Below, piece by piece: positions 1 to 64,000 of a stretch of DNA of 64,000 bases (positions within the stretch are counted from its first letter, which is position 1; each line of letters starts with the position of its first letter). Made by a program: the position numbers and the translations under genes. The stretch covers positions 42,972 to 106,971 of the forward strand of contig JAQVEZ010000003.1 of assembly GCA_028697455.1 (NCBI GenBank). The letters run 5' to 3'. The notes under the pieces were generated by a model. That model had not been told where the DNA came from, did not search any database, and worked only from the letters and a program-made list of their open reading frames with translations. The stretch is from Minisyncoccota bacterium. GTDB lineage: Bacteria > Patescibacteriota > Minisyncoccia > Phycocordibacterales > UBA1006.

Positions 1-456
1 CTGAGAAATAATATGATGTCCGGAAGAGCCAATATTCACCGAAGCAATAAGTTCATGAATGTCTCGCATACGAACCTCTTCTCCGTTTATCAAGTACTTA
101 TTGGTGCCGTCTTGATATACCTCTCGCGACAGAGTGATTTCATCAAAATCAACATCAATGGTGTTGTTCAGCGTCTGAATATGAAAAACCCGATCAGAGT
201 TATCAAAAACAATAGAGACAGATGCTTTTGTAAGATGAGGAATGCTTTTCGGCCCCTTAAAAATAAAGTCTGAACCTGTTTTCCCTCGCATAGACCTTAC
301 GGATTGCTCTCCCAAAACAAACCGTATTGCCTCAACAACATTTGATTTTCCCGATCCGTTTGGCCCAACAATTGCGATAATAGGAACGTCAAAAACAAAC
401 TCACTCTTTTGGGCAAATGACTTAAACCCATTCAATTCTAGTCTTTTTAAGTGCAT
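1..456 (-). CDS. smc: Chromosome segregation protein SMC, N-terminal part. The gene continues beyond the window start.
   Basis: The reverse-strand translation starting at the ATG (complement of 454-456) reads MHLKRLELNGFKSFAQKSEFVFDVPIIAIVGPNGSGKSNVVEAIRFVLGEQS, which is the SMC/RecF-type N-terminal Walker A head. There is no stop before position 1. Confidence 0.8.
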   Translation of the reverse strand, partial: MHLKRLELNGFKSFAQKSEFVFDVPIIAIVGPNGSGKSNVVEAIRFVLGEQSVRSMRGKTGSDFIFKGPKSIPHLTKASVSIVFDNSDRVFHIQTLNNTIDVDFDEITLSREVYQDGTNKYLINGEEVRMRDIHELIASVNIGSSGHHIISQ

Positions 457-517
457 ATAATATACCCCACCAGTATATCATAGCCGTGGCAAAGTAAAAA
501 AATGGCTTGCGCCATTT

Positions 518-1129
518 TTAACAACTCCAGTTACCGTCAAGACTGGTATCGTAGAGAACTCTTTCGTGAACGGTGGTATAGTCCATTAATTCATCTGGTG
601 AAAACCAAAGGGCTATCTCGCGTTCTGCCTCAGAAAAATTCTCTGAGCAATGAATGAGATTCCGCACTGCACGATTATCAATTGCCGACATAAAATAAGA
701 ATCAATAGTAAAGTCCCCACGAATAGTACCAATATCTGCACTTAGAGGTTCTGTTCCTCCTACAAGTTGTGTTACAACTTGAGGTGCTGCATGTCCTTCA
801 GCAACAAGAGCAACAACAGGACCTCCTGTCATATACTTTACAATAGTCCTAATAATATCCTTCCCGTACTCGATAGCTGGTTTTTCTGCAGAAAGTCCTT
901 CTCTTTGAAGGTCCTCAATAACCCCCTTCCCCTTTCGTTCAAACCATGCATCATCCTTATTATAGTGAAGAGTACATTGCTCTTCAGTAGGAACAATCAT
1001 TTTCATTCCAATGATTTTCAATCCTCGCTGTTCAAAACGTTTAATAATTTCCCCAACAAGAGATCGTTGAACCCCATCGGGCTTGATCAACACCAGTGAT
1101 CGTTCTTTTTTGACATTTGTTTTTAACAT
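518..1129 (-). CDS. ndk: Nucleoside diphosphate kinase
   Basis: ERSLVLIKPDGVQRSLVGEIIKRFEQRGLKI...NIIHGSD-like core (…NLIHCSEN) is typical of NDK; this is a long-form protein of 203 aa. Confidence 0.85.
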   Translation of the reverse strand: MLKTNVKKERSLVLIKPDGVQRSLVGEIIKRFEQRGLKIIGMKMIVPTEEQCTLHYNKDDAWFERKGKGVIEDLQREGLSAEKPAIEYGKDIIRTIVKYMTGGPVVALVAEGHAAPQVVTQLVGGTEPLSADIGTIRGDFTIDSYFMSAIDNRAVRNLIHCSENFSEAEREIALWFSPDELMDYTTVHERVLYDTSLDGNWSC

Positions 1130-1164
1130 AGGGCTATCATAGCAAAAAATAATTTTTAGTAAAA

Positions 1165-3927
1165 TTACCGATAGCGACCCATAATATCACGCTCAACCTC
1201 TTCTCTTGGTTTCCCATATTTCAAAAAAGATATTTGTTTTATTTTTTCTGAAACTCCTTGTGGATTTTTTTGAACAAAATACTCAAGAGGGAGTGTTTGA
1301 ATATTAAAAGGAGCAAGTGGTTTCCCATTTCCAATCATCTGAATATAGGCATTTCGGTTGGGGATACGCATAATATCATCTGCAGAAAATTGCGGGAGAA
1401 AACGTTTTTCTACATACTGCGCATCCTCAAAAGAAATACGAAAAGAAGCCATAGACCCCACGTTACCAAAGACCGCGTTTTTGATTCCTTCATCAAGCTG
1501 AGCAATAAATTGGTGAGCAACAATAAGCCCGAGCCCATACTTTCGTGCCTCAGAGAGGATTTGTGAAATAGAATCGGTTGTCACATTCTGAAACTCGTCA
1601 ATATATAAATAAAATGGAGGAAGCTCCTTATCAAGCGAATCAACACGAGACAAGGCTGCCATCAAAATCTTTCCAACAAGGATAAGCCCGATCAGGTTTG
1701 CATTAATTTCTCCAAGTCGTCCTTTTGAAAGATTCACCAAGAGAATCTTTTTACTATCCATGATATCTCGAAAATTAAAGGATGATGTTTGTTGAGCAAT
1801 AATAGGACGCATGATCTCATTCGAAATCATTGGATCAAATTTTGAGGTAATATAAGGAACAAAGTTTTCAAGTCCCTGCTCTCCTGTTGTTTTTTCAGCA
1901 TTCTCCCAAAACTGTTTAATAATAGGGTTTTTACAATGTTGTAACTTTAAATCTCGGAAATTCTTATCCGCCAAGACTCTTCCAATCTCAAGAAGCGTGC
2001 TTCCTGACTCAAGGTGTTCCATAACAAGCCCTGCTGAGTTTCGAAAATACTGCTCAAACATAGCACCTCCTCCAACCTTCATATCAAAAAGCTTGTTAAA
2101 AATACCCATCATTTCGTTAATAACAAAAGACTTTTGCTCGGGGTAACGAGGATCAAATTCAAGCATATTTAATCCCATTGGTCTTTCGACAGATGAAGGG
2201 TCAAAATAAATAACATCATCAATTCTTTCAGGGGGGATAAAGTCCAAGATATCTTGAATATCAGAACCATGAGGATCGATAAAGCAAACCCCCTCTCCGT
2301 TCTTGATATCTTGAATAAGCATCTGTTTCAAGAGGTGAGTCTTTCCAGTCCCTGTCTGTCCAATCACATAAAAATGTCTCAAACGATCTTCAGGTGTCAT
2401 ATGAATCATCATTTCTCTATGACGAAAAACATTCTTCCCAAGAATAATACCTTCTTGTGGAGTATCAGAAGGAGCTGGTGCACTCTTATTACTTTCTTGT
2501 TTTAACTGAGAGGTCTCAGATATCTCAAGAGGAAAATGAAAAAGTGTAGAAAGCTCTTTGAGATTTAGTTTAAAAGTATATCGATCATTAAAAAAACGAA
2601 AAACAAAATCCTGAATTGATTGCTCGAGCTGAGAACCACGCTGTGTCTCAAAACGAATACCATTCCCTTTTGGATTATTAAACTGCTGAAAAGCCGAACT
2701 CAGGCTGTGGAGAATTTCATCCGAACGCTGTTTTGTTTCTGCAGAAGTAATAATACGAATATTTGTTTGAACGATAGTGCTATTAAGTTTTTCAGTGATT
2801 TCTCGGATAGCGTCTTCGTCAATTTTCTTTTCGGGAATGTCGGTTTTACTTTCTTCTTTTTGCTGAGAAAAAACATCTCCAACATTCTTTTTAAAATCAG
2901 AAATGAATGAGTTTTTCTTTGCTGCAACCTTAAGGGTGTCTCCCTTTTTGAGATTATCTAAAATCTCTCCATACTCTTTAATGTAATCACCATCAATAGG
3001 CATCACGATAAACTGCACAGCAGCCCCTTCTCCAGATTTTTTAAGCTTAGAAAAAGTATTCACCAAAACACTCATTGGGTCGTGGTCAAAGTTATCATAA
3101 GTTTTGAGCGTAAGAACATCATTCTGAGTATACTCAGCATAAGCAGATGAGCTTATTCCCGAATAGCTAAAAATATTATAATCATCAAAAACTTCAGTAA
3201 TTTTTACATCCTCAAAAAGCCCAAGGAGTTGTTTTTCAAAAAGATCTGCACGTGATTCAGGAACTGTTACATATAAAGACATGTCATCTTCTCCTTCGGG
3301 TAATGCAAGTTCAAGCGTGTAGTAATTCTTTTCTTTGTTCCGAGGATCACTCGCGATTGATTGCATCCCCGCCATAAACTGCTCCATAAGAGAGACAATC
3401 TGTTTGAAATCACGACTCTCTCCTGTTACTTTCTTGTTAGGAAGAATCACTTCAAAAATCCTCAACCCAAGTGATTTTGAAAGGTCTGATTTTGGTTTAA
3501 GGCCTGGAAGCTCATAATGAGACGCCAGATACTGAACAAGAAACCGATGAAAATCATCAAGGATATGATCATTCCCCATTTTTGAAACAATCTCAAGAGT
3601 ATTTTTGAGCCCTCGTTTAAGAAGAATTCCATAAAGATCTTCAATAATGGTATCGTGGTCTTCTGGAGAAAGTCTGAGCGTAATCCCTTCCATTTCAGAA
3701 TCTTCAACGCGGTATCCGTCTTCAAGAAGATCTTCTTGGGGTTGTTTTTTATATTGTTCGAGAAAATGCTCCGCAGCTTCTTCTCTTTTTTGTTCATATG
3801 GAATATTTTTCTTTTCGAGTGTTTGAAATTCTTTCTCTATTTCTTTTTGAACAAATTGAGTTTCTTCGGCAGAGTTCTTAAAACGTGGTTTTCGTTCAAG
3901 GTTGTCAAAAAAATCATGAGGATCCAT
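1165..3927 (-). CDS. VirD4/TraG/TraD-like (TrwB_AAD_bind / TraG-D_C family) P-loop ATPase with a long acidic/basic N-terminal region
   Basis: Walker A FYVIGQTGTGKTHLL and Walker B-like PFYLYIDEFQNV followed by ARKYGLGLIVAHQFIAQL resemble type IV coupling proteins. The start was moved to MDPHDFF (the ATG at 3925-3927) because a TATAAT box lies 6 nt upstream; the ORF caller's longer start at 3966 has no promoter support. Confidence 0.45.
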   Translation of the reverse strand: MDPHDFFDNLERKPRFKNSAEETQFVQKEIEKEFQTLEKKNIPYEQKREEAAEHFLEQYKKQPQEDLLEDGYRVEDSEMEGITLRLSPEDHDTIIEDLYGILLKRGLKNTLEIVSKMGNDHILDDFHRFLVQYLASHYELPGLKPKSDLSKSLGLRIFEVILPNKKVTGESRDFKQIVSLMEQFMAGMQSIASDPRNKEKNYYTLELALPEGEDDMSLYVTVPESRADLFEKQLLGLFEDVKITEVFDDYNIFSYSGISSSAYAEYTQNDVLTLKTYDNFDHDPMSVLVNTFSKLKKSGEGAAVQFIVMPIDGDYIKEYGEILDNLKKGDTLKVAAKKNSFISDFKKNVGDVFSQQKEESKTDIPEKKIDEDAIREITEKLNSTIVQTNIRIITSAETKQRSDEILHSLSSAFQQFNNPKGNGIRFETQRGSQLEQSIQDFVFRFFNDRYTFKLNLKELSTLFHFPLEISETSQLKQESNKSAPAPSDTPQEGIILGKNVFRHREMMIHMTPEDRLRHFYVIGQTGTGKTHLLKQMLIQDIKNGEGVCFIDPHGSDIQDILDFIPPERIDDVIYFDPSSVERPMGLNMLEFDPRYPEQKSFVINEMMGIFNKLFDMKVGGGAMFEQYFRNSAGLVMEHLESGSTLLEIGRVLADKNFRDLKLQHCKNPIIKQFWENAEKTTGEQGLENFVPYITSKFDPMISNEIMRPIIAQQTSSFNFRDIMDSKKILLVNLSKGRLGEINANLIGLILVGKILMAALSRVDSLDKELPPFYLYIDEFQNVTTDSISQILSEARKYGLGLIVAHQFIAQLDEGIKNAVFGNVGSMASFRISFEDAQYVEKRFLPQFSADDIMRIPNRNAYIQMIGNGKPLAPFNIQTLPLEYFVQKNPQGVSEKIKQISFLKYGKPREEVERDIMGRYR

Positions 3928-3984
3928 GATCTCATTATACGCTAAAAAATATAAATAAAAAAACACTCACAAACTGAGCATCTT

Positions 3985-4305
3985 TTATGCAAGACTGGTG
4001 ATCTTTACTTTCATAAAGTGCTGTCGATGCCCTTTCTTTTTAAAGTATCGTGTTTTTGATTTATATCGAATCACGGTTACTTTTTTAGAAAGTCCTTGTT
4101 CAACAAGTTCACCAGAAACTTTTGCTCCAGACAGGAATGGGGTTCCGATATTGGTTACTGAACCATCGTCAGTAAGCAATACGTTTTCAAAAACAATTTT
4201 ATCCCCTGTCTTGAAGTCTCCATCTAATTTTTCGATGGTGATAAGATCACCTTCGGAAACGCGGTATTGTTTCCCACCGGTTTCAATAATTGAAAACTTA
4301 CTCAT
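3985..4305 (-). CDS. rplU: 50S ribosomal protein L21
   Basis: MSKFSIIETGGKQYRVSEGDLITIEKL is the canonical bL21 N-terminus. The internal Met was chosen as the start because TTGTCA-16 bp-TATAAT lies 10 nt upstream. Confidence 0.9.
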   Translation of the reverse strand: MSKFSIIETGGKQYRVSEGDLITIEKLDGDFKTGDKIVFENVLLTDDGSVTNIGTPFLSGAKVSGELVEQGLSKKVTVIRYKSKTRYFKKKGHRQHFMKVKITSLA

Positions 4306-4344
4306 AACAAGGGCTATTATACATAAATAGCTTTTTATGACAAG

Positions 4345-4386
4345 CCCGCACACTTACTCCGCCAGCTGGCAGAGTAAGTGTGCGGG
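4345..4386. promoter_or_regulatory. 42-bp near-perfect palindrome (15-bp perfect arms CCCGCACACTTACTC / GAGTAAGTGTGCGGG around a GCCAGCTGGC-containing loop), immediately upstream of the rplU promoter and of the divergent 4456 gene
   Basis: Seen directly in the sequence. The arms are GC-rich within AT-rich intergenic DNA, and a -35-like TTGTCA/TGACAA abuts each side. Confidence 0.5.
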
Positions 4387-4455
4387 TTGACAAAAATATA
4401 AAATAGGTATATAATGGACTTTGAGAATAATGTTTAACAAAAAAATATTCAAAAA

Positions 4456-4920
4456 ATGGAAAAAATAGAAAGCATTGTAAATCCAAACCTTTTTTTAGAC
4501 TATGGGAAAGAAAACGGGAAGAATGATTTTTTCAAATTTACCTTCCTTGGTAACCCTATTTTTAAAATACCTTTTCTTTTCTTTTCAAAAGAATTTGAAC
4601 CTCTAAAAAAAGTTCCATGTTATGAAATACTTTCTAAAGCAATGAATAATTTTGGAATCAAAAAATATTATGGTGAAAAAATAATCAAAGAGCCTCAAGA
4701 GGTTATTCAAGAAATGCATTACATAACAACTTGTAAGGATACAACTTTTACCGATGAAAAAATTAATCTTTGGAACTACAAAATTCCAAATGAAAAATTG
4801 TTTTATTTATTAGGTTGTATTTACAATAAGAGTAAAGATGAATGGATATTTTTCATATCTGATGAAATAGCAGAGTCTAGTAAATTTTATCCACCCTTAG
4901 GAACTCGTATTTTTACCTAA
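4456..4920 (+). CDS. hypothetical protein
   Basis: 154-aa ORF between rplU and cysS, followed by a rho-independent terminator at 4926-4957. No recognisable domain. Confidence 0.4.
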   Translation: MEKIESIVNPNLFLDYGKENGKNDFFKFTFLGNPIFKIPFLFFSKEFEPLKKVPCYEILSKAMNNFGIKKYYGEKIIKEPQEVIQEMHYITTCKDTTFTDEKINLWNYKIPNEKLFYLLGCIYNKSKDEWIFFISDEIAESSKFYPPLGTRIFT

Positions 4921-4925
4921 AATTA

Positions 4926-4957
4926 AAACTGTCTACTTAACCGTAGGCAGTTTTTTA
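4926..4957 (+). terminator. intrinsic terminator (ctgtctac-loop-gtaggcag followed by TTTTTT)
   Basis: Hairpin plus T-run directly after the stop of the 4456-4920 ORF. Confidence 0.6.
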
Positions 4958-4994
4958 ACTTCAAAAAACACCCCTACTCTGTTATACTTCCCTT

Positions 4995-6383
4995 ATGAAA
5001 CTCTATAATTCCCTAACGAATCAGAAAGAAACTTTTACCCCTCTAAGTGCTGGTAAGGTATCTATGTACCACTGTGGGCCAACGGTGTATGACTATGTCC
5101 ATATTGGGAATTTGCGATCATTTTTGCTCGCGGATTTTGTTCGTAGAGTTTTTGAATATCAGGGATATGCGGTAACTCAAGTCATGAATATCACCGACAT
5201 TGGACACCTCGTTTCTGATGGAGACGACGGTGACGACAAAATGACCAAAGCACTAAAACGAGAAGGTAAAGACATCACCCTAGAAAATATGCTCGCTCTG
5301 GCTGATTTTTATGCAAATGCTTTTAAGAATAACTTACAGGAACTCAACATTGAGACCCCGCATTTTATTCCCAAAGCTTCAGAACACATTGATGAGGATA
5401 TCAAGATTATCAAACAACTCGAAACAAAAGGATATACCTATATCACCAGTGACGGAGTGTATTTTGATACTGCCAAAATGGCCGATTACGGAAAACTTGG
5501 AGGAATTAATAATGGGAACAACGAAAACCGTATCGCCGAAAATACTGAGAAAAAACAATCAGCTGACTTTGCTTTGTGGAAGTTTGATAATAACCAGGGC
5601 TGGGACTCTCCTTGGGGACAAGGTTTCCCTGGATGGCACATAGAATGTTCTGGTATGGGAATTAAATACCTTGGAGAGCAATTTGATATTCATACTGGAG
5701 GAATTGACCTCAAGAGTATTCATCACAACAATGAAATTGCTCAATCAGAATCGGCTACTGGTTGCTCACCATTTGTATCTTATTGGTTGCATGGAGAAAT
5801 GCTCAATTTTAGAGGAGAAAAACTCTCTAAATCAACGGGTGGAAATATCACCCTTGCTGTTCTCAAGGATCAAGACTTCTCACCTCTTGACTATCGCTAT
5901 CTCACCCTTCAAACACATTACCGTTCTCCTATGGAGTTCAGCTTTGAAATTTTAGAACAAGCAAAGAACGCCCTTGCTCGTATCAAAAAAGACATTCTCA
6001 GGCTCAAAAAAGAAAATCCTGACACAAAAATAATCGATATAAAAAATCATTCTTACCAAAAAGAATTCCTAGAGAAAATCCAAGACGATATAAATATTCC
6101 TCAAGCACTTGCAGTTTTTCACGAAATGATGAAATCAGATATCTCTGATAACGAAAAATTATCTCTTGCTTATGATTTTGATCATATCTTTGGGCTTGGT
6201 CTTGAACAGCTCCACGAAGAGACCTTTGCTGTGCCAGACAGGGTCCATGAACTTCTCGATGAACGTGCAAACGCGCGTAAGAACAAAAATTGGGAACTCT
6301 CTGATACTCTTCGAGATGCTATCGTGCAAGAAGGCTACCGAGTCATCGATAGTGGTGATAAACAGGAAATTCAAAAACTTTAA
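4995..6383 (+). CDS. cysS: Cysteinyl-tRNA synthetase
   Basis: Carries the class I motifs HIGN (HIGH) and KLSKS (KMSKS) and the CysRS-typical CGPTVYDYVHIGN…WHIECS. TTATACT lies 7 nt upstream of the ATG. Confidence 0.9.
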   Translation: MKLYNSLTNQKETFTPLSAGKVSMYHCGPTVYDYVHIGNLRSFLLADFVRRVFEYQGYAVTQVMNITDIGHLVSDGDDGDDKMTKALKREGKDITLENMLALADFYANAFKNNLQELNIETPHFIPKASEHIDEDIKIIKQLETKGYTYITSDGVYFDTAKMADYGKLGGINNGNNENRIAENTEKKQSADFALWKFDNNQGWDSPWGQGFPGWHIECSGMGIKYLGEQFDIHTGGIDLKSIHHNNEIAQSESATGCSPFVSYWLHGEMLNFRGEKLSKSTGGNITLAVLKDQDFSPLDYRYLTLQTHYRSPMEFSFEILEQAKNALARIKKDILRLKKENPDTKIIDIKNHSYQKEFLEKIQDDINIPQALAVFHEMMKSDISDNEKLSLAYDFDHIFGLGLEQLHEETFAVPDRVHELLDERANARKNKNWELSDTLRDAIVQEGYRVIDSGDKQEIQKL

Positions 6384-6410
6384 AACACCTTCTCATAAGG
6401 TGTTTTATTT

Positions 6411-6686
6411 TTAGAAAGTACGATCAAGATAATCATTAATATTCTTACTTGTTGTATCTATCTGAGACTGTATTGATGAAAAGAAGTTCTTAACTGAAGA
6501 ATTCATCTCAACAACAGCTGCCTGACTATCTGTAGGCAAATCATCAGCAATATCATCGAGGCCTTCTTCTCTTAATGTTTCTTCTGTCGTTGTTTGTTCA
6601 AGGGTAGTACTTTTTTGAAAGGCGCTGTACGCAAAATAAGCAAGGAGCGCAATGATAATAATAACGAAAAGGTTTTTCATACTCAT
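6411..6686 (-). CDS. small membrane-anchored or secreted hypothetical protein
   Basis: N-terminal hydrophobic segment FVIIIIALLAYFAYSAF. GGTATACT lies 8 nt upstream of the ATG. Confidence 0.45.
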   Translation of the reverse strand: MSMKNLFVIIIIALLAYFAYSAFQKSTTLEQTTTEETLREEGLDDIADDLPTDSQAAVVEMNSSVKNFFSSIQSQIDTTSKNINDYLDRTF

Positions 6687-6708
6687 CTAGTATACCTTAA
6701 AAAACAAA

Positions 6709-7770
6709 TTAATACCCTTCTTCGGCAAGCGCTGAGAGTGCTTCTTTTGCTTTTTTGGAAAGTTTTTTTGGGATAGCTATCTCAAAAGAAACCAAAAGAT
6801 CTCCCTTCTCCGCAAAACCTTTCTTTGAAACCTTAAGAACTGTTCCGTGCTGAGTTCCTGCTGGAACTTTGATGGTAACCTTTGAATTATCAAGGAGTGT
6901 AATTTCTTTTTCCGTACCCAAAACCGCCTCACTTAATGAGAGCGTTTGGGTGGTAAGGAGATCCATACCATTTCTTTTGAATTGTTTATCTGGTTTTACC
7001 TGAATGAGAACATAAAGATCCCCTGCCTCACCATTTTTGATAGCTTCTCCTTTGTGAGCGATACGCAAGCTATCCCCTGTTTTTATTCCCTTAGGAATAA
7101 TAAACTCAACACGTTCTTTTTCTTTGATAGTTCCTTTCCCCTTACAGGTCTTACAAAGATTCTTCGGAATCTTCCCCACTCCTTCACAACGAGGACACTC
7201 GGTAACCGTAGCAAAAATACCCATAACTTGCGTTTGGATTTTTCCTTGCCCTTCACACTGCGGACAAGTAATCATTTCAGAATCTTTCTCTGCTCCCGTT
7301 CCCTTACAATCAGGACAAGGTTTCTCTCTCATGTATTCAATCGTTTGAGTTTTCCCCAAAAAAGCATCCTTAAACTCAATTTCCACCGCAACCTGAATGT
7401 CTCGTCCTCTTTTCTTTTGGCTTGAATAACTTCCTCCGTTAAATCCACCAAAACCACCAAAAATATCAGAAAAATCAAAATTAAAATTCATGTCTCCGGT
7501 CTGAAAACCAGAAAAATCAAAGCCGCCAAAACCACCGCCTGCATGAGCTCCTCCACCAGCAGCACCAGCTGTTCCAAAACGGTCGTATTGGGCACGCTTT
7601 TCTTCATTCGAAAGAACCTGATAGGCTTCGTTCGCTTCTTTGAATTTTTGCTCATCACCTCCTTTTTTATCAGGATGGTACTGATGAGCAATTTTATGAA
7701 AGGCCTTCTTGATCTCCGTTTGAGTGGCGTTTTTTTCTACTCCTAATATTTTATAATAATCTTTTCCCAT
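6709..7770 (-). CDS. dnaJ: Chaperone DnaJ
   Basis: J-domain YYKILGV…HPDKK, a G/F-rich linker, and four CxxCxGxG zinc-finger repeats. Confidence 0.95.
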   Translation of the reverse strand: MGKDYYKILGVEKNATQTEIKKAFHKIAHQYHPDKKGGDEQKFKEANEAYQVLSNEEKRAQYDRFGTAGAAGGGAHAGGGFGGFDFSGFQTGDMNFNFDFSDIFGGFGGFNGGSYSSQKKRGRDIQVAVEIEFKDAFLGKTQTIEYMREKPCPDCKGTGAEKDSEMITCPQCEGQGKIQTQVMGIFATVTECPRCEGVGKIPKNLCKTCKGKGTIKEKERVEFIIPKGIKTGDSLRIAHKGEAIKNGEAGDLYVLIQVKPDKQFKRNGMDLLTTQTLSLSEAVLGTEKEITLLDNSKVTIKVPAGTQHGTVLKVSKKGFAEKGDLLVSFEIAIPKKLSKKAKEALSALAEEGY

Positions 7771-7843
7771 ATCTTATTCGTAACACTCTCTGCGCTAAAA
7801 ATACACAACCCGTATTATGTACTTTTTACCCAAAAAGGGTTTT

Positions 7844-9718
7844 TTATTCTTCAGAAGAATTTTCTTCTTTGACTTCAGCTTCTGCAGGTTCTGCTTCAGC
7901 TTGCCCAGCTGGCTCAGCGTCTTTGCTCATCGCTTCTCCTATTTTCTGCATAGCGAGAGAGAGTTCTCCAGTTTTCTTCTCGATAGCGTCTTTATCTTCA
8001 CTATCTTTTATTTCCTTGAGCCCTTTGATAACTTCCTCTATTTCTGTCTTGAGAGCGTCTTCTATCTTATCAGAAAAATCCTTTAATGACTTTTCAGCAG
8101 AAAAGATCATTGCTTCAGCATTATTTTTGACATCAACAAGCTCTTTCTTTTTCTTATCCTCGTCTGCGTGTTCTTCTGCTTCTTGTTGCATCCTCTTGAT
8201 TTCTTCGTCAGAGAGTTTTGAACCTCCCTCAATCCTGATTGAGTTTTCTTTGTTGGTCGTTTTGTCTTTCGCACTAACCTCAAGAATACCATTAGCATCG
8301 ACATTAAAACTCACTTCAATTTGAGGAATACCGCGTGGCGCTGGAGCAATCCCTTCAAGAATAAATCTTCCTAGAGATTTATTATCTACCGCCATTGGGC
8401 GCTCTCCTTGAACAATATGAATCTCAACAGAGGTCTGGTTATCAGCAGCTGTTGAGAATACTTGAGATGCTTGCGCTGGAATAGTGGTGTTTCTTTCAAC
8501 GAGTTTTGTTGCAACTCCCCCCATAGTCTCAATAGAAAGAGAAAGAGGAATCACATCAAGCAAAAGAATATCTTTTACATCTCCTTGGAGAACTCCTCCC
8601 TGAAGAGCAGCCCCAAGAGCCACCACCTCATCAGGGTTGATTGATTTGTTGGGATCTTTTCCAAAAACTTCTTTTACCATTTCAGAGATTTTTGGCATTC
8701 GTGTTTGTCCTCCAACAAGAATAACTTCATCAATATCTTGAGGAGAAATTCCTGCTGACTTTACTACCTCTTTGGTTATCGCAATAGATTTTTCAAGGAA
8801 AGGAAGAGCCAATTCCTCAAGCTTTGCACGTGTAAGAGAAAGCAAAAGATGCTGTGGTCCATTCTCATTAGAGCTAATGAAAGGAACGTTAATTTCAGTT
8901 TCAACCGTATTAGAAAGCTCGTGTTTTGCCTTCTCGGCTGCTTCTTTCAATCTTTGAAGTGCAAGAATATCACTACGAACATCAATTCCTGAAGTTTTCT
9001 TAAATTCATCAGCAATCCAATCAATAATCGATCGGTCAATGTCCTCTCCTCCCATACTTGCATCTCCTCCGGTTGATTTTACCTCAACAACATCATCAGC
9101 AACCTCAAGGATCGAAATATCAAAAGTTCCTCCCCCAAAGTCATACACCGCAATTTTCTCGTTGGCATTTTTGTTAAAACCATAAGCAAGAGCGGCAGCG
9201 GTTGGTTCGTTAATAATTCTTTTCACCTCAAGTCCTGCAATCTTTCCAGCGTCTTTTGTTGCCTGTCGTTGTGCATCATCAAAATATGCAGGAACGGTAA
9301 TAACTGCTTCGGTGACTTCTTCTCCAATTTTTTCTTCGATATCTGTTTTGATTTTTTTGAGAATCATTGCAGAAATTTCTTCTGGAGAATAGTCTTTATC
9401 ATTCATCTCTATTGAGATTTTGCCCTCTTTTCCTTTAGTGATTTTAAAAGGTGAATTCTTGATATCATTTTGAACAACGTTATCAGAGAACTTGTGTCCC
9501 ATATATCGTTTTACTCCAAAAATAGTATTTGCAGGATTAGTAACAGCCTGTCTTTTTGCAAGAAGTCCTACAAGGCGTTCTCCCTTTTTACCAATAGCAA
9601 CAATCGATGGAGTGGTTCGGTTCCCTTCGCTATTTTCTACAATTTTAGGTTGTCCTCCTTCAACAATCGCAACCGCTGAGTTGGTTGTTCCGAGGTCTAT
9701 TCCAATAATTTTAGCCAT
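7844..9718 (-). CDS. dnaK: Chaperone DnaK (Hsp70)
   Basis: [17 protein letters not shown]…DLGGGTFD…; 624 aa. Confidence 0.97.
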
Positions 9719-9763
9719 AATAATTTAAAAAATTAATTTTTATAATAAATTTCTTTGTAATAA

Positions 9764-10342
9764 TTACTTACCTTCTTTGAGATAATTTCCAACCTTGACC
9801 TTGGCAGGACGGAGAACAGCATCTCCACTACGATAGCCTTTTTGGATAACAGTGAGGATAGTGTGGTCTTCTGATTCGTTCTCAACAGGAATATGCTCAA
9901 CAGGATCGTGATAAAGAGGATTAAACTCCTCTCCCAAAGTCCCAATGGTTTCGACGCCATATTCCTCCATTACTTTCATAAACTGCTGATAAATATATTC
10001 AACGCCGATTCTCCATGCCTTATCTACCTTTTCCCAAGATTCTTTGTTATGAAAAGCCATATCAAAGCTATCGAGAACAGGAAAGAAATTAATCAAGAGA
10101 TCTTCTTTGAGCGCTTTGATTCTCTCGCTTCGTTTCTTTTCTTCTTCTGATTTATAATTAACAAAATCAGCGCGTTCCTTTTGCCAGCCGGTAAGGTATT
10201 CTTGAGCTTTTTTATTCGACTCCTTAAGCTCCTCACGAAGTTTTTTGAGTTTATTTTTTGATCCAAGAAGTTCTGATTCTCCTTCATCGATATCGATATA
10301 AACGTCTTCGTGTTCTTGTTTTTTGTGATTATCTTTCTTCAT
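9764..10342 (-). CDS. grpE: Nucleotide exchange factor GrpE
   Basis: Charged coiled-coil N-terminal region and a C-terminal beta-domain with FNPLYHDPVE; operon position upstream of dnaK. Confidence 0.85.
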   Translation of the reverse strand: MKKDNHKKQEHEDVYIDIDEGESELLGSKNKLKKLREELKESNKKAQEYLTGWQKERADFVNYKSEEEKKRSERIKALKEDLLINFFPVLDSFDMAFHNKESWEKVDKAWRIGVEYIYQQFMKVMEEYGVETIGTLGEEFNPLYHDPVEHIPVENESEDHTILTVIQKGYRSGDAVLRPAKVKVGNYLKEGK

Positions 10343-10474
10343 ATGTATATTTGGAAGATAGTTTTAGTATATACTCTTTCATTTTTTTGACAAGTTTTTC
10401 ATATATCTGAATTTATTGTCAAAAATACAAAAAAAGCCCTTGAAAAATCCTTAAAAAGGGCTATAGTTAAAACA

Positions 10475-11044
10475 ATGGACAAAAAAGGTAAAAACAGCAT
10501 ACAAGATACCCTTTTGCGGATTCTCTCTGGCAAAAAGGTTCTCCGTCACGAAACTCTTCTCGAACGAATGGAGCCTTTTTTATCCGAAAAAGATAGCTCG
10601 GAGCAAAAATATTCAATCAACCGAACGCTCAAAAAAATGATTGAAGACGACATCGTGGTCAGACACGAAAGCTCACGATCAGCGTTTTTCTCTCTCACCA
10701 AAAGAGGGAAACAAAAAATGAGAACAACCCTCTTCTCATCACAACAACACCTTGTTCCGACAGTATGGGATGGCTACTGGAGAATTGTCATTGTTGATAT
10801 TCCTGATCACAAAAAGAAAGAGCAAGATGCTCTCCGCTATCTTCTCAAAAAAGCGCAGTTTATTCAGATAAAAAATTCTCTATGGATTTCTCCCTACTCC
10901 CTTGAACATATTATGATAGAAATACGAAACGATATGGGACTCCATGATGAGATACTTATCTTTGTGACAAACAAACTCGATACTCACACAGAAAATATCC
11001 TTATCCAAAAATTCGCAGAAAAAGCAGAAAAAAAAGAAGGCTAG
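10475..11044 (+). CDS. winged-HTH transcriptional regulator with a PaaX-C/Cas2-like C-terminal domain. Candidate regulator of the divergent grpE-dnaK-dnaJ operon.
   Basis: The N-terminal region has an HTH-like LLRIL…, and the C-terminal WDGYWRIVIVDIPDHKKKEQDALRYLLKKAQFIQIKNSLWISP resembles the PaaX_C/Cas2-like fold. The gene is transcribed divergently from grpE. Confidence 0.35.
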   Translation: MDKKGKNSIQDTLLRILSGKKVLRHETLLERMEPFLSEKDSSEQKYSINRTLKKMIEDDIVVRHESSRSAFFSLTKRGKQKMRTTLFSSQQHLVPTVWDGYWRIVIVDIPDHKKKEQDALRYLLKKAQFIQIKNSLWISPYSLEHIMIEIRNDMGLHDEILIFVTNKLDTHTENILIQKFAEKAEKKEG

Positions 11045-11066
11045 TCTTCTTTTTTATTTCGGTAAA

Positions 11067-11092
11067 CCAAAAAACACCTCTCGGTGTTTTTG
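11067..11092. terminator. bidirectional intrinsic terminator AAAAAACACCTCTCGGTGTTTTT, a member of a recurrent terminator family
   Basis: Hairpin flanked by A- and T-runs between convergent genes 10475-11044 (+) and 11109-12428 (-). Confidence 0.6.
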
Positions 11093-11108
11093 TATCTTAT
11101 AAACAAAT

Positions 11109-12428
11109 TTAATTCTCTTGTCCCTGCATTGCAGAAAGGAGTTGTTGATAGAGTCCCAAAAGTTCAGTATAGATATTTACCAAAGGATTGTTATTTATAA
11201 ATCCGTTTTGTGGTCTACAGAAAGTCGTTACTCCCGCTGAACAAAATCGGGTTCCGAAAATGCTTGAGGATTTTGAAGAAGTTGATGACTCTTCAGAGTT
11301 TTTAAAAATAAAGATAGATTGATTATAATAACTACCATTTGCATCCCCGAGAATGACAAACTGTCCATCTGCATAAATAATTTGGGAGGCGTTCATATAA
11401 TCACTTGTACCAAGAGTGGGGATAAGGTACTCCCACACTTCCCCTCCAAAGGAATAAGTGAGGACTTCGTTCCATTCACTGTCCTGCATATAACCAACCC
11501 CGATATAAAGACCGTCTCCATAGGTAATTGATCGTGGGGCAAAAGAAGCATCTCCTGAAACCATTTTTGCTATCCAGTCTGTCCCGTTTTTTGAAGTAAA
11601 AATTTGGTGATCACCTCCAATGATAAACTCCCCATTAAGATACTCCATTTGCCCTCTAAGATGACCTTCTAATCCCTCAATAGTATTAAACCCTGTTGTT
11701 TCATCAGGAATAAACCAATGGGCCCCTCCATCTTGAGAGAGAAGAGGTTCAAAAATAATCGGAGACATCATATCTTCCCGAGTCGAAAGAAGCGATATCA
11801 AAAGAACATCTCCATTTTGGTCATATCCTGCAGCAAGGTGCGAGGATACACCAAGAGGATTATCTTCTACCTCTCCTTTACTCCAGTGCACTCCATCATT
11901 TGAATAAATAATATAGGGTTCTTCTGTTCCTATCATCATATTTCTTTCAATCCCAACCGCCACAAATAATCCTCTGTCGTTAGAAGTATCATACACATAA
12001 GAAACCTTACTTAATTCTCCGTAAGTTTTTGTTATTTCTGGTAATGAGGTTTCAGAGGTATTTTGATCATAAGAATTCCAATTCTCCCCATCACTCGAGG
12101 TATAAACAAGAGGAAGATCATTTGAACGTTTTCCAACAGCAACAAACTTACCATCCCCATAACTAACCCATGACAGATTACCTATTATACCTGTACTTTC
12201 CCAGTTAACAGCATCAGAGGAATAAGCTATCTGACCTCCTCCAACGAGGACATACATTTCATCTCCATAAGCAATAGATGAAAAGGATGATGGCCAAGAA
12301 TCATCAGGAAAAATCAAAGATTCACTCCACTCAACAGGTTGAGCAGAAGCTGTGTGTGGATTAATAAAACTTGTAAAACCTACTATAACAAATAATGATA
12401 GTAGTGACATAAAGGTGTATTTTTTCAT
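11109..12428 (-). CDS. Secreted BNR/Asp-box repeat beta-propeller protein with a conserved two-cysteine C-terminal domain (paralog A)
   Basis: Signal peptide MKKYTFMSLLSLFVIVGF…ASA. Five or more S-x-D-G-x-x-W Asp-box motifs (YSSDAVNWES, TSSDGENWNS, YSNDGVHWSKG, LSQDGGAHWF, TSKNGTDWIAK) alternate with YGDGKFVAVG-type strands. The C-terminus SSIFGTRFCSAGVTTFCRPQNGFINNNPLVNIYTELLGLYQQLLSAMQGQEN is shared with the ORFs at 37368 and 56623. Confidence 0.7.
   Translation of the reverse strand: MKKYTFMSLLSLFVIVGFTSFINPHTASAQPVEWSESLIFPDDSWPSSFSSIAYGDEMYVLVGGGQIAYSSDAVNWESTGIIGNLSWVSYGDGKFVAVGKRSNDLPLVYTSSDGENWNSYDQNTSETSLPEITKTYGELSKVSYVYDTSNDRGLFVAVGIERNMMIGTEEPYIIYSNDGVHWSKGEVEDNPLGVSSHLAAGYDQNGDVLLISLLSTREDMMSPIIFEPLLSQDGGAHWFIPDETTGFNTIEGLEGHLRGQMEYLNGEFIIGGDHQIFTSKNGTDWIAKMVSGDASFAPRSITYGDGLYIGVGYMQDSEWNEVLTYSFGGEVWEYLIPTLGTSDYMNASQIIYADGQFVILGDANGSYYNQSIFIFKNSEESSTSSKSSSIFGTRFCSAGVTTFCRPQNGFINNNPLVNIYTELLGLYQQLLSAMQGQEN
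11122..11275. repeat. Copy 1 of a ~150-bp conserved 3'-end cassette (encodes the shared C-terminal domain) of the BNR paralogs
   Basis: CTGCATTGCAGAAAGGAGTTGTTGATAGAGTCCCAA…GTTCAGTATAGATA… is ~85-90% identical to 37386-37540 and 56637-56790, while the remainder of the genes has diverged. Confidence 0.7.
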
Positions 12429-12488
12429 ACTCTTCTAGTATACCAACCTTAGCTTTGAATGCAAAACAAAAAACACCTCTCGGTGTCT

Positions 12489-12890
12489 TTATCGTTTTGA
12501 CCACGCTGGTCGCTTTCGTGCCTTGCGGAGTCCTGGTTTCTTTCGCTCTTTACTTCGAGGATCTCGCTTGAGATATCCTGCTGATTTGAGGCTTGGGCGA
12601 AGCTCTTCGTTATATTTGGTAAGTGCTCGTGCAATACCATGGCGAATAGCATCTGCTTGTGCAGCGATTCCTCCTCCACGAACAATAATGCTTACCATAA
12701 AGTCATCTTTGGTCTCGACAGCGGTGAATGATGCTCGCACTACTTTTTGATGCTCTTCGATAGGAAAATACTCTTCAAGAGTTTTCTCGTTGATGATGTA
12801 GGTCATCTTGCTATCAGGAGTAATACGGACCTGGGCAATTGCATTTTTTCTTCTTCCTATTGCAGGAATATATTGTGTTGATTTAGCCAT
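12489..12890 (-). CDS. rpsI: 30S ribosomal protein S9
   Basis: Conserved C-terminal …GYLKRDPRSKERKKPGLRKARKRPAWSKR. Confidence 0.95.
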   Translation of the reverse strand: MAKSTQYIPAIGRRKNAIAQVRITPDSKMTYIINEKTLEEYFPIEEHQKVVRASFTAVETKDDFMVSIIVRGGGIAAQADAIRHGIARALTKYNEELRPSLKSAGYLKRDPRSKERKKPGLRKARKRPAWSKR

Positions 12891-12891
12891 A

Positions 12892-13254
12892 TTATTCTTT
12901 GATCGTGATGTTCTTCATCATAACTGCTCGTAATTTGTTATTAGGAAGCATTCCATAGATTGCTCTTTCAAAAATCTCCTTATATCCCAATCGTTCAATA
13001 AGTTTTTCTCGTGATTCAAATTTCAAACCTCCTGGATATCCAGAATATCGTTTGTATTCTTTTTCGAGTTGAGAATCATTGAGGAGTACCTTTGAGGCAT
13101 TCTCAATAACGACGTGAACCTCAGGTGCTTTATAAGGAACAAAACTTGGGTTGTTCTTTCCTCGTAAAATCATAGCAATTTCAGTTGCAAGTCTCCCGAG
13201 TTTTTTTCCTTCTGCGTCAATGATATATTCACTTTTTGTTTGATCTGTTGTCAT
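12892..13254 (-). CDS. rplM: 50S ribosomal protein L13
   Basis: MTTDQTKSEYIIDAEGKKLGRLATEIAMILRGK. The internal start was chosen because the longer ORF would overlap rplQ. Confidence 0.9.
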   Translation of the reverse strand: MTTDQTKSEYIIDAEGKKLGRLATEIAMILRGKNNPSFVPYKAPEVHVVIENASKVLLNDSQLEKEYKRYSGYPGGLKFESREKLIERLGYKEIFERAIYGMLPNNKLRAVMMKNITIKE

Positions 13255-13270
13255 ATCAAAATTTAAAAGG

Positions 13271-13624
13271 TTATACAAACTCAATAAGTGCCATAGGGCT
13301 CGCATCTCCCTTTCGATGAGGGAGCTTTACAATACGAAGATATCCTCCTTCCCGATTTTCATATCGTGGTGCAAGAGTGTCAACAAGCTTATTTGCAAGG
13401 TCTTCTTGGTTTCCAAGTCGTGCTCGAATAGTACGCCGAGAAGCAAGATCATTCTTTTTTGCTTGAGTAAGCAATTTTTCCGCAAAAGGACGTAGTTCTT
13501 TTGCACGCGCTTCTGTTGTGATAATATGCTCATGCGTAATTAAAGCAACAGCAAGCGAACGAATAAATCCTGTTCGCACCTTTCTGGTTCTTCCGAATTT
13601 TCTGTTTTTTCTTCCGTGTCTCAT
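13271..13624 (-). CDS. rplQ: 50S ribosomal protein L17
   Basis: MRHGRKNRKFGRTRKVRTG…. Confidence 0.92.
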   Translation of the reverse strand: MRHGRKNRKFGRTRKVRTGFIRSLAVALITHEHIITTEARAKELRPFAEKLLTQAKKNDLASRRTIRARLGNQEDLANKLVDTLAPRYENREGGYLRIVKLPHRKGDASPMALIEFV

Positions 13625-13632
13625 ATGTGTTT

Positions 13633-14652
13633 CTATTTATCTTCTTTCAGCTTTAATTTAAAGGTAGAAAGGGTCTCTTCAACTTCTTCAAGGCTCTTTT
13701 GTCCAAAACCTGGAAGATCGAGAAGATCTTCAGCGCTCTTTTGAACAAGCCCTCCGAGTGTTCGAATACTTGCTTCACCAAGCGCTCGTTCAGTCCTTGA
13801 GGAGAAATCGAGAGTATCAATTCTTGTTTTGAGAAGTTCTACACGTTCTTCTGGATCAAAATTCTCAACTTCAGCGTCTCCTTCTGCATCTTCCTCATGG
13901 TTCGCATGAACACGAACGATGTTTTCCTCTGGCTTCTCTACTGGGTCAAGTTCTTCTTCGGTTTTCATGTCAAGAATGCTCTTGATTTGCTTAATAATTA
14001 TCTTAAGAGAATCCTCAAGGGCTTCTTTTGCGCTAATACTTCCATCTGTTTCTAGATTAATTCGAAGGAGATTGTAGTCGGTTCTATCTCCAACACGCAT
14101 ATGCTCCACTTCATAATTTACTTTGCGAATTGGGCTAAAAATAGCATCGACGAGAATTGTTCCAACGGGAGGTTTTTCCATAAGAAAGTCTTCTTTTGAA
14201 ACAAAACCGATTCCTTTTGCGAGAGTTATTTCAATGTCAAGATCTGTTTTTTTATCGGTTATCTCTGCAATATATTGATCAGGAGTGGTAACCTCAACAC
14301 CTCCTACCTTATCAAAAAGAGAAGCAGTTACAATCCCAGGCCCCTTAACAGAAAGCTTAAGGTTTGTTTCGGTTTCAGAAGCCATTGAAAATCGAACTTT
14401 TTTCAGGTTGAGGATAATGGTAAGAACATCTTCTTTGATTCCATCAAGTGTGGCAAATTCATGATCCGCTCCTTTGATACGAAGAGAAGTTATAGATACC
14501 CCAGGAAGTGACGAGAGAATAATTCGTCTCAAGGCATTTCCGAGAGTATGTCCATATCCTGGATACAACCCCTCTATTTCATAAATTCCTCTTGTAGGAG
14601 TTTCTTCAATCACATTAAGTTTTTTTGGTAAAACAATATTTTGGTGGAACAT
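13633..14652 (-). CDS. rpoA: DNA-directed RNA polymerase alpha subunit
   Basis: GYGHTLGNALRRIILSSLPG and operon position between rpsD and rplQ. Confidence 0.93.
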   Translation of the reverse strand: MFHQNIVLPKKLNVIEETPTRGIYEIEGLYPGYGHTLGNALRRIILSSLPGVSITSLRIKGADHEFATLDGIKEDVLTIILNLKKVRFSMASETETNLKLSVKGPGIVTASLFDKVGGVEVTTPDQYIAEITDKKTDLDIEITLAKGIGFVSKEDFLMEKPPVGTILVDAIFSPIRKVNYEVEHMRVGDRTDYNLLRINLETDGSISAKEALEDSLKIIIKQIKSILDMKTEEELDPVEKPEENIVRVHANHEEDAEGDAEVENFDPEERVELLKTRIDTLDFSSRTERALGEASIRTLGGLVQKSAEDLLDLPGFGQKSLEEVEETLSTFKLKLKEDK

Positions 14653-14713
14653 ATATTATTAGTATTAATTCAAAATAATAAAAAGTTGGGACTCCTTTGT
14701 AACCTCTTAATAA

Positions 14714-15313
14714 CTAGCGACTATAGAACTCAATAACTGCTTGAAAATTAAAGAATGGTTCTGGATTTTTTGGTTCCCCCGTTACAGAAATTGATACTTT
14801 CTTTGCATCAACATCAATCCAAGCTGGTTTTTTAACTGACTCAAGTCTTTGTGATAAATCAAGAAAGACAGTCTTGTTTTTACTTCCCTCTCGAACAGTG
14901 ATAACATCTCCTTTTTTAAGAAGATGAGATGGAACATCTATTTTCTTTCCATTGAGGGTAATATGCCCGTGAGAAACAAGTTGTCGTGCAAAAGCTCGTG
15001 TGTTTGCAAAACCTGCTCTAAAAACAACGTTATCAAGACGGGATTCAATCTGTCTAAAAAGTTCGTCCGCTGGGTTTGCTGTTGTCATAGCCTTCGCAAC
15101 ATAACGACGAAACTGTTTTTCAGAAACTCCGTAGGCAAAACGAACTTGCTGTTTTTGAATAAGAGATACTCCATAATCAGTAGGACGTTTTGGTCGAGCA
15201 TTTCGAGCTTTTGACCGTTTTTGCTCAGAAAGAAGAAACTTTTGTGTTTGAGTTTTTTCATAAACCCCAGCACCCAATCTCCGTGCAATCTTATATTTTT
15301 TTATCTTTGCCAT
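14714..15313 (-). CDS. rpsD: 30S ribosomal protein S4
   Basis: MAKIKKYKIARRLGAG…S4 domain. Confidence 0.93.
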   Translation of the reverse strand: MAKIKKYKIARRLGAGVYEKTQTQKFLLSEQKRSKARNARPKRPTDYGVSLIQKQQVRFAYGVSEKQFRRYVAKAMTTANPADELFRQIESRLDNVVFRAGFANTRAFARQLVSHGHITLNGKKIDVPSHLLKKGDVITVREGSKNKTVFLDLSQRLESVKKPAWIDVDAKKVSISVTGEPKNPEPFFNFQAVIEFYSR

Positions 15314-15334
15314 AAATAATGATAGTTATAAAGA

Positions 15335-15769
15335 TTATACCCGTCGTGCCTTTGGGGCTCGTGGGCCATTAAATGGGATAGGAGTTTTATCTTGGATCCG
15401 AGTAATCTCAATCCCTTGTGAGACAAAACCTCTTACAACAGATTCTCGACCAGAACCAACACCTTTAATAACAACATCAACTTCTTTAACACCCATAAGT
15501 CCAGCCTTTTCTCCCAAGATTTCTCCTACTTTTGCTGCTGCAAAAGGGGTTCCTTTTTTAGCTCCCTTGAAACCAAGAGCTCCTGAAGAAGAGAACATGA
15601 GAGCATTTCCATCAAGGTCGGTAACCGTTGCTTTTGTGTTGTTGTATGTTGATTGAATGTGCAAAATAGCTTTTGCAACTTTCTTTTTAGGGATACGTGA
15701 TAATGCCCTTGATTTTAAATTCTTATCAAGAGTCTTCCCTTTTTGTTTAACAATTCTTTTCTTTCCCAT
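15335..15769 (-). CDS. rpsK: 30S ribosomal protein S11
   Basis: …IPFNGPRAPKARRV C-terminus. Confidence 0.93.
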   Translation of the reverse strand: MGKKRIVKQKGKTLDKNLKSRALSRIPKKKVAKAILHIQSTYNNTKATVTDLDGNALMFSSSGALGFKGAKKGTPFAAAKVGEILGEKAGLMGVKEVDVVIKGVGSGRESVVRGFVSQGIEITRIQDKTPIPFNGPRAPKARRV

Positions 15770-15774
15770 ATAAA

Positions 15775-16140
15775 TTATTTCTTACCTGAACCCATAGTAA
15801 CTCGTTTGTTTCCTCGTCGTGTTCGGCTGTTGGTTTTTGTTCTTTGCCCACGAGCGGGAAGATGGCGACTGTGTCTTCCTCCTCGATAAGAGTCAATGTC
15901 CATAAGTCTTTTAATATTTTGACTTACTGAACGTTTAAGATCCCCTTCAAGAGTAAGTGCTTCCACAACATCTCGAAGCTTTTTTTCTTCACTCTCTGAA
16001 AGATCTTTTGTTTTTTTAACAGGATCAACCCCTGCTTCTTTACAAAGAGCTTGGGCTCGAGAAAGACCAATCCCATGTAAAACAGTCATAGAATATTGTA
16101 TTTGTTTTCCGTCAGGAAGTGTTATTCCAAAAATTCTCAT
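15775..16140 (-). CDS. rpsM: 30S ribosomal protein S13
   Basis: MRIFGITLPDGKQIQYSMTVLHGIGLSRAQ…. Confidence 0.93.
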   Translation of the reverse strand: MRIFGITLPDGKQIQYSMTVLHGIGLSRAQALCKEAGVDPVKKTKDLSESEEKKLRDVVEALTLEGDLKRSVSQNIKRLMDIDSYRGGRHSRHLPARGQRTKTNSRTRRGNKRVTMGSGKK

Positions 16141-16178
16141 AATATCTTTATATTTTTAACATCCACAAAAACACCGAA

Positions 16179-16292
16179 CTATTGTCGAGCTTTATTTTTA
16201 GGATTCTTCTTATTAATTAAATAGAGACGACCTTTTCTGCGTACGATTTTATCATCAGTACTTCTTTTTTTGATTGAGGATTTAACTTTCAT
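16179..16292 (-). CDS. rpmJ: 50S ribosomal protein L36 (37 aa; absent from the ORF track because it is below the 60-aa cut-off)
   Basis: Manual reverse-strand translation gives [37 protein letters not shown], which matches the bL36 pattern MKV.aS.K.…rRrGr.y.I…p…kqrQ. It sits between infA and rpsM as expected. Confidence 0.8.
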
Positions 16293-16340
16293 AAAATAAA
16301 TACGTAAAATATCAATAATGCCAAATAAAAAAACCGGTAA

Positions 16341-16553
16341 CTAGAGTCTTCTGATGATACGACCTTTCCCTCCATAAGGGTCAAGGAGTACTTCGACCTT
16401 GTCTCCGACAAGGATTCTAATCCGGTATAATTTCATTTTTCCAGAAAGATATGCTGTATGTAAAGCTTCTTCTCCTTCAAACTGAACTCGGAACATCGTA
16501 TTAGGAAGATTTTCCACGACTACCCCAGTTTTAACTTGTTCTTGGTTACTCAT
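16341..16553 (-). CDS. infA: Translation initiation factor IF-1
   Basis: …[61 protein letters not shown]. The start was taken at MSNQEQ. Confidence 0.9.
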
Positions 16554-16594
16554 TACGATACGAAACATACTAACAAAAAACGGAAAATAGTCAA

Positions 16595-17899
16595 CTATTC
16601 TTGGTGGTTTTTGACTTCGAGCCTTATCTTATCTCTGTCGGTAGGGATTTTTTTTCTCCAGAAAGGGCGGATTTTAATCGTGAATGCTCCTACCCTCTCG
16701 TTTTCAACGAGAATTTTATACAGTTCATCAATCTTTTTCCCTTGTGAAATTTCGGTAAAAAGATCTTCCTCAATAAAACGCTGTACCTTGGGTTCAGTAG
16801 AGACTTTTATAGAATAAGAAGCCTTATAATCGCCCATATGAATAGGCTCTGAAGAATTTGCAAGCGAAAGTGTCGGTTGCGTAACAAAATAAATCTTAAT
16901 ATTGTCTTTTTCTGGGTAATCAAATTTATTTTTAATAAGGTACTCTTTGAGATTATTTTCACCAACAGCAAGTCCTGAAATCCTCCCTGACAATGAGAGG
17001 AGTGCCTGTCCTTCTTCTTGAGAAAAGCGAATACTTGGTTCTTCTGTTTCAAGCAAAAAACTCTTATCAACAAGATAAACTTTTTCGGTCTTTTCTTTCA
17101 GCAAACTACTTTTTAAATACTCTCCAAGTTCTCTATAAAGATCCTCTGTAAGGAGTTCTTTTTTCTCTTCGCTCAGATAAGGCTCTTGTTGAATTCTTCC
17201 TCCTTCCATTCGCTTTGAAGAAATCCCATAAATGTTTTTATATTTTTCATCAATACCAAGCTCTCGGAAAAAAGGAATGGAAAAATCAGTACTATCAATA
17301 TTGTACTCTTCTCCCCCTCGTTCAGCCTGAACAAGAACTTCAATTCTCCCTGATTCACCCCCTTTCTTCCCTGGAAGAATAACATCTTCTTTTGTCAAAA
17401 AAATTTTTCCACCTGTAGATTCAAGTCGTGTCCCCTCAATAAGTTTCTGAGGTTCTTCGCTATAATCATTAAAAAGAGTAATTGAACCTTCCGCTCGATA
17501 CTCAACCTCGCGGCTCTCAGAGACAGCAACCTCTTTACTCACCTCACCCGAAAGTGAAATGTAGTCAAAAGGGAGTCTGTCGACTTTATTATGAGGAGCG
17601 GCCCTCGCCGGAACAACTTCATCAAAAACAAAAAGATCATTTTGCGGAAAAAGAATAATCTTTGCAGAATAATCATACAAGTGGAGAGCAATAAATAAAA
17701 AAATAAAAACAAAAACTACTCGTAAAACAAAACCACGGAAAGAACTTCTTTTCCTCTTGGTTTTCTTTTCTGTCTGTAAAAACGAAATTTCTGTATGAGG
17801 AGGTACTGAAAAAGAATCCTTTTGGGATGGGAGAATGATCTCTTCAATCTCTTTCTTTTTTCGGACACCATCAATTTTTTTCTTAGGAGAAGGTGTCAT
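16595..17899 (-). CDS. single-pass membrane protein, hypothetical. Possible PilN/PilO-like partner of the upstream actin-like ATPase.
   Basis: Basic N-terminus, then one transmembrane segment [19 protein letters not shown], then a ~350-aa extracytoplasmic domain. The start overlaps the upstream gene by 17 nt. Confidence 0.4.
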
Positions 17900-19079
17900 A
17901 GTCTGATTGAGAAAAAAGATCTTTTTGTTCTGAAATGTAATGAGCCAAGAGTTTCATTTCGATATCTTCTATCTCATTAAAAACATAAGGGAGAGCGTTT
18001 TCAAAAGAAATTAATTCAATTCTCCCGTTGGTAAGAAGGTGTTCTCCAAGCTCGTCATGAGAAAGGATCATTCTTTCAAACCACAAAGAAAGGGTGTCGT
18101 GTGTTTTAAGAACCAAGGTGTTAGGCAAAAGACCTTTTTTACTAAATTCATCGAGAGCATTATAAAAAGGTTTTAACCATGAGTGAAAAGCTTTTTCTGA
18201 ATCTTCCTCAAGAAGCTCTGCATAACTATCAGTAAAAGCTCTCTCGGTAAAAAGCTCAAGCGTATTTCGTGCTTCAAGCATTGAAAGTCCCATTCGAGAG
18301 GATAAATCCCTCAAAATAGTATGAACCCCAGAAGGAAAAACCCCGAAGTTACGGAGGTGATCGTTTTCAATAATAAGAATTTCAGTAAGCTCTGTTCCAA
18401 TGTCAAAAATTAAAGCATTATCGTTGTGAGGAAGGAGTGTTTTTACTCCATAATAAAAAACATAAGGATTAGAGAGAAAAATAGGGTCTCGGTGAAAATG
18501 TTTTTGAATAATCCCCTCAAAACTTTTCTTTGTTTTTCGAGACATCACAGAAACCAAAGAATGCACCTCAAATGTTCTCGCTATTGTCCCCAGAGGTTCT
18601 TTTACAGGATATCCATTAATATAATAATCCAGAACTTTTCGATCAATGAGCTCAACGTCATACTGATGATAGTTGAGATTTTTCTTTAAAGAAGTTTTGA
18701 GATCTTTTTGTTCTAGTTTTGCGAGAAGGTTTTCGTCAACAGTAAAAGCGTCTCCTTTTTTAGGTTGGTATTGGGTTATTCTTTTTTGGGAAGAAATCCA
18801 AGGGCTTCCTACGTTACAAAAAATACCCGAAATAGGAACGAGTGCGTGTAAATAAATTTCAGTAGCAAGAGCATCAAAAGTTTTTTGAGCTTTTTTCCAA
18901 AAGCGTTGATAATCGTATTGAGCTCCGTCAGAAATATCTTTTCGTAATGAGATAAACGAACGAACAAAATCAACCTCTCCTTTTTTGGTAAAGGAATACT
19001 CCAAAACGGACCCTCCAACACTTCCGCTGTCGATATCAAAAACAACAATATATTTTTTTTGAGGATTTTCCTTGTTCAT
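17883..19079 (-). CDS. FtsA/PilM-like actin-family (ASKHA) ATPase
   Basis: N-terminal YIVVFDIDSGSVGGSVLEY resembles phosphate-1, and ALIFDIGTELTEILIIENDHLRNFGVFPSGVHTI resembles the phosphate-2/adenosine motif of FtsA/PilM. The start was set at MNKEN (19079) because TGCTATACT lies 14 nt upstream; the ORF caller's start at 19127 would lie upstream of that promoter. Confidence 0.4.
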   Translation of the reverse strand: MNKENPQKKYIVVFDIDSGSVGGSVLEYSFTKKGEVDFVRSFISLRKDISDGAQYDYQRFWKKAQKTFDALATEIYLHALVPISGIFCNVGSPWISSQKRITQYQPKKGDAFTVDENLLAKLEQKDLKTSLKKNLNYHQYDVELIDRKVLDYYINGYPVKEPLGTIARTFEVHSLVSVMSRKTKKSFEGIIQKHFHRDPIFLSNPYVFYYGVKTLLPHNDNALIFDIGTELTEILIIENDHLRNFGVFPSGVHTILRDLSSRMGLSMLEARNTLELFTERAFTDSYAELLEEDSEKAFHSWLKPFYNALDEFSKKGLLPNTLVLKTHDTLSLWFERMILSHDELGEHLLTNGRIELISFENALPYVFNEIEDIEMKLLAHYISEQKDLFSQSDYDTFS

Positions 19080-19151
19080 ATCTTTGCTCTCACAGTATAG
19101 CACAAAAGAAGAAACGCTTTCAAACAAACAAAAACAAGCATTATGTGCTTG

Positions 19152-20966
19152 TTATTGCTGTAGCTCCATGCGCACACGGCGAACACCAGCTGAGGAGGCT
19201 TCTTCTTTTACTATGCGCATCTTCCCAAATGAGGCTATTTCAGAAAGCTTTTCAACATGAGGACCACCACACAACTCTCGAGAATAAATGATACCGTTCT
19301 GATCTTTCATTGTATAAACCTGAACATCATCTGGGTACTTCTCCCAAAAAGAACCGACAACACTTGGGTCATTTTGAGCATCGGCTTTTTTCATGTGGTC
19401 GATACTTACGGTAGCATTACTTTCAATAGCTTCTTGAACATAGTGCTCTACCTGATCAAGGATTTCTCGGCTAACTTTTTCTGGGTGTGTAAAGTCAAAA
19501 CGCGAACGCTCTTCGGTGATATTTGACCCTTTTTGATGAACACTCTCCCCCAAAAATTTTCGTAACCCTGCAAGCATAAGATGCGTTGCTGAATGGAGGG
19601 CTCTAATTTTAGGAGTGTCTTTTTCAAGTCCTCCTTTAAATTTTTTTTCAGCTCCCATACGAGAGATATCTTGATGAGCTTTTTTTTCTTTTTCATAAAC
19701 AAGAAGAGCGGCATCATCAATAATGAGCTCAAACTCTTTTGCAATTCTTTTTGTTATCGAAAGAGGAAGCCCATGGGTCTGCTCAAGATTAACAAGAAAA
19801 GATCCTTCAAGATGAGACCCTCCATCTTCTTTGAATTTCTTGAGAAGATTTTTTCCTTTTTCTACAAGTTTTTCTACCTTAAGCATCTCCCCCTCAAAAG
19901 AAGAAATAATATTATTCAAAAGCTCTTGTGAGAGATCCTTAAAATAAAGATCCTTGTACATATCTTTGACCAAAAGGACAAGCTCCTTTATTTCTTTGTG
20001 AGAGAATCCTATCTCCTTTGCAGAAAAATAAATTCTCCTCAAGATCCTTCTTAATACATACCCTCTTCCTGTATTTGAAATAAAAACCCCCTCTGAAGCT
20101 AAAAAAGTTGCTGATTTAATATGATCAGAAATAATACGAGCGTGGCGTTCGTTATAATGAAGAGCGTGCTCTTTCAAATAATTCATAAAAGGAAGATAGA
20201 GATCCGTTTCAAAAATATTTGAAACGCCCTGCATCACAGCACTAACTCGTTCAAGTCCTGAGCCGGTATCAACATTTTTTTGTGGAAGATTCCCTTTAAT
20301 ATGTCCGTCTTCCAATTGGAAAGTCATGAAGACGTCGTTCCAGATTTCAACAAGTTTCTGGTCTTCATCAGCTTGTTCAAAAGCCTCTGGACTCAAATCA
20401 CCAAGATTCCCGGTGAGGTCATAAAACATTTCGGTTGAAGGCCCTGCTGGAGAGTTTGGCCCTGCTGTCCACCAATTATCTTTTGAGTCTCGAAAATAAA
20501 TTCTCTTTTCTGGAATAAACTTTTTCCAAATTTCAACAGATTCAAGATCCCGAGGAACCTCTTCGTTTCCAGAGAATACGGTAATGTACAACCTTGCAGG
20601 ATCAAGTCCGAGCCCTTCGTCACTATCAGTAAGAAACTGGTATGACCAAGCGATAGCGTCTTCCTTAAAATAATCCCCCAAAGACCAGTTTCCCAACATC
20701 TCAAAAAAAGTTGCATGAGTATTGTCTCCTACCTCATCAAGGTCATTAGTACGAAGACACTTTTGAGAGCTTGCGAGTCTTTTTCCAAGTGGATGATCTT
20801 CTCCAAGGAGATACGGAATAAGTGGCTGCATTCCCGCAGTATTAAAAAGTGTTGCGTTCGTTGCGTGAGGGGCTTCTTCGGTAATCAAAGATGCTGAATC
20901 AATAACAACATGATTTCGTTTTTCAAAAAATGTTAAAAATCTTTTACGGATTTCATTGGACTTCAT
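19152..20966 (-). CDS. alaS: Alanyl-tRNA synthetase, short form: catalytic plus editing domains, lacking the C-terminal C-Ala domain
   Basis: …FFEMLGNWSLGDYFK… catalytic core and HSATHLMLAGL…CGGPHV editing motifs. TATACT lies 8 nt upstream of the MKSNEIR start. Confidence 0.88.
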   Translation of the reverse strand: MKSNEIRKRFLTFFEKRNHVVIDSASLITEEAPHATNATLFNTAGMQPLIPYLLGEDHPLGKRLASSQKCLRTNDLDEVGDNTHATFFEMLGNWSLGDYFKEDAIAWSYQFLTDSDEGLGLDPARLYITVFSGNEEVPRDLESVEIWKKFIPEKRIYFRDSKDNWWTAGPNSPAGPSTEMFYDLTGNLGDLSPEAFEQADEDQKLVEIWNDVFMTFQLEDGHIKGNLPQKNVDTGSGLERVSAVMQGVSNIFETDLYLPFMNYLKEHALHYNERHARIISDHIKSATFLASEGVFISNTGRGYVLRRILRRIYFSAKEIGFSHKEIKELVLLVKDMYKDLYFKDLSQELLNNIISSFEGEMLKVEKLVEKGKNLLKKFKEDGGSHLEGSFLVNLEQTHGLPLSITKRIAKEFELIIDDAALLVYEKEKKAHQDISRMGAEKKFKGGLEKDTPKIRALHSATHLMLAGLRKFLGESVHQKGSNITEERSRFDFTHPEKVSREILDQVEHYVQEAIESNATVSIDHMKKADAQNDPSVVGSFWEKYPDDVQVYTMKDQNGIIYSRELCGGPHVEKLSEIASFGKMRIVKEEASSAGVRRVRMELQQ

Positions 20967-21031
20967 ATCTTTGTAGTATAGATAATTGCTCAATTTGAGC
21001 AAGAATAAGTTTCTCCGAGAGGTTCTGCAAA

Positions 21032-21499
21032 CTATTTTTCAGGATTATTTTCTTTTTCTTCTTTGCTTAAAAAAAGTCGTTTTTCAATTCTAAAAAGAAA
21101 AGAATAAGCAAAAATAACCAAGATAGTAGTAAAGACAGCAATCCAATACAGACCAAAACCGGTCGCAGCTCCTATCCCCGCAGCAAGCCAAATCCCTGCT
21201 GCCGTATTAAGATTTTCAATATGATTATTTTTAAAAATAATCATTCCTGCTCCCAAAAACCCAATACCCGTAACAATCTGTGCGGTAACTCGTAATGGAT
21301 CAAAGTTAAAACCTACTGACCCCGCATACTGAGCAGCCACCACCTGAGAAACAATGACAAACAAAGCAGCTCCCAGAGAAACAAAACCAAAAACTCTAAT
21401 TCCTGTACTTTTTCCAGAATAGATTCTCTCAACACCAATAGATGCTCCCAAGATGAAAGCAATAAAAAGACTTAAAAAAAGATGTGCGTTACTTAACAT
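21032..21499 (-). CDS. MgtC/SapB family membrane protein
   Basis: GASIGVERIYSGKSTGIRVF…AAQIVTGIGFLGAGMIIF…NLNTAAGIWLAAGIGAATGFGLY matches the MgtC consensus. Confidence 0.75.
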   Translation of the reverse strand: MLSNAHLFLSLFIAFILGASIGVERIYSGKSTGIRVFGFVSLGAALFVIVSQVVAAQYAGSVGFNFDPLRVTAQIVTGIGFLGAGMIIFKNNHIENLNTAAGIWLAAGIGAATGFGLYWIAVFTTILVIFAYSFLFRIEKRLFLSKEEKENNPEK

Positions 21500-21547
21500 A
21501 ATACTTTCTATTATACGGCCTTAACAAGGGAATGCCAACAAGATCAA

Positions 21548-22627
21548 CTATTGAACAATTCCCCCTCCGAGACATTCGTCTCCACGATAGATAACAACTG
21601 ACTGACCAAGGGCGACCACAATCTCTTCTTCAAACTCTATCTCCATTTTTTTATCGTTATCGCTATACGAAAGAATTTTAAAAGGAATTGTTTTCGAACG
21701 ATAGCGAATTTGCCCTTCGTAATGAGATCCTGCAGAAAAAAGCGTCTGATTATCAACGACTTCTCCAAGCTGAAAAATCTTTCTTGAAAAACCCAAGGCA
21801 AGAGGATTATGAGAAACATGTAAGGTATTTTTTTTGAGGTCTTTTCCAACAACGTAGTAAGGGCTCTCATTTGTTTTTTTATGTTCAGGAGAAATATCAA
21901 AACCATGTCGCTCTCCCAGTGTATAGAATAAAACTCCTCGATGAGTTCCAATAACCTCTTCCTCATCATTGAGAACATCCCCATTTTTTTGAGGAATATA
22001 GTGAGAAAGAAATTCTTTCATATCAATCTCTCCCATAAAACAAATTCCTTGGGAATCTTTTTTTTCTGCTGTTGGTAAATCAAGCGATGCAGCAAGAGAT
22101 CGAATATTTTCTTTTTTATAATTTCCAATAGGGAAAAGACAATACTGGAGCTCCTCTTGTCCAAGCGTCCATAAAAAATATGATTGATCTTTGTTGTCGT
22201 CAATTCCTCGAAGAAGTTTTGTTTGTCCATTTTTTTGTTCTGCGCGAACATAATGTCCTGTTGCGATAAAATCTGCCCCACGAGAACGAGCCCAAGAAAG
22301 AAATGCTCCAAATTTAATTTCTTTATTACACATAACATCTGGATTTGGCGTTCGCCCTTCTCGATACTCTTGAATCATATAGTCAACAACACCCTCTTTG
22401 TATTCTCTTTCAAGGTCAAGATCAAGGAAGGGAACCTTAAGATGTGCACAGACCCTCATGGCATCTTTTCTTTCTTCTCTCCAGGTACATTCAATCCAGT
22501 CAGGCTGCCATGTACGAATAAAAACACCAACGACATCATATCCTTGGTTTAAAAGAAGAGAGAGTGCAACTGATGAATCTACCCCACCAGACACCCCAAC
22601 AAAAACGGTTTTTTGAGAATGAAACAT
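21548..22627 (-). CDS. mnmA: tRNA-specific 2-thiouridylase MnmA
   Basis: PP-loop VFVGVSGGVDSSVALSLL…, …ATGHY…, and C-terminal GQSVVIYRGDECLGGG. Confidence 0.9.
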   Translation of the reverse strand: MFHSQKTVFVGVSGGVDSSVALSLLLNQGYDVVGVFIRTWQPDWIECTWREERKDAMRVCAHLKVPFLDLDLEREYKEGVVDYMIQEYREGRTPNPDVMCNKEIKFGAFLSWARSRGADFIATGHYVRAEQKNGQTKLLRGIDDNKDQSYFLWTLGQEELQYCLFPIGNYKKENIRSLAASLDLPTAEKKDSQGICFMGEIDMKEFLSHYIPQKNGDVLNDEEEVIGTHRGVLFYTLGERHGFDISPEHKKTNESPYYVVGKDLKKNTLHVSHNPLALGFSRKIFQLGEVVDNQTLFSAGSHYEGQIRYRSKTIPFKILSYSDNDKKMEIEFEEEIVVALGQSVVIYRGDECLGGGIVQ

Positions 22628-22639
22628 GTGTATACCTTA

Positions 22640-23065
22640 TTACTTAAAGAGGAGTTTCTTTACTTCCTCTAAAATATTCCTTCTCGCGGGAAGAAGGATG
22701 TTCTGTGCTTCTTGGTGGGTGACCCATCGGTAAGAATTTATTTCACTCCGCTGTAAAATAAGCTCAAAAGGATCTCTTACGATACCAACAAAATAGATAA
22801 CCTTCTTCAAGACTGAGGGACGAAATCGTCTATGAATAAAGTACTCTTCAGAGAAAGTTTCTTCAAAAAAATAATTACAGTCCAATTGAGTTTCTTCGTA
22901 AAGCTCTCTTTTTGCTGTTTCAAGAAGGGTTTCTTCTCCTTCCTGATGTCCTTTTGGAAAACCCCAATATCCTCCTTTTCCTCGAACAATGAGATATTGG
23001 AACTCTCCTTCAGGATTTTTATATAACGGTATCACCCCACACGATAATGATACTTTTTTTGACAT
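22640..23065 (-). CDS. NUDIX hydrolase
   Basis: Nudix box GFPKGHQEGEETLLETAKRELYEETQL. Confidence 0.8.
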   Translation of the reverse strand: MSKKVSLSCGVIPLYKNPEGEFQYLIVRGKGGYWGFPKGHQEGEETLLETAKRELYEETQLDCNYFFEETFSEEYFIHRRFRPSVLKKVIYFVGIVRDPFELILQRSEINSYRWVTHQEAQNILLPARRNILEEVKKLLFK

Positions 23066-23090
23066 GTAATTATCTTATCACAAAAAGAGA

Positions 23091-23630
23091 CTATTGTTCA
23101 GTCATTTTCCTGTATAAAGAATAGGTTGCTCGCGCATCAGAAAGCGCTGTATGTGCATTGTTGTTTTCAATTCCATAATGCTCGCATAAAAATCCAAGAT
23201 TAAATTTTGTTATCTCTTTGTCGTTAAAAAATTTTGCAAAAGCAAAAGAAATAGTATCGAGTTTTGCATAAAACATTTTGTTTTCAACGCCTGTTGTATA
23301 AAAAGCTCGTGAAAGAAAAGACCAATCAAAAGAAACATTATGAGCCACCATAATACAGTCTTTAGTTTTCTCAGCAAAAACATTCATTGCTTGTTCAAGG
23401 GACATGGCAAAAAGCCATCCTGCTTCACTGTAGCCATTAATAGAGAGGGCTTCTGCTTCAGCCTCGTCTATTCTCTCTGGTTTAATTTTGAGCTCAATTT
23501 CCTCAAGAACATCTCCAACAATACCGTCTTGTTGTTTTGCAATGACAATTCCTATCTCAATGATTTCGTGTTTTTCGGGAGAAAGCCCTGTTGTTTCAAT
23601 ATCAATAAATGCTAAGTTTTTATTCTTCAT
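23091..23630 (-). CDS. DnaQ-like 3'-5' exonuclease (DEDDh)
   Basis: Exo I AFIDIETTGL, Exo II VAHNVSFDWSFL, Exo III HTALSDARAT. Confidence 0.8.
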   Translation of the reverse strand: MKNKNLAFIDIETTGLSPEKHEIIEIGIVIAKQQDGIVGDVLEEIELKIKPERIDEAEAEALSINGYSEAGWLFAMSLEQAMNVFAEKTKDCIMVAHNVSFDWSFLSRAFYTTGVENKMFYAKLDTISFAFAKFFNDKEITKFNLGFLCEHYGIENNNAHTALSDARATYSLYRKMTEQ

Positions 23631-23640
23631 GGTAATAAAA

Positions 23641-24627
23641 TTATTTTAAATAACGTTGCTTATTCTTCACATGTCCTTCGTGATCAACGGCATAATAAAC
23701 CTTAGCATTTTTATCATGAAGGTAAAAAAAGTAAGGGGATTCTTTGGGGAAAAGGGCTGCTTCTATGGAAGAAACTCCTGGGTTGGCAATAGGACCAGGC
23801 GGCAAGCCAAGTCGTGTATAGGTATTATAAGGGCCATCTTCTCGAAGATCAGAAACCCGAAGATCTGCACTCGCCTTCCCTTTAATATAAAGAAAGGGTG
23901 CATCAACCTGCAAATACATACCGCGATTAATTCGTTTCCAAAGGATTCCTGAAATAATTTTTTGTTCTTCACTATCAGAGCTTGCCTCTTTCTCAATAAG
24001 AGAAGCCATAATAATAATATCCCTTAAGGATTTTCCTGAGTTTTCAATTTCTTTTTGGTAAACAGAAACTACTTTTTTCTGGAAGGTGTCTTTAAGTGTT
24101 TTAACAATATCTTCTGTTGAAATATCAGGCAAAAAAGAATAAGTGTCAGGAAAAAGATATCCTTCATTATCTTTTGTTAATTCAAGAAACTTTTCTTTGT
24201 CAAAAAAAAGAAGTCCTTCTTTTGAATCCAAAATATCTGCCATCTGTTTTGTGTTAAGTCCTTCGGTAAGCGTTACGTTTACAAAAGCGTCTCCATAATC
24301 CCCGCGATGAACCCTCCTAAGTACTTCAAACATACTATGAAAACCTTCTTCAAAAAGATAGGGTCCCGCCTTCACGGAAATATTTTTAACTCTTCCAAAG
24401 ACTTGGAACAAAAATGGCGAACGTATGATTTGAGATTTTGATAAGGTTTCAGAGCTAGATACTAAAGAAAGTCCTGATGGGATTGAAACAATGGTGTCCT
24501 CTTTGACATAAACCGGGGAAAGAAGAAACACACTATAAAAGAACACTCCCCCAAACACAAAAAAACTCATAAGGATAGTGAGTTTTTTCGTTTGTATATT
24601 TTTTTTAATCAAAGAGTATAAATGCAT
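23641..24627 (-). CDS. mltG: Endolytic murein transglycosylase MltG (YceG-like)
   Basis: N-terminal TM, …LIEKEAS…ISGILWKRINRGMYLQVDAP…GPYNTYTRLGLPPGPIANPG…. Confidence 0.85.
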   Translation of the reverse strand: MHLYSLIKKNIQTKKLTILMSFFVFGGVFFYSVFLLSPVYVKEDTIVSIPSGLSLVSSSETLSKSQIIRSPFLFQVFGRVKNISVKAGPYLFEEGFHSMFEVLRRVHRGDYGDAFVNVTLTEGLNTKQMADILDSKEGLLFFDKEKFLELTKDNEGYLFPDTYSFLPDISTEDIVKTLKDTFQKKVVSVYQKEIENSGKSLRDIIIMASLIEKEASSDSEEQKIISGILWKRINRGMYLQVDAPFLYIKGKASADLRVSDLREDGPYNTYTRLGLPPGPIANPGVSSIEAALFPKESPYFFYLHDKNAKVYYAVDHEGHVKNKQRYLK

Positions 24628-24629
24628 AA

Positions 24630-25865
24630 CTAAACAGGGAGATTTGCAGGAGCTTCAGATTTTGTTGCTTCGATTCTTTCAAGACTTACTGTTTCGGAAA
24701 CTCTTCCTGGAATTCTAAAGATTGTAGCAAGCTCTTCCGAGCTCAGAATAAAAGTTTTTTTCTTAGGACTCTGTTTAAACAAAAAGAATTTTTTTTCTCC
24801 CTCTCCAGAATCATAAAGTACATCATTATAGAAAAAAGCTCTATTGACATAATTATAAAAAAACTTTCTTTTTAAGGCTGGAAGTCGAGTACCCGAGATA
24901 TCTTGGTACTTATAATCAAAGGCAGTAACGAGCGTTGGTTTAAAACCATTCAAATGAGGGGAGTTATATTGACGCAAAGAAGCAGCAAGCCCTGCTATGT
25001 TAATAGGACGAAATGATTCTTTTTTTGCTAAATAAAGAGCTCGAAATCCTACTTCAAAAGCAGGCTTCTGAAAAGTTCTTTCAATTGCTTTTATTTTTTC
25101 TTGTTCACCAGAACTTAGCCGTAGAGTTGTTGCCGGCTTCTCTGGATTTGCATCTGCTCCGTCAGTAGATCTCCCAATCATTTTATAAATCTCTTCCTGC
25201 CCATCTTTCCGCCAAGTACTCCACTTGTCAGAGCGAAGGACAAGCTGTATCCAAACCTGCTCTCCTGTTCTCATTGAGCCGAGATACTCAAGCATCGCAG
25301 TAATAGGATCAACTTTTTCATACTCTTCAAGAGATCCTACGGCCCTATCAAGACCATAGTCAACATAGGTTTTGATAGGAAGAAAATCTGGACCAACAAG
25401 GCCAAACTCATATCCAAAAAGCTCCCATTCTTTTTGCTTTTTACCATAGTCTCCAATATAGCGAGCGTAGTCATCTACTTCATTAACCTCAGCCTGAGGG
25501 TATTGTGAGTAAATTTGATTTTTAAGAAGCTCTTTAAAACGCTCTTGGGTACGAATAAAAAAATAAATAGACCCTTCGATAGAAACAATCTCAAGGGAAG
25601 AGACATGGGGAACCGCCCCGCGAACATTTTTGACCCACCAGGTACCAACTCCCCCTGTGTCATTAAGTATGTTAAAAACAATCTCCATGGCTTCAGGAGA
25701 TTTAAAAACATCCTTTGGAATGTTTATTTCAAGAAGAGCCCACTTCTGATTGAGCTGGTAGATCCCCTGTCTCCATTCGATCCACATATCCCAAAAGATA
25801 AAATAAAGAACAACAGGAAGCCAAAGAAACGCTGATTGTAATATAATTGAGCCCAAAAAACTCAT
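24630..25865 (-). CDS. hypothetical membrane-anchored protein
   Basis: N-terminal TM LQSAFLWLPVVLYFIFW. 411 aa with no recognisable domain. Confidence 0.4.
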   Translation of the reverse strand: MSFLGSIILQSAFLWLPVVLYFIFWDMWIEWRQGIYQLNQKWALLEINIPKDVFKSPEAMEIVFNILNDTGGVGTWWVKNVRGAVPHVSSLEIVSIEGSIYFFIRTQERFKELLKNQIYSQYPQAEVNEVDDYARYIGDYGKKQKEWELFGYEFGLVGPDFLPIKTYVDYGLDRAVGSLEEYEKVDPITAMLEYLGSMRTGEQVWIQLVLRSDKWSTWRKDGQEEIYKMIGRSTDGADANPEKPATTLRLSSGEQEKIKAIERTFQKPAFEVGFRALYLAKKESFRPINIAGLAASLRQYNSPHLNGFKPTLVTAFDYKYQDISGTRLPALKRKFFYNYVNRAFFYNDVLYDSGEGEKKFFLFKQSPKKKTFILSSEELATIFRIPGRVSETVSLERIEATKSEAPANLPV

Positions 25866-25930
25866 ATCTTTATAATATCACAAACAAAAATGAGCAAAAG
25901 AAAAAGCTCACCAAAGGTGAGCTCGTATCT

Positions 25931-26998
25931 TTATTTTTTCTTTGTTGACGTCGGAGCTTTTGCAAGAGTATATTTACCGTCTTTTGTTCTCTTAAAGTAT
26001 TCACGATTAGAGAGATTAACCAAAATAGTATTTTCCTTGAGATACCGTTCTTTGAGAACCGCTTCAATAATTTCTTGTTTTGTGAGTGCTCCTTTCTCCT
26101 TAAGAATATCTTGAATGACTTCTCGAACAACACCTGGACGATACCCCCATTCGGTAAGTCCATAAATTCCTCTCCCAACCAAAACAAAACGTTCGTCCTT
26201 AATAAGTTCGTTGTGGGTTGTTGCGTGGTGGGCCTTCTTTTTAAAAGTACTGGTAATCGCATCAGCAACTTCTCGGAAGTGCATTGGAGATCCATTTTTC
26301 TTCATAATAAGGTAGGCGTAATCACGAATTCCTCGTACTGAAATATTTTGAGAATCAGCAAGCCCCCAATCTCCCAAAGGATTTTTATCTATCTTCTTTG
26401 AAAGTTCAAGAAATCTCATTGCAACATCGTGATCAATAAACCCATCCTCAATCCCATCAAGCCTATCCAAAAACCTAAGAAGGATTTGTTCTTCTGAAAG
26501 AAGCTCTTCTTTATCTAAATTTTTGTAAAGCTTTTCTAGTGCCTCATGAACCTTATCAGCAATTTCTCCGTTAACTGACCATCTATTTTTAAATTTGCCA
26601 TCTTCTTTGAGATTTTTAAAATTATCTCCAATAACAAGATGGAAATGAACATGGTTCTGTGTTAAGTCATCATCAGAAACACAACGCAGGAGGTATTCTT
26701 CTGGGACAAGTGAACCAAGATCACAAATCATCCCTTCCATTTCGTCAAAAATTGTTCGTGCCTCATCATATGACGCTGACTTCCGAATCATTTTGAGAGC
26801 AGAATCTTGTATCTGACGAACACGTTCTCGAGTAATGTTGTATTCTTGCCCGATTGCCTCAAGAGTTTTTTTCTTTGGCTTTACAAGACCAAAACGACTC
26901 TCCAAAACATAGCGGTCACGGTCCTTTAGGTCTTTCAAGAGTTTATTGGTTGATGCTATTGGGTCAAAATGTAATTTGATTTTTTTTGTATCTTTCAT
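25931..26998 (-). CDS. DNA-binding protein with an N-terminal sigma-70 region-4-like HTH and a C-terminal HARE-HTH (RpoE-delta-like) domain
   Basis: RDRYVLESRFGLVKPKKKTLEAIGQEYNITRERVRQIQDSALKMIRK is a sigma70_r4-type HTH, and DERFVLVGRGIYGLTEWGY is a HARE-HTH signature like the RNAP delta N-domain. Confidence 0.45.
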   Translation of the reverse strand: MKDTKKIKLHFDPIASTNKLLKDLKDRDRYVLESRFGLVKPKKKTLEAIGQEYNITRERVRQIQDSALKMIRKSASYDEARTIFDEMEGMICDLGSLVPEEYLLRCVSDDDLTQNHVHFHLVIGDNFKNLKEDGKFKNRWSVNGEIADKVHEALEKLYKNLDKEELLSEEQILLRFLDRLDGIEDGFIDHDVAMRFLELSKKIDKNPLGDWGLADSQNISVRGIRDYAYLIMKKNGSPMHFREVADAITSTFKKKAHHATTHNELIKDERFVLVGRGIYGLTEWGYRPGVVREVIQDILKEKGALTKQEIIEAVLKERYLKENTILVNLSNREYFKRTKDGKYTLAKAPTSTKKK

Positions 26999-27073
26999 AG
27001 CTTAATATTAAAAATAATTATAAAACAAATATAACATAAAGAGAAATATATAGCAACATTAAAATCTGCTTGT

Positions 27074-29725
27074 CTAGACTAAATATTTTTTGAGGTATTT
27101 CCCAGTAAGTGAATCTTTATAAGACCTTACTTCTTCTGGTGTTCCTGTAGCAACAATACGCCCTCCCTCATCGCCAGACCGAGGGCCAAAGTCGATAATC
27201 TGATCAGCTGATTTAATAAAGTCCATATTATGCTCAATAACAACAACAGTATTCCCTTTATAAACAAGCTTCTGAATAATTTCTATAAGTCTTTTGACGT
27301 CATCAAAATGTAATCCAACCGTTGGCTCATCGAGAAGATATAATGTTTTTTCAAGTTGTGGTCGATAAAGCTCAGATGAAATTTTTATACGCTGTGACTC
27401 TCCTCCCGAAAGGGTATTTGCTTGTTGTCCGAGAGTAAGGTACCCCAAACCAGTTTCTAATAATATTTTCAAACGATCATGGATAGCAGGAATATCGTGG
27501 AAAAAATCTTCAGCCTCCTCAATAGTCATATCCAAAACATCAGAAATATTTTTACCCTTATAATAAACCTCAAGGGTTTCTTTGTCGTAACGTTTGCCAA
27601 GACAAACATCGCAAGTAACATAAACCGTTGGAAGGAACCCCATTTCAACAGCAATCGTTCCTCTCCCTTGGCAGGCCTCACAACGACCTCCTTTTGTATT
27701 AAAAGAAAATCTTCCAGGCCCCCAACCACGAATTTGTGCATCAATTGTTTCTGCAAAAAGTTCTCGAATATGAGTAAAGGCCCCGGTATAGGTTGCTGGG
27801 TTAGATCGTGGTGTTCTTCCAATAGGAGACTGGTCAAGAATAATTCCGCGAGAAATTTCCCCAAAACCATATGCAGTGTGGGCTCGAATGACCTCATTTG
27901 TTCTCTTTCTTCGTGAGAGACGCGCTTCCATATTTTTAGCCAACACTCCATGGACAAAAGAAGACTTCCCTGATCCTGAAACTCCCGTAATAACAACGAG
28001 TTTATTAAGGGGTATTTCTACATTAATGTTCTTAAGATTATTATAGACAACACCCTCAAGAGCAATAACTCCCTTGTCTTTTTTTCTTCTTGATTCAGGA
28101 AGAGGAATTGATTTTTCATGAGTGAGATATTGAAGTGTCAACGATTTCTTTATCTCTTTTGGAGATTGGAGAAGCTCTTGAAGAAAACCAGCAACAACAA
28201 CTTCCCCGCCATGATTTCCTGCGCCAGGACCTATCTCAACCAAATAATCTGAAGCAAAAATTGTCTCCTCATCATGCTCAACAACAATAATAGTATTCCC
28301 TCTGTCAGCAAGGTCTCTCAGGGTTCTAATCAACCGATTATTATCTGCTGCATGAAGTCCAATTGTTGGCTCATCGAGAACGTACATAGCGCCAACAAGC
28401 TGAGATCCTAATTGTGAGGCAAGGCGTATCCTCTGAGACTCTCCTCCAGAAAGGGTATGTGCTTTTCGATCGAGTGTTAAATAATCTAAACCAACGCTCA
28501 TCAAAAACTCAAGTCGATTCTCAATTTCTTTGAGGAGTGGTGCTGCAATAATTTTTTCGTTTTCTGTAAAATCAACCTCCGCCAAAAAAGCATAGGCATC
28601 TTGAATTTTCATGCTCACAAAATCATCGATATTCTTCCTTCCCTCTTCATCACCCACGACATTTCCCTCTTTGTCATATTTTCCAATAAAAACATGAAGA
28701 GCTTCTGGTCGTAACCGTGCCCCAAGACAAGCAGGACACACCTCCTCTCCAAAAAGATATTTTGTCCCAAGTCCATTACACGTCTCACACGCACCATAAG
28801 GAGAATTAAAAGAAAACAAACGTGGTTCAATTTCTGGAAAAACGTATCCATCTTCTGGGGAAATAAGTCGTGCTGACAAAAGCTTATCTTCAAGAACTTT
28901 TTCCTTTGGATCAGTGATTAACACACGTACCATTCCATCAGATTCAAAAAGCGCTTTTTCAATCGCCTCGTTCATCCGCAAACGAACATCTTCAGAATTA
29001 TTTTGAAATTCATGAATAAGAAAACTATCAACAAGAAAATCAATATCATGTTTTTTTGTTTTTGATAATTTTATTTGTTCTCGGAGACTTTTCATCTCCC
29101 CATCAACTCGCGCATAACTGTATCCTTTTCCGAGCATATCATAAAGGAGCTGATAATATTCTCCCTTCCTCCCTCGAATAACAGGAGTAAGAAGAGAAAC
29201 CTTTACCCCATCAACAGCAACTCCCATAAGTTTTCGGGAATTGTCTTTTTTATTTTCAAAAGTCTTCACCTCTTTAATAATAAAATCATAAATCTCTTGC
29301 CGAGTAAGTTTTCGAATACGCTTTCCAGAAAGAGGAGAAAAAGGTTGTCCAACACGAGCATAAAGAATCCTCAAATAATCATAAATTTCTGTTGTTGTGG
29401 CAACCGTTGAGCGAGGGTTGTTTGACCGTGTCTTTTGGTCAATTGAGATAGCGGGGGAAAGTCCTGTTATTTCATCAACTTCAGGTTTTTGCATTTGGTG
29501 AAGAAATTGTCGTGCATAGGAAGAAAGGGATTCAACATATCTTCTCTGCCCTTCTGCAAAAATAGTATCGAAGGCAAGCGAAGATTTACCAGAACCTGAA
29601 AGCCCTGTTATTACGGTCATTTTATTTCGTGGAATAGTGAGATTAATATTTTTGAGATTATTTGTCCGCGCTCCTTTGATAGTAATCCACTCTTGGTTAT
29701 ATTGGTTTTCTTTTTTTGTTGCCAT
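27074..29725 (-). CDS. uvrA: Excinuclease ABC subunit A (short, 883 aa)
   Basis: Two ABC ATPase modules ([23 protein letters not shown]… and GVSGSGKSS…) with zinc-finger CxxC pairs. Confidence 0.92.
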
Positions 29726-29790
29726 AATAATAAATAGTTATTAATTAATTACTCTATACTCTCTTTTCTCAAAAAACAAAAATAGTTTTT

Positions 29791-31815
29791 CTATTTTTGT
29801 TTTTCCTGTTCTTCTAATTGAAAAATTTGATCCCGTACAATAGCAGCTCTTTCAAAATCAAGATCTTTTACGGCTTCACTCATCTCTTTCTTCTTATGTT
29901 TCAAAAGTTTTTTAATATTTCCAGAAAAAGTACTTATATCAATCTTCAGCTCTGAAGAAACGGCTTTTGAATGTTCCGACTGTAATTGTTCCGTGATATC
30001 TTTAATATTTTTCTGAATTGTTTTGGGGGTGATATTGTGGTCTTTGTTATATTGCTCTTGCAAAATACGACGTCTCTTTGTTTCCTTCATCGCAGCATCA
30101 AGAGCGTCGGTAAGTTTATCAGCATACACAATAACTTTTCCGTTCTCATTTCTCGCAGCTCTTCCAATTGTCTGTACCAACGCTGTTTCAGAACGTAGAA
30201 ACCCAACCTTATCAGCATCAAGAATCCCAATAAGAGAAACTTCTGGCATATCGAGTCCTTCCCGAAGGAGGTTTACCCCAATAAGAATATCAAAAAGGCC
30301 TTTTCGAAAATCAGTGATGATTTTAATTCTCTCAATAGTTTTAATATCACTATGAAGATATTCGGCCTTGATATTCCTTTCCTTAAGGTAGAGTGTGAGG
30401 TCTTCAGCCATTTTTTTTGTAAGTGTTGTTGCAAGAACTCTTCCCCCTTTTTGTATTTCCTCCTCAGAGGACTGAATAAAATCTTGGATCTGCCCCGGAT
30501 AAGAAGACTCTTCAATGACTTCAACGGGTCGCAACTCAACAACAGGATCAAGAAGCCCTGTTGGTCGAATGATTTGCTCAACAACAGACTCGGAAACTTC
30601 CCGTTCGTAAGAAGAAGGTGTTGCTGAAACATAAATTTGCTGTCCAACCCTTTCTTCAAACTCTTCAAATCGTAAGGGTCGATTGTCCTTAGCACTTGGA
30701 AGTCGAAAGCCGTGTTCGATGAGATTTTCTTTTCGTGCTCGGTCTCCACGAAACATAGCACGAATCTGAGGAAGCGTAACATGCGACTCATCAATAATTG
30801 TCAGAAAATCTGGTTCACCATTTTCTTTTTTAGGAAAATAGGAAAGCAAGGTGTCAGGAGCCTCTCCTTCTTTTTTACCAGAAAGATGTCGAGAATAATT
30901 CTCGATTCCAGAGCAATACCCAACCTCTCGAATCATAGCCATATCATACTCAGTTCTCCTCTTGAGCCTATCGTACTCAAGATATTTATCTTGAGATTGA
31001 AAAAAAGCCAAGCGCTCATCAAGCTCCTCTTTGATTTGTTTAAGTGCCCTCTCTTTTTGATTTTCATTAGTAAGAAAATGTTTTGCTGGAAAGATAAGAG
31101 CTTCGAGAAGCTCCTCTTGATAAATCCCTGAAATAGCTTGAACACGGGTAATCTTTTCGATAGCTCCGCCAGAAAGATTTACGTGGTAGTAAAACTCATC
31201 AGAATCAACTGGCATAATATCAAGGGAATTACTTGTAGAACGAAAAGCTCCTGGTTTTAAATCTGCGGGAGTACGCTCAAAGTGTATATCAACAAGCTTC
31301 TTCATAATATCTATTTTTGACAAATGATCTCCCTGTTTTAGTAAAAAATTTCTTTCAAAATACTCTTCTGGAGACCCGAGTCCATAAATACAAGAAACCG
31401 AAGCGACAATAATAACATCAGACCGAGACAGGAGTGATTGAGTTGAGGCATGACGTAAACGGTCAATCTCCTCATTGATTTGAGCATCTTTTTCAATATA
31501 AGTATCACTCGCAGCAATATATGCTTCTGGTTGGTAGTAATCGTAATACGAAACAAAGTAATGAACAGCATTATGAGGAAAAAACTCCTTAAATTCTTGC
31601 GCAAGCTGAGCTGCAAGCGTTTTATTATGAGCAATCACCAATGTTGGCTTCCCAATTTCTTGAATAACATTTGCCATAGTAAAAGTCTTCCCTGAGCCCG
31701 TAACCCCAAGAAGTGTTTGTTTGTGTTCTCCTTTATAAAGCCCTCGAAGTAAAGAAGATATTGCCTCAGGTTGGTCTCCCGAAGGTTTATATGGTGACTC
31801 AAGTCGAAATGTCAT
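29791..31815 (-). CDS. uvrB: Excinuclease ABC subunit B
   Basis: Helicase motifs GVTGSGKTFT…, DESH, and a C-terminal UVR domain DLDFERAAIVRDQIFQLEE. The start was set at MTFRLESPY, which has TATAGT 6 nt upstream. Confidence 0.92.
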   Translation of the reverse strand: MTFRLESPYKPSGDQPEAISSLLRGLYKGEHKQTLLGVTGSGKTFTMANVIQEIGKPTLVIAHNKTLAAQLAQEFKEFFPHNAVHYFVSYYDYYQPEAYIAASDTYIEKDAQINEEIDRLRHASTQSLLSRSDVIIVASVSCIYGLGSPEEYFERNFLLKQGDHLSKIDIMKKLVDIHFERTPADLKPGAFRSTSNSLDIMPVDSDEFYYHVNLSGGAIEKITRVQAISGIYQEELLEALIFPAKHFLTNENQKERALKQIKEELDERLAFFQSQDKYLEYDRLKRRTEYDMAMIREVGYCSGIENYSRHLSGKKEGEAPDTLLSYFPKKENGEPDFLTIIDESHVTLPQIRAMFRGDRARKENLIEHGFRLPSAKDNRPLRFEEFEERVGQQIYVSATPSSYEREVSESVVEQIIRPTGLLDPVVELRPVEVIEESSYPGQIQDFIQSSEEEIQKGGRVLATTLTKKMAEDLTLYLKERNIKAEYLHSDIKTIERIKIITDFRKGLFDILIGVNLLREGLDMPEVSLIGILDADKVGFLRSETALVQTIGRAARNENGKVIVYADKLTDALDAAMKETKRRRILQEQYNKDHNITPKTIQKNIKDITEQLQSEHSKAVSSELKIDISTFSGNIKKLLKHKKKEMSEAVKDLDFERAAIVRDQIFQLEEQEKQK

Positions 31816-31870
31816 ATTGTTACTATACTCGTTTCTTTTCAAATGAAAAATAACGATTACACTTATAATA

Positions 31871-32155
31871 ATGAGAGGCTCAAAAACAACGGCGCTTGCC
31901 CCTGTAAGGGTGGTGAATAATCTTTTAAAGAAATACAAAATAACCGAAACAAGTTTTGGTATTATTGTTCCGGTAAAAGAAAGAAGGAGTTCTCAAATTG
32001 CTATCAAATATCATTTTGCCTCAGGATGTCATCTCCTTACTTTTGTAAACAAGCGATACAAACAGGAATATCGTATTTATGACAAAATATCAAAAAAGGA
32101 TTTGCTCTCACTCTTAAAAGATAATCTAGGAGAACAATACATCATAAAAGAATAA
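31871..32155 (+). CDS. hypothetical protein
   Basis: 94-aa ORF with no recognised domain. Confidence 0.3.
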   Translation: MRGSKTTALAPVRVVNNLLKKYKITETSFGIIVPVKERRSSQIAIKYHFASGCHLLTFVNKRYKQEYRIYDKISKKDLLSLLKDNLGEQYIIKE

Positions 32156-32161
32156 AAGCAA

Positions 32162-32560
32162 TTAACACCCCGTTGCTTCGCGATATCCTTGATTGAGAGC
32201 TTGTTCAAGATTTGCAAAGAAAATTTTATTTTCTTCTTTTATGGTGTTTCCACGAGAGCAGCCGACCGGATATACGACACTTCCATTTTTTGACGCAAAA
32301 TATTCTAAATATTGTTGTTTTGCTGTTTGATACTTTTTCCACAACGCGATAGCTTCTTCAGATCGTTGATATTGAGGCTCCATAGCATCCCGCATTCTTT
32401 TTTGTTCATAATCAATTCCAAGAGAAAACATAAAGACAAAACCAGCAAATACCGCAATTCCCAGACTTATATCCCCAAGAAAAGTAATACTTTCAAGTCC
32501 CTTGATTTTTTGTTTCAAAATGTCTATAATCTCCATGTTACTCTTTTGTGATAGCACCAT
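32162..32560 (-). CDS. hypothetical small membrane protein
   Basis: One TM LGIAVFAGFVFMFSLGI. The start is uncertain: 32560 or 32536. Confidence 0.35.
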   Translation of the reverse strand: MVLSQKSNMEIIDILKQKIKGLESITFLGDISLGIAVFAGFVFMFSLGIDYEQKRMRDAMEPQYQRSEEAIALWKKYQTAKQQYLEYFASKNGSVVYPVGCSRGNTIKEENKIFFANLEQALNQGYREATGC

Positions 32561-32611
32561 TAACTATCACAATAAAATATATTTATAAGATAAGTATACT
32601 GAAAATAATTT

Positions 32612-32890
32612 ATGGCAACAAGGAAAGCTGGAGGATCGGCAAAAAACTTACGCGATTCAAATCCAAAATATCTCGGAGTAAAACTTGCTGACGGACAACA
32701 AGCACAAACAGGCGCAATTATTGTTCGGCAACGCGGAACAAAAATAATGCCCGGAGAAAATGTTGGAGTAGGAAGAGATCACAGTCTCTTTGCTCTCAAG
32801 GAAGGGATTGTTCGTTTTTCATCAAAAAGAAAAACCCATTTCGACGGAAAGACTATTATTAAAAAAGTCGTTTCAGTACTCTCAGAATAA
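32612..32890 (+). CDS. rpmA: 50S ribosomal protein L27
   Basis: [24 protein letters not shown]…[26 protein letters not shown]. Confidence 0.93.
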
Positions 32891-32925
32891 AAATACCTGT
32901 CTCAACGAGACGGGTATTTTTATTT
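32891..32925 (+). terminator. intrinsic terminator (ATACCTGTCTC-AAC-GAGACGGGTAT followed by a T-run)
   Basis: Perfect 11-bp stem directly after the rpmA stop. Confidence 0.8.
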
Positions 32926-33508
32926 ATTTATTTTCTTGAATATTTTTTACAACGCTTTCAATAAAATTGAGAACGTCTCCAATTTCGTTATAAATAATAG
33001 AAATATTTCCTGAGCTTCGATTAAGTCCTAATCGCTCTCGACAAAAAGATGTTACCGTATCACTACAAAAACGAACTCCTGCCAATCGAGTCTGAGAAGG
33101 AAACGCAATTGCTCTCAAGGGAAATGCGTAACAATACCCGGAACAGTCTCCGTCTCCAAAAAGGTCTGGAAGTTTCTCTCCTCCTTTATTAAGGAACCAT
33201 TCGCCCGTGCTGTTCTGAGTATCACCATCGCCTCCTCCGGCTTTTGTTGCCTCACCACGTGTAGTTGTCCCATCACCAGCAGAATCTACGCCTCCTGCAT
33301 AAGCAGAGCCATCCCCCGCACCATTGGTTGCGCTATAAGGAATCCCATCACCAAGCCCCGTATAAAAATCTAGAACATGAGGAAGGCCTGATGAAGAGCT
33401 TGATGTTTGTGCAACAGCTTTGTTTATCTCGGGATTAAAAAGAGTAAAAACCAATACGAAGGCAAGCCCAAAAAGCCCTCCGATAATCATTTTGCTATTT
33501 ATTTTCAT
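32924..33508 (-). CDS. Secreted Gly/Asp-rich protein carrying the same two-cysteine C-terminal domain family as the BNR paralogs (short member)
   Basis: Signal peptide MKINSKMIIGGLFGLAFVLVF. The C-terminus …VRFCSDTVTSFCRERLGLNRSSGNISIIYNEIGDVLNFIESVVKNIQENK aligns with RFCSAGVTTFCRPQNGF…IYTELLGLYQQLLSAMQGQEN. TGGTATAAT lies 7 nt upstream of the ATG. Confidence 0.55.
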   Translation of the reverse strand: MKINSKMIIGGLFGLAFVLVFTLFNPEINKAVAQTSSSSSGLPHVLDFYTGLGDGIPYSATNGAGDGSAYAGGVDSAGDGTTTRGEATKAGGGDGDTQNSTGEWFLNKGGEKLPDLFGDGDCSGYCYAFPLRAIAFPSQTRLAGVRFCSDTVTSFCRERLGLNRSSGNISIIYNEIGDVLNFIESVVKNIQENK

Positions 33509-33559
33509 AACGAGAATTATACCACTAAAAAGAAAAAAGACTCAAGTCTTTTGTTTCTC

Positions 33560-33868
33560 TTATTGAGAGTTTTGTTCTTCAAGAAGCGCAGCACAGTGAT
33601 CACAAACAAGGAATGCCTTTTTTCGAATATGAGCGTAAGAAAAAATAGAATAAAAAATTGATAAAGAAACGAGTATATATAAGCCCCCTCCAATAACTCG
33701 AAGAACAGGGTGAAGTCCATGAATAATGCTCAGAATATCAACTCCTGCTATGATAGCGATTCCAAAAACAGCCATATCAAGAGCCACAAGAAAAACGACA
33801 AATCGAAACCATTTTTTATGGAACCAAGATTTACAAACTTTCTTTTTCATACTTTTTAAGTATACCAA
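33560..33868 (-). CDS. small polytopic membrane protein with a C-terminal CxxC
   Basis: Two to three hydrophobic helices, then C-terminal CDHCAALLEE. Confidence 0.4.
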   Translation of the reverse strand: MVYLKSMKKKVCKSWFHKKWFRFVVFLVALDMAVFGIAIIAGVDILSIIHGLHPVLRVIGGGLYILVSLSIFYSIFSYAHIRKKAFLVCDHCAALLEEQNSQ

Positions 33869-34040
33869 AAAATAAAAGACAATACCACCCAGATGAGCCC
33901 ATTTCTATTGACTTTTAGAGGAAAGTGGTTAAACTTTAGTTTATATATGAGTGATGAGATTTCTTCTCATCCTTTTTACAAAGAGTAAAAACGCATATAT
34001 TTCTAATTACTTACATTATTGATTTAATTTTAAAAAAGTT

Positions 34041-34568
34041 TTGAGTACAAAAGATAGCGAACGATTAAAAATAAACGAAGGAATACGAGCTCCAGAATTG
34101 CGAGTTCTCTTTGAGGATGGAGAGTCCAAAATCATGACACGTGAAGATGCGCTCTCTCTCGCACAAGAACTTGGGTTAGATCTTATCGAGATCACCGCAA
34201 AGGCAAACCCTCCTGTAGCAAAAATTACTGACTACGGAAAATTCGTTTACGATCAAAAGAAAAAACAAAAAGAAATTAAATCACGACAGACAAATTTTGA
34301 AGTAAAAAGTATCCAAATACGTACCGGAACTGGAGAAGCTGATCTCAAAATGAAGGCAAAGCAAGCGTCAAAATGGCTTGCCGAAGGACACCGCGTTAAA
34401 GCTGAACTCTATCTACGAGGACGAAGCAAGTATATGGAAAAATCTTTTTTAGAGAATCGCTTACAGGCGCTACTTGATCTCATAGATGAGAGCTACAAAG
34501 TTGTCGAAGATTATAAGCAAAGTCCAAAAGGAATTGCTATTCTGGTAGAAGCAGAAAAGAAGAAATAA
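34041..34568 (+). CDS. infC: Translation initiation factor IF-3 (non-ATG TTG start)
   Basis: …IRAPELRVLFEDGESKIMTREDALSLAQELGLDLIEITAKANPPVAKITDYGKF… plus the IF3 C-domain, in the infC-rpmI-rplT operon. Confidence 0.88.
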   Translation: MSTKDSERLKINEGIRAPELRVLFEDGESKIMTREDALSLAQELGLDLIEITAKANPPVAKITDYGKFVYDQKKKQKEIKSRQTNFEVKSIQIRTGTGEADLKMKAKQASKWLAEGHRVKAELYLRGRSKYMEKSFLENRLQALLDLIDESYKVVEDYKQSPKGIAILVEAEKKK

Positions 34569-34569
34569 T

Positions 34570-34749
34570 ATGAAAACAAACAAATCCTATACAAAAAGAA
34601 TTAAACTCACCAAAAATGGAAAACTCAAAGTGAGAGCAAAAGGACAAAACCACTTCAATGCGAAAGAAAGTGGAAACACTACTCGTTCAAAACGAGGAAC
34701 TAAAAATGATTTTAATATGAGCAACAAACACATTGCTCGGTTTATGTAA
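34570..34749 (+). CDS. rpmI: 50S ribosomal protein L35 (59 aa; absent from the ORF track)
   Basis: Manual translation gives MKTNKSYTKRIKLTKNGKLKVRAKGQNHFNAKESGNTTRSKRGTKNDFNMSNKHIARFM. It is a small basic protein sitting between infC and rplT as expected. Confidence 0.7.
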   Translation: MKTNKSYTKRIKLTKNGKLKVRAKGQNHFNAKESGNTTRSKRGTKNDFNMSNKHIARFM

Positions 34750-34754
34750 TATAT

Positions 34755-35099
34755 ATGTCACGAGTTAAACGAGGAACTATCAAGAACAAATCACGAAAAA
34801 ATGTTCTTGCACAAGTAAAGGGATATCGATTCGGACGAAGCACCAAAAAGCGATCTGCAAATGATGCCATCGCACATGCAGGAGCAAATGCTTTTAATCA
34901 CCGAAAAGATAAAAAATCTGATTTTAGACGTCTTTGGAATATCAAAATTAACGCCGAAGCAAGAAAGTACGATCTTTCTTACAGCAGACTCATTGATAAG
35001 CTCAAGAAAAACAATATCGGACTCAATCGAAAGATGTTAGCTGATCTTGCAGAAAATGCACCTGCTACATTCAAGCGAGTTGTTGAGAATCTTAAATAA
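34755..35099 (+). CDS. rplT: 50S ribosomal protein L20
   Basis: MSRVKRGTIKNKSRKNVLAQVKGYRFGRS…. Confidence 0.93.
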   Translation: MSRVKRGTIKNKSRKNVLAQVKGYRFGRSTKKRSANDAIAHAGANAFNHRKDKKSDFRRLWNIKINAEARKYDLSYSRLIDKLKKNNIGLNRKMLADLAENAPATFKRVVENLK

Positions 35100-35135
35100 A
35101 AAAACCGCTTTCAAAAGCGTGTTTTTTATTTTGCA

Positions 35136-35723
35136 CTAAGAAGAAATTTGATAAGCTTGCGCTCTATTTTTCTTTGCTCTTTTTATCAGTTGTTGCACCA
35201 ATCGCTTTGGATCGTTATCAAAAATAATTCGACTTTGATCAAACTCTCCTTCATAATCCTTAAGAAGGTTAAAGAGAATTTCATCAGTATCCCAATCACC
35301 TCGTAAAATACCAATTGGCTTATTCTCCTGAAAGGCGACCCAAAAATCATGAATAGTTTCAGCTCCACCGTAACCAAAAATAATAGCATCAGACGAACGA
35401 GACAAGAGGAGATTCGCCCCAACAAAACCAAAACCAGAATAAATAATCATATCCATATATTTAGTCGGAAGATGATAAACCTGATGGTGCTCCTCTTCGT
35501 TTGTCGCAGGAGAAAAACCAATCACCTGCCCCCCTTTTGCTGAGGCCCCTTTCGCAACCCAAAAAGGAAATCCAGTACTTGCCGAAATTGTTAAGATACA
35601 ATTTTGCTCAGCAATAATCTCTCCAAGTCGATTGGCATCTTCAATATAATCAAAAGACCTTGAATACTGACTCGTTCGAGCGCCATAGACAGAAAGAGAA
35701 ATTTTTTTAGATGAAGCATCCAT
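35136..35723 (-). CDS. Rossmann-fold SLOG/LOG-like (TIGR00725-like) protein
   Basis: Weak similarity in …AIIFGYGGAETIHDFWVAF… and the overall length; this is a low-confidence family call. Confidence 0.3.
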   Translation of the reverse strand: MDASSKKISLSVYGARTSQYSRSFDYIEDANRLGEIIAEQNCILTISASTGFPFWVAKGASAKGGQVIGFSPATNEEEHHQVYHLPTKYMDMIIYSGFGFVGANLLLSRSSDAIIFGYGGAETIHDFWVAFQENKPIGILRGDWDTDEILFNLLKDYEGEFDQSRIIFDNDPKRLVQQLIKRAKKNRAQAYQISS

Positions 35724-35745
35724 AAATACACCCCAAGTATACCAC

Positions 35746-37137
35746 CTAATTCATATCGAGAACAACGCTCTCGTTAACATCAGGAGCTGTTGCCTTAATA
35801 CCTAAATAATCTCGAATACGTTGCACAAGAAAAAGAGAAGATTTTAATTCTCCCATAGCAACAAAAACATGCTTAAGTTTTTGTGATGACTGGTTCACAA
35901 AGTCAAGAAGGCCTTGCGAATCTTTGTGTGCAGAATACCCAGAAATTGTTTCAATCTTTGCACGAACAGGGATTTCTTTCCCCAAAATAGTTACTTTCTT
36001 TGCACCATCTTGAATAATTCTCCCAAGCGTTCCTACCGACTGATATCCGACAAACAAAACAAGCGTCGAAGGATCACCGAGATATTGTTTGTGATGATGT
36101 ATGATTCTCCCTGCATGACTCATTCCCGCACTTGAGATGATAATCTTTGGGCCTTTTTGTCTCAAGATAGATTTTGAATCGTCTATAGTATAGGTTTCTT
36201 TCAAACCAGGAAAAGAAAAAATATCTGTGTCCTCCTTCATGCGATTTTGAATATCTGAATTAAAAAGATAGGAGTGTTTACGAAAAATATCAGTAACATC
36301 AATTCCCAAGGGTGTATCAAGGAAAATAGGAAGCTCAGGAACTTCCTTTTTTTCAATGAGTTCATTCAAGAGAAAGAGCAGAACCTGTGTTCGCTCAAGT
36401 GCAAAAGACGGGATCAAGAGTGTTCCTTTCTTTGCAATGGTTTCAAGAACAGCATTTCTCAAAAGAGGAATACGATCCTCTCGATTTTCGTGATTACGGT
36501 CTCCATACACAGATTCAATCACCATGTAATCGACCCCTTCTGGGATCTCAGTATCTTTGAGAAGAATATCAGGAGAATTTCCAAGATCTCCCGTAAAGAC
36601 TATTTTTTTATTTCCATAACTAAAAACAGCCATAGCAGAACCGAGAATATGCCCAGCATCAAAAAGGCTCACTTTTAGCTCTTCACCAAAAGGGATATCA
36701 GAATGAAGGGGTACGTGTTTCCAGAGAGACAGTGCTTTCTTGAGATCAGCTTCGCTATAGTAAGGCTCTTCTCCTTTTTTCTGTGCCTCAAAACTTACAA
36801 TCTCAAAAGCATCTTTGAGCATGAGTTTGGCAAGATCATACGTCGCTTCAGTAGAATAAATTGTTCCCTTAAAACCATCACGAACGAGTTTTGGGATTCT
36901 CCCAATATGGTCAGCATGGGCATGAGTCACCACGAGGGCATCAATGTCCTGAGGATTATAAGCAAAGTCTTCTTTATTTAACTTTTCAGATTCTTCACCT
37001 CCTTGAAACATTCCACAGTCAACAAGTATCTTGACTCCTTGGGTCTTCTTATCGGGGAGCGTTTCAAGAAGAAAATTCGCTCCCGTAACCCAACCAACAC
37101 CACCATAAAAAGTCAATTTCATTTTATAATCCTTCAT
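35746..37137 (-). CDS. MBL-fold metallo-hydrolase with beta-CASP domain (RNase J / CPSF-like RNA nuclease)
   Basis: Metallo-beta-lactamase motif VTHAHADHIGRIP plus later D/H motifs of the beta-CASP family. The start was set at MKDYKMKLTFYGG because TGTTATACT lies 10 nt upstream. Confidence 0.7.
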   Translation of the reverse strand: MKDYKMKLTFYGGVGWVTGANFLLETLPDKKTQGVKILVDCGMFQGGEESEKLNKEDFAYNPQDIDALVVTHAHADHIGRIPKLVRDGFKGTIYSTEATYDLAKLMLKDAFEIVSFEAQKKGEEPYYSEADLKKALSLWKHVPLHSDIPFGEELKVSLFDAGHILGSAMAVFSYGNKKIVFTGDLGNSPDILLKDTEIPEGVDYMVIESVYGDRNHENREDRIPLLRNAVLETIAKKGTLLIPSFALERTQVLLFLLNELIEKKEVPELPIFLDTPLGIDVTDIFRKHSYLFNSDIQNRMKEDTDIFSFPGLKETYTIDDSKSILRQKGPKIIISSAGMSHAGRIIHHHKQYLGDPSTLVLFVGYQSVGTLGRIIQDGAKKVTILGKEIPVRAKIETISGYSAHKDSQGLLDFVNQSSQKLKHVFVAMGELKSSLFLVQRIRDYLGIKATAPDVNESVVLDMN

Positions 37138-37367
37138 AGATGAAAACAGTATAACACGAAACACCCCTTCCATTCAAAAAAACCCTCCAAAGAAGGTTTT
37201 TTTGTGTAGCTTTGAATTTAAGAACATTGACATAAAGCCAAGTGGGATTCAGAAATTATAAACCAAGATTTACAACTATCAAGATTCCCGTGTTCAAAGT
37301 GTTTCAAAGTCTTTGCATTCAAAGACTACACCTTAAGTATAGCACAATCCAAAACAAAAAACAGCTC

Positions 37368-38609
37368 TTATAAGCTGTTTTCACTTTGCATTGCAGAAAG
37401 GAGTTGTTGATAGAGTCCCAAGAGTTCAGTATAGATACTGATCAGAGGATTATTGTTAGTAAATCCATTTTGAGGTCTACAGAAAGTCGTAACGGTTTCA
37501 GAGCAGAAACGAGTTCCGAAGATGCTTGAAGAGCGAGGAAACAAATTTCCATTATCCTTTTGTAATGTTCCAGTCAAGAAAACAGAGCTTGAGCCATCGT
37601 TATAAAGTGGCCCCCCTATAACAACATACTGATCATCTTCATAAAACATAAATATCGGAATAAAATCTAAAAAAGGAAATTCTTCTCGTTCCCAACTCTC
37701 TAAATTATTTGAACTAAAAAGATAATTTGTACTAGTCGCCTCTTCCACGTCAAAAATAGACCCTCCTGTTACATAGAGATTGTTGGTATATGTTACATTC
37801 TTGTGTAAACCAAGTTCTCCGTCTCCAAAAGGAGAACTATGCTCATTCCATGTGATTCCATCTGACGAGATGAATAGATGAGCAGTTTCATCTTCATCCA
37901 TTACACTGAGTATAAAGAGATTATTTGTAGAGTTAAAAGACGTCACTTCTCCTTCTGGAAAAGAAGATGTCCTATCGTCCCACTCAATTCCGTCACTTGA
38001 AGTAAGAACTAAATCATTAGATATAATAACAAACAACTCATTACCATAAAAAACAAAAGCTGCAGAGGCGGGAGCGGACGAAGGGGTTTGTTCAGTCCAT
38101 GTGATTCCGTCACTTGAAGTGTATATCTTTGGTGCTATTACCGGTGAATTTGTTGTAAGAACAAAGAGATCCTTACCATATGCAATAGAAAGAACCGATT
38201 CCTCATCAAGACCAAGGTCTTCTACTTCGTTCCATTGCTTTCCGTCAGGTGAAATGAAAACGCGAGGTGACACCGCTCCCAAGGGTCCCAAGAGTGAGTG
38301 TATACTACCACCAGCCACAAAGGTGTCATTTCCATAAGCGACAGAATTAATAACCCCAAGACCGTCGAGATCTTGCTCAGTCCATTTAATTCCATCTTCG
38401 GAAGTAAGAATAAGCGGAGTAAAGTCTGTCAAATCTTCACCCTTTACTCCTCCAACAGCAACAAAAAGGTTATCTTCATGAATAACAGAAGATACAAGAT
38501 AATTAGAAGGTGTTGGATGAATCTTCCATTCAATCTCCTGTGCGAATAATGTCCCAGCTCCTCCGAAAAGCAAAGCTGAAGCGAGTAATATATATGTATA
38601 CTTTTTCAT
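37368..38609 (-). CDS. Secreted BNR/Asp-box repeat beta-propeller protein with the conserved two-cysteine C-terminal domain (paralog B), driven by a G9-tract promoter
   Basis: Signal peptide MKKYTYILLASALLFGGAGTLFA. Asp-boxes TSEDGIKWTEQ, ISPDGKQWNEV, TSSDGITWTEQ, TSSDGIEWDDR, ISSDGITWNEH. C-terminus SSSIFGTRFCSETVTTFCRPQNGFTNNNPLISIYTELLGLYQQLLSAMQSENSL. Confidence 0.7.
   Translation of the reverse strand: MKKYTYILLASALLFGGAGTLFAQEIEWKIHPTPSNYLVSSVIHEDNLFVAVGGVKGEDLTDFTPLILTSEDGIKWTEQDLDGLGVINSVAYGNDTFVAGGSIHSLLGPLGAVSPRVFISPDGKQWNEVEDLGLDEESVLSIAYGKDLFVLTTNSPVIAPKIYTSSDGITWTEQTPSSAPASAAFVFYGNELFVIISNDLVLTSSDGIEWDDRTSSFPEGEVTSFNSTNNLFILSVMDEDETAHLFISSDGITWNEHSSPFGDGELGLHKNVTYTNNLYVTGGSIFDVEEATSTNYLFSSNNLESWEREEFPFLDFIPIFMFYEDDQYVVIGGPLYNDGSSSVFLTGTLQKDNGNLFPRSSSIFGTRFCSETVTTFCRPQNGFTNNNPLISIYTELLGLYQQLLSAMQSENSL
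37386..37540. repeat. Copy 2 of the conserved 3'-end cassette
   Basis: See 11122-11275. Confidence 0.7.
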
Positions 38610-38617
38610 ACCCCTCT

Positions 38618-38646
38618 ATTATATCTTCTGCCCCCCCCCGAGTCAA
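38618..38646 (-). promoter_or_regulatory. Sigma70-type promoter TTGACT-17 bp-TATAAT with a G9 homopolymer in the spacer (C9 on the plus strand, 38631-38639); the ATG is 8 nt downstream of the -10 box. Candidate phase-variable promoter, ON length.
   Basis: Read directly. The coding strand is AAAAAACTTGACTCGGGGGGGGGCAGAAGATATAATAGAGGGGTATG. Confidence 0.65.
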
Positions 38647-38697
38647 GTTTTTTACAGCAATATAAAAAACACCTTTATAAAAAAGTGTTTTTATAAA

Positions 38698-40737
38698 CTA
38701 GATATCAATACGAACAAGCTTTGCGTTATTCTGAATAAAGAGTTTTCGAGGTTCTACATCTGCTCCCATCAAAGTATCAAAGATAAGATCAGCTTCAACC
38801 GCATCATCGATGGTCACCTGTTTGAGAATTCGAGTTTCTGGATTCATCGTCGTCTCCCAGAGCTCATCAGCGTTCATCTCTCCCAACCCTTTATATCGTT
38901 GAACGTGGATCTTGCTGCTTACTTTTTGCACCACATTCTCTTCTTCTTCCTCACCCGTATCACTTTCTCCCATATCAGTATCAGCAATCGTTGCTCCTAA
39001 CTCTCTGAGAATATCATCTCGCTCTTCATCAGAAAAGGCATACGAAACTGATTTTCCCTTTTTGATTTTGTAGAGTGGGGGTTGCGCAACATAAATATAT
39101 CCTGCCTCAATAAACTCTCGGAAATGACGGAAGAAAAAAGTCATTAATAAAGTTCGAATATGAGATCCATCAACATCCGCGTCGGTTGCGATAACGATTT
39201 TGTGATATCGAGCCTTCTCAATATCAAAGGTTTCTCCAATAGAAGTCCCAAAGGCAACGATCATTGATTTGATTTCATTATTAGCAAGCATCTTGTCCAA
39301 ACGAACTCGCTCAACGTTGAGAGGTTTTCCTCTCAAAGGAAGTATCGCCTGAGTCCTTCGGTCTCGTCCTTGTTTTGCTGTTCCTCCCGCAGAATCTCCC
39401 TCAACAATAAAGATCTCTGCCTCATCAGCATTTTTGGTTTGGCAGTCGGTGAGTTTTCCTGGAAGGGTCAATCCTTCGAGAGCTCCTTTTCGCAAAATAG
39501 AATCCTTTGCTGCTTTTGCTGCCTTACGAGCCTTGAGTGCAAGAATAGCTTTCTTTAAAATATTTTTTGCATCATCAGGATTCTCTTCAAGAAAATCTCC
39601 AAAAGCATCCCCAAACAACGACTCAACGGCTCCACGTGCTTCAGGAGAACCAAGCTTGTCTTTGGTCTGTCCCTCGAACTGAATCTCCTTCATTTTGACT
39701 GAGACCACCACAGAAATTCCTTCGAGAACATCTTCTCCCTGAAGGGCCCCTTCTTTTTCTGGAAGGATTTTATTTTTCTTGTTGTAGTTATTGAGGAGTC
39801 TCGTTAAGGCTGTCTTAAATCCTGTGATATGCATCCCTCCTCCTGGTGTTGGAATGTTATTGGCAAAAGCAACAACACGAGGGGTAATGTCATTAACATA
39901 TTGCAAGGCAACCTCAACTTGAATTCCTTCTTCACTTTCTTTTTCAACATGAAAAATATTTTTATGAACAGGTTTTTGATGAGTATTAAAATAGCGAATC
40001 ATTGAAACAACTCCTCCTTCAAAATAATAGGTCATTGAAGGAACCTCAAGCTGAAGATCTTCAAGATAAATAGCATCAAGAGTATCAAGAGCACCTTCAT
40101 AGTTTCGAGCATCAAGAATGCTTATTCTCAAATTCTTAACAAGGTAAGCTTGTTGTTGATAGTGCTTGATAATCTTCTCCCAATTAAATTCAATTTCATG
40201 GAAAATCTCGCTATCAGGCTGAAAGAGAACAATAGTTCCATTGTGGTCGGTTTTTCCAATTTTTTTAACAGGAGCAGCGATTTTTCCTTGGTGATATTCT
40301 TGGAAATAACGATTTCCATCCTTGTATACGTCAACACGAGTATGTGTTGAAAGAGCGTTCACCACCGAAGCTCCCACCCCGTGAAGCCCTCCAGAAAATT
40401 TATAGTTATCATTATTAAACTTACCTCCAGCATGCAAGGTTGTCATAATAACCTCAAGTGCTGATTTTCCTGTTTTTGGGTGAGTATCAACAGGAATTCC
40501 TCGTCCATTATCAACAACCCGAACATAATTATCAGGGAGAAGAACGATTTCAATATGGTTACAATAACCCGCCATCGCCTCATCTCTTGAGTTGTCAAAA
40601 ATCTCCTTAATAAGATGGTGGAGTCCATCAGGACCCGTTGATCCAATGTACATTCCAGGTCTTTTCCGAACTGGTTCGAGCCCTTCAAGAACGGAAATAT
40701 CACTTGCGGTATAAGCTTTTTTATTTTTTTCTGCCAT
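38698..40737 (-). CDS. gyrB: DNA gyrase subunit B
   Basis: GHKL ATPase …GLHHLIKEIFDNSRDEAMAGYC…, Toprim …EGDSAGG…, and the C-terminal GyrB tail. Confidence 0.9.
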   Translation of the reverse strand: MAEKNKKAYTASDISVLEGLEPVRKRPGMYIGSTGPDGLHHLIKEIFDNSRDEAMAGYCNHIEIVLLPDNYVRVVDNGRGIPVDTHPKTGKSALEVIMTTLHAGGKFNNDNYKFSGGLHGVGASVVNALSTHTRVDVYKDGNRYFQEYHQGKIAAPVKKIGKTDHNGTIVLFQPDSEIFHEIEFNWEKIIKHYQQQAYLVKNLRISILDARNYEGALDTLDAIYLEDLQLEVPSMTYYFEGGVVSMIRYFNTHQKPVHKNIFHVEKESEEGIQVEVALQYVNDITPRVVAFANNIPTPGGGMHITGFKTALTRLLNNYNKKNKILPEKEGALQGEDVLEGISVVVSVKMKEIQFEGQTKDKLGSPEARGAVESLFGDAFGDFLEENPDDAKNILKKAILALKARKAAKAAKDSILRKGALEGLTLPGKLTDCQTKNADEAEIFIVEGDSAGGTAKQGRDRRTQAILPLRGKPLNVERVRLDKMLANNEIKSMIVAFGTSIGETFDIEKARYHKIVIATDADVDGSHIRTLLMTFFFRHFREFIEAGYIYVAQPPLYKIKKGKSVSYAFSDEERDDILRELGATIADTDMGESDTGEEEEENVVQKVSSKIHVQRYKGLGEMNADELWETTMNPETRILKQVTIDDAVEADLIFDTLMGADVEPRKLFIQNNAKLVRIDI

Positions 40738-40808
40738 AGATAGCCCTATTATACCAAAAAAATCTTTATTTTAAAGGCCGAGAAGAAGTATGCTACACTT
40801 AAAAAGTA

Positions 40809-41474
40809 ATGAACTATACCATAGGAAATGATTGGGATATTGAGCTCGAGAGCTATTTTAAAAGCAATATGTGGCAAAAATTGCGTGATTTTGTCACACG
40901 AGAATACCAAGAAAAAGTCATTTTTCCCGAAGAAAAGAACATCTTCCAAGCACTCAAAAAAAGCTCTTTCAAAGAAACCAAAGTCATTATCCTCGGGCAA
41001 GACCCCTATCCTAACAAGGGACAAGCTCACGGACTTGCCTTCTCAGTCCCCAACGGGATCTCCCTTCCTCCTTCTCTCAAAAATATTTTTAAGGAACTCA
41101 AAAACGATCTCGGAGAACAAAGAGAACGAACTGATGGAGACCTTAGTTCTTGGGCAGAACAAGGAGTGCTCCTCCTCAACAGTGTTCTCACAACCGAAGA
41201 GCACAAACCACAAAGCCATGCAGGGCAGGGTTGGGAGGATTTTACCGATACCGTTATCAAAACCCTTTCAAACAAAAAAGACCACTGTGTCTTTATTCTC
41301 TGGGGAAACTCTGCACGAAACAAGAAAAAACTCATTGATACAACCAAGCACTGCGTCCTCGAAGGGTCACACCCATCGCCCTTGTCTGCTTATCGAGGTT
41401 TTTTCAATCAACACTATTTTTCAAAAACAAACAACCATCTCAAGCAAAACAAAAAAACTCCCATACACTGGTAG
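40809..41474 (+). CDS. ung: Uracil-DNA glycosylase (family 1)
   Basis: VIILGQDPYPNKGQAHGLAFSV…, LLLNSVLTTE, and HPSPLSAYRGFF motifs. Confidence 0.92.
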   Translation: MNYTIGNDWDIELESYFKSNMWQKLRDFVTREYQEKVIFPEEKNIFQALKKSSFKETKVIILGQDPYPNKGQAHGLAFSVPNGISLPPSLKNIFKELKNDLGEQRERTDGDLSSWAEQGVLLLNSVLTTEEHKPQSHAGQGWEDFTDTVIKTLSNKKDHCVFILWGNSARNKKKLIDTTKHCVLEGSHPSPLSAYRGFFNQHYFSKTNNHLKQNKKTPIHW

Positions 41475-41478
41475 TTTT

Positions 41479-42183
41479 TTAAATCACTTCTTCTCCTTTG
41501 TTGCTCTTGAGATAGACGTTCCAATAATTTCTCTTGTAGTTTTGTTTTCCCCAGCGCTGGTAGCCTGTCTTTCGTTCCATACGAATGACCTTAAAATAGT
41601 TTCCATAGAGTTTTTTAAAATCAGGACCAGAAAAAACTCGTTCTCGAATTTTTCTAACAGGATGAATATACGTATCTTTTTCTCCCCCAGGAAATTCTTG
41701 TATCATCTTTTGTGCATTCACATCCCCCTCTTTGGCAAGTGTTCGAACGTACAAATACCCATCCTTTTTTAGAACCCGCTGACATTCAGCAAGGTACACC
41801 GTACGTTCCTTTTCATTCAAAGCATTTGAACTCGTAACGTCAAGAATAATATCGACAGAATTATCAGGAAGGTCATAGGGTTCAGCAATATTATGGAGAA
41901 CAAAAGAAATCTGAGGGTGCGCGTGGATCATACGTGCTTGTTCCAAAGCCTCTTCTGAAAAGTCATAGGCATAGACCTTGGCATCATAGTTATCTGCCAT
42001 ATAAAAACTATTTCTTCCAACTCCTGCTCCAAGGTCAAGAACAGAAAGCTTCTGCGTAAAATCAATATTTTTATTTTTTTTAAGCCATTTAACAAAACGA
42101 AAAAAATCTTTTTGTGGTTTGTGTGAGAGGCTTATAAACCTAGGATTTTTATATTCATCATCCCATTGCTCTTGATTGCTCAT
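41479..42183 (-). CDS. Class I SAM-dependent methyltransferase
   Basis: Motif I VLDLGAGVGRNSFYMA…, and an acidic residue in DFSEEAL. Confidence 0.75.
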   Translation of the reverse strand: MSNQEQWDDEYKNPRFISLSHKPQKDFFRFVKWLKKNKNIDFTQKLSVLDLGAGVGRNSFYMADNYDAKVYAYDFSEEALEQARMIHAHPQISFVLHNIAEPYDLPDNSVDIILDVTSSNALNEKERTVYLAECQRVLKKDGYLYVRTLAKEGDVNAQKMIQEFPGGEKDTYIHPVRKIRERVFSGPDFKKLYGNYFKVIRMERKTGYQRWGKQNYKRNYWNVYLKSNKGEEVI

Positions 42184-42265
42184 AGTTCACATTCTAATGA
42201 GAGAACAAAAAAAGTCTATAAAAAAGCCATCCTCATGGGATGGCTCTTGAGAAGGGCCATCCTTC

Positions 42266-42826
42266 TCATTCCTGTTTTTCTTCTTTGAGTTTTTTTTCTT
42301 TTTTCCCACTATCGGCTTTGTCACCTGAGCGTTCGGGCATTGTTCGATAGAAGGACTGGCGTTCCATTTGCTCTGAACGGTCGATCAAATAGCTCCAGCC
42401 ACGGCTGAGCCCCATGAGTTCTGCTCGGGTTTTGCCAGTTTCGTAGCTGACTGAATCCGGGTAGACGATATAGGAGAATAGTAAGTTATCAACGCCCCCA
42501 TATTTACAAAGAACATTAATTTGAGTTATTTCTCCATCTTTGCGGGGGTTTCCTTTGATACTGTCTCTTCTTAGGGTTTGGAACTGATATTTTGATCCAG
42601 TTCGACTGTGAGTAAAGACATACTCATGATCCGAAGGAACCCCTCGTTCCACCGACACCTGCCCTTGGCTCTCGATATACGCTGCAACGCGCTCGTAGTC
42701 ATCAGGAGTTACCACCAACTCAGGTTCTGCTGGCAAATCACCAGGATCGATCCAGGTAATTTGTTTCTTTTTTTCACAAGAAAAAAAGAACAACAAAGAA
42801 AACAGAAACAAACAAATATTTTTCAT
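42266..42826 (-). CDS. putative lipoprotein
   Basis: Signal peptide with a lipobox-like LLFFFSCEKK. Confidence 0.45.
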   Translation of the reverse strand: MKNICLFLFSLLFFFSCEKKKQITWIDPGDLPAEPELVVTPDDYERVAAYIESQGQVSVERGVPSDHEYVFTHSRTGSKYQFQTLRRDSIKGNPRKDGEITQINVLCKYGGVDNLLFSYIVYPDSVSYETGKTRAELMGLSRGWSYLIDRSEQMERQSFYRTMPERSGDKADSGKKEKKLKEEKQE

Positions 42827-42910
42827 TTTAAATGCAATTTTGAGATTAATTATAAGCCTATTATCAAAAATGTCAAAAAATAAAAACCCTTTCGGGTTTA
42901 TATTTCCTTC

Positions 42911-43219
42911 TTATGAAAGAAGCTCTTTTTTCTTTGTTTCAAACTCTTCTTCAGTGATAACCCCCCTCTCTTTTAGTTCAAAGAATTTTTCAAGCTCTGC
43001 AGCGTTGTTGCTTGGAGCTAGGATTTTCTCCCCGTCAAAAAGAGACCACAAGAAAACAAGAACCCAACCAACAGCCGTCCATCCCACAAGAGCATTTGCA
43101 AGGAAAATTACTTCTTTGTTCTTTCTTTTCTTATGAAAAGCAATCATTGTCGGTATAAAGTACACGAACGCAACCACGATAACAAAAAGTATTACAATCA
43201 AAAACGAAAATAGCATCAT
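42911..43219 (-). CDS. Superinfection-immunity-like (Imm_superinfect) membrane protein with a C-terminal SHOCT domain
   Basis: YFIPTMIAFHKKRKNKEVIFLANALVGWTAVGWVLVFLWSL matches the Imm_superinfect signature, and C-terminal ELEKFFELKERGVITEEEFETKKKELL matches SHOCT. Confidence 0.6.
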   Translation of the reverse strand: MMLFSFLIVILFVIVVAFVYFIPTMIAFHKKRKNKEVIFLANALVGWTAVGWVLVFLWSLFDGEKILAPSNNAAELEKFFELKERGVITEEEFETKKKELLS

Positions 43220-43305
43220 AATTTCTATAAATAAAATATCTTTTAATGAATAATGATTTTATTATACTGCATAAACATTTTCTTTCAAAAGAGTATACTA
43301 AAGCT

Positions 43306-43665
43306 ATGAAAGCACGAACAATATCTATCAAACGAGCCTATGATACTATTTCTTCTCAGGATGGCTCTCGTATTCTCATTGACCGTTTATGGCCACGAGG
43401 AGTAAGCAAAGAAGGGCTCAAACTCACCGATTGGGAGAAAGAACTCTCTCCTTCTACAGAGTTACGAACCTGGTTTAATCACGATCCTCTCAAGTGGACC
43501 GAATTCAAAAAACGTTACAAACAGGAACTCAAGGATAAACACGATATCTTTCTCAAACTCCTCACTGATCATCCCAAACTTACCCTCATTTATGCCGCCA
43601 AAGATACCGAACATAACAACGCTGTTGTCCTCAAAGAAATCCTCGAATCACTCACAAACAAATAA
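43306..43665 (+). CDS. DUF488 (YeaO-like) family protein
   Basis: …[56 protein letters not shown]…[16 protein letters not shown] closely parallels E. coli YeaO. The start was taken at [13 protein letters not shown]. Confidence 0.75.
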
Positions 43666-43696
43666 CAAAAAACTACCTCAAGCAAGGTAGTTTTTT

Positions 43697-44380
43697 CTAA
43701 AAATTATGTTCGTCGTACCCAGGAAACCAATCTCGTTTTACATGAACACCTCGACTCTCAAGATCATTTCCAACAGCCTCAACCATTCCTTCAGGTCCTG
43801 AAAGGAAGAAAGTTTTACCTTCCCCATCAGGAGCAAGTTCAAAAATTCTCTCGGCACTAATCTGCTCTCCAACAATTTCTTTGAGAACAAATTCAGGATG
43901 ACGCTCTTGAATTGCTTTGAATTCATTATGAAAAGGAATTTCGTTCGTTCGATTAAAATAAATTAGCGTTGCGGGAATTGAAAGCCCCGCAAGGTCTCGC
44001 TCAACAATCATACTGCGAAAAGGAGTAATCCCAATTCCTCCAGCAATAAAGACAGCTTCTTTATCAGATTCTTCCCAGAGAAAATCTCCACCAAGTTCAT
44101 AGCTCTCAATCGTGTCTCCCACCTTAAGATGGTCAAGTGCCTGTTTAAAAGCACTCTCAGAAACACGTGTTGAAATATGAATAAAGCGCTCTCGAGGAGC
44201 TGAAGCTATCGTAAACCAACGTTCTCGTTCCTCAGGAACATCACTGATAGGAAGAGAGTAACCTTGGTATTGTCCAGGCTTCCACTCAAGCCCATCATGC
44301 TCAAAAATAAATGTTTTTACGTTTCCTTCTTCTTGCCGTACCTCATGGAGGCGAAGGATATTTTTTTCTTTAGATTCCAT
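43697..44380 (-). CDS. Ferredoxin-NADP reductase-like FAD/NAD(P)-binding oxidoreductase
   Basis: RWFTIASAP (FAD RxYS-like), FIAGGIGITPFRSMI (NAD binding), and a C-terminal GP…M. Confidence 0.7.
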   Translation of the reverse strand: MESKEKNILRLHEVRQEEGNVKTFIFEHDGLEWKPGQYQGYSLPISDVPEERERWFTIASAPRERFIHISTRVSESAFKQALDHLKVGDTIESYELGGDFLWEESDKEAVFIAGGIGITPFRSMIVERDLAGLSIPATLIYFNRTNEIPFHNEFKAIQERHPEFVLKEIVGEQISAERIFELAPDGEGKTFFLSGPEGMVEAVGNDLESRGVHVKRDWFPGYDEHNF

Positions 44381-44477
44381 ATTCTTACTATACTCCTAAA
44401 AAATTTTTTGTTGAGGAATTAAAAAACCGCAGAAACTTGCTTTCCGCGGTTTATTTTTTTCTTCGATTGTAAAATTA

Positions 44478-44840
44478 TCATTGAAAATTCAGGGAAACGT
44501 GATCCTCCCAGAACTTCCGGTACATCTGGTGTACCTTGATAATTCTTTTTCCCGAACCGATAGCTTCTCTCCATCCATTATCGCTTTCAACGAGGGTACA
44601 GTGGACAAAATTATTATCCAACTGCTCAACAAGGTACACGACCTCGAGAGCCTCATCATCCCCCTGTTTTTTTTCAGGAAAGAAAATCAGGTTTTCCAGC
44701 CCGCGGTCACGAGCAACCGGTGAATTAAACCAATCCTCTCCAGACAAATGAGTCAACCCTGACTCAAAGATGGTATGAACCTTTTGGAGTCGGAATCCAA
44801 AGTTCTCTCTGTACTCTTGTACCGTAATAATTTTTTTCAT
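44478..44840 (-). CDS. hypothetical protein
   Basis: 120-aa ORF with a downstream terminator (44425-44460) and an 8-bp-arm palindrome AATATCAC-N6-GTGATATT in its 5' region. Confidence 0.35.
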   Translation of the reverse strand: MKKIITVQEYRENFGFRLQKVHTIFESGLTHLSGEDWFNSPVARDRGLENLIFFPEKKQGDDEALEVVYLVEQLDNNFVHCTLVESDNGWREAIGSGKRIIKVHQMYRKFWEDHVSLNFQ

Positions 44841-44989
44841 TTCTTAAATTTTTAATTTTTTAATATCACCCCATGTGATATTTTCATTATTAAGTATAGC
44901 AATAAATACCAATAAAGTCAACTATCTCCCTTCTGATAGCTTAAAATAAAAAGCCAGGAAATCCAGCTTTCTCACAGAACCAAAACCCT

Positions 44990-45532
44990 TTAATTTGAAG
45001 CCTCACAAGGTACTCGTGCATAACTCATGATAGAGAATTCTTTGCTCGTATCAGGGACAAGCTCATCCCCACTTTCAATCAGGGGATAACGGAGTTTTTC
45101 AAGCCCAGTAAGACTTGTTCGATAGATTTCAGCTTCTTTTCCCTCTGATCCTTCAATTATATATGAATAAATGGCATTAATATTCTCTCCCTGTACAGTT
45201 CCCGAGATATTTCCTTGGTATCCATTTGTCATATCAGGGCCACTCTGCGTTCCTGATTTTGTTCCTTTAACTTCGTTCCCAGTAATCGTAATATCCAGAA
45301 ACTCATTCACGGTATAAGGCTCTTCAGGACTTACCTCGTGAGCATACGAGAAACACTGTCTCCCATCAAGGAGAGCAAATTTCGCCTGCTCTTCTCCCCC
45401 TTCTTCTTGATTCTCTTGTATCACCTCATTGTTGGACAGATTCTGTTCTTTTATCTCAGAATTTCTCACAACAACAAAAGCAATCATAAAAACAAAAATC
45501 AAAAACACAAACACATAAAAAGCTTTTTTCAT
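44990..45532 (-). CDS. membrane-anchored or secreted hypothetical protein
   Basis: N-terminal hydrophobic helix AFYVFVFLIFVFMIAFVVV. It shares a ~55-bp promoter/terminator module with paralog A (TGCTATACT 8 nt upstream of the ATG). Confidence 0.45.
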   Translation of the reverse strand: MKKAFYVFVFLIFVFMIAFVVVRNSEIKEQNLSNNEVIQENQEEGGEEQAKFALLDGRQCFSYAHEVSPEEPYTVNEFLDITITGNEVKGTKSGTQSGPDMTNGYQGNISGTVQGENINAIYSYIIEGSEGKEAEIYRTSLTGLEKLRYPLIESGDELVPDTSKEFSIMSYARVPCEASN

Positions 45533-45600
45533 ACCCTTTTAGTATAGCAACCTTAGCTTTAAATTAAAAACCAAAAAACACCTCCCAGTGTCTTTCCTAG

Positions 45601-46578
45601 TTATTCACCACAGCTGTTGTCAAGAGCAGCTCTGGTAAAGAGTTCAACATTCCTTTGTATAAAGTTCTTGATCCCTTCTATACTGCAATCATATTCATCG
45701 ATAGAATATGGCACGGAATCTCTATAAGCAATTTTATGAACGGCTTCTGCTACACCGATTACATACGCGAGTTCTACGCGAACTTCTTGTGCTTTATATT
45801 TTTGTAATAACTGCTGTGCAATATATTGTGCATATTGCGCTCCGCTACGATCAACTTTGGTCCAATCTTTTCCCGAAAAGGCACCGCCGCCAACAGGAAC
45901 TCGTGGTCCATACTGATCAAGGACAATCTTTCTCCCTGTTAATCCTGTATCTGCTTCAAAGCCACCAATGTGCCATTCGCCAGCAGGATTGATAAAGAGT
46001 TTGGTATCACCAGAAAACACTTTCTTGCCCTGACACCAATCAATAACATCAGCCTCGAGCTCTTGTGTCGTCGTTCCTTGAAAACTCGCGACAATGTGCG
46101 TAATCTCGTGTTTATCGTTAATAGTAATTTGAGTTTTCCCATCAGCGGGATGTCTTTCGTATAGATAGTTACATAAGGACTTTGCAAGATATAATTCTTG
46201 AGGAATCATTTCTTCGTTGTGGTTACAGGCATAGCCAATGACAACCCCTTGGTCTCCTGCACCTCCCTGATCAACTCCAAAAGCTATTTCAGGAGACTGT
46301 TGAGCAATGTGAACAGTTACCTTAAAAGTATTAACACCCGTAACATCAGCGACAATCTGTTCATATTCTGATTGAGTAATGTTCCCCGTGCTTGTAACTT
46401 CACCAACAATAAAAACTCTTCCGTGACCGCCGAGCGTTTCAACAGCAACGCGACTGTGTGGGTCTTGGGAGAGAAAGAGCTCTAATATTGCATCTGATAT
46501 GCGGTCGCACATTTTATCAGGATGTTTTGGTGATACGTATTCTGCCGTGAAAGAAGCTTTGATTATATTGTTATTCAT
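45601..46578 (-). CDS. metK: S-adenosylmethionine synthetase (short, 325 aa)
   Basis: …HPDKMCDRISDAILE…, GAGDQGVVIGYA, GGGAFSGKDWTKVDRSGAQYAQYIA, and ELAYVIGVAE all match MetK signature blocks. Confidence 0.88.
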   Translation of the reverse strand: MNNNIIKASFTAEYVSPKHPDKMCDRISDAILELFLSQDPHSRVAVETLGGHGRVFIVGEVTSTGNITQSEYEQIVADVTGVNTFKVTVHIAQQSPEIAFGVDQGGAGDQGVVIGYACNHNEEMIPQELYLAKSLCNYLYERHPADGKTQITINDKHEITHIVASFQGTTTQELEADVIDWCQGKKVFSGDTKLFINPAGEWHIGGFEADTGLTGRKIVLDQYGPRVPVGGGAFSGKDWTKVDRSGAQYAQYIAQQLLQKYKAQEVRVELAYVIGVAEAVHKIAYRDSVPYSIDEYDCSIEGIKNFIQRNVELFTRAALDNSCGE

Positions 46579-46579
46579 A

Positions 46580-46906
46580 TTATGCGTGGAGCTTGGTGCT
46601 GAGTTCTTTTTTCACTTGTTCTTTTGTTTTCCCTTGTGTTGAAACCAAAACACCACGACCGTGTTCTCGCTTCCACTCGTCCCAAAGGAAAGTAACCGTT
46701 ACCTCTGGCAATCGGTATCGTATAGATTGTAAAATATTACGTTCTATTTGTTCACGATTAATATCTGTTCGCTTTGAACTTATTTGAACGTCTAAATGAT
46801 TATCGTGAACATCAGTAACACGCCATTGAATATTTGTGATCATACCGCATTGTTTTCTGCTGAAAAAAAGCGTTTTGTTGTTAAGGATATCTTTGTTTAA
46901 TTCCAT
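46580..46906 (-). CDS. hypothetical protein, first gene of the riboswitch-controlled operon with metK
   Basis: 108-aa ORF whose stop abuts the metK start. No recognised domain. Confidence 0.4.
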   Translation of the reverse strand: MELNKDILNNKTLFFSRKQCGMITNIQWRVTDVHDNHLDVQISSKRTDINREQIERNILQSIRYRLPEVTVTFLWDEWKREHGRGVLVSTQGKTKEQVKKELSTKLHA

Positions 46907-46935
46907 AAAATAAAAGTATACTAACTGAATAATAT

Positions 46936-47056
46936 ACTTTCATCGATTACTCTGAGTTATAGGGTCATCAGCTGTAAATGGAGCACCTTGCGATTTCTTG
47001 TAGGTTGCTGGTAGGTCATAGAGTTACATCTCTCGCTACACTCTCGATGAAAGTAC
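46936..47056 (-). ncRNA. SAM-I (S-box)-like riboswitch aptamer in the leader of the 46580-metK operon
   Basis: P1 is formed by UACUUUCAUCGAG (plus 47044-47056) pairing with UCGAUGAAAGUA (plus 36936-46947 region; 46936-46947). Internal elements parallel S-box conserved blocks: AGAGU, CAGCAACC, GGUGCUCC…CAGC, GAUGA. TGCTATACT lies 7 nt upstream of P1, and a downstream hairpin AAAGUAUA…UAUACUUU followed by a U-run (46914-46941) precedes the ATG. Confidence 0.55.
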
Positions 47057-47156
47057 CCTGAGTATAGCACAAAGAAAAAACCTTTGGTATGAGGTTTTTT
47101 GATGATGAGCATCATATAAAATTGCTTTGAGCTCTCGATACCGATATAATAAAAAT

Positions 47157-47483
47157 ATGGAAAACATGTTTAACCCAGATAAATTTAAGAAAGAAACAGC
47201 GGCACCACAACAAGAAGATCTTTATCCAGAAACCATTGCTCTCGAAGATGGAGATGAGATTGTCAGAGTAAGTGTTGGTGATTTATTTCGATGGGATGGC
47301 CCTGTTGAGGAATATCCTCTTTTTAAATTATCAACGATCTACAAAGACCCTGACAATGATTTTTCAACTCATTTTTCCTTTCAGACACAAAAGCCTGACG
47401 GAACATGGGAAGAAGAAAACCAATCACACATGATTAACGAAGAACAATTCAAAAAACTATACCTCAAACACAAAATAGGATAA
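47157..47483 (+). CDS. hypothetical protein
   Basis: ORF followed by a strong terminator at 47488-47522. The start was set at MENMF because TATAAT lies 6 nt upstream. Confidence 0.4.
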   Translation: MENMFNPDKFKKETAAPQQEDLYPETIALEDGDEIVRVSVGDLFRWDGPVEEYPLFKLSTIYKDPDNDFSTHFSFQTQKPDGTWEEENQSHMINEEQFKKLYLKHKIG

Positions 47484-47487
47484 CAGC

Positions 47488-47522
47488 CTAAAACACCCAA
47501 TACTTCGTATTGGGTGTTTAAG
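47488..47522 (+). terminator. intrinsic terminator (AAACACCCAATAC-TTC-GTATTGGGTGTTT)
   Basis: 13-bp perfect stem after the stop of the 47157-47483 ORF. It marks the approximate left edge of the AT-rich island. Confidence 0.75.
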
Positions 47523-47683
47523 ATCATATGCTCCCCTTGTTGGACGCATTCAGAACCCTTAATTGGAATAAGATAGAACAAGAATTAGAATTTAGCGGTA
47601 TTCTAAGTTTCTTTGAAATTAGTTATACTTAAATAGCAGGCTCGCAGGGAGCCACCCCTGAAGGTGGCTGAAAATTAATTAGG

Positions 47684-47794
47684 CGTTGATTTTCGATGTT
47701 CTTTGACGAGTACCTTCTTGCCGTTTTTCAGCGTACGGTAATGTTTACGAACTTCAACAATCTTTTTGCCTTTCTCTGTTTTCGCCATAGAAAG
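47684..47794 (-). CDS. tiny basic protein (36 aa) with weak resemblance to the N-terminal half of ribosomal protein bL33. Divergently transcribed from the 514-aa island gene.
   Basis: Manual translation gives MAKTEKGKKIVEVRKHYRTLKNGKKVLVKEHRKSTPN (compare bL33 MAK…HFYTTTKNKR…). Not in the ORF track. Confidence 0.25.
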
Positions 47795-47821
47795 CTTTAA
47801 GATTAAAGTTTTTAATAAATA

Positions 47822-47862
47822 CTGTCATCGACCTTTGACAGCTAGTTGTCATCTGTCGCAGA
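47822..47862. promoter_or_regulatory. operator-like cluster of TGTCA/TGACA half-sites (CTGTCA-N8-TGACAG plus a direct-repeat TGTCATC) in the divergent promoter region of the island
   Basis: Read directly between the 47794 (-) and 47958 (+) starts. Confidence 0.35.
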
Positions 47863-47957
47863 TTGAAACAATACTTACCTTCCGAAGTGGCTCTCTATGA
47901 GCCTTTTCTTATTTTATACTTATTGAAAATACTTGTAAACTATTGTAAAGTGTAAGA

Positions 47958-49502
47958 ATGAGCGGTTTACATTTTGATATTGAAAACAATTCAAAAAATT
48001 ACCTAGATGAAAAGGAGCTTTTTATGCTTTTCTATTTATTAAAGAATAAGCGTATATCTACATATAGCGGTGTGTTTGTACCTAACCCTAAGCAAGTACT
48101 TATCAAGCCAGATACTACCCCTGAGGATTTATGGGAAAGAATGAATTACAGAGGGCAATCTGTAGTTGTTTTAAATCACTTGTTAAATCTGGGAAAAAAT
48201 TTAGATGAGAAAGGTTTTTCAATATATTGCAACGCTGACTATTCTCTAGTAGAAGGTGGATTTTTAACTGATGATTTTCATAAAGAAATGTACGATTATT
48301 TGAATCTTTCTGAATCTGAACGCAGAAAAGATACTATACTGAATAAAGAACAGAAAGACTTTCTTGAAGAGGTAATTGCAGGAAAACTAGACTTAAAAGA
48401 TATTAATACAAGTGTGCAGTTTACTAAGTTAGCAAACCCTCCCGTTGAATGTTATAGAGAATGTATTTTAAATAAAAAAGCTGATGAAAGATTTATTGAG
48501 TTAATAAATAAGCTTGTTACTAATTATGACGGCGGATTATGGAAAACAGAAGATATAGAAGAATTTTTAAATATCTGGTATCAATCAAATAAAAAACTGG
48601 TAGTAGACAGCGAGCAAGGAATTTTTTATGAAGATAATCAAAAAAAGCTATCTCGTTTAATTTTTGAAAATGTTGAGATTCAATTGGTTTTAAAAGATAC
48701 TCAAAAACTAGAAGAATATTTAAATGACTATCTCAATCTCTATAAAAATGACAAATTAAAAGGATTAAGCAGAACAGGGCTTACTAGAAGTTTCTTTTCT
48801 TCGGGTTATGCGGAAGATATAAATAAAAGCTTTTATGGATACAAAAGACAAAGAGATATTTTAATAAAGCATATTGAAGCTGTTTATAACGAATACCAAA
48901 GAAAAGACTTAGAAATTACAAATCCATACATAGAACCTGAGTATATTGGCGATGAAAAAATCGGTACGGTAAAAATAAAACCAGTTGAAGAAAACAAAGA
49001 AAGAGATTCTTTTCTCTTCGTACATACAATGATAACTCTTGAAAAAGAAATGTATTTAAATATTAATGATTATTCATATGGTACTAAGGAGATGTTTGAT
49101 TTATACGACAGAGGTTTTTTGTTTGAAGTTACTTTAAATTCAATGCCTATTGAAGAAGAAAATAGTAAAGAACCTACAGTACAAAATGATACGGTTTATT
49201 TTGATACTGAGGTTTCAAAGATTTTATGTAATGGGAATGAAATAAAAATAACAAAAGGTAAAGATATTTATTATGCAATTAAGTATCTATTTGAAAGAAA
49301 GGATACTTATGAAGAATGTTTTTATGATGAAATTAGAGATGATTCTGAGTTAAATGACGGCAAAAAAAGGACTGACAAAAATATTTATGATGCCTTAATG
49401 CAATTCAACAAAAGACTTATAAATAAAGGAATTGATGACCTTTTTGTGATTAATTTTCGCTCAATAAAGATAAGAAATAAATACAAGATAGTTACACTAT
49501 AA
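47958..49502 (+). CDS. hypothetical protein, 514 aa, island cargo with no recognisable domain
   Basis: Long ORF at ~30% GC, followed by the terminator hairpin AATCC-TTCG-GGATT plus T-run at 49541-49562. Confidence 0.5.
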   Translation: MSGLHFDIENNSKNYLDEKELFMLFYLLKNKRISTYSGVFVPNPKQVLIKPDTTPEDLWERMNYRGQSVVVLNHLLNLGKNLDEKGFSIYCNADYSLVEGGFLTDDFHKEMYDYLNLSESERRKDTILNKEQKDFLEEVIAGKLDLKDINTSVQFTKLANPPVECYRECILNKKADERFIELINKLVTNYDGGLWKTEDIEEFLNIWYQSNKKLVVDSEQGIFYEDNQKKLSRLIFENVEIQLVLKDTQKLEEYLNDYLNLYKNDKLKGLSRTGLTRSFFSSGYAEDINKSFYGYKRQRDILIKHIEAVYNEYQRKDLEITNPYIEPEYIGDEKIGTVKIKPVEENKERDSFLFVHTMITLEKEMYLNINDYSYGTKEMFDLYDRGFLFEVTLNSMPIEEENSKEPTVQNDTVYFDTEVSKILCNGNEIKITKGKDIYYAIKYLFERKDTYEECFYDEIRDDSELNDGKKRTDKNIYDALMQFNKRLINKGIDDLFVINFRSIKIRNKYKIVTL

Positions 49503-49566
49503 AACACTATAAGTAAAACAAAATAAAGCATTTTATATCCTGAAGTTAATCCTTCGGGATTTTATT

Positions 49567-49731
49567 TATGCAGGAAAATATCAAACAAGAAAATAATCTA
49601 GAAAACCTTGATTTTGAATCAAAGCAAAATCTTGTTGGTTTTTTTGATTTGCTCTTGAAAATTGATATGCGAATCAATCCTGATTTATACAAAGAAGATT
49701 ATCAACCTAAAAAAGAACAAGAAATATGATA
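49567..49731 (+). CDS. small acidic protein (54 aa) translationally coupled (ATGA overlap) to the Rep-like gene
   Basis: Manual translation gives MQENIKQENNLENLDFESKQNLVGFFDLLLKIDMRINPDLYKEDYQPKKEQEI. The stop overlaps the start of the 49726 gene. Confidence 0.3.
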
Positions 49732-50829
49732 GATACAATTATTATCAACATTACTAGAAGCAAGGTAAGAATGCTTTCAGGAGAACGCTGGGATTTAATT
49801 GCGAAAAAGGACTTTTATTCCAAGTTTGCAAGGAACCCCACCAAAAGACAAAAAGAAAGTGATAGATACTACCCTCGTTTGACAGGAGTACAAAGAGCAG
49901 GAAGTGAATCAATCGTAAAGATAGAGTTTTCAATTCCCAAGCTTCTATACTTAAACAATCTTGATGAGCTAGAAGAGAAAGATTTTAAAGAAGTAATTAA
50001 AACACTTCACGAAAGACTGAAAGATATGAGCGTCTTAATATTTGAAAAAGACCTTATCAACGCAGATGTATCTGCAGTTCATTATTCAAAAAACATAGTG
50101 CTAACAAGTGGATATACAGCAAAACATATTATTTCAGAATTGCAGAAAATAAATCTTAATAAACTGAATGATTTAACAAAGACAAGGTTTATGAATAGTG
50201 GAGAAAGTTTACAAGGATATTCAATTTCTAACTCATTTGTCTTTTATGACAAAATATCTGACTTACAAAAAGATGAAAAACGAGCGATAGACAGAGAACA
50301 GAATCCGTATCAAAGGAGTTTATTTAGCTCTTTAAAAGATGAAGAAATACTACGCTTTGAAGTAAGACTTTCACAAAAGAGAAAGTTGAATACTCTATTC
50401 AAGCAATATGGATTCAAAACGAACCCTACATTTCAAGAAGCTTTTTCACTAGATAAAGCTTTAAAAGTGATGACTGAGTATTGGAATGAAAAAATAGATA
50501 AAAACAAATATGTTTTATTTACTTATTCTGAAAACACAGAATCATTACTAAAAAAGATTAGTATTGCACGACCAAAATCACGACCGCAAACATTACTATC
50601 ACTTCTAGGATTAGTATCTTTTGCAAAAGATAATAAAGGCGGATTAAGAGAATTAAGGACAATACTTACTGCACGAATTACTGATAGAGCTTGGTATTCA
50701 ATAGTTAAAAATTTGAAGACTATTTCAAAAGATTTGGAATCATTAAGCGAGCTAGATTGGTATCAGGAAGTTTCAAAACAGATTAAAAATTATAAGCCAT
50801 ACAAGACAAAAAAGTTATCAAAAGCATAG
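49726..50829 (+). CDS. Rep_trans-like rolling-circle replication initiator (pT181 RepC / Tn916-Orf20-like)
   Basis: ESLQGYSISNSFVFYDKISDLQKDEK resembles the RepC block …[22 protein letters not shown], and EILRFEVRLSQKRKL resembles HLWRVEIELKRD. Confidence 0.45.
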   Translation: MIDTIIINITRSKVRMLSGERWDLIAKKDFYSKFARNPTKRQKESDRYYPRLTGVQRAGSESIVKIEFSIPKLLYLNNLDELEEKDFKEVIKTLHERLKDMSVLIFEKDLINADVSAVHYSKNIVLTSGYTAKHIISELQKINLNKLNDLTKTRFMNSGESLQGYSISNSFVFYDKISDLQKDEKRAIDREQNPYQRSLFSSLKDEEILRFEVRLSQKRKLNTLFKQYGFKTNPTFQEAFSLDKALKVMTEYWNEKIDKNKYVLFTYSENTESLLKKISIARPKSRPQTLLSLLGLVSFAKDNKGGLRELRTILTARITDRAWYSIVKNLKTISKDLESLSELDWYQEVSKQIKNYKPYKTKKLSKA

Positions 50830-50870
50830 ATTTGCAATGTAAACTATTGTCAAGTATAATATAAACAATT

Positions 50871-51692
50871 ATGACTAAAGAAATTAAAAATAAACAAGAC
50901 ATTACCCTCTTTGAACAACAAGAAGTCAGAAAAGTATGGCACAAAGAAAAGTGGCATTTTGCAATTATTGATGTTGTAAAAATTCTTACTGATTCTGTAC
51001 AACCTGAAGGGTATATCAAGGATATGAGAAGGCGTGATAAGGAGCTTTCTGAAGGGTGGGGGCAAATTGCCACCCTCCTTTCCATAGATACAAAAGGAGG
51101 TAAACAAAAGATGAATTGTGCTGACTTGGAAGGTATTTTCCGTATTATTCAATCAATTCCCTCTCCAAAAGCAGAACCATTTAAACGCTGGCTCGCAAAA
51201 GTTGGTAAAGAGCGAATTGATGAAATAGCGAATCCTGAATTGGCAGTGAACAGAGCAAAAGAAATTTACGAAAAGAAAGGATATGAAAAAGACTGGATTG
51301 ATAAACGAATGCGAGGTATTGCTGTTAGAAATACTTTAACAGACGAATGGAAAGAAAGAGATATAAAAGGTATTGAATACGGAATCCTGACAAACGAAAT
51401 TTACAAAGGTACTTTTGAACAAGACCATAAATCTTTAATGAAGATAAAAGGTTTGGATAAAAAGAAAGGAGACAATTTACGAGACCATATGGGAGATGTT
51501 GAGCTTATTTTAACAATGCTCGCTGAAGCGACTTCAACAGAAATTACAAAGAGCAAAGACTCAAAAGGAATGAATGAGATAAAGCAGGATGTAAAGAAAG
51601 GAGGACAAATTGCTGGTAATACACGAAAGAAGATTGAAGCTGAGACTGGTAAAAAAGTTATTACTAAAAGTAACCGCAAAGAATTGAAATAA
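50871..51692 (+). CDS. DinD-like / Bro-N domain protein (DNA-damage-inducible protein D family)
   Basis: Bro-N-like N-terminus EVRKVWHKEKWHFAIIDVVKILTD, and a C-terminal block KGLDKKKGDNLRDHMGDVELILTMLAEATSTEITKSKD that matches E. coli DinD KGLKKNQKILDHMGSTELAANLFRATQTEEKLKRD. Confidence 0.6.
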   Translation: MTKEIKNKQDITLFEQQEVRKVWHKEKWHFAIIDVVKILTDSVQPEGYIKDMRRRDKELSEGWGQIATLLSIDTKGGKQKMNCADLEGIFRIIQSIPSPKAEPFKRWLAKVGKERIDEIANPELAVNRAKEIYEKKGYEKDWIDKRMRGIAVRNTLTDEWKERDIKGIEYGILTNEIYKGTFEQDHKSLMKIKGLDKKKGDNLRDHMGDVELILTMLAEATSTEITKSKDSKGMNEIKQDVKKGGQIAGNTRKKIEAETGKKVITKSNRKELK

Positions 51693-51693
51693 T

Positions 51694-51879
51694 ATGAGCA
51701 ACAAACAAGAGAAAGAATTTTACAAATCGGAAGATTTAGCTGAAAAGCTAGATGTAAACATAATGACGATTTATCGTTATATCAAAGCTGGCAGATTGAA
51801 AGCACATAAGATTGGTAAGGAATTTAGAATTGAACAAAAAGAATTTTTGAATTTTCTTAAAAATACAAAAACCAAATAA
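51694..51879 (+). CDS. Excisionase-family HTH (HTH_17 / MerR-like) DNA-binding protein
   Basis: …VNIMTIYRYIKAGRLKAHKIGKEFRI… is the typical Xis/HTH_17 signature; 61 aa. Confidence 0.65.
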   Translation: MSNKQEKEFYKSEDLAEKLDVNIMTIYRYIKAGRLKAHKIGKEFRIEQKEFLNFLKNTKTK

Positions 51880-51884
51880 TCAAT

Positions 51885-52691
51885 ATGAGTAAGACAAAAA
51901 AAACTAAAATAAAGACTAACGTTGTATACAATGAAAGTTGTTTGGAAACTATGGCAAAAATGCCAGATAATTTTGTAGACTTAACTGTCACCTCTCCTCC
52001 TTATGATAATTTGCGGGATTATGGTGGAAACCCTTTTCCTTTTAAGGAGTTTATGTTAATTGCAAAAGAATTACACCGAGTAACTAAAGACGGTGGTATT
52101 GTTGTTTGGGTTGTTGGAGACCAAACCATAAAAGGAAATGAGACGGGAACATCTTTTAAACAAGCACTCTACTTCAAAGAAGTTGGTTTTAAATTGTTCG
52201 ATACAATGATTTACCAAAAGACTCCCAGGGGTGCAGTTGGTAATAATAAAACATATTGGCAAACTTTTGAGTATATGTTTGTTCTTAGTAAAGGAACCCC
52301 GAAAAGTATTAACTTAATTAAGGACAGAGAAAACAAAAGTGCTAGGGATGGAGATAATGGAACCAAGAGACTTAAGGATGGTACTCTGATTAAACAAAAA
52401 AGGAAGGGTTATTCACAATACGGCAGAAGAACTAACGTCTGGGAATATCTAATAGGCAGAGGACATTCTGCAAGTGATAATATTGCGTATGAACATCCAG
52501 CCATATTTCCAGAGAAACTAGCAGAAGACCATATTATTTCCTGGAGCAATAAAGGAGATATCGTTTATGACCCATTTATGGGAAGTGGAACAACAGCAAA
52601 GATGGCAATCATAAATAAAAGAAAATATATTGGAAGTGAGTTATTTAGTGAATATATAGAAATTATAAATAAAAGAATTAAAAATATATGA
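51885..52691 (+). CDS. DNA methyltransferase, N4-cytosine/N6-adenine family (pfam01555-like, beta-class order IV…I)
   Basis: Motif IV TVTSPPYDN near the N-terminus, …HPAIFPEKLAEDHI…, and motif I IVYDPFMGSGTTAKMA near the C-terminus. Confidence 0.8.
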   Translation: MSKTKKTKIKTNVVYNESCLETMAKMPDNFVDLTVTSPPYDNLRDYGGNPFPFKEFMLIAKELHRVTKDGGIVVWVVGDQTIKGNETGTSFKQALYFKEVGFKLFDTMIYQKTPRGAVGNNKTYWQTFEYMFVLSKGTPKSINLIKDRENKSARDGDNGTKRLKDGTLIKQKRKGYSQYGRRTNVWEYLIGRGHSASDNIAYEHPAIFPEKLAEDHIISWSNKGDIVYDPFMGSGTTAKMAIINKRKYIGSELFSEYIEIINKRIKNI

Positions 52692-53146
52692 TTTGTACAG
52701 AGTGTAATAAAAATGAAGCATTAAAGGGTGAATTTTGCGAATCTTGTTTTAATGAAACTAAAATATGCCGTAGGTGTCAAAAGCAGAAAAGTATTTTTGA
52801 ATTTGAAAAAAATCAAAAGAGTATAGCTGGAAAAGTTTCTAGGCGGGGTGAATGTAAAGAATGCAGAAGTTGGAAAAAACCAATAAACCAGAAAGCTCGT
52901 ACTGAATATGAAAAAAATAATCCGCCTACCCCGATAGGAGAATCGTTTACTTGTCCTGTCTGTAAGAAAACTTTTATTCGCCAATTCAAAAATGATGTTG
53001 TATTAGAGCACGACCACAAGACTGGTGAAATAAGGGGGTGGCTTTGCAGAATGTGTAACAATGGTATGGGTATGATGGAAGATGATATTGGAATTTTGGA
53101 ACGAGCAATTAAATGGCTAAAAGGTACATTATCCATATTTCTATAA
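52688..53146 (+). CDS. Endonuclease VII-family HNH (His-Me finger) nuclease, Cys-rich
   Basis: DHDHKTGEIRGWLCRMCNNGMG is the EndoVII/HNH core. There are multiple CxxC pairs, and the start overlaps the MTase stop (ATGA). Confidence 0.65.
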   Translation: MICTECNKNEALKGEFCESCFNETKICRRCQKQKSIFEFEKNQKSIAGKVSRRGECKECRSWKKPINQKARTEYEKNNPPTPIGESFTCPVCKKTFIRQFKNDVVLEHDHKTGEIRGWLCRMCNNGMGMMEDDIGILERAIKWLKGTLSIFL

Positions 53147-53150
53147 AAAT

Positions 53151-54650
53151 ATGAAAGCAATAATCTTAGCTAGAGTATCAACAGAAGAACAAAAAGAAGC
53201 TGGAAACTCATTGCCAGCTCAGATAACTCGCATAGAAAGATATTGTGAGCAACAGAAATTTGAGGTTATTGATACCTTTTCTTTTGACGAATCTGCATAT
53301 AAAACAAAAAGAGATGAGTTTGATAAAATACTAGATTTTCTAAAAACTAATAAAGAAAAAGTAGCAGTTTGTTTTGATAAGGTTGATAGACTTTCTCGTA
53401 ATGTTTTTGATAAAAGAGTTTCAGTGCTTTATGAAAAAGCTGTAAATGACGAGATTGAATTACACTTTGTATCAGACGGACAAGTTATTAATTCAAATAT
53501 GTCTGCTGTTGCGAAGTTTCAATTTGGAATGAGTCTAGGACTAGCGAAGTATTACTCAGACGCAATTTCAGACAATGTTAAAAGAGCTTTTGAAAAGATG
53601 AGAGCTGAAGGTAAATGGACTGGAAGAGTGAGAATCGGATACAAGAATACTACAGATGAAAATGGAAATAGAGATATTGCTTTAGATGAAGAGCGGGCTG
53701 ATTTGGTACATAGAATTTTTGAAATGTATGCGACAGGCAATCACTCTATTGCGAGTATCCTAAAAGAGATGAATAAACTTGGATTAAAAAGCTTAAATGG
53801 AAATAAGCTTTCTAAGAGTAATATTGACTTAATCTTGAATGATACTTTTTATTATGGAATGGCGTATTCCAAGAAATATAATTATTACTATCCGCACAAA
53901 TATGAAAAGCTTGTATCAAAGGAATTATTTTTTAAGTGTAAAGAAGTACGACTAGATAGAGCGAGAAAACCCTCAAAGGTTGATTCAAATAACTTTATAT
54001 TTAAAGGGCTTTTGACCTGCCAAAAATGTGGATGTTCTGTTACTCCTGAGATAAAGACTAAGAAGAGCGGAAAGCAATATATTTACTATTCTTGTACTAA
54101 TTCTAAGGGTATTTGCCAAAGAGAATATATACCTGAAAAGACCCTCCTAGAGCCGATTCTAGCCGTTCTAGAGCGATTTGAGAGCATTACACAGGATACA
54201 CAGGACTATCTTCTAAAAGAGCTTAGAAAGAATAATGAAGCTGAGGTTGAATTTCATAAAAAACAGCTAAAACGAATCAATACAGAATATCAAACAATAC
54301 AATCTAAAATTAGCAGACTTACAGACCTTCTTTTAGACAATAGTATTACTAAGGAATCATATGAAGAAAAACTGCAAGAGCTTAAACACAAACAGCTAAA
54401 GCTTGGAGTAGAAATTGATTTATATACAAAAGCAGATAAAGACTATTTATTGACTGTATCTAAAGTACTTTCTCTCGCTACAAGAGTAAAAACAATATTT
54501 GAAAGTTCTGAAATACACGAAAAACGAGCATTGTTAAATTATTTAATTCAGAACCCTACTCTAAACGGAAAAAAGCTATATTTTTCAATAGCTTCTCCAT
54601 ATAATTTGGTACTAGATTTAGCTAGTAAACCTACTTGGCTCCCCGGGTAG
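53151..54650 (+). CDS. Large serine recombinase (integrase)
   Basis: Catalytic AIILARVSTEEQ…DRLSRN resolvase domain, a recombinase domain, a zinc ribbon CQKCGCSV…YYSCTNSKGICQ, and a coiled-coil. The last 15 nt overlap tRNA-Asn on the opposite strand. Confidence 0.88.
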   Translation: MKAIILARVSTEEQKEAGNSLPAQITRIERYCEQQKFEVIDTFSFDESAYKTKRDEFDKILDFLKTNKEKVAVCFDKVDRLSRNVFDKRVSVLYEKAVNDEIELHFVSDGQVINSNMSAVAKFQFGMSLGLAKYYSDAISDNVKRAFEKMRAEGKWTGRVRIGYKNTTDENGNRDIALDEERADLVHRIFEMYATGNHSIASILKEMNKLGLKSLNGNKLSKSNIDLILNDTFYYGMAYSKKYNYYYPHKYEKLVSKELFFKCKEVRLDRARKPSKVDSNNFIFKGLLTCQKCGCSVTPEIKTKKSGKQYIYYSCTNSKGICQREYIPEKTLLEPILAVLERFESITQDTQDYLLKELRKNNEAEVEFHKKQLKRINTEYQTIQSKISRLTDLLLDNSITKESYEEKLQELKHKQLKLGVEIDLYTKADKDYLLTVSKVLSLATRVKTIFESSEIHEKRALLNYLIQNPTLNGKKLYFSIASPYNLVLDLASKPTWLPG

Positions 54651-54710
54651 GATTCGAACCTACGGCCAATCGGTTAACAGCCGATTGCTCTACCGCTGAG
54701 CTACCGGGGA
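54636..54710 (-). tRNA. tRNA-Asn (anticodon GTT), CCA encoded
   Basis: Manual fold gives a 7-bp acceptor TCCCCGG/CCGGGGA, a D-arm GCTC-AGCGGTA-GAGC, an anticodon stem ATCGG/CCGAT with loop CTGTTAA, and a T-arm GTAGG-TTCGAAT-CCTAC. An upstream promoter TTGCAT-17 bp-TATATT sits 8 nt before +1. Confidence 0.85.
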
Positions 54711-54772
54711 ATCGTGAATAATATATCACAGGGGGTATAAAAATGCAAAACAAAAAAGCTTTTGAAGCTTTT

Positions 54773-55807
54773 TTAAAATCTTTGCTCTGGGCCACGCTCG
54801 GGGTCATCATAAGGAGGAAAACCATAAGGCGTAGGTAGCTCATAAGGAGGATAGTTATTTCTCCTTTTTATTTGGTTTTTCTTTCGTGTAATGAGGTAAA
54901 ACAAGACGACAGCCCCAAAGAGCATGAGAATAACAATAATAAGGAAAAGATAATTTACTCCAATTCCAGTGCTGAGACTTCCTTCGTTTGAGGCTGTCAC
55001 TCCTGGGGTATAAGGAGCGACACGAACAATTTCTCCCTCTTCAGTATCATTGCTTGCGCTCTGTGAAAATTCAGAAACGGAATCATGGGTTCTTCCTTTG
55101 ACGATAGCGTCTTTTTCCTCTTGGCTCATAAGGTCTTGTTGAGCAGCTTTCTTTTTGTTTCGTTCGGCTTTTGTTGGGAGTCTAAATTTTTTGAAAAAAT
55201 CAAAAATATTAAAAGAAAAAATCGGTTTTTTTCCTGAGACGGTTTGTGTTCCTGAAAAAAGAGCGCTTCCTGTTTTGATCGTATCAGAAGGAGTGAGGTC
55301 AACGGATCCATAGCCTGCAGAAAAATCTCCTCCGTTACTTCCTCCTTGGGTTGAACCTTCAGGGGGGATAGCTTCTCCTGTATTAAAATCAACAACACCT
55401 CCAGAATAAGTTTGCCCTTCAAGAGCAAGATACGCCTCTACATAAAAAACAGTATTTTGTGGAAAATTTGTTGCTCCTTGAGTTACGACATGCGTACCGA
55501 GGCTTCCCTTTTTTTGTTCTGAACTATAAGCAAGGGCTGATGGATCAGGACCAAAACGAAACCAGGTGATCACATTTCCAGTATAGGGTTCCACCATTGG
55601 TTCTGCGGTATATTGAGCTCTAAACTCAACGATACCATTATTGACGGTAGGAAATCCTGTTTGGATTGATGAAAGAGCTTCTCCTGTTGGGGTTCCTCCT
55701 TCTCCAGATCCTCCGCCCCAAATCTGAGCAGAAGAAAAAGAAGGGGTCAAAAACCCAACGGTAAGAAGTATAGCTAGTGTTATTGTATTGCGTAAAAATA
55801 ATTTCAT
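54773..55807 (-). CDS. Secreted Gly/Ser-rich surface protein with a C-terminal TM anchor and a Pro/Tyr-rich cytoplasmic tail
   Basis: Signal peptide MKLFLRNTITLAILLTVGFLTPSFSSA, a C-terminal TM LFLIIVILMLFGAVVLFYLI, then KKNQIKRRNNYPPYELPTPYGFPPYDDPE. Confidence 0.5.
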   Translation of the reverse strand: MKLFLRNTITLAILLTVGFLTPSFSSAQIWGGGSGEGGTPTGEALSSIQTGFPTVNNGIVEFRAQYTAEPMVEPYTGNVITWFRFGPDPSALAYSSEQKKGSLGTHVVTQGATNFPQNTVFYVEAYLALEGQTYSGGVVDFNTGEAIPPEGSTQGGSNGGDFSAGYGSVDLTPSDTIKTGSALFSGTQTVSGKKPIFSFNIFDFFKKFRLPTKAERNKKKAAQQDLMSQEEKDAIVKGRTHDSVSEFSQSASNDTEEGEIVRVAPYTPGVTASNEGSLSTGIGVNYLFLIIVILMLFGAVVLFYLITRKKNQIKRRNNYPPYELPTPYGFPPYDDPERGPEQRF

Positions 55808-55812
55808 AAAAA

Positions 55813-56592
55813 TCAAAGTTGATGCTCAGCAATCTGAGTTCTTTTTATTCTCAACGACAGTGCCCCACATCCATAATGTTCTCCAATAGAGTGTACCAAA
55901 GAACGAATGTAGGTTCCCGAAGATACCCCAAATCGTGCTGTAAAGACAGTATAACGGTTATCAGGCCTCTCGTCCAAATATCTTTCCCAGTGTGATTTAA
56001 TTTCTTCTTGTCGAAAATCTCCTTCAATAAAGTCAATGACCGAAAGATATTCTGAGATAAGTTCCCCACGCTTAAGCTCTCTGTGAGAAACAAGCTCAGC
56101 AGAAAAAACTTCACGTGATTCTTTGGGAAAAATAATGCCATCAAGCTGATCTTCACGTGCATATTGCCAGAGAGACTTTCCTTTGATTGTTTTTGATGAG
56201 TATGGTGGATATTCCTGCTCCTGAACCCCTGCAAGAGATCCAACAAAAGAGCTCAAGTCTTTTTTATGAGGAAAGGGTTTTGGGTCTTTTGTCTCTTTGA
56301 GGATTCCAAGAGCATCATAAGTATCAGAAGAAACCCCAAAGAGAAAATCAACTTCATAGGTTTTGGAAAGTTTGTTATAGCGGTCCTTGTGGTGGACATC
56401 TTCATCTGTAAGGAGGATCATCAACCCTTCGGCAAGAGGATCGAGTCGTCCTGCGTAGGTAATCTTTGCATCTTGAAATTCAGGATGGGTAGATCGGAAT
56501 CTCTCAAGGGTTATCAAAAGAGTTTCTCCGTATTTTTTATTCCAATGAATCACTGCCATCGTGCCCATTATACTCATAAAACCAAAAAACAC
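55813..56592 (-). CDS. truB: tRNA pseudouridine(55) synthase TruB-like
   Basis: YAGRLDPLAEGLMILL (GTLDPxAxGxL catalytic-Asp motif) and KTYEVDFLFGVSSDTYDALG (KxYxV…G.xTDTxDxxG). Confidence 0.7.
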   Translation of the reverse strand: MFFGFMSIMGTMAVIHWNKKYGETLLITLERFRSTHPEFQDAKITYAGRLDPLAEGLMILLTDEDVHHKDRYNKLSKTYEVDFLFGVSSDTYDALGILKETKDPKPFPHKKDLSSFVGSLAGVQEQEYPPYSSKTIKGKSLWQYAREDQLDGIIFPKESREVFSAELVSHRELKRGELISEYLSVIDFIEGDFRQEEIKSHWERYLDERPDNRYTVFTARFGVSSGTYIRSLVHSIGEHYGCGALSLRIKRTQIAEHQL

Positions 56593-56622
56593 CTCTCGGT
56601 GTTTTGTGTTCTCTATATAGAT

Positions 56623-57846
56623 TTAGTTCTCTTGCCCCTGCATTGCAGAAAGGAGTTGTTGGTAGAGTCCCAAGAGTTCAGTGTAGATACTGATCAATGG
56701 GTTGTTATTTACAAATCCGTTTTGAGGTCTACAGAAGGTAGTAACTCCGGCAGTACAGAATCGAGTTCCGAAGATGTTTGAGGATGAACCTTTTTGCGGA
56801 GGAAATTCTCCAAGAAGGATTCTGTTATTGTCATCAGATTCAAAAGCTACTGCAACAAATTTATTATCAGCATAAGCAACAGAAATATACCCGTGTTGTG
56901 GGTCGGTATCAACGGTCTCCCAGTTAATCCCATCCTTAGATATAGCAACAGCCTTTCCTGGTTCACTCAAATTATTATCGTAGTCATACGATACCATCAC
57001 AAAGTATCCATTTCCAAAAGCAATATCTTCCCACATTGCCTTGGTGTCAGGAGAAGAATAAGCTGTCCAATTCTTACCATCGCTTGATACAATAATATCT
57101 TGAGCAGCTCCATCATCTTCTGAGATGGCTACGAATTTACCATTTCCATAGGCAACACTGGTCCAAGATCCACCTCCAGCCACTGGTGCTGTAAAGTATT
57201 GCCAGGTTTGTCCTTTGTCTTCGGATACAGCGATGTGTTTTCCATCAGTTGCTGCTTGATTTTTAGACCCAACAACAACGATTTTTCCATCTCCATAAGC
57301 AATACCAGACCAATATTTAGATGCCTCTTCTCCTTTCGCCACCCAGTTTAATCCATCAGTTGAAATGTATATTTGTTTATAAGCACCTTTCCCGCTATAG
57401 CTTCGTGAATAATCAACTGCAACAAAAACATCATCAACAAAAGCGAGGTCTCCTATTTGAATTCCAGAAAAACTCCCCAAAGGAACGCCAGGAACTCCTG
57501 TCCAAGTTTCTCCCCCATCAGTTGATCGATAAAAAACATTACCAGACCAAGCATTTCCAAGAACAAAAGCTCCGTTTCCGTAAGCAATTCCAGTAAACCA
57601 TTGGCTCCCTCCCCAAGTAAATGGGGCTAGTTCCCAATTTTTACCATCTTCTGAGATCATAATACGATTTGTCCCATTTGAAGAAACTGCAACAAATTTC
57701 CCTTCACCATAGGTTACAGCACGCCAAGCATTTTGTGCAGGAGCTTCGATACTTGTCCATTCAATTTCATTTGCATAAGCATCTGTCCCTAAGAATGCAA
57801 GACTTAAAAAAAATATTGATAATAATATAAAATTAATTTTCTTCAT
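56623..57846 (-). CDS. Secreted BNR/Asp-box repeat beta-propeller protein with the conserved two-cysteine C-terminal domain (paralog C), driven by a G10-tract promoter
   Basis: Signal peptide MKKINFILLSIFFLSLAFLGTDAYA. Asp-boxes ISEDGKNWEL, RSTDGGETWTGV, ISTDGLNWVAKG, VSEDKGQTWQYF, VSSDGKNWTAY, ISKDGINWETV. C-terminus SSNIFGTRFCTAGVTTFCRPQNGFVNNNPLISIYTELLGLYQQLLSAMQGQEN. Confidence 0.7.
   Translation of the reverse strand: MKKINFILLSIFFLSLAFLGTDAYANEIEWTSIEAPAQNAWRAVTYGEGKFVAVSSNGTNRIMISEDGKNWELAPFTWGGSQWFTGIAYGNGAFVLGNAWSGNVFYRSTDGGETWTGVPGVPLGSFSGIQIGDLAFVDDVFVAVDYSRSYSGKGAYKQIYISTDGLNWVAKGEEASKYWSGIAYGDGKIVVVGSKNQAATDGKHIAVSEDKGQTWQYFTAPVAGGGSWTSVAYGNGKFVAISEDDGAAQDIIVSSDGKNWTAYSSPDTKAMWEDIAFGNGYFVMVSYDYDNNLSEPGKAVAISKDGINWETVDTDPQHGYISVAYADNKFVAVAFESDDNNRILLGEFPPQKGSSSNIFGTRFCTAGVTTFCRPQNGFVNNNPLISIYTELLGLYQQLLSAMQGQEN
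56637..56790. repeat. Copy 3 of the conserved 3'-end cassette
   Basis: See 11122-11275. Confidence 0.7.
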
Positions 57847-57855
57847 ATATTTTTT

Positions 57856-57886
57856 ATTGTATCATTCTGCCCCCCCCCCGAGTCAA
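57856..57886 (-). promoter_or_regulatory. Duplicated sigma70-type promoter TTGACT-19 bp-TACAAT with a G10 homopolymer in the spacer (C10 on the plus strand, 57870-57879). Candidate phase-variable promoter, apparently at a suboptimal (OFF) spacer length.
   Basis: Read directly. The coding strand is AAAACTTGACTCGGGGGGGGGGCAGAATGATACAATAAAAAATATATG, and the 27-bp core CTGCCCCCCCCC(C)GAGTCAAGTTTTTT is shared with 38628-38652. Confidence 0.6.
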
Positions 57887-57948
57887 GTTTTTTGAGGAAA
57901 AATAAAAACAATCTGTGGATAAATAAAAAACACTTTCATAAGTGTTTT

Positions 57949-58650
57949 TTATTCAAGCCAGTGTTCTTTTTCGAGAGCAGCTTGAGCTGCGTTCTGTTGA
58001 GCTTCTCGTTTACTGTTTCCCTGTCCTTCAGCTATTTTTTTCTCTCCAAAATAAATAGCAATAACAAATTTTTTGTTATGGTCAGGGCCTTCTTCTGAGA
58101 GGGTTTCATAGTGAGGAGTTTCATTATATACCTCTTGGGCTTTTTCTTGGACATAGGATTTTGCATCTCGCCAAAGCCCTTCATCGATAATGGTATCAAT
58201 ATTTTTCAAAAGGTGTGTTTCAATAAAAAGCTTTGCCGCGTCATAACCCACATCAAGATACAAGGCTCCCAAAAAAGATTCAAAAGTATTCGCAAGAATA
58301 TAGTCTCGTGCCTTTCCCTGGTCTTTTGCTTCTCCTTTGGAAAGCATCAAGACGTCATTCATTCCAAGCTTTCGTGCTACCTCAGAAATACTTTCCGTTC
58401 TTACCAGCGCCGAACGATAAGCAGTGAGCTGTCCTTCAGGATCATCAGGATACCGAAGATAGAGAAAGTGCGTCACCACGAGTTCCAACACAGCATCTCC
58501 CAAGAATTCAAGGCGCTCGTTGTGCTCAAGCCCTGTGTCTTTATGTTCGTTGATATAGGAACGGTGAATAAAAGCTTGGCGCAATAATTCTTTATCAGAA
58601 AATTCAAGGTGTATTTTTTTTTCAAAATCTAAATAAGCTTGTAAGTCCAT
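57949..58650 (-). CDS. rnc: Ribonuclease III
   Basis: RNase III signature ERLEFLGDAVLELVVTHFLY plus a C-terminal dsRBD. Confidence 0.93.
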   Translation of the reverse strand: MDLQAYLDFEKKIHLEFSDKELLRQAFIHRSYINEHKDTGLEHNERLEFLGDAVLELVVTHFLYLRYPDDPEGQLTAYRSALVRTESISEVARKLGMNDVLMLSKGEAKDQGKARDYILANTFESFLGALYLDVGYDAAKLFIETHLLKNIDTIIDEGLWRDAKSYVQEKAQEVYNETPHYETLSEEGPDHNKKFVIAIYFGEKKIAEGQGNSKREAQQNAAQAALEKEHWLE

Positions 58651-58655
58651 AAAAT

Positions 58656-59576
58656 CTATTCGTTAAGTCCCTCTTTTGCGGTGATAATTTCAATTGACTG
58701 AATAATCATCTGAGAAACATCTTCATACATACTGAGTTCTGAAATTTCTTCCAAAGGAAACCAGCGCACATCATCAAGTCCTCCAGTTCCTTCTTCGAGC
58801 GTTGGTTGAGTAAAGCCTGCTTTTCCAAGGAAATAAGTGACATTTTTTCTTACAGGACCTCGTTCAGGGTGATAGGCGATATATTCGTTTTCTCCTATTT
58901 TTTGAACGATCTCAATATCCCAATTGGTTTCTTCTTTGACCTCGCGAATGGTTCCTTCTTCGAGCGTTTCTCCCTCATCGATTGTCCCCTTTGCAAGAGT
59001 CCAATATCCAAAAACATCATGCACCATCCCAAGATGGACAGCGCCTTGATCATCAACAGCGTATACTACAGCGGCTCCCTTATTATCAATAGGCATTTCT
59101 TCATAAGGAACGTCAGGAATCTTTTTCTTGGTTTCTTGATCTTTCCCTGGTTCACCCATTTCTTTATAGATAGCACCCATGACACCATTAACGAATTTAT
59201 TACTCTTGGCTCCTCCGAATTTTTTGGCAAGTTCAATAGATTCGTTGAGAGCAACCTTGGGAGGAATAAGTTCATTATCAGCAAAAAGAAGCTCGTAAAT
59301 TCCTAGACGAAGAATATTACGATCAACCACAGTAATTTTATCAATGGTCCAACCGGGTGAAGCTTTTTCGATAAGTTCATCAAGAATCACTCTTCTTGAT
59401 GCAATGGACTCGAGGTTTTCCAAAAGCTCATGGAGTTCCTTTTCATCGATGGTGACTTTTTGAAAAGAATTCACGATATATTCAAGATAATCCTTGAGCG
59501 AAGTATTTGAATAATTATGAACATCCCATTCGTAGAGTGTTTGTAAAAGAATCGTTCGATAGAGTTGTCTATTCAT
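58656..59576 (-). CDS. nusB: NusB-NUDIX fusion protein: a transcription antitermination NusB-like N-domain fused to a NUDIX hydrolase C-domain
   Basis: Residues 1-140 are NusB-like (…DRNILRLGIYELLF…AKKFGGAKSNKFVNGVMGAI…), and 170-300 are NUDIX with the box GTIDEGETLEEGTIREVKEETNW. It is a single uninterrupted ORF. Confidence 0.6.
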   Translation of the reverse strand: MNRQLYRTILLQTLYEWDVHNYSNTSLKDYLEYIVNSFQKVTIDEKELHELLENLESIASRRVILDELIEKASPGWTIDKITVVDRNILRLGIYELLFADNELIPPKVALNESIELAKKFGGAKSNKFVNGVMGAIYKEMGEPGKDQETKKKIPDVPYEEMPIDNKGAAVVYAVDDQGAVHLGMVHDVFGYWTLAKGTIDEGETLEEGTIREVKEETNWDIEIVQKIGENEYIAYHPERGPVRKNVTYFLGKAGFTQPTLEEGTGGLDDVRWFPLEEISELSMYEDVSQMIIQSIEIITAKEGLNE

Positions 59577-59615
59577 AGTTGATAGTATAACACAATGTAA
59601 AAAACAAGTTTATGA

Positions 59616-59822
59616 TTAACTTGTTTTTTTAACTTTCTTGAGCGCTTTTTTTGCAACATCAATAATTTGTTTTCCGCGGTAAGTTCCTGTTTCAAGGCTT
59701 ACTCGGTGTCGCAAATGCTGTGCTCCTGTTTCCTTATCGGTAACAATTGTATTTGCTCGGAGGGCATGATGAGAACGTCGGTTCCCAGTATGCGCTCGAG
59801 TATGTCTCATGTGAATAACCAT
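59616..59822 (-). CDS. rpmF: 50S ribosomal protein L32
   Basis: [54 protein letters not shown] matches bL32 (…RRSHDAL…G..HLRHH…G.YRG…). It is the 3' part of the over-long ORF 59616-60068, and GTATACT lies 12 nt upstream. Confidence 0.8.
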
Positions 59823-59901
59823 AATGTAGACTAGTATACGTATAAATCCTTTTTTGGCAAGAAAAAAGCCCTCCGAAAAGGGCCTATGTAGGTTTGCTCT
59901 T

Positions 59902-60570
59902 TCAATAGCCATAGGACGCGAGCAAATCGTCCTGGCTTGTTTTCTGAGACTTTTCCCGGTTGATGACGAAACCGTCAACAACAGAGATGTGGCTACGTGC
60001 AAAGTTATACTTTGCCGTAGAATCTCCCAGAGGAAGGAGGGCCGTGTCTTCAATGTCGAAATCCACACAATGGAAATCTATTCCCCGTTTAGGGAGAAAT
60101 TCAACATTATCTCCCTCTTTTATAGGGACAAAGTGTCCTTCAAAAGAAGACCAGGTCATAACCTCTTCTATTACATAGAAGTACTGGTCATGCTCGGGGC
60201 TCACCACCTTGTGCTCAAAGAGTTCGAACTTGATAGGGATCAATCCAGTTTCTTCAATTAACTCAACAACCATTTGCAAGGCATATTGCCCTACATTGGT
60301 TGTAGTCAAGCTAAGGAGAATTTCATTCACCTCCTTTTCGTGGAGGTCAATAACTTTCCTTCCAAAAACTTTTGAGAGAGTTTCCCTGATTTTCTCAAGA
60401 ACTGAGTTCTTGGAATCGGGGATATAGAAGTCTCGGCCCCCTTGCTTCTCAGAAGTTCCTCCTGGAAGCTTATACACCTCTCCTTTGTGGTGTTTAACTG
60501 TTAAAAGAAGTTCCTCTCCCTTTGAGCCTGCAAGAATAAATATCCCCGCGGCAAAAAATGTTTTCCTCAT
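59902..60570 (-). CDS. secreted hypothetical protein
   Basis: Signal peptide [18 protein letters not shown], with a downstream terminator GCCCTTTTCGGAGGGC followed by a T-run. Confidence 0.45.
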
Positions 60571-60647
60571 TTTTTTAAAATTTAAATTTTTTTAGCACAG
60601 ACTATCTGTGCCTTTCAAAATAAAGATAGCACATGGTGCTCTATTTG

Positions 60648-61238
60648 TCAATGTTTTATCCAACTCTGTCTGTGGATTTTTGTTGTTCCGTATTTTTTGA
60701 GAGCTTGTCTGTGTTTCAATGTTCCATAGCCTTTGTTTGTATCAAAAGCATATTCTGGGTATTTTTTTGAATAGTTTGTCATTTTCTTGTCGCGAACCAC
60801 CTTTGCGATAACTGAAGCAATGCTAATTTCAAGCACGGATTCATCTCCTTTGATGATGGTTTCTTGTTGATATTCTTTTGGAGCATACAAAGACCCGTCA
60901 AGAAGGGCTCGTATTCCCTTGTGTGGAGGAAATTGCTTTAATACTCGCACAATACCCAGTTGCAGACATCTAGAAAGTCCTTTGTTATCAATGCTGTGAG
61001 GGCTTATGTGAGCAAGAGCATAAGAAAGATATCCTTTATCAGAAAGTTCCTTAATATGGGCAAAAAACTCTTCCCGTTCTTTTGGGGAGAGTTTTTTGGA
61101 ATCCGTGATCCCGAGAAGCTCTTTGTGTACTTTCTTTTTGTGCTCTTTGGGGATAAAACAAGCGCACAGCGTCAGAGGTCCCGCAAGCGGACCTCTCCCA
61201 ACTTCGTCAATGCCGATAATTCCCTCTTGAGACTTCAT
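60648..61238 (-). CDS. rnhB: Ribonuclease HII
   Basis: GIDEVGRGPLAGPLTLCAC… and the DDSK-type catalytic residues of RNase HII. Confidence 0.9.
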   Translation of the reverse strand: MKSQEGIIGIDEVGRGPLAGPLTLCACFIPKEHKKKVHKELLGITDSKKLSPKEREEFFAHIKELSDKGYLSYALAHISPHSIDNKGLSRCLQLGIVRVLKQFPPHKGIRALLDGSLYAPKEYQQETIIKGDESVLEISIASVIAKVVRDKKMTNYSKKYPEYAFDTNKGYGTLKHRQALKKYGTTKIHRQSWIKH

Positions 61239-61321
61239 AGCTCTATCCTACCAAAAAACAAGGATTTTAGAGAAAAATATATTTAAAAAATATTTTTGTT
61301 ATACTATCCCATATACGAACT

Positions 61322-64000
61322 ATGGCAGAACGATTTGTACATCTTCATACTCACTCTCACTATTCATTACTTCAAGGATTAACCAAGATCCCCGACCTCG
61401 TCAAACGAGCACAAGAATATGGAATGGGAGCCCTTGCACTCACCGATTATGGATCAATGTATGGATCAATAGAGTTCTACAAGGAATGTCTCAAAAACAA
61501 TATCAAACCAATTCTCGGAGTTGACGCCTATATGGCCTTCCGGAGCATGGAGCAAAAAGACCACGGAATCGATAACAAACGTTACCCCTTTACCCTTCTT
61601 GCTTATAATCACGAAGGGTATCAGAATCTCCTCAAGCTTGTTTCGGAATCACATCTTCGCGGTTTTTACTATCGTCCTCGAATGGATAAGGAGCTCCTTA
61701 AAAAATACGCAAAAGGTCTTATTTGTTTGTCAGGACCTATTTTTGGAGAAGTTGGACAAGCAATCCTCACAAAAAACCACGAAAGAGCACGTGAGCTCGT
61801 ACGCGAATATCAAGAAATTTTTGGAAAAGAAAATTACTTTCTTGAGATAATGTTTAACAACCACATCGAAGGGCTTGAAGGTCTTAACAAAGATATTGCA
61901 ACGCTCTCTGAAGAAACAGGGGCTCCTCTTGTTGCAACACACAATTCACACTATCTTGACTCCGATGACCGAAGTGCCTTTGATACCCTTCTTGGAATTT
62001 CAACCACCGGGAATCGAATTGGAACCGGTTTTATGCGTGGAGATTTTCACTTCCCTAACCAAGAAGAAATGATAGAAAAGTTCAAAGATTATCCAGAAGC
62101 TATCGAAAACACCGTCAAAATTGCAGACCGTTGTCAGCTTGAAATTGATCTTGATAGTTGGTTTTTTCCTAATTTTCCAATCCCAGAAGGAAAAAGTTAT
62201 GATGAGGTATTACGAGAGAAAACCTACGAAGGAATTGCCCTTCGCGGTTTTGAAGAAAGCGAAGAAGTCCTCTCGCGAATTGAGTATGAGCTTGGCATTA
62301 TTTCCTCAAAAGGATATTCTTCGTATTTCCTCATTGTGGCTGATCTTGTTCGGGCAGGAAAAGAGATGGGTATTTATACCAATACTCGAGGATCTGCTGC
62401 GGGGAGTCTTGTATCTTATCTCAACTTTATTACCAAGGTTAATCCTCTTGAGATGAGCCTTCCTTTCGAGCGTTTTATGAATCCTGGGAGAAAAGGAATC
62501 CCTGATATTGATCTTGATATTTCGGATATCCACCGTGATCGATTAATTGATTACGCTCGTCAAAAATACGGAAATAAGGCCGTTGCTCAAATTGGAACTT
62601 TTGGAACGATGGCAGCACGAGGATCTGTTCGTGACGTAACACGTGCGCTTGATTACCCCTACGACCTTGGTGACAAAATAGCAAAACTCATTCCTTTGGG
62701 GCACCAAGGTTTCCCTATGACTATTGACCGAGCTCTTGAAGAAGAAGCTGAATTAAAAAAGCTCTATGAATCAGATCATGATGTAAAAAAAATCATCGAC
62801 ATGGCAAAAAAAATAGAAGGTTGTGCGCGTCATATTTCTGTCCATGCTGCAGGAGTAGTTATTTCTCCAACACGAGTGGATGATATTTGTCCTGTGCAAT
62901 TCGATCCGAAAGGGGGGAAAATTATCACTCAATATGATATGTATACCGGGGATCGCGATGGTGTGGTAAACATGCCAAAGTTTGACCTTCTGGGAATCAG
63001 AAACCTTACTATTTTATCCAATGCAACCGAATTGGTAAAAAATATCCACAAAGAAGAAGTTGATCTCAACACGATTCCTTTGGATGATAAAAAAACCTAT
63101 GACCTTCTCTCTGAAGGAAATACCATGGGCGTTTTTCAGATGGCAAGTTCCGGTATGACTCGATATATTACCGAGCTTAAACCTACAAATATTTTTGAAA
63201 TCTCTGCGATGATTGCTCTCTATCGTCCGGGGCCAATGGAATTTATTCCTGACTATATTAAAAGAAAAGAAAACCCAAGCCAAGTTAAATACCTTGACCC
63301 TCGCATGGAAAAGATTCTTTCTTCAACTTATGGGATTTTGGTATACCAAGAGGATGTTATGCAGATCGCTGTAGATATTGCTGGCTTTAGTTGGGGAGAT
63401 GCTGATGTTTTGAGAAAGGCTATCGGAAAAAAAATCCCTAAACTAATGGCAGAACAAAAGGAGAAATTAGTAAATGGATGTATTGCAAACGGAATGAAAG
63501 AGAAGGCAGCTCACGATCTTTGGGATCAGATTGAAACCTTTGCCGCTTATGGGTTCAACAAATCTCACGCAGCAAGTTATGGGCGTATCTCCTATGAAAC
63601 GGCATACATGAAGGCAAACTACCCTGTTGAATACATGGCTGCCATGCTTACTGCAGAATCAGGAGACACTGAACGTATTGCCCAGATTATTCACGAGTGT
63701 GGGCGACTTGAAATCAATGTGCTCCCTCCTGATATCAATGAATGTTTTGGAGATTTTACCGTTGTTGATTATGAAGGAGACGAGGCTATCCGTTTTGGTT
63801 TTTACACTATCAAAAACCTCGGTGCGGGAATCTCAGATTTTATTATCAAAGAAAGGAAACGAGCTGGGAGATTCACTTCTCTTGAGGATTTTCTCAAGCG
63901 AGTACAACACAGCAACCTCAATAAAAAAAGTCTTGAGGCGCTTATCGTAGCAGGAGCTTTCGATTTTTTTGGAAACCGAATGGATCTTTTGTATAACATT
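61322..64000 (+). CDS. dnaE: DNA polymerase III alpha subunit, N-terminal part (PHP and polymerase core). The gene continues beyond the window end.
   Basis: MAERFVHLHTHSHYSLLQGLTKIPDLV…ALTDYGSMYG (PHP domain), then …GIPDIDLDI…, with no stop before 64000. Confidence 0.9.
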   Translation, partial: MAERFVHLHTHSHYSLLQGLTKIPDLVKRAQEYGMGALALTDYGSMYGSIEFYKECLKNNIKPILGVDAYMAFRSMEQKDHGIDNKRYPFTLLAYNHEGYQNLLKLVSESHLRGFYYRPRMDKELLKKYAKGLICLSGPIFGEVGQAILTKNHERARELVREYQEIFGKENYFLEIMFNNHIEGLEGLNKDIATLSEETGAPLVATHNSHYLDSDDRSAFDTLLGISTTGNRIGTGFMRGDFHFPNQEEMIEKFKDYPEAIENTVKIADRCQLEIDLDSWFFPNFPIPEGKSYDEVLREKTYEGIALRGFEESEEVLSRIEYELGIISSKGYSSYFLIVADLVRAGKEMGIYTNTRGSAAGSLVSYLNFITKVNPLEMSLPFERFMNPGRKGIPDIDLDISDIHRDRLIDYARQKYGNKAVAQIGTFGTMAARGSVRDVTRALDYPYDLGDKIAKLIPLGHQGFPMTIDRALEEEAELKKLYESDHDVKKIIDMAKKIEGCARHISVHAAGVVISPTRVDDICPVQFDPKGGKIITQYDMYTGDRDGVVNMPKFDLLGIRNLTILSNATELVKNIHKEEVDLNTIPLDDKKTYDLLSEGNTMGVFQMASSGMTRYITELKPTNIFEISAMIALYRPGPMEFIPDYIKRKENPSQVKYLDPRMEKILSSTYGILVYQEDVMQIAVDIAGFSWGDADVLRKAIGKKIPKLMAEQKEKLVNGCIANGMKEKAAHDLWDQIETFAAYGFNKSHAASYGRISYETAYMKANYPVEYMAAMLTAESGDTERIAQIIHECGRLEINVLPPDINECFGDFTVVDYEGDEAIRFGFYTIKNLGAGISDFIIKERKRAGRFTSLEDFLKRVQHSNLNKKSLEALIVAGAFDFFGNRMDLLYNI

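Follow-up and report, generated by a model that had tools for sequence, protein, structure and literature searches.

A two-cysteine C-terminal module shared by diverse, predicted secreted proteins with candidate phase-variable promoters in one Patescibacteria lineage

The 64,000-nucleotide stretch of Patescibacteria DNA analysed here (the window) carries four genes whose products end in versions of the same C-terminal segment of about 50 residues, which we call the tail. Three of them, A, B and C, had been picked out in an earlier note on this DNA and were found at the coordinates given there, all on the minus strand. The fourth copy, in gene D, was absent from that note. The genes and their tails are as follows.

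11109..12428, minus strand: gene A (P0003), 439 aa, with signal peptide, divergent Asp-box beta-propeller, Ser-rich linker and tail
11112..11261, minus strand: tail module of A, IFGTRFCSAGVTTFCRPQNGFINNNPLVNIYTELLGLYQQLLSAMQGQEN; 123.7 bits with the tail HMM
32924..33508, minus strand: gene D (PHC89_02250), 194 aa, with signal peptide, Gly/Asp-rich non-propeller passenger and divergent tail
32927..33085, minus strand: divergent tail of D, LAGVRFCSDTVTSFCRERLGLNRSSGNISIIYNEIGDVLNFIESVVKNIQENK; 29.6 bits, E=3e-8, with the tail HMM on the six-frame window
37368..38609, minus strand: gene B (P0004, PHC89_02285), 413 aa, with signal peptide, propeller, linker and tail
37371..37523, minus strand: tail module of B; 124.4 bits with the tail HMM
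56623..57846, minus strand: gene C (P0002), 407 aa, with signal peptide, propeller (residues ~28-347), linker and tail
56626..56775, minus strand: tail module of C; 122 bits with the tail HMM

The MAG 'Candidatus Pacebacteria bacterium', from an uncultured and ultra-small organism, encodes a protein that the product of gene A matches at 100%. As previously described, genes A-C are scattered and sit beside housekeeping genes (rpsI/rplM, gyrB and rnc/truB, respectively). Different housekeeping genes flank every family locus, and no conserved neighbour that might be a partner was found. Between relatives, family genes are present or absent, or have been relocated. A Pfam search of ten unassigned ORFs in the window revealed no sortase, Dsb or anchor-like protein. 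The N-termini of A, B and C are all hydrophobic, with a maximum Kyte-Doolittle value over 19 residues of 1.4-1.9, and residues 4-18 of C are modelled as a helix by AF2, in line with the signal peptides proposed in the earlier note.

The passengers of A-C are Asp-box beta-propellers by their repeat boxes and, in C, by the AF2 fold. The strict S-x-D-G-x-x-W box occurs 2, 5 and 4 times in A, B and C, and a relaxed regular expression finds 5, 6 and 4, with two further, one-residue-longer variants recognised by eye in C; the strict pattern gives fewer boxes than the five or six initially reported per protein. These boxes alternate, as had been noted, with YG(D/N)GxFV-like strands, of which there are 4-7 per protein. 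The propeller bodies, first put at 30-40% identity, turn out to share only 24-29% when the region between signal peptide and tail is compared by itself, the 36-38% identity seen over the whole length being inflated by inclusion of the tail in the alignment. In the AF2 model of C, the propeller spans residues 28-347 with pLDDT mostly >90; beyond it come a linker and Cys loop, both modelled with low confidence, and then a separate helix at 383-405. Its best Foldseek match is Ycf48 (E=6e-14), and Pfam matches of A-C to BNR_2, Sortilin-Vps10 and DUF6242 lie at or below threshold; the passengers resemble the Ycf48 and DUF6242_C type of BNR/Asp-box propeller. P0002 is named a 'sialidase family protein' by one source, and its best structural matches are non-enzymatic Ycf48 proteins.

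Across A, B and C, 41-42 of 46 core tail residues are identical, which corresponds to 82-92% over 50 residues, so that the high identity reported before stands and the figure attached to it (>90%) was slightly generous. With the tail HMM scoring 122-124 bits on A-C against 7 bits for the best unrelated segment of the six-frame window, the likeness lies far above chance. The tail of D rises to 71.5 bits with a wider profile. Identity drops to 31-43% in this tail and in those of P0126 and P0127, all of which still have the Cys loop and the heptad pattern. The tail has three parts: a Ser-rich linker, a 12-residue cysteine loop, R-F-C-x6-F-C-R, and, after 10-14 variable residues, an amphipathic helix of ~20 residues with the heptad hpphhph (an example of the C-terminal peptide is ...IYTELLGLYQQLLSAMQ). 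The G, R, F and C of G-x-R-F-C and the F-C-R that follows are invariant, which bears out the claim of an invariant Cys pair and places two invariant Arg and two invariant Phe beside it. In the helix region of 12 diverse tails, at least 92% have a hydrophobic residue at each of positions 36, 37, 39, 40, 43, 44, 46, 47, 50, 51 and 54, with polar residues between them and a periodicity peak at 100-103 degrees; the resulting hydrophobic face is broad and two-seamed, taking in 4 of the 7 heptad positions, and Glu, Gln, Thr and Ser are regularly spaced along the helix. Folded alone by AF2, the tail forms one alpha-helix and no strands (helix pLDDT 81-93, loop ~50), and across the AF2 models overall the values are ~50 for the Cys loop and 60-93 for the helix. 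Given this difference between loop and helix, the isolated tail has no compact fold in the AF2 prediction, and because confidence at the loop is low, a hairpin there is a guess. Pfam, NCBIfam and PDB sequence searches returned no match to the tail, in agreement with the earlier failure to recognise it as a named domain.

The distribution of the tail was estimated from an exhaustive HMMER profile scan of 1.84 billion representatives, which gave 17 matches, about 15 of them real; all named carriers come from the same lineage as the source (Candidatus Pacebacteria). A word-index protein search with the tail profiles returned only a 78-aa fragment (P0001), a result that reflects the sensitivity limit of the index rather than rarity, since full-length carriers exist in the same database. 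Tail-based scans of genome-contig and metagenome-contig collections gave no confirmed locus, and two NCBI paralogs, P0001 and P0007, were not located on contigs. The source MAG has 11 tail-bearing genes, assigned through PHC89 locus tags or the same MAG contig. In all real carriers no more than a few residues follow the tail match, and every carrier with a complete N-terminus begins with a signal-like segment, so that the profile search proposed in the earlier note found the tail where that note would have it, at the extreme C-terminus of signal-peptide proteins. At least four passenger types bear it: besides propellers these include the acidic-repeat P0122, the Gly-rich P0125 and D, and the small Cys protein P0127, with the passengers of P0125, P0127 and D being low-complexity segments of 60-100 residues. 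The tail is a separate, autonomous C-terminal module, narrow in its distribution and combined with unrelated passengers. The possibility that it forms a closing blade of the propeller, named at the outset as the alternative to a module apart, was rejected, because the tail is found on non-propeller proteins and because the AF2 propeller is complete with the tail left outside the fold.

Tails from eight genes vary at the third position of almost every codon. In the tails, pS is 0.33-0.80 and dS runs from 0.4 or 0.7 to >2 or saturation, with a dN/dS of 0.03-0.1, which places the protein sequence itself under selection, and that selection is strongly purifying. The tails also evolve in concert: their DNA haplotypes cluster by genome and not by orthology, which indicates gene conversion, and identical residues use the same codon at 26-30 positions against 18-20 expected, with the bodies at expectation. 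Over the last ~50 nt, the three window copies are nearly identical. Such homogenisation, together with recombination breakpoints at the tail boundary, is also what would be seen if the tail had no function as a peptide and instead gave paralogs a 'handle' of homologous DNA at which to recombine, or overlapped an RNA or terminator element, with its conservation a product of recent gene conversion. We regard this reading, already disfavoured, as hardly credible: synonymous sites are heavily diverged while the amino acids scarcely change, and a pure handle would not preserve the Cys loop and heptads of the divergent tails of D, P0126 and P0127. CPR genomes are rich in diversity-generating retroelements; the tail was considered as the variable region of such an element and rejected, as it is the constant part of the protein.

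Exchange also reaches the passengers. Between two strains that are 96-98% identical, precisely the passenger has been exchanged, the breakpoints lying where the signal peptide and the linker/tail are encoded, a wholesale replacement of the head between near-identical strains. A second source of variation may lie upstream of the genes, where we identified the following promoters, along with terminator-like hairpins downstream.

12437..12465, minus strand: promoter of A, TTTGCA, 17 nt, TGgTATACT; no G tract
38618..38646, minus strand: promoter of B, TTGACT, 17-nt spacer with G9 (38631-38639), TATAAT
57856..57886, minus strand: promoter of C, TTGACT, 19-nt spacer with G10 (57870-57879), TGaTACAAT
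11070..11091, minus strand: intrinsic-terminator-like hairpin just downstream of A
37357..37382, minus strand: terminator-like hairpin overlapping the stop codon of B
56586..56605, minus strand: terminator-like hairpin downstream of C

The promoter of B (TTGACT-c-G9-cagaaga-TATAAT) has 11/12 matches with a 17-nt spacer in the promoter scan, and its -10 box stands 8 nt before the ATG. That of C (TTGACT-c-G10-cagaatga-TACAAT) has a 19-nt spacer, outside the 16-18 nt optimum, and was missed by the 16-18 nt scan. Copies of a ~60-nt module of the promoter of A, 90-92% identical, precede the P0006 gene (in L005) and window ORF 44990-45532, and the hairpin sequence that follows gene A also follows gene C. 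Two further family loci, L003 and L010, share the layout with a G tract between -35 and -10, so that the tract lengths among loci are G9, G10, G10 and G11 and the spacers run from 17 to 20 nt; in L001, otherwise 96% identical to L003, the tract is interrupted. For one gene, four of five assemblies break off within the G tract, and all G/C runs of at least seven in 140 kb fall in promoter spacers of family genes. The position of the tract between the -35 and -10 hexamers and its different lengths in close relatives and their assemblies point to phase-variable ON/OFF expression, and the family is probably a recombining, phase-variable set of genes. Neisseria porA and opc and Bordetella fim are contingency loci with a homopolymer in the promoter spacer. 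The family genes resemble them in carrying a G/C tract between -35 and -10 of predicted surface-protein genes and in the variation of its length between close relatives. Homopolymeric tracts in Bordetella are treated in PMC1891110, and a promoter poly-A tract at Neisseria nspA in PMC6389960. Swapping of heads by recombination and poly-G in the promoters together suggest a switchable, plug-in system of surface proteins.

What the tail might do for such proteins is a separate question, and its terminal position had led the earlier note to compare it with LPXTG, PEP-CTERM and Por-CTD. The known tripartite signals include LPXTG with sortase, PEP-CTERM with exosortase, GlyGly-CTERM with rhombosortase, and the Cys-containing MYXO-CTERM, JDVT-CTERM and CGP-CTERM with myxosortases (Haft, 10.1101/2023.06.07.544157). 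Like these, the tail is a small C-terminal homology domain found on many signal-peptide proteins per genome with unrelated passengers; it opens with an invariant signature, and its cysteine is invariant too. A dedicated enzyme might on this basis cleave the tail and attach the passenger covalently to wall, lipid or protein, perhaps with participation of one of the invariant Cys as proposed for MYXO-CTERM; the extreme C-terminal position, the 11 copies per genome and the signal peptides on the carriers would fit such a signal, and four of the six descriptive criteria of Haft (10.1101/2023.06.07.544157) apply. The two features that hold such signals in the membrane, beside enzymes that are themselves intramembrane or membrane-bound, are absent, however: the maximum Kyte-Doolittle value over 19 residues is 0.8-1.3 in 9/10 carriers (1.8 in P0126), whereas the signal peptides of N-terminally complete carriers reach 1.4-2.3, and canonical tails have no Lys or Arg in their last 8 residues. 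Because it has neither a transmembrane segment nor a basic cluster, the tail is not a signal of the LPXTG or PEP-CTERM type. It further differs from tripartite signals in ending with a polar amphipathic helix, in being conserved over all ~50 residues and not just over a short motif, in lacking a match to any NCBIfam sorting-domain model and in having no candidate processing enzyme. Nor does it resemble the T9SS CTD (PF18962/TIGR04183), a beta-sandwich of ~70-100 aa, as it has no Pfam or NCBIfam match and is predicted by AF2 to form one alpha-helix and no strands. Of the original comparison with sorting signals, the shared position thus holds and the shared mechanism does not. In sequence and predicted architecture the tail matches none of the catalogued sorting signals, and we consider it unlikely to be a true one.

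The conserved interaction module offered in the earlier note as the other option is a better fit to a tail with no transmembrane segment and no basic cluster. The reading that we favour, tentatively and at a little under even confidence, is that the tail is a lineage-specific, self-contained module that docks or bundles the members of a phase-variable family of surface proteins non-covalently. Export would proceed by Sec with ordinary cleavable signal peptides, and the proteins would have no other anchor; the flexible Ser-rich linker would lead into the loop, presumably disulfide-closed outside the cell, and the tail would hold the protein on the cell surface non-covalently. The hydrophobic face of the helix and the stapled loop might pack against one common partner (an envelope protein, or an S-layer or pilus component) or against other tails of the family, such that a constant 'plug' would carry exchangeable 'heads', namely beta-propellers, acidic repeats and Gly-rich segments. 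Export, disulfide formation, surface retention and protein-protein docking are each put forward here from the sequence and the models. Against docking or bundling, a single helix of ~20 residues is short for a stable coiled coil, and the loci share no neighbour.

The proposed logic, in which a small constant module docks diverse passengers non-covalently on an envelope scaffold, is that of dockerin-cohesin, SLH, LysM, GW and WxL systems. The tail differs from all of these in having no Pfam match, in being much shorter and in its class of fold, a helix with a stapled loop. Dockerin itself (PF00404) is a duplicated Ca-binding F-hand, unlike the single helix of the tail, for which there was no Pfam match at E<=1 and no D/N-x-D/N-x-D loop was seen by eye.

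Retention at the membrane by the tail itself has a precedent in E. coli PBP5, whose C-terminal helix lies in-plane in the outer leaflet of the cytoplasmic membrane. The tail could be an anchor of this kind, an amphipathic helix in the outer leaflet aided by the Arg/Phe-rich stapled loop, and the amphipathic periodicity, the invariant Arg and Phe beside the Cys pair, and the lack of any other anchor on the carriers would all suit it. Net charge, however, is -2 to 0 in 11/12 tails (+2 in P0127), and the canonical helix, with Glu and Gln, no Lys or Arg and acidic or polar residues at its end, should bind anionic bacterial lipids unfavourably. Lipid binding rarely needs such near-invariance across paralogs with 25% identical bodies, and the wide two-seam face is more typical of helix bundles; we therefore judge an in-plane anchor improbable. 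It seems rather unlikely, too, that the proteins are released as soluble lectin-like or enzyme-like molecules whose tail only oligomerises, as a foldon-like bundling helix with no tether to the cell. The helix pattern, the free helix in AF2 models and the lack of any membrane- or wall-binding signature agree with that reading, which leaves unexplained why one oligomeriser should serve unrelated passengers, including low-complexity segments, and why the genes have the promoter tracts and swapped heads that are characteristic of antigens exposed on the cell surface. It overlaps the docking or bundling reading, and the two part only over whether the assembly remains attached to the cell.

Patescibacteria (CPR) make up a large share of bacterial diversity, and cultivated ones live attached to other microbes. 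To our knowledge, their means of displaying and varying surface proteins have been little described. Here, a 50-residue tag singles out one lineage's variable, predicted secreted proteins, encoded by about 11 genes of a small genome, and the family shows two classic signs of contingency loci exposed to hosts or phages, promoter poly-G and exact passenger replacement between near-identical strains. In the literature searched, we found no report of phase variation in the candidate phyla radiation, nor of either of these two signs in CPR. As a more speculative and on balance doubtful extension of the docking or bundling reading, the tail could be the recognition element of a non-tripartite form of surface display in Patescibacteria, in which stapled loop and bifaceted helix plug adhesin heads into an envelope receptor or a multi-tail hub, and poly-G switches and head swapping generate a repertoire for host recognition by an episymbiont or for evasion of phage. 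If true, this would be a minimal phase-variable system of 'constant stalk, variable head'. Finding the partner of the tail would define how these cells retain surface proteins and would also provide a tag with which to display or purify proteins in such organisms.

Comparable arrangements occur far from CPR. Mycoplasma Vlp/Vsp proteins are variable lipoproteins, and M. hyorhinis vlp has a homopolymer tract in the promoter spacer, as do the family genes described here. Trypanosoma cruzi MASP are described as having conserved flanks around a variable central domain (PMC5636173). In both systems, as in the tail family, a mature domain that varies strongly lies between conserved signal-peptide and C-terminal regions, and the paralogs are numerous, dispersed and subject to mosaic recombination. 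Each has a known anchor signal (lipobox or GPI) as its constant end, whereas the C-terminal end of the tail family has no recognisable anchoring chemistry, and the tail family, unlike theirs, belongs to a Patescibacteria/CPR bacterium.

A closer parallel for the propeller passengers comes from the cultivated CPR bacterium Saccharibacteria TM7x, in which PilX2, a minor pilin of the type IV pilus with RCC1 repeats, is a beta-propeller-bearing host adhesin needed for host binding (PMC11623550). A-C likewise carry a beta-propeller and differ from PilX2 in having a predicted cleavable Sec-type signal and a new C-terminal tail. Propellers of the repeat type found in A-C occur in other lineages together with LPATG (P0057) or, by Pfam, with T9SS CTD or OmpA-like domains, and such envelope anchors on related propellers weakly suggest, by analogy, a surface role for the family. 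Among the C-termini of 109 other propeller homologues, only four are transmembrane-like and one bears LPATG.

The constant two-cysteine C-terminal tail is carried by four genes in the window, three of which encode propeller proteins. The tail HMM scored 122-124 bits on A, B and C, against 7 bits for the top unrelated six-frame segment, and the same six-frame scan recovered a fourth carrier, D (29.6 bits, E=3e-8), which the earlier note had overlooked.

Tail-family genes in the window (strict, S-x-D-G-x-x-W; relaxed, Asp box as a regular expression; strand, YG(D/N)GxFV-like)
11109-12428, minus strand: A, 439 aa; strict 2, relaxed 5, strands 4
37368-38609, minus strand: B, 413 aa; strict 5, relaxed 6, strands 6
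56623-57846, minus strand: C, 407 aa; strict 4, relaxed 4, strands 7
32924-33508: D, 194 aa; signal peptide, then a Gly/Asp-rich segment and a divergent tail, LAGVRFCSDTVTSFCRERLGLNRSSGNISIIYNEIGDVLNFIESVVKNIQENK

The coordinates of the three propeller ORFs were confirmed, and each has a hydrophobic N-terminus and Asp-box-like repeats that alternate with the YG(D/N)GxFV-like strands, while the last ~50 residues are nearly the same in all three. Under the strict motif the Asp boxes are fewer than the five or six of the earlier note; C has two further variants, one residue longer, read by eye (STDGGETW, SEDKGQTW). The tails of A, B and C are identical at 41-42 of 46 core residues and 82-92% identical over 50 residues, a little short of the earlier note's figure of over 90%, and the bodies, with signal peptide and tail excluded, share only 24-29% rather than the 30-40% first given.

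A, B and C are identical to protein entries of a metagenome-assembled genome (MAG), 'Candidatus Pacebacteria bacterium' (locus tags PHC89_*), which holds 11 tail carriers: A-D and seven on other contigs.

Tail carriers on other contigs of the same MAG
PHC89_00065 (P0123): two blades
PHC89_00200 (P0010): propeller
PHC89_01105 (P0009): propeller
PHC89_01515 (P0007): propeller
PHC89_01475 (P0122): 283-aa acidic-repeat protein, non-propeller
PHC89_02925 (P0125): 130-aa Gly-rich protein
PHC89_02510 (P0001): 78-aa tail-only fragment

The last of these ORFs extends hardly beyond the linker and a perfect tail; it may be what is left of a longer gene, or else a silent copy that serves as donor in tail conversion. 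Distribution was estimated by an exhaustive HMMER search of 1.84 billion cluster representatives with a nine-tail profile (E<=0.001), which returned 17 proteins, ~15 of them real; P0128 and P0129, whose repetitive sequences are unrelated, are apparent false positives, and P0130 is a borderline case. In every real match the tail is C-terminal, ending a few residues or less from the C-terminus, and its passengers include, besides propellers, an acidic repeat protein, short Gly-rich proteins and P0127, a 115-aa Cys-containing carrier, the layout being kept down to 31-43% identity. The tail is not a named domain, as the earlier note had supposed: no Pfam or NCBIfam model covers it, and no PDB chain sequence matches its profile even at E<=10. 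Word-index protein searches and contig-collection scans with the tail recovered almost nothing; the former result reflects a limit of sensitivity, not rarity, because full-length carriers are present in that database. Relatives of the tail are detectable only inside a narrow Paceibacteria lineage and are absent from the curated libraries searched.

An alignment of 12 diverse tails resolves a Ser-rich linker, a loop (I/L)xG(T/V)-R-F-C-x4-(V/E)-(T/V)-(T/S)-F-C-R in which G, R, F, C...F, C, R are invariant, and 10-14 variable, often N-rich residues leading into a helix that opens with a Tyr that never varies and a Glu that almost never does. In 92% or more of the sequences, helix positions 36, 37, 39, 40, 43, 44, 46, 47, 50, 51 and 54 carry a hydrophobic residue; the positions between them are polar, and the periodicity peaks at 100-103 degrees; counted from Tyr40, an hpphhph heptad produces a broad hydrophobic face with two seams. 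Such faces are typical for helices buried in multi-helix bundles. That the helix instead anchors its carrier in the plane of the membrane seems quite improbable to us. The Kyte-Doolittle maximum over 19 residues is 0.8-1.3 (one exception, 1.8), canonical tails have no Lys or Arg in their last eight residues, and 11 of the 12 tails have a net charge between -2 and 0.

The AlphaFold2 model of protein C (40-sequence alignment, mean pLDDT 82) comprises a confident all-beta propeller at residues ~28-347, a linker and Cys loop at 350-381 with pLDDT below 50-55, and a separate helix at 383-405; its closest solved folds are the Ycf48 seven-bladed propellers (Foldseek E=6e-14, target-normalised TM-score 0.70). 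Modelled in isolation from 12 sequences, the tail yields only the helix (pLDDT 81-93), with the loop undefined. The tail thus forms no predicted compact domain alone, and we rejected the idea that it is a closing blade, as the model completes the propeller without it and the tail also occurs on non-propeller proteins. The absence of a compact fold in the isolated model would fit a tail that folds upon binding a partner.

By description the tail resembles C-terminal sorting domains (Haft, 10.1101/2023.06.07.544157) except in the two features that define the mechanism, a transmembrane segment and a basic cluster, both of which it lacks. The sorting-signal analogy of the earlier note is therefore not supported in mechanism, and we do not file the tail with LPXTG, PEP-CTERM or MYXO-CTERM. 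It was also rejected as a T9SS CTD and as a dockerin. With position and description in its favour and the mechanism-defining features missing, a signal cleaved by an unknown enzyme is an unlikely reading.

Nei-Gojobori estimates over 46 codons of canonical tails gave pS 0.33-0.80, pN 0.02-0.08 and dN/dS 0.03-0.1, and almost all third codon positions vary among eight genes, so the tail peptide is under strong purifying selection and has not simply been copied of late. These ratios speak against the proposal that the tail is purely a handle for DNA exchange, which we find very hard to credit, even with the signs of exchange that follow. At identical residues, same-codon use is as expected from genomic codon usage in the bodies (A-B, 32 observed, 31.2 expected) and somewhat above expectation in the tails (26-30 observed, 18-20 expected). 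Helix-coding haplotypes cluster by genome and not by gene, one being common to A, B and C and another to P0005, P0008 and part of P0006, while the orthologous pair C/P0005 uses the same codons at 76% in the body and at only 49%, the chance level, in the tail. Tails have therefore been exchanged among paralogs within genomes, a case of concerted evolution.

The heads are cassettes that can be exchanged. Over ~11 kb of shared synteny (rnpA-dnaA-dnaN-ruvC-PBP1-[gene]-yebC-ruvB), two loci from different samples, L001 and L003, have 96-98% identity, yet nucleotide similarity is undetectable between L001 7762-8702 and L003 9532-10439. The limits of this interval coincide exactly with those of the mature passenger (codons ~36-349 of P0005 vs P0008): signal peptides are 96%, bodies 39% and tails 98% identical, which places the breakpoints in the segments coding for signal peptide and linker/tail. 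There are further signs of gene mobility. The C-type gene with ~100 nt upstream (82% nucleotide identity) lies between PBP1 and yebC in L001, but has rnc and truB as its neighbours in the window. In loci L007-L009 the P0127 gene has a 91-aa gene on one side and cysS on the other, and it is missing from the window, which is otherwise 93-95% identical on both flanks; the cysS region that contains it (window 4951-6410, L007 1920-4293) is only 77% identical. The drop in identity between these flanks, with the presence or absence of P0127, makes the region look like an imported recombinant segment.

Each window gene is monocistronic and has a separate promoter-like site as well as a terminator-like hairpin. 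No more than 8-11 nt separate the -10 box from the ATG downstream of it (12428-12445, 38609-38623 and 57846-57861, minus strand), leaving no space for a normally placed Shine-Dalgarno, so the mRNAs of A, B and C are probably leaderless or nearly so. The 64-kb window (37.5% G+C) has only two G runs of at least 8, both inside promoter spacers, those of B and C, and all G/C runs of at least 7 in 140 kb of window and loci are tail-family spacer tracts, other runs reaching 6 at most.

Promoter-spacer G tracts
38631-38639, minus strand: G9 of B, TTGACT-c-G9-cagaaga-TATAAT, 17-nt spacer
57870-57879, minus strand: G10 of C, TTGACT-c-G10-cagaatga-TACAAT, 19-nt spacer; not called by a 16-18 nt spacer scan
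L003 9393-9403: G11 before P0008, 20-nt spacer
L010 3969-3978: G10 before the P0016/P0135 gene

Spacers thus range from 17 to 20 nt across G9-G11. Tail-gene tracts also occur at the starts of L004, L011, L012 and L013. The P0016/P0135 gene is represented by five independent assemblies, four of which break off inside the tract, and L001 has an interrupted tract although it is 96% identical to L003. A G tract between -35 and -10 is the layout of slipped-strand phase-variable promoters such as Neisseria porA/opc, Bordetella fim and Mycoplasma vlp. The tail-family promoters share it, and from sequence we infer that the tracts are a probable slipped-strand phase-variation switch.

The signal peptides of the carriers are of the cleavable type and lack a lipobox, no other anchor is present, and the tail, under selection at almost every residue, is the only element common to unrelated passengers. 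On the best-supported reading, which we advance tentatively, the tail acts as a module for non-covalent protein-protein docking or bundling and would hold a varied set of heads, probably phase-variable ones, at the cell surface. The bundle-type helix could instead oligomerise proteins that are released, which we consider rather unlikely. By analogy with PilX2 of Saccharibacteria, a propeller-bearing adhesin (PMC11623550), the propeller heads may plausibly bind hosts or glycans. The idea that variable secreted proteins share a constant module at the C-terminus is known; its combination with poly-G tracts in promoters and with exact replacement of heads is unreported for CPR bacteria in the literature searched, where no paper joined 'phase variation' with 'candidate phyla radiation'.

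Several smaller observations concern the surroundings of these genes. A module of ~60 nt that comprises promoter and start recurs with 90-92% identity at A (12437-12478), an unrelated secreted/membrane protein ORF at 44990-45532 (module 45524-45583) and a B-ortholog in another genome (L005 450-512) that is without a poly-G promoter; promoter modules therefore seem shuffled too. A near-identical hairpin, AAAACACCGAGAGGTGTTTTT, follows A (11070-11091) and C (56586-56605) and also stands ahead of A, downstream of rpsI (12469-12490); loci thus reuse terminator sequences. Locus L002 has adjacent tail-family genes, one for a 147-aa Gly-rich protein (3008-3451) and one for a propeller (3981-5426) whose 47-aa signal-peptide ORF (3981-4124) is split from its body (4341-5426), whether because the gene is a pseudogene or frameshifted or because the assembly is wrong. 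The 91-aa protein (window 6411-6686, minus strand; L007 1641-1916), whose gene directly adjoins that of P0127 in relatives, combines a membrane anchor at its N-terminus with an acidic stretch and an amphipathic helix at its C-terminus, and is, speculatively, a candidate envelope partner. Between ndk and rplU lies a 933-aa ORF (1165-3966, minus strand), 95% conserved in relatives, whose L007 counterpart matches DUF8128 and, faintly, the TrwB/coupling-protein AAD domain.

Follow-up and report, generated by a model that had tools for sequence, protein, structure and literature searches.

The window analysed here is a 64,000-nucleotide stretch of contig JAQVEZ010000003.1 from a Minisyncoccota bacterium. 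Its DNA has a GC content of 37–40% and contains one tRNA. The GyrB of the window was at most 77–79% identical to any protein encoded in one-genome-per-species GTDB contigs. The best 80 relatives by GyrB were nearly all metagenome-assembled genomes of Patescibacteria (CPR), and the nearest carry the labels Parcubacteria, Paceibacteria or Nomurabacteria. The window was assigned to a genome of Paceibacteria (Parcubacteria). No rRNA or 16S 3′ end was found in the window or in 86 related loci. Several public sequencing runs contain contigs near-identical to the window.

The original prediction was placed at the start of paralog A, a gene for a secreted protein on the minus strand. The features at this position are as follows.

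12426–12445, minus: TGGTATACT-agaagagt-ATG (8 nt), 439-aa secreted protein, paralog A
12490–12469, minus: terminator hairpin before paralog A, ending 41 nt before the ATG (12428)
12489–16140, minus: rpsM-rpsK-rpsD-rpoA-rplQ-rplM-rpsI operon; internal starts with neither a −10 box at 6–12 nt nor a Shine–Dalgarno (SD) sequence

Similar hexamers (boxes) were found before many other start codons. Each of the 13 sequences quoted in the original prediction was found exactly once, on the strand given there, and ended in ATG. Its gene labels 6686 and 33868 are starts from the ORF caller, and the ATGs that adjoin the boxes of these two genes are at 6680 and 33850. The sites with a strong box 6–12 nt before the ATG are given below, with the length of the spacer between box and ATG.

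1127–1144, minus: TGCTATGAT, 6 nt, ATG of ndk (Pfam NDK)
3925–3942, minus: TATAAT, 6 nt, ATG of a DUF87/DUF8128/TrwB-like ATPase (VirD4-like), 920 aa, same in an independent gene call
4303–4324, minus: TATAAT, 10 nt, ATG of rplU (L21), 106 aa, same in an independent gene call
4980–4997, plus: TGTTATACT, 6 nt, ATG of cysS
6678–6697, minus: AGGTATACT, 8 nt, ATG 6680 of an 89-aa membrane protein
10459–10477, plus: TATAGT, 7 nt, ATG of a PaaX_M-like protein
20964–20983, minus: TATACT, 8 nt, ATG 20966 of alaS, Pfam match from residue 5
21497–21518, minus: TATAAT, 10 nt, ATG of an MgtC-family gene
31813–31830, minus: TATAGT, 6 nt, ATG 31815 of uvrB
32592–32614, plus: TATACT, 11 nt, ATG of rpmA (L27); box within the palindrome AGTATACT, which reads as a −10 box on the opposite strand too
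33506–33524, minus: TGGTATAAT, 7 nt, ATG of a 194-aa secreted protein
33848–33867, minus: TGGTATACT, 8 nt, ATG 33850 of a 96-aa membrane protein
35721–35744, minus: TGGTATACT, 12 nt, ATG of a SLOG/LOG-like gene, predicted leader about 6 nt
37135–37156, minus: TGTTATACT, 10 nt, ATG 37137 of an RNase J-like beta-CASP gene; terminator 37196–37184
38607–38646, minus: TTGACT, 17-nt spacer with G9, TATAAT, 8 nt, ATG of a 413-aa Kelch/DUF6242-like protein
40735–40756, minus: TGGTATAAT, 10 nt, ATG of gyrB
40791–40811, plus: TGCTACACT, 9 nt, ATG of ung
44378–44395, minus: TATAGT, 6 nt, ATG of an NAD_binding_1 oxidoreductase; terminator 44452–44424
45530–45549, minus: TGCTATACT, 8 nt, ATG of a 180-aa secreted protein; promoter nearly identical to that at 12445
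47142–47159, plus: TATAAT, 6 nt, ATG 47157 of a 108-aa protein
50852–50873, plus: TATAAT, 10 nt, ATG of a Bro-N gene in an integrated element
56557–56575, minus: TATAAT, 7 nt, ATG 56559 of truB; terminator stem 56605–56586, 27 nt before the ATG
57844–57864, minus: TGATACAAT, 9 nt, ATG of a 407-aa BNR-like protein; TTGACT and a G10 run upstream
59574–59592, minus: TGTTATACT, 7 nt, ATG of a NusB/NUDIX gene
59820–59841, minus: TATACT, 10 nt, ATG 59822 of rpmF (L32); terminator 59885–59866

Weaker boxes were observed at 6–7 nt in five further genes.

23063–23080, minus: TGATAAGAT, 6 nt, ATG of a NUDIX gene, below the matrix threshold
25863–25880, minus: TGATATTAT, 6 nt, ATG of a 411-aa protein, score 4.8; terminator 25924–25904
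26996–27013, minus: TAATAT, 6 nt, ATG of a Sigma70_r4/HARE-HTH protein
42181–42199, minus: TAGAAT, 7 nt, ATG of a methyltransferase
61236–61253, minus: TGGTAGGAT, 6 nt, ATG of rnhB

Boxes were scored with a weight matrix built from 24 seed sites. Gene-interior ATGs served to set the threshold, at the 99th percentile of their scores. A strong TATA[AC]T-type box was found no more than 55 nt from the ATG in 36 of the 67 genes. The spacers were 6 nt in six genes, 7 nt in four, 8 nt in seven, 9 nt in two, and 10 nt in six; spacers of 11, 12, 14, 15, 16, 20, 22, 23, 32, 41, and 52 nt occurred once each. Spacers of 6–10 nt accounted for 25 of the 36 boxes, whereas about 4 were expected (binomial p = 5e-18). 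At spacers of 6–12 nt, 27 of the 67 genes had a strong box, a count that contains one false positive, is partly circular because the ATGs 6680, 33850, 56559, 37137, and 59822 were picked by the adjoining box, and includes the near-duplicate, non-independent promoter pairs 12445/45549 and 38626/57864 of paralogous secreted proteins. The earlier figure of about 20 boxed genes was therefore conservative. The start codon beside the strong box was ATG in all 27. For the paralogues with poly-G promoters (Kelch/DUF6242-like and BNR-like), look-ups for tract-length variants gave no records.

The enrichment was also tested with composition controls. In the window, TATA[AC]T and ATG were separated by 6, 7, 8, and 10 nt in 4, 8, 8, and 7 cases, respectively, and 100 dinucleotide shuffles gave about 1.0 ± 1.0 pairs per spacer (z = 3.3–6.9). 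Within the window, TATA[AC]T was hence enriched before ATG over shuffled controls. The ATG opened an ORF of at least 80 aa in 12 of 14 cases at spacer 6 and in 10 of 14 at spacer 8, against a baseline of 21% for any ATG. A start-blind test, in which a box was sought 6–10 nt before any ATG within the 5′ zone of an ORF, was positive for 41% of ORFs, versus 2.4% of gene-interior zones and 0% in 49 kb of E. coli. These ORF-anchored tests were used instead of a per-locus peak-to-background ratio, which was too noisy. Some candidates were rejected. The generic TANNNT had no spacing peak, and only TATAAT-like hexamers showed one. The spacer-5 boxes picked by the matrix at rpsM (16089) and rpsD (15313) were false, as Pfam coverage and operon context favour upstream ATGs. 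The TATACT 8 nt before ATG 46906 (46904–46923, minus strand), which was not among the quoted sites, is the 3′ arm of the terminator hairpin of a riboswitch.

The consensus of the box was t-G-G/n-TATA[AC]T-a. A TGn extension was present in 15 of 30 boxes, versus 7.6% before any TANNNT (p = 8e-10), and 14 of the 23 strict TGnTA[TC]A[ACG]T sites in the window stand 6–16 nt before a gene ATG. The description of the box as an extended −10 element applied to this half; alaS, uvrB, the VirD4-like gene, 47157, and rpmF have no TGn, and at 6680 AGG stands in place of TGn. G was favoured at −13 (16 of 30 boxes), and C was as frequent as A at the fifth base of the hexamer. A TTGACT −35 element was present at few sites only. 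A scan for bipartite −35/−10 promoters gave no enrichment over shuffles (54 vs 46 ± 6, 52 vs 48 ± 7, and 65 vs 55 ± 8), indicating that the promoter would be essentially a −10 box alone and that a −35 element is not general.

No SD signal was detected in the window. GGAG or GAGG occurred at −16 to −4 of 8% of starts versus 15% of gene interiors, in agreement with the claim that the genes lack SD sequences. The identical test with E. coli gave 47–56% of starts versus 1.6% of gene interiors. An SD core was found before none of 15 operon-internal starts. The sequence upstream of operon-internal starts was rich in A and poor in G, about 70% of these starts had T at −1, and the same was observed across all Patescibacteria loci examined. 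A-richness, G-poverty, and T at −1 were the only features that first and internal starts shared. T at −1 was rejected as a pyrimidine–purine mark of transcription start, as it also occurs at 10 of 13 internal starts. About half of Parcubacteria are reported to have lost the anti-SD motif (Tsurumaki et al. 2022, PMC9297842).

These results confirmed that about 40% of the window genes, and most heads of transcription units, have a strong box 6–12 nt before the ATG and no ribosome-binding site. Further genes have the box at a longer distance.

454–480, minus: TGATATACT, 15 nt, ATG of an SMC_N-like ATPase, short leader; terminator 519–498
19077–19102, minus: TGCTATACT, 14 nt, ATG 19079 of an FtsA-like protein, short leader
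61297–61324, plus: TGTTATACT, 16 nt, ATG of dnaE, short leader
44838–44901, minus: TGCTATACT, 52 nt before the ATG of a 120-aa gene (44840), leadered

In addition, grpE has its box at spacer 23, and infC begins with TTG behind a long attenuator-like leader. The proposal that genes at the head of a transcription unit are leaderless is supported for most of them, which are boxed, but not for the SAM riboswitch/metK unit, infC, grpE, and 44840, which are clearly leadered.

The position of genes within operons was used to separate a promoter from a ribosome site. GeneMarkS-2 makes the same distinction by first versus internal gene position (PMC6028130). Genes no more than 12 nt behind a same-strand neighbour were defined as operon-internal (n = 13); they range from a 35-nt overlap to a 12-nt gap with the preceding gene. 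The box was found at 0 of 13 operon-internal starts versus 27 of 54–55 other genes (p = 9e-4). In the window, as in three tiers of relatives, the spacing histogram rose abruptly at 6 nt; among the closest relatives, spacer 6 was found at 12 sites and each shorter spacer at no more than 2. The modal transcription start is 7 bp after the −10 box in 49 species (PMC12641261). At spacer 6, the A of the ATG is the seventh base past the hexamer and coincides with this modal start. The TG at −15/−14 is a contact with DNA, which also argues for a promoter rather than a ribosome site.

Terminator-like hairpins were about twice as frequent in the window as in shuffles. They were located 27–54 nt upstream of nine boxed ATGs, including those at 456, 12428, 19079, 25865, 37137, 44380, 56559, and 59822. 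A promoter must fit between such a hairpin and the ATG, so no room is left for a leader. The box was also found before two untranslated RNAs.

46937–47069, minus: TGCTATACT at 47069–47061, 7 nt, SAM-I riboswitch aptamer at 47053–46937, upstream of a 108-aa ORF and metK
54710–54749, minus: TTTGCA, 18 nt, TGaTATATT, ending 9 nt before the mature 5′ end of tRNA-Asn

The riboswitch match scored 40.2 bits (local E = 4e-8), and its P1 helix begins 8 nt after the box. Both this distance and the 9 nt at tRNA-Asn would fit a transcription start about 7 bp past the hexamer. Taken together, these observations support the box acting as a promoter and not as a ribosome site. The identification of the box as a sigma-70-type (extended) −10 element is likewise supported by its absence inside operons, the onset at spacer 6, TGn, and the upstream terminators.

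Boxes were also searched for in the relatives. In the five closest loci (gyrB 76–79% identical), 66% of ORFs had a box at 6–10 nt, versus 4.6% in the gene-interior control. The values were 20% versus 2.2% in other Paceibacteria and 13% versus 3.6% in more distant Patescibacteria. The share of boxed ORFs thus drops as the distance from the window organism grows. Orthologues of rpmF, nusB, ung, dnaE, rnhB, and the methyltransferase gene kept a −10 box at 6–10 nt, and their spacer sequences had diverged. For rpmF, the box was at 7–10 nt in seven genomes, and six orthologues had TATACT or TATAGT. The box of nusB orthologues was at 7–9 nt. For ung, it was at 6–9 nt overall, with 6–7 nt in the orthologues versus 9 nt in the window. 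The methyltransferase genes had it at 6–7 nt, and the orthologues in relatives L001 and L003 have TGCTATAGT at 6 nt. For dnaE, five relatives had the box at 6 nt versus 16 nt in the window. The spacers of gyrB orthologues were 9–33 nt, indicating that the geometry is not fixed at every gene.

Start codons chosen beside the box were compared with solved homologues. In uvrB, the ATG (31815) falls at residue 42 of the longest ORF and corresponds in alignment to residues 1–5 of solved UvrB chains. The ATG of alaS (20966) aligns to residues 1–3 of solved AlaRS chains, the N-terminus of cysS aligns to residues 1–2 of E. coli CysRS, and the ATG of gyrB stands where homology to solved GyrB chains begins. 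The starts that had been chosen for these four genes agree with the N-termini of the homologues. A PDB search with truB gave no match. Public-contig gene calls were the same for ndk, cysS, rplU, rnhB, nusB, and the 920-aa ATPase; they differed for L32 (98 aa versus a likely 68 aa) and for the gene at 6680 (91 aa versus 89 aa). SD-reliant gene callers misplace starts in these genomes, and the box-to-ATG rule offers a cheap start correction for thousands of metagenome-assembled CPR genomes.

From the motif, its spacing, its restriction to the first genes of units, the TGn extension, the SD depletion, and the conservation, we infer where the transcripts begin and how ribosomes load. The mRNAs of boxed genes probably have their 5′ ends on the start codon or a few bases from it. 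RNA polymerase would start about 7 bp after the hexamer, so that the mRNA would begin on the A of the ATG at spacer 6 and 1–6 nt before the ATG at spacers 7–12; at spacers 7–8, the polymerase may start on the A or leave a leader of 1–2 nt. Such mRNAs would have no space for a ribosome-binding site, and the ribosome would bind the 5′-terminal AUG directly. Spacers of 6–11 nt predict leaders of 0–5 nt at 26 sites, and an exact spacer of 6 was found at only 6. Leaders of 0–5 nt count as leaderless in D. deserti, with a limit of roughly 5 nt (PMC4007540). The predicted transcription start on or next to the A of the ATG fits the onset at spacer 6, but 10 of the 27 sites have spacers of 9–12 nt and predict leaders of 3–6 nt, which are at or past this limit. 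Operon-internal genes have neither box nor SD sequence and must start by an SD-independent route, which may be translational coupling/re-initiation or entry on unstructured A/U-rich RNA. Our main reading, to which we give a probability of roughly 0.75, is that most transcription units are driven by −10-only promoters abutting the ATG and that their mRNAs are translated via the leaderless pathway.

Three other explanations were weighed against it. The boxes may be real promoters that are mostly secondary or internal, so that most expression of the genes would come from longer polycistronic transcripts that start further upstream, and leaderless mRNAs would be a minority. Many genes lie only 28–90 nt behind a same-strand neighbour, some of the gaps have no recognisable terminator, and gyrB is preceded by another strong box at 40821, roughly 65 nt beyond the first, all of which fit this explanation. 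We consider it unlikely, as T-run terminator-like hairpins stand directly upstream of at least nine boxes, and the divergent genes rplU, ung/gyrB, rnhB/dnaE, and 47157 are immune to read-through yet boxed alike.

It is less probable still that TATA[AC]T is an RNA-level, SD-independent A/U-rich signal that recruits ribosomes on longer mRNAs, as in GeneMarkS-2 group B. A genome that does not use SD needs another signal, and the distance of 6–10 nt to the ATG resembles the SD distance. However, the element is missing at all 13 operon-internal starts, where a ribosome signal would be most needed, carries a DNA-specific TGn extension, and also precedes an untranslated riboswitch and a tRNA. Its abrupt cut-off at spacer 6 is the geometry of a transcription start, and the terminators leave no room for a start further upstream. 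Chance or composition is hardly credible. AT-rich intergenic DNA would then be full of TATAAT-like hexamers, with the ATGs selected afterwards; the flat spacing of generic TANNNT, the bipartite scan at shuffle level, and the motif match at ATG 46906 that is demonstrably a terminator arm point in this direction. The boxes are nevertheless concentrated at 6–10 nt and not scattered through the gaps (the binomial p given above), the gene-interior and E. coli controls stayed at 2.4% and 0%, and the geometry is conserved in orthologues.

The reading of −10-only promoters with leaderless translation may extend beyond the window organism. A Patescibacteria-wide system, strongest in the Paceibacteria clade, is conceivable, though we rate it at slightly below even odds: initiation would be SD-free, about three quarters of the units would be leaderless or have leaders of at most 5 nt, and internal genes would be translated via A-rich, G-poor, T(−1) contexts or re-initiation. 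If true, the leaderless share would be the highest known in Bacteria and comparable to that of haloarchaea, and a major bacterial lineage with reduced ribosomes would load them directly on a 5′-terminal AUG as the rule and not as the exception. The architecture of the window itself bears on the argument for an ancestral origin of leaderless initiation and on the way in which start codons are located by reduced ribosomes. Going by the window, a minimal Patescibacteria expression cassette would consist of TGnTATACT, 6–8 nt, and ATG, with no ribosome-binding site.

The individual elements have counterparts in known systems. In E. coli and Gram-positive bacteria, extended −10 promoters (TGnTATAAT) need no −35 element. 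The boxes of the window resemble them in having TG one base upstream of a near-consensus hexamer and a weak or absent −35; unlike the textbook form, they also favour G at −13 and have C as often as A at base 5. Within the same phylum-level lineage, the loss of the anti-SD in Parcubacteria (PMC9297842) predicts that SD pairing is unused, as observed in the window, and our result ties this reported loss to a concrete mRNA architecture. Tsurumaki et al. 2022 covered rRNA and ribosomal proteins, not the 5′ architecture of mRNAs, and leaderless genes are unmentioned there (PMC9297842). Within the literature covered by our search, no paper linking leaderless genes with CPR, Patescibacteria, Parcubacteria or Saccharibacteria was found that describes such an architecture.

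Two of the GeneMarkS-2 groups are similar in part. As in Bacteroidota of group B (PMC6028130), SD sequences are not enriched in any gene class, and the upstream regions are A-rich and G-poor. Group B, however, has leadered mRNAs and one non-SD motif at both first and internal genes (PMC6028130), whereas the motif of the window occurs only at the first gene of a unit and has promoter features. As in archaeal group D (Haloferax, Halobacterium, Sulfolobus; PMC6028130, PMC4007540), most units are leaderless, here by prediction, and SD is minor. The archaeal promoter is a TATA box about 22–26 nt upstream that is read by TBP/TFB, and that of the window is a bacterial sigma-70-type −10 box at 6–10 nt.

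The closest match is with Actinobacteria and Deinococcus, in which leaderless genes with a nearby −10 box are known (GeneMarkS-2 group C; PMC3160421, PMC6028130, PMC4007540). Like the TA-led genes of Actinobacteria and Deinococcus-Thermus, first-in-operon genes of the window have a −10 box at 6–8 nt and internal genes have none, which would place the transcription start on the AUG or no more than about 5 nt from it. Published highs of leaderless genes are an average of 39% of genes in Deinococcus-Thermus and 60% of mRNAs in D. deserti (PMC3160421, PMC6028130, PMC4007540, PMC4633059); the boxed share here (about 40% in the window and 66% in the closest relatives), a predicted figure, is at or above them. 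The systems differ in several respects. TA-led genomes are GC-rich with a degenerate TAnnnT, whereas the window has 38% GC and a near-consensus TATA[AC]T, often with TGn. GUG starts are common among TA-led leaderless genes, and those of the window are all ATG. Spacers are 6–8 nt in TA-led genes, and in the window spacers of 8–10 nt are as common as those of 6–7 nt. In group C, the remaining genes use SD (dual model), whereas SD is undetectable in any gene class of the window. The finding would extend leaderless-dominated expression to a low-GC phylum with ultra-small genomes. It is a known architecture in a new lineage, with the twist that the rest of the genome is also without SD sites.

At operon-internal starts, defined as those of genes closely following a same-strand neighbour, T was found at position -1 of the ATG in 66-73% of cases. 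This held for all Patescibacteria groups across the window and the related loci L001-L080, compared with 22% in E. coli. In addition, positions -16 to -2 were A-rich and strongly G-depleted. The combination may constitute a start context that is independent of a Shine-Dalgarno sequence.

The promoter TGCTATACT was present in both of the following segments.
37176-37344, minus strand: orphan promoter-to-terminator segment, with TGCTATACT at 37344-37336 and a terminator at the far end
46937-47069, minus strand: SAM-I riboswitch (RF00162) with its promoter; 40.2 bits, slightly below the gathering score of 44.4
The orphan promoter was strong and was followed by about 155 nt without an ORF, then by the terminator CCTTCTTTGGAGG plus T7. 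Rfam gave no credible match for this segment, a candidate small RNA or leader 5' of the RNase J-like gene. In the second segment, the promoter lay immediately 5' of the riboswitch, with a 108-aa ORF and metK downstream. The hairpin of the riboswitch terminator, AAAGUAUA...UAUACUUU followed by a U-run, ended at ATG 46906. An apparent -10 box at this ATG was rejected, as it was mimicked by the hairpin.

A leader was also indicated 5' of infC, which encodes IF3.
33908-34043, plus strand: infC upstream region with promoter, mini-ORF, hairpin and TTG start
The promoter was TTGACT-16-TAAACT, and the apparent start codon was the TTG at 34041. Between them were a mini-ORF of 13 codons, located at 33947, and a hairpin at 33953-33971 that resembles a terminator. 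The region looks like an attenuator-type leader of the infC-rpmI-rplT operon.

Three further features were a repeated hairpin, a palindrome and an unusual protein.
11070-11091, 12469-12490 and 56586-56605: three copies of a recurrent bidirectional terminator hairpin, AAAACACC-TCTC-GGTGTTTT
32593-32600: palindrome AGTATACT, reading TATACT on either strand
25931-26998, minus strand: unusual 355-aa protein with Sigma70 region 4 at the N-terminus and HARE-HTH near the C-terminus
The palindrome was located between divergent genes, at spacer 11 from rpmA and spacer 32 from a 132-aa ORF, and may be a -10 box common to both. The HARE-HTH domain is of the type found in RNA polymerase delta.

The tRNA-Asn gene had its own module and adjoined a block of distinct composition.
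54710-54775, minus strand: tRNA-Asn terminator-then-promoter module
47900-54710: block of low GC content (about 30-36%) in which the GC skew is inverted
The mature tRNA 5' end was 9 nt past the end of the -10 box, so a 5' leader of about 3 nt is predicted for removal by RNase P. Products encoded in the block included a Bro-N protein, a large serine recombinase, an endonuclease VII and an N6/N4 DNA methylase. The block probably represents either a mobile element that has integrated or what remains of a prophage.

Two paralogous genes for secreted Kelch/BNR-like proteins had G runs (9 and 10 G) within the spacer that separates TTGACT from the -10 box.
38618-38646 and 57856-57885, minus strand: poly-G promoter spacers
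Look-ups of both paralogues found no recorded strain variants of these tracts. In L085, a contig from a near-identical strain, RadC, HTH and Gp49-like genes took the place of the BNR-like paralogue at 56623-57846 of the window, indicating that the gene content of this locus differs between strains. Phase-variable promoters classically have a homopolymer tract between a -35-type element and the -10 box, where the G tracts of both genes lie, and the two promoters may be of this type.

Follow-up and report, generated by a model that had tools for sequence, protein, structure and literature searches.

The similar 3' ends of three genes in the window (the whole 64,000-nucleotide stretch of DNA analysed here) encode a conserved C-terminal module of about 53 amino acids, carried by a lineage-restricted family of Sec-secreted proteins, mostly BNR/Asp-box-type beta-propellers, of an uncultured Paceibacteria bacterium (Patescibacteria, or candidate phyla radiation, CPR). 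Our explanation of the whole, to which we give a probability of roughly 0.7, is that this module doubles as a 3' recombination arm in a secreted, variable protein family. The genes probably form a recombining, phase-variable surface-protein family, a known kind of system in a new lineage and with a new tail domain.

The three flagged stretches at the 3' ends of g1, g2 and g3 (Table 1) aligned without meaningful gaps; column identity averaged 89% across the three. Between pairs, DNA identity was 80-86% over 146-159 nt (BLASTN E = 1e-40 to 1e-41; the codon alignment agrees); the shared cassette of about 150 bp in the original prediction is therefore real, but its 85-90% identity was slightly high. 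Outside this tail, the bodies of g1-g3 share 27-30% amino-acid and 44-46% nucleotide identity. The end of the tail (3' block in Table 1) is nearly invariant across the three genes, with perfect-identity runs of 26-35 nt in the last ~50 nt. A fourth and much more diverged tail copy is present in g4 (tblastn E = 7e-4), in which nucleotide-level similarity to g1-g3 is absent and the likeness of the tail is at the protein level. The window harbours four family members scattered among housekeeping genes, and at least 11 tail-bearing proteins are encoded in its own metagenome-assembled genome (MAG) ('Ca. Pacebacteria'; locus tags PHC89_), so the family exceeds the three paralogs first proposed.

Table 1. 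Positions of the tail-bearing genes and associated elements in the window.
Feature	Position	Strand	Evidence
g2, secreted beta-propeller protein gene, 413 aa, PHC89_02285	37368..38609	-	ORF and translation; identical to database protein P0002
g2 tail cassette, encodes SSSIFGTRFCSETVTTFCRPQNGFTNNNPLISIYTELLGLYQQLLSAMQSENSL and stop; the feature flagged at 37386-37540	37368..37532	-	tblastn, BLASTN, alignment, dN/dS
g2 tail 3' high-identity block, IYTELLGLYQQLLSAMQ... to stop; 35-nt run identical to g1	37368..37436	-	longest exact runs
g2 intrinsic terminator hairpin AACAGCT-TATAAG-AGCTGTTTTTT; 5' arm formed by the last codons, so overlaps stop	37355..37380	-	sequence
g1 paralog, 439 aa, PHC89_02125; tail 11109-11270, 3' block 11109-11174	11109..12428	-	ORF, translation, BLAST, exact runs
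g3 paralog, 407 aa, NCBI name 'sialidase family protein'; tail 56623-56784, 3' block 56623-56688	56623..57846	-	ORF, translation, BLAST, exact runs
g4, secreted, 194 aa, Gly-rich, no propeller; diverged tail GVRFCSDTVTSFCR...IIYNEI...	32924..33508	-	tblastn, translation, HMM alignment
g2 promoter: TTGACT, 17-nt spacer with G9 (38631-38639), TATAAT	38618..38646	-	sequence
g3 promoter: TTGACT, 19-nt spacer with G10 (57870-57879), TACAAT	57856..57886	-	sequence
Terminator AAAACACCGAGAGGTGTTTTTTGG downstream of g1; identical copy after g3 at 56582-56605	11067..11090	-	sequence

The tail (IFGTRFCx7FCRPQNGFxNNNPLxxIYTELLGLYQQLLSAMQ) consists of a Cys-x7-Cys loop (FGTRFC-x7-FCR) followed by an amphipathic helix. 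It had no match in Pfam, NCBIfam, PHROGs or PDB, and no family HMM match among the known sorting and anchor domains (T9SS CTD, LPXTG, PEP-CTERM, GlyGly-CTERM). Moreover, its C-terminus is a polar, Gln-rich amphipathic helix without a hydrophobic transmembrane stretch, and on these two grounds it falls outside the known sorting and anchor domains. The tail is a new, previously undescribed C-terminal domain. A word-index protein search with the 55-aa tail returned one hit only, and an exhaustive HMM search was required: against 1.84 billion representative proteins it gave 19 hits, of which 12 reached E <= 1e-10, and the tail was C-terminal in 11 of the 11 sequences read among these 12. P0001, P0004, P0005 and P0006 are proteins of the window's own MAG; P0005, P0012, P0017 and g4 combine the tail with unrelated bodies. 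GTDB species genomes, JGI metagenomes and IMG/VR were also scanned for the tail, with no match. A syntenic homolog was found at none of 80 gyrB loci of other Patescibacteria (0/80), indicating that the family is restricted to a narrow lineage.

The N-termini of g1-g3 are signal-peptide-like in the translations, and these signal peptides are conserved while the bodies are divergent. AlphaFold2 gave a confident propeller for g2, with a C-terminal helix at residues 388-411; the g2 tail had a pLDDT below 50 and no usable model. The bodies of g1-g3 resemble BNR/Asp-box propellers through weak Pfam/NCBIfam hits to DUF6242_C (PF25852) and EPTP (PF03736), the Pfam hits lying below the gathering score except for DUF6242 on g2 (30.3 against a cut-off of 29). 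More than 2000 homologs of g3 have propeller domains of this type (DUF6242_C/EPTP). Elsewhere, BNR/Asp-box homologs carry other anchors (T9SS CTD, OmpA, FN3, prepilin N-terminus), and none with the tail was found among them. The family proteins are presumably exposed on the cell surface, where the tail, at a guess from its sequence, may anchor, sort or oligomerise the variable ectodomain.

Protein-level purifying selection is the main cause of tail conservation. In the tails of g1-g3, dN was 0.04-0.11 and dS 0.76-1.08 (dN/dS about 0.05-0.08, Nei-Gojobori), the differences between the window copies were mostly synonymous, and the distant members g4, P0012, P0014 and P0017 keep the domain without DNA similarity. 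These results, including the high tail dS, would also suit an explanation by selection on the protein and codon bias alone, with the block having no role in recombination. We consider this unlikely, and selection as the sole cause is disfavoured, as identical residues use identical codons in the tails more often (28/43, 32/47 and 29/43) than the 19-21 that codon usage in the window predicts (P = 0.0006-0.002, that is, about 0.001), whereas the count in the bodies equals the expectation. Furthermore, the rare codons TTC, TTG and CTC are common to all three tails. Body dS was 1.4-1.9 and saturated (Nei-Gojobori). Synonymous sites are consequently closer in the cassette than in the rest of the genes, as the original prediction held; equal divergence would have spoken against conversion, and on this point the idea stands. 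By contrast, the proposal that the 80-86% identity is by itself a signature of conversion fails, because the tail dS is too high. At this level (~0.8-1.1) there has been no recent homogenisation of the three window copies, and any exchange among g1-g3 is old. The tails appear to be a shuffled pool of old variants, not copies kept uniform; homogenisation within the genome seems confined to the last ~50 nt, as judged from the DNA of 3 (plus g4) of the at least 11 paralogs.

Tail and body were then compared with related loci (the L081-L092 series), which are short-read Logan contigs in which the exact repeat of ~35 nt may yield assembly chimeras. At the same chromosomal position, with flanks 94-98% identical, the tail cores were merely 77-84% identical and the changes mostly synonymous, a pattern beyond selection alone. 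Between g2 and the syntenic L085, identity was 95.1% in gyrB, 95.6% in the last 180 nt of the body and 93.6% in RNase J, but 76.9% in tail nt 1-117 (27 differences, binomial P = 1e-9), and it was 96.5% in the tail end plus terminator; dS in this pair reached 1.99 in the tail against 0.58 in the body. The L085 tail core was ~92% identical (read from the alignment) to the L081 tail, which lies at a different locus. L083 and L091 were 94% identical overall, 82% in tail nt 1-90 and 100% beyond. L081 and L082 had flanks at 94-98%, bodies at 54%, tail nt 1-90 at 84% and nt 91 to the end at 100%. Compared with body dS, tail dS was higher for same-position genes and lower for paralogs. In related strains, whole bodies were replaced exactly between signal peptide and tail. 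The gene pair g3/L081 was rejected as orthologs: the counterpart of L081 is P0243, on another contig, and the comparison is one of paralog lineages. L084 grouped apart from L081 despite their shared sample series, and L083 encodes the same protein as P0005 of the MAG, yet its 3' block is intermediate.

The pairwise homoplasy index (PHI) test for recombination was significant on 8 tails (P = 0.0002-0.011); with synonymous sites only, P was ~0.01 when 3 or 5 neighbouring sites were considered and 0.087 for 2. The exchange breakpoints were spread over tail nt ~1-118, with no single site, and five independent contigs (L083, L086, L088, L091 and L092) start inside the tail 3' block. Both the PHI result and the structural breakpoints at the tail argue against selection alone. 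One such breakpoint is seen at the yebC locus, where the gene order in the MAG is P0243 (MDD3694044), P0005 (MDD3694045), yebC. L081 and L082 have a single gene before yebC, one whose body resembles that of P0243 and whose tail resembles that of P0005, and homology to L083 and L091 begins there exactly at the first tail codons. This hybrid gene could in principle be an assembly collapse of the tandem pair. However, the same join was present in two independent samples, and strains with the tandem pair show broken contigs at this place.

The comparison with related genomes that had been suggested with the original prediction was thus carried out, and tail and body have separate histories. Together with the PHI test, the body replacements and the tandem pair versus hybrid gene, these decoupled histories bear out the 3' cassette as a recombination substrate or boundary. 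The claim of gene conversion beyond purifying selection is sustained in part: the tails are mosaic and PHI is significant, but selection remains the principal cause and the window copies were not recently converted. As for the source of the exchange, intragenomic conversion and inter-strain exchange would fit the sequences compared equally. The g2 3' block (37368..37436) is a candidate crossover zone, since same-position identity regains the level of the flanks from tail nt ~90-118, contigs start there and the exact runs lie there.

The near-invariance of this block in g1, g2 and g3 could also reflect nucleotide-level constraint on the last ~50 nt, for example a structure formed by the mRNA, a binding site for an sRNA or a protein, or a palindrome that serves a recombinase. 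It is true that the 5' arm of the terminator hairpin is built from the last codons in 3' ends of the '...ENS(L)*' type, the g2-type hairpin is conserved in L081-L085 and L091, and a large serine recombinase gene (53151-54650) lies ~2 kb from g3. Nevertheless, we regard such constraint as very improbable. Related strains carry synonymous changes in the block (for example, CTT CTC TTT GCT CTT; within LLGLYQQ, a genome-specific synonymous block, GGG TTG TAT CAG in L081, L082 and L085 versus GGA CTC TAY CAA in g1, g2 and g3), which shows that conservation does not extend to the nucleotide sequence as such. Across 9 tails, RNAalifold detected no covariation apart from the terminator (covariation term +1.57), an Rfam search of the block gave no hits, and the breakpoints are scattered across the tail. 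The recombinase is part of an element integrated beside tRNA-Asn. The palindrome (CTGCATTGCAG) that the original prediction placed in the cassette occurs in g1 and g3 only, the g2 version being TTGCATTGCAG, and not in related tails, including L081-L083; with a 5-bp stem and a 1-nt loop it cannot fold. It is an unconserved by-product of Ser-Ala-Met-Gln codons, and it was rejected as a functional site because it is missing in g2 and the relatives. A site-specific shufflon or invertible cassette was likewise rejected, given the spread of the breakpoints, the unconserved palindrome and the location of the sole recombinase in the integrated element. The terminator AAAACACCGAGAGGTGTTTTTTGG is repeated at 12466-12489 and 45571-45594.

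Diversity-generating retroelements (DGRs) are common in CPR bacteria, and their targets are ~100-150 bp at gene 3' ends. The blocks could be variable or template repeats of a DGR as regards their 3' position in surface-protein genes, their size of ~150 bp, their 80-90% identity and their run of AAY Asn codons. However, a Pfam scan that covered 44 ORFs of at least 150 aa, all of that size but for about eight shorter or overlapping ones, revealed no reverse transcriptase. Substitutions in the tails were not adenine-specific (C/T 28, A/T 14, A/G 11, A/C 7, C/G 3, G/T 2) and mostly synonymous, the Asn run is conserved in the three copies, and every copy is an in-frame gene end, with no non-coding template copy. 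A DGR was consequently rejected within the window, and we give it hardly any credence.

Only two tracts of at least 8 G are present in the window, G9 of g2 and G10 of g3, both in -35/-10 spacers (Table 1). Promoters homologous to these carry G11, at least G10 or an interrupted tract in other strains. Some members are probably switched in expression as the poly-G of the promoter spacer slips. Of the phase-variable promoters in the original prediction, the poly-G tracts are real and differ in length among homologous promoters, and actual on/off switching of family members is what such tracts would be expected to produce.

In the reading we prefer, that of a conserved module doubling as a recombination arm, purifying selection at the protein level is what chiefly retains the module. 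Every paralog carries it, and the perfect runs lie at its very end, which suggests that the tail serves as a 3' homology arm; the conserved promoter plus signal-peptide block would be the 5' arm. Homologous recombination of the RecA type, a dependence we infer, would act among paralogs and among strains. It would yield short conversion patches within the tail, replacement of the whole body between both arms, or unequal crossover of tandem copies with gain or loss of a gene, and the pattern of each outcome is seen in related genomes. Poly-G slippage in the promoter spacer would, in addition, switch some members.

In Helicobacter pylori, the babA/babB/babC genes (Hop) occupy scattered loci, have near-identical ends, undergo RecA-dependent gene conversion and are switched through simple sequence repeats. 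The family described here would be analogous in that its paralogs are scattered (four in the window, at least 11 in the MAG) and have a divergent middle between conserved 5' and 3' ends. Mosaics and incongruent histories, observed in related loci that are short-read contigs, suggest that alleles or chimeras moved between loci as in bab, and repeat-based switching may be a further likeness. There are clear differences. H. pylori is a Gram-negative pathogen, whereas the organism here is a CPR bacterium with a Gram-positive-like envelope; the conserved 3' part is a Cys-loop plus helix of ~53 aa here and an outer-membrane beta-barrel in bab; the repeat is a promoter-spacer poly-G here and a coding-region CT dinucleotide repeat in bab; and the tails are 80-90% identical, whereas bab ends are nearly identical. 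In Neisseria porA and opc, a G/C homopolymer between -35 and -10 tunes transcription, and the poly-G tracts within the -35/-10 spacers may be comparable. Neisseria opa offers a similar analogy: a multi-locus surface-protein family with a conserved frame and variable regions, in which inter-locus recombination generates mosaics. The opa genes phase-vary through CTCTT coding repeats, unlike the promoter poly-G here, and opa-family proteins are beta-barrels. The diversity of opa is the subject of PMC13183285. In the present family, switching is predicted.

A life attached to other cells is assumed for CPR/Patescibacteria, in which surface variation is known mainly via DGRs. A literature search for phase variation or gene conversion in CPR/Patescibacteria found nothing relevant among the papers covered. 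We give even odds that this is the first described contingency-locus system in Patescibacteria/CPR, with at least 11 beta-propeller genes shuffled between a promoter/signal-peptide arm and a new C-terminal anchor module, and with poly-G switching. Short-read assemblies of these genomes break at the tail, which makes under-reporting of such families likely. The genome is very small, and the family takes up a noticeable part of it. This, together with the exchange of ectodomains, the patches of conversion within the tail and the hypermutability of the promoter tracts, would point to strong, fluctuating selection on surface recognition. If this is true, an ultra-small and probably host-attached cell varies its surface against hosts or phages without a DGR, and the family members are candidate host-attachment or phage-receptor proteins.

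The flagged blocks form the 3' ends of three ORFs, g1, g2 and g3, each of which begins with a signal-peptide-like sequence. Their bodies (the gene outside the shared block) carry repeated SxDGxxW / YGxGxFVAV motifs, match the BNR, Kelch and DUF6242 propeller families weakly, share 27-30% protein identity in pairwise comparisons and form a beta-propeller in a confident AlphaFold2 model. The three stretches align nearly free of gaps and encode a common C-terminal tail of ~53 aa (SSSIFGTRFCxxxVTTFCRPQNGFxNNNPLxxIYTELLGLYQQLLSAMQ...). The shared 3' cassette of the original prediction was recovered, at a pairwise DNA identity of 80-86% (BLASTN E about 1e-40) and not the 85-90% first given. In the AlphaFold2 tail, pLDDT is <50 over the linker and the Cys-x7-Cys stretch, followed by a C-terminal helix (residues 388-411); we infer that the tail may act as an anchor, a sorting signal or in oligomerisation. 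A fourth ORF, g4, ends in a strongly diverged tail (GVRFCSDTVTSFCR...IIYNEI...) and encodes a small, secreted, Gly-rich (Gly/Asp-rich) protein without a propeller. Several samples yielded 12 or more contigs in which this gene is kept (P0009 at >=90% identity), in each case between infC/rpmI/rplT and rpmA/uvrB.

Positions of the genes and other features within the window
Feature	Position	Strand	Description
g1	11109-12428	minus	ORF, flagged block at 3' end
g2	37368-38609	minus	ORF, flagged block at 3' end
g3	56623-57846	minus	ORF, flagged block at 3' end
g4	32924-33508	minus	ORF with diverged tail
g2 promoter	38618-38646	minus	G9, spacer 17 nt
g3 promoter	57856-57886	minus	G10, spacer 19 nt
Intrinsic terminator, four copies	11067-11090, 12466-12489, 45571-45594, 56582-56605	minus	AA[A/G]ACACCGAGAGGTGTTTTTTG
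Terminator fused to promoter module	12416-12489, 45524-45594		TTCAAAGCTAAGGTTGGTATACT...ATG
Low-identity stretch of g2 body	about 37.9-38.4 kb		against L085 703-1053
933-aa ORF	1165-3966	minus	weak VirD4/TraG/TrwB-type matches
Large ORFs (434, 414, 411 aa)	16595-19127 and 24630-25865	minus	no Pfam family at E <= 1e-4
Probable integrated mobile element	47958-54710	plus	
Large serine recombinase	53151-54650		end overlaps tRNA-Asn
tRNA-Asn	54636-54710	minus	

The window also holds housekeeping genes (gyrB, RNase J, rpoA, uvrA, uvrB, rnc, truB, dnaK, dnaJ, grpE and tRNA synthetases). The best GyrB matches (identity up to 77-79%) are nearly all from Patescibacteria/Paceibacteria metagenome-assembled genomes (MAGs), and the g1-g4 proteins are identical to entries of the NCBI MAG 'Candidatus Pacebacteria bacterium' (locus tags PHC89_), encoded on a contig of 111,632 nt. 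The gyrB loci examined in other Patescibacteria, 80 in all, showed no syntenic relative. The tail had no match in Pfam, NCBIfam, PHROGs or the PDB and did not turn up in scans of GTDB species genomes, JGI metagenomes and IMG/VR. An exhaustive search of 1.84 billion representative proteins with a tail HMM gave 19 matches, 12 of them at E <= 1e-10; in all 11 proteins retrieved from these 12 the tail is at the extreme C-terminus. The MAG encodes at least 11 tail-bearing proteins (g1-g4, P0001, P0004, P0005, P0006, P0137, P0139 and P0243), four of which (g1-g4) are covered by the DNA-level analysis of this genome. The tail is an independent module, because it occurs on propellers that differ in sequence as well as on unrelated bodies (P0005, P0012, P0017 and g4). 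Among the three large ORFs in the table, that of 411 aa corresponds to a gene of the related contig L086 marked DUF8128 (weak).

Among the window paralogs, dN was 0.04-0.11 and dS 0.76-1.08 in the tail (Nei-Gojobori; the tail dS was estimated on 46 codons and has wide errors), compared to dN 0.72-0.90 and a saturated dS of 1.4-1.9 in the body. With dN/dS of about 0.05-0.08, the tail is therefore conserved primarily at the protein level, and the g1-g3 copies show no recent homogenisation. The extra similarity claimed for synonymous sites is nevertheless real: besides the lower dS, codons were identical at 28/43, 32/47 and 29/43 of the identical tail residues (19-21 expected from window codon usage, P = 0.0006-0.002), while codon identity in the bodies was exactly at expectation. 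The excess fell mainly in the final 17 codons (IYTELLGLYQQLLSAMQ), the 3' block, where the rare codons TTG and CTC too are common to g1, g2 and g3 and perfect-identity runs reach 26-35 nt.

Comparison with related genomes revealed tail cores diverging from their flanks, a swapped body and a locus that is tandem in some strains and hybrid in others. Close relatives were read from public, short-read Logan assembly contigs (L-numbers), strains being assigned by sample identifiers and sequence identity. The g2 gene has its syntenic counterpart on contig L085, where the gene again lies between gyrB and RNase J. Identity was 95.1% at the gyrB 3' end, 95.6% in the last 180 nt of the body, 96.5% in the tail end and terminator and 93.6% in RNase J, but 76.9% in tail nt 1-117 (27 differences, binomial P = 1e-9 at the flank rate). 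These changes are mostly synonymous (dS 1.99 in the tail vs. 0.58 in the body), and the L085 tail core is ~92% identical (read off the alignment by eye) to the tail of L081, from another locus of a closely related strain. The P0005 orthologs L083 and L091 are 94% identical overall, 100% from tail nt 91 into yebC and 82% in tail nt 1-90. Selection and codon bias alone cannot explain the data: tail cores diverge far more than flanks, by synonymous changes, and there are structural breakpoints. Eight tails (138 nt, with 36 informative sites and 351/630 site pairs incompatible) gave P = 0.0002-0.011 in the pairwise homoplasy index (PHI) test; restricted to synonymous sites, the test gave P about 0.01 when set to 3 or 5 neighbouring sites and 0.087 when set to 2. 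Synonymous spelling of LLGLYQQ tracks the genome, not the locus (GGA CTC TAY CAA in g1, g2 and g3; GGG TTG TAT CAG in L081, L082 and L085), and at the RNase J locus, with identical downstream sequence, the tail ends in '...SAMQSENS*' in some strains and '...SAMQGQNS*' in others. The g2 body is itself a mosaic relative to L085 (~350 nt at 47-70% within 85-100% identical regions), which suggests that propeller blades are exchanged too.

At the PBP-yebC locus, the window's genome carries P0243 (MDD3694044) and P0005 (MDD3694045) in tandem, followed by yebC. This arrangement is confirmed by L083, L091 and L092, since each opens with an upstream tail end ('...SAMQGQNS*' plus terminator) ~300 nt before a P0005-type gene. 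By contrast, L081 and L082 (order PBP, gene, yebC, ruvB; flanks 94-98% identical) have one gene there that is P0243-like in the body and P0005-like in the tail; its homology to L083 and L091 starts with the first tail codons. Between L081 and L082, the gene bodies are 54% identical in DNA; homology stops ~100 nt into the coding sequence, directly past the signal peptide, and restarts within the tail (nt 1-90 84%, nt 91-end 100%). Such a hybrid would be expected if two tails in direct repeat underwent unequal crossover, or if the reverse event, an insertion, took place. Gene conversion as originally proposed is upheld in part: the mosaic histories of related strains and the PHI test favour recombination, with protein selection primary and recent homogenisation of g1-g3 set aside.

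Conservation of the 3' block as a nucleotide-level element is unlikely, as related strains spell it differently and RNAalifold showed no covariation outside the terminator; an Rfam search of the block gave no match. In tails of the '...ENS(L)*' type, the last codons supply the terminator 5' arm. The palindrome CTGCATTGCAG, earlier singled out in the cassette, was rejected as a functional site: it corresponds to Ser-Ala-Met-Gln codons on the opposite strand, is imperfect in g2 and is absent from L081-L083. Within the window a diversity-generating retroelement can be excluded: the ORFs scanned yielded no reverse transcriptase, and the substitutions are not adenine-specific (C/T 28, A/T 14, A/G 11, A/C 7, C/G 3, G/T 2). 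The large serine recombinase was rejected as the tail's recombinase, being part of an integrated element adjoining tRNA-Asn; this probable mobile element also contains two ORFs without family match, a BRO-N domain protein and an N6/N4 DNA methylase.

The data fit homologous rather than site-specific recombination. Ends of the exchange patches differ and are scattered across tail nt ~1-118, identity regains the flank level within the 3' block, site of the longest perfect matches, and at its 5' end the body swap stops within the promoter and signal-peptide block, which is just as conserved. Homologous recombination would occur among tails, with these two blocks as boundaries of exchange, and donors could be paralogs of the same cell or DNA of other strains. 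At least some donors must be non-allelic, because of the L085 tail core at the g2 locus and the tandem and hybrid arrangements at the yebC locus. The 933-aa ORF, with its weak coupling-ATPase matches, may encode part of a system for DNA transfer or DNA uptake, and would then have a bearing on the arrival of foreign alleles.

Promoter modules are exchanged too, L085 having a g1-type promoter where g2 has a poly-G promoter. The near-identical terminator in the table is twice fused to a shared promoter module, which also precedes the L085 gene. Only two runs of >=8 G exist in the 64-kb window, both inside the -35/-10 spacers of g2 and g3. Homologous promoters have G11 with a 20-nt spacer in L082 (hand count from sequence), at least G10 in L084 (tract at the contig end) and an interrupted tract in L081. 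Given these spacer tracts and length differences, slippage-based switching of expression is plausible.

Five Logan contigs from different samples (L083, L086, L088, L091 and L092) begin inside the tail 3' block (first 15-50 nt), the expected behaviour of an assembly graph meeting an exact repeat. A ~35-nt exact repeat is able to mislead assemblers, and the related loci are short-read contigs; the single hybrid gene is present in two independent samples, and the tandem-pair strains yield broken, not joined, contigs. As short-read assemblies are broken by the tail, MAGs may systematically lack members of the family or hold them in truncated form, possible cases being P0001 (78 aa), P0006 (183 aa) and the fragment P0227.

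The genes described here resemble in design the H. pylori bab genes and the Neisseria opa genes (on opa diversity, see PMC13183285): paralogs are spread over several loci, keep their ends while the middle varies, and exchange sequence between loci. The switch by simple-sequence repeats known from bab and opa is plausible here. Differences are the organism, a bacterium of the candidate phyla radiation (CPR); the variable part, here a propeller ectodomain; and the conserved 3' module, which is a new domain of ~53 aa. Nothing relevant to phase variation or to gene conversion in the Patescibacteria/CPR turned up in the papers searched. The design is already known; the CPR lineage and the tail domain are new.

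Follow-up and report, generated by a model that had tools for sequence, protein, structure and literature searches.

The closest described counterparts of the promoters analysed here are transcriptional switches built on short repeats between the -35 and -10 boxes. In porA, a single G lost from or gained by the poly-G promoter spacer alters the transcript level, and in Haemophilus influenzae hifA/hifB the number of TA repeats sets the -35/-10 spacing and hence transcription (PMC3899988); in the mycoplasma genes vlp, maa2 and vmm, it is indels in the spacer that turn transcription ON or OFF (PMC2268961). The mechanism that a sequence-only reading of our locus had credited to Neisseria, Haemophilus and Mycoplasma is on record in all three. 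The promoter T-tract of M. agalactiae vpma was shown not to switch (PMC2268961), so a homopolymer beside a promoter is no proof of switching.

We analysed a 64-kb stretch of DNA (hereafter the window) that holds two secreted-protein genes, B and C, each with an uninterrupted G run in the spacer of its predicted promoter. As in Neisseria meningitidis porA (and opc), the spacer between the -35 and -10 boxes of a putative surface protein gene contains a poly-G or poly-C run of about 9-11; unlike porA, the genes here belong to the Candidate Phyla Radiation (CPR; Pacebacteria), their mRNAs are apparently leaderless, the module is common to several paralogues, and switching is only predicted. The hifA/hifB system differs from our module in its dinucleotide repeat and bidirectional promoter. 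Mycoplasma hyorhinis vlp (and likewise M. arthritidis maa2 and M. mycoides vmm) resembles our case in belonging to a reduced-genome bacterium. The vlp tract is poly-A, and the vlp 5′ regions are highly conserved between paralogues. Both sets of genes are secreted or surface multigene families with one promoter per gene, and in vlp spacer indels turn single genes ON or OFF (PMC2268961). Unlike vlp, the tract here is poly-G in a genome of 37.5% GC, the products are β-propellers with a conserved C-terminal domain rather than repeat-containing lipoproteins, and the genes are single and scattered between housekeeping genes rather than clustered. Most Campylobacter and Helicobacter tracts are intragenic and act by frameshift, unlike the tracts here, which lie strictly in the promoter. 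Like our bacterium, these genera have small, AT-rich genomes with few long G/C runs, and those few are concentrated in genes for surface structures (PMC8355987, PMC8437040).

A full-text literature search returned no report of repeat-mediated phase variation in Patescibacteria, Candidate Phyla Radiation, Saccharibacteria or Parcubacteria. The sequence-only reading knew of no description of such variation in reduced-genome, CPR-like bacteria, and we too found no paper linking the two; the mechanism is classical, and we could find no earlier report of it for the CPR. The nearest reported CPR case is the Gracilibacteria PTD-repeat gene with its hypervariable 9-mer repeats (PMC6851277). Hypervariation is local there too, but it affects coding sequence and not promoter strength. 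Diversity-generating retroelements in the CPR are a further case, again of coding-sequence mutagenesis.

Promoter anatomy of genes B and C

Gene B (413 aa; 37368..38609, minus strand; PHC89_02285, P0002) lies just 3′ of gyrB, and gene C (407 aa; 56623..57846, minus strand) is flanked by rnc and truB. Read on the minus strand, the region upstream of B is AAAAAAC-TTGACT-c-GGGGGGGGG-cagaaga-TATAAT-agaggggt-ATG: the -35 hexamer TTGACT (38641..38646), with the A-rich AAAAAAC 5′ of it, is followed by a 17-nt spacer containing the G9 tract (38631..38639, C9 on the plus strand) and by the -10 hexamer TATAAT (38618..38623), 8 nt 5′ of the ATG at 38609. Upstream of C the same strand reads AAAAAAC-TTGACT-c-GGGGGGGGGG-cagaatga-TACAAT-aaaaaatat-ATG, with TTGACT at 57881..57886, a G10 tract (57870..57879) in a 19-nt spacer, and the -10 hexamer TACAAT (57856..57861) with an extended -10 TG (TGaTACAAT), 9 nt 5′ of the ATG at 57846. 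Both promoters are therefore as first proposed from the letters alone. A consensus promoter scan scored the B site as an 11/12 sigma-70 match with a 17-nt spacer, and gave no call for the C site because 19 nt is outside its spacer range of 16-18 nt.

Common to B and C is a promoter module of about 30 nt, AAAAAACTTGACTC-Gn-CAGAA, which can be generalised as AAAAAAC-TTGACT-c-Gn-(7-8 nt)-TAtAaT; the TTGACT hexamer is identical in four copies of the module. The earlier description of duplicated promoters driving paralogues holds for this shared module and does not extend to the genes, which are 31% identical overall; the likeness thus appears to be that of a portable promoter module and not of a recent whole-gene duplication. 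A G-quadruplex or hairpin role of the tract was considered and rejected on reading the sequence, where each promoter has a single G run and no C run that could pair with it is close by.

To place the boxes in context, we listed the 45 nt upstream of every large ORF of the window and, for genes with an intergenic gap in front of them, picked out the hexamer most like a -10 box. No Shine-Dalgarno motif was found in any of these 45-nt regions. A TATAAT or TATACT box, often in the form TGnTATAAT, ends 6-11 nt 5′ of the ATG in most operon-first genes (for example gyrB at 38698-40737, truB, the paralogue A described below, and the genes at 4995, 10475, 32924, 43697, 44990, 50871 and 58656), and this Pacebacterium seems as a rule to make leaderless or near-leaderless mRNAs. 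Other promoters of the window carry TTGAxx boxes at 16-18 nt (10475, 32924 and 50871), which suggests that this genome uses a canonical -35 box. The -10 boxes of B and C, 8-9 nt before the ATG, match the genome-wide pattern, which supports their assignment and places the tracts in the spacer, as the sequence-only reading had it; in silico, the length of the tract sets the spacing of the boxes in both promoters. Transcription of B and C is predicted to start at the ATG or 1-2 nt before it. The genome has many extended -10 TGn motifs, among them the one in the promoter of C.

The secreted propeller family

B, C and one more paralogue proved in a profile search to be proteins (locus tags PHC89_) of an NCBI MAG that bears the label Candidatus Pacebacteria bacterium, which agrees with the CPR-like affiliation suggested earlier. 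Both B and C begin with a Sec-type signal peptide by inspection; although 31% identical overall, they are near-identical in their last 55 residues (IFGTRFC..VTTFCRPQNGF.NNNPLISIYTELLGLYQQLLSAMQ), and paralogues of the family are in general 31-38% identical with conserved ends. In the AlphaFold model of B (pLDDT 70), residues 26-349 form a β-propeller, and a disordered linker and a C-terminal helix make up the rest of the picture. Foldseek with this model returned generic propeller matches only (sortilin Vps10, kelch, sialidase; TM 0.3-0.5), while Pfam scores fell below the cut-off for BNR_2 (20.7 vs 31.4) and Sortilin-Vps10 (25 vs 33) and marginally above it, in B alone, for DUF6242 (30.3 vs 29). 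Of the original description as secreted BNR-propeller genes, the signal peptide and the propeller fold stand and the BNR assignment does not; judged from the model and the Pfam scores, the label 'secreted β-propeller' is justified and the label 'BNR sialidase' is not.

The 55-aa C-terminal domain contains two Cys and a predicted helix, and is encoded at 37368-37535 (B), 56623-56790 (C), 11109-11270 and 32930-33103. Its DNA is 83-86% identical between paralogues that are otherwise not alignable. The third copy belongs to paralogue A (439 aa; 11109..12428, minus strand) and the fourth, a divergent version, to a 194-aa secreted protein (32924..33508, minus strand), both located by tblastn and both behind tract-free promoters: paralogue A has a type-2 promoter, TTGCAT...TGgTATACT-agaagagt-ATG, at 12429-12480, and the 194-aa gene has TGgTATAAT 7 nt before its ATG. 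The MAG as a whole encodes at least six full-length paralogues, a 78-aa fragment and the divergent 194-aa member.

An exhaustive search with the C-terminal domain matched 18 of 1.84 billion cluster representatives at E<=0.001 (12 of them at <=1e-10), and a word-indexed search with the 55 residues added one fragment only (P0121); the family is therefore lineage-restricted, to the level of a genus. NCBIfam and Pfam held no model and no named sorting signal for the domain. Exact-protein look-ups for B, C and the MAG paralogues P0006, P0008 and P0009 found nothing on record, family-profile scans of genome, metagenome and viral contig collections found no relatives, exact-motif scans (AACTTGACTCGGGGGG N0-8 CAGAA) of genome and metagenome contigs gave 0 matches, and a scan of viral contigs with a 17-mer of the module gave 0 matches, indicating that none of these three contig collections contains the lineage.

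The family also turns over between strains. Strains with an identical RNase III protein diverge right after the rnc stop codon: gene C is a single-gene cassette of about 1.34 kb (~56607-57948) with its own terminator and promoter, present in the window and in a second assembly of the same population (L007, below), whereas in one related contig (L005, 3700-3760) rnc runs straight into the truB terminator and promoter with the cassette absent, and in another (L006, 2445-2520) unrelated genes take its place. The edges of the cassette are similar terminator hairpins, AAAACAC...GTGTTTTTT, which could mediate its gain and loss by recombination. At a further locus, two strains (L002:3001-4212 vs L003:3001-4179) share the 5′ end with promoter and signal peptide and the 3′ end with the C-terminal domain, and differ in the propeller body, a mosaic replacement within the family. 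The presence or absence of C and this exchange of propeller bodies point to a family under rapid diversification, the usual context of contingency genes. The target genes are secreted and strain-variable, and probably surface-exposed; with their signal peptide, divergent propeller body, near-identical C-terminus and strain turnover, they look like contingency genes.

Two other features of the window are recorded here. A plus-strand gene block (~47100-54710) has at its end a gene for a large serine recombinase (53151-54650), which overlaps the adjoining tRNA-Asn (54636-54710), and the related contig L005 has an identical tRNA-Asn with different neighbours; the block is possibly an integrated element, and between 40 and 54 kb no att-like copy of the tRNA-Asn end of at least 12 nt was found. 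A 933-aa protein (1165-3966) has weak matches to the TrwB/TraG-type coupling protein and HerA-like ATPase families and is possibly part of a conjugation or DNA translocation machinery.

Long G runs and module copies in related strains

Among the longer G and C runs of the window (37.5% GC), seven have a length of 6, lengths 7 and 8 do not occur, and lengths 9 and 10 occur once each, so that the G9 of B and the G10 of C are the only ones longer than 6 in 64 kb. Under a first-order Markov model, 0.087 runs of at least 9 are expected per window (maximum 2 in 300 simulations), and about 1.8 runs of at least 7 are expected vs zero observed runs of 7-8; the 24-nt module core gave 0 matches in 100 shuffles. 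The tracts at B and C are real and not due to chance. Tandem Repeats Finder reported no other notable repeats. The survey took in the window plus related contigs totalling 44 kb, some 14 kb of them a re-assembly of the window, and over this DNA long G runs are confined to the module: each G/C run of at least 7 sits at one and the same position in it, namely the G9 and G10 of the window, a G11 in the contig L003 and a run of at least G10 in L004, with the two window sites re-assembled in L007 and L008. All of these (G9, G10, G11 and at least G10) are uninterrupted repeats of slippage-prone length (a G/C run of about 8 or more).

Nine loci were obtained from Logan assemblies by protein-based look-ups; the SRR accessions of the runs, when searched for in the literature, gave no match. 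Two of them come from SRR22315504: L008 is 100% identical to window positions 37392-43237 and carries G9, and L007 has one mismatch in 3,832 nt relative to the window (99.97%) and carries G10. Evidently these represent the population of the window, assembled independently; since they repeat both G9 and G10, the tract lengths of the window are not assembly errors, and both assemblies run unbroken through both tracts. Compared at the level of assemblies within this one population, the window and L007/L008 showed no length heterogeneity at a single locus.

Other strains carry further versions of the module. In L003 (SRR31966184), a C-like gene 3′ of a PBP1A gene is preceded by AAAAAAC-TTGACT-c-G11-taaggtga-TATACT-aaaagggat-ATG, with a spacer of 20 nt and an extended -10 TGn. 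The same locus in L002 (SRR21722015), with flanks 95-98% identical, reads TTGCTC-AAGAGAAGGGCGAGGTGA-TATACT, with an 18-nt spacer; its tract is an interrupted purine run, broken into AAGAGAAGGG, resembling the locked variants of known systems. In L004 (SRR21722009), the contig with a B-like gene starts with exactly ten G, followed by caggacga-TATACT-agaaaggt-ATG, for a spacer of at least 19 nt. A contig end at the 5′ edge of the tract is what a de Bruijn branch point with mixed tract lengths would be expected to produce, and a drop in coverage would give it as well, so we take it as suggestive only.

The sole second-strain B locus is L001 (SRR31966184), look-ups with the flanking gyrB and RNase J-like genes having otherwise returned the same population (SRR22315504) only. 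It is a gyrB-B-RNase J locus with 87% nucleotide identity, whose B orthologue (74% amino-acid identity) has the tract-free module GGTTTTCATTCAAAGCTAAAGTTGG before the same -10/ATG region. Within the window, this type-2 tract-free module also stands before paralogue A and before the gene at 44990-45532. As terminator plus promoter, GGTGTTTTTTGGTTTTCATTCAAAGCTAAGGTTGGTATACTAGAAGGGT-ATG, it is repeated at window positions 12429-12480 and 45533-45585 and at L001:440-499, and behind it come, respectively, paralogue A, a gene for an unrelated membrane or secreted protein of 180 aa, and the other strain's B orthologue.

Among the copies of the G-tract module, the flanks AAAAAACTTGACTC and the -10 region are conserved while the length of the tract varies (9, 10, 11 and at least 10), and the differences seen lie between paralogues or between strains 82-96% identical. 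The earlier claim that tract length is not fixed is thus borne out among copies, with the reservation that the G9 vs G10 comparison on which it rested is between paralogous loci, and that the replicate of each locus is identical.

A candidate promoter switch and its alternatives

We lean, with a little more than even confidence, towards reading the G runs as a plausible transcriptional contingency switch of the porA or Mycoplasma vlp type, in which slippage alters the -35/-10 spacing. The G9-G11 runs would be hypermutable homopolymers built into a portable sigma-70-type module that drives individual secreted-propeller genes, and slipped-strand mispairing would add or remove a G and so shift the spacing, reversibly and at high frequency. 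For gene B, G9 would give the optimal 17 nt and predicts an ON state, whereas the G10 of gene C (19 nt) and the G11 of L003 (20 nt) predict genes that are weak or OFF, each of which would reach 17 nt with G8; L004 (at least 19 nt) would be out of phase together with C and L003, which fits a pattern of one gene ON and the others down. Each paralogue would be turned up or down stochastically and independently of the others. Because the mRNAs are apparently leaderless, transcription initiation would be the main control point. The link between tract length and expression is the predicted effect of 17-nt as against 19-20-nt spacers.

The observed length differences all separate paralogous loci or distant strains and could reflect slow drift. 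The promoter might then be fixed, the G run being a non-switching quirk of a recombining module whose length drifts slowly, with expression set mainly by the -10 or extended -10; we regard this as unlikely, if far from negligible. Such a quirk would sit well with the identical same-locus replicates (G9 and G10) and with the tract-free promoters of other family members, and a promoter tract that does not switch has a precedent (PMC2268961). It also gains from the TGn motifs, common in the genome and present in both C and L003. In known sigma-70 promoters an extended -10 lessens dependence on the -35 box, so that in C and the G11 copy the -35 spacing can matter less, and graded volume control would be likelier there than clean ON/OFF switching. 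However, neutral runs of G9-G11 should decay by substitution, as the run in L002 has, yet uninterrupted runs are kept at at least four loci across strains 82-87% identical, with no other long G/C run in about 100 kb, and a change from 17 to 19-20 nt is expected to matter where the -35 box is consensus. To our knowledge, G runs of at least 9 are slippage-prone in all bacteria studied, so some length variation would be unavoidable. The perfect TTGACT of the out-of-phase copies is what would be expected if phase were intermittently restored, and its conservation, together with the uninterrupted runs across strains 82-87% identical, argues for selection on the tract.

That the run instead serves as a regulator-binding or DNA-structure element (e.g. 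a rigid spacer), or as a recombination signal at the boundary of an exchangeable promoter or cassette, strikes us as improbable. The -35 box plus tract is indeed the exact piece exchanged between the window and L001 before a shared -10 region, and the family genes act as single-gene cassettes inserted between housekeeping genes; however, lengths of 9, 10 and 11 are more variation than a specific binding site should accept, the cassette edges map to terminator-like repeats and not to the tract, and no recombinase adjoins B or C, the nearest being the serine recombinase at 53151-54650 in a separate block.

Still less probable, in our judgement, is a mis-assigned promoter, with gyrB and rnc read-through or an unrecognised promoter driving the genes and the tract lying outside any spacer. 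The hexamers are consensus matches only, which leaves room for this; against it, the intergenic regions at B and C are 88 and 102 nt long and mostly taken up by the strong terminator-like hairpins of gyrB and rnc directly 5′ of the modules, which leave no space for another promoter at either gene. The gyrB hairpin with its T-run (approximately 38664..38692, minus strand), read by eye from the sequence and not called by a simple terminator scan, leaves about 55 nt for any gene B promoter. The 8-9 nt from -10 box to ATG recur, moreover, in many other promoters of the window, and Rfam found no RNA family in these intergenic regions, its only match elsewhere in the window being tRNA-Asn. A sequencing or assembly artefact is the least credible account, for although homopolymers are error-prone and one Logan contig (L004) ends at the tract, G9 and G10 are identical to the base in the NCBI MAG and in Logan SRR22315504, two independent assemblies, the module recurs with G11 or at least G10 in two other runs, and the tracts are internal, short and flanked by conserved sequence.

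If the switch reading holds, B, C and their relatives may be the first repeat-based phase-variable gene set in the Candidate Phyla Radiation, with a -35 plus poly-G module exchanged among genus-restricted propeller cassettes and giving stochastic, combinatorial surface expression in an ultra-small, probably host-attached bacterium; we advance this wider reading tentatively, at somewhat less than even confidence. On this reading, the apparently leaderless mRNAs would make promoter spacing almost the sole available control point. CPR/Patescibacteria are thought to be host-attached and to have few recognisable regulators, and their surface variation is known mainly from diversification of coding sequence. 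If true, a slippage-driven promoter switch would add bet-hedging to the CPR repertoire of surface variation, and would indicate the secreted propellers as an interface with hosts or phages.
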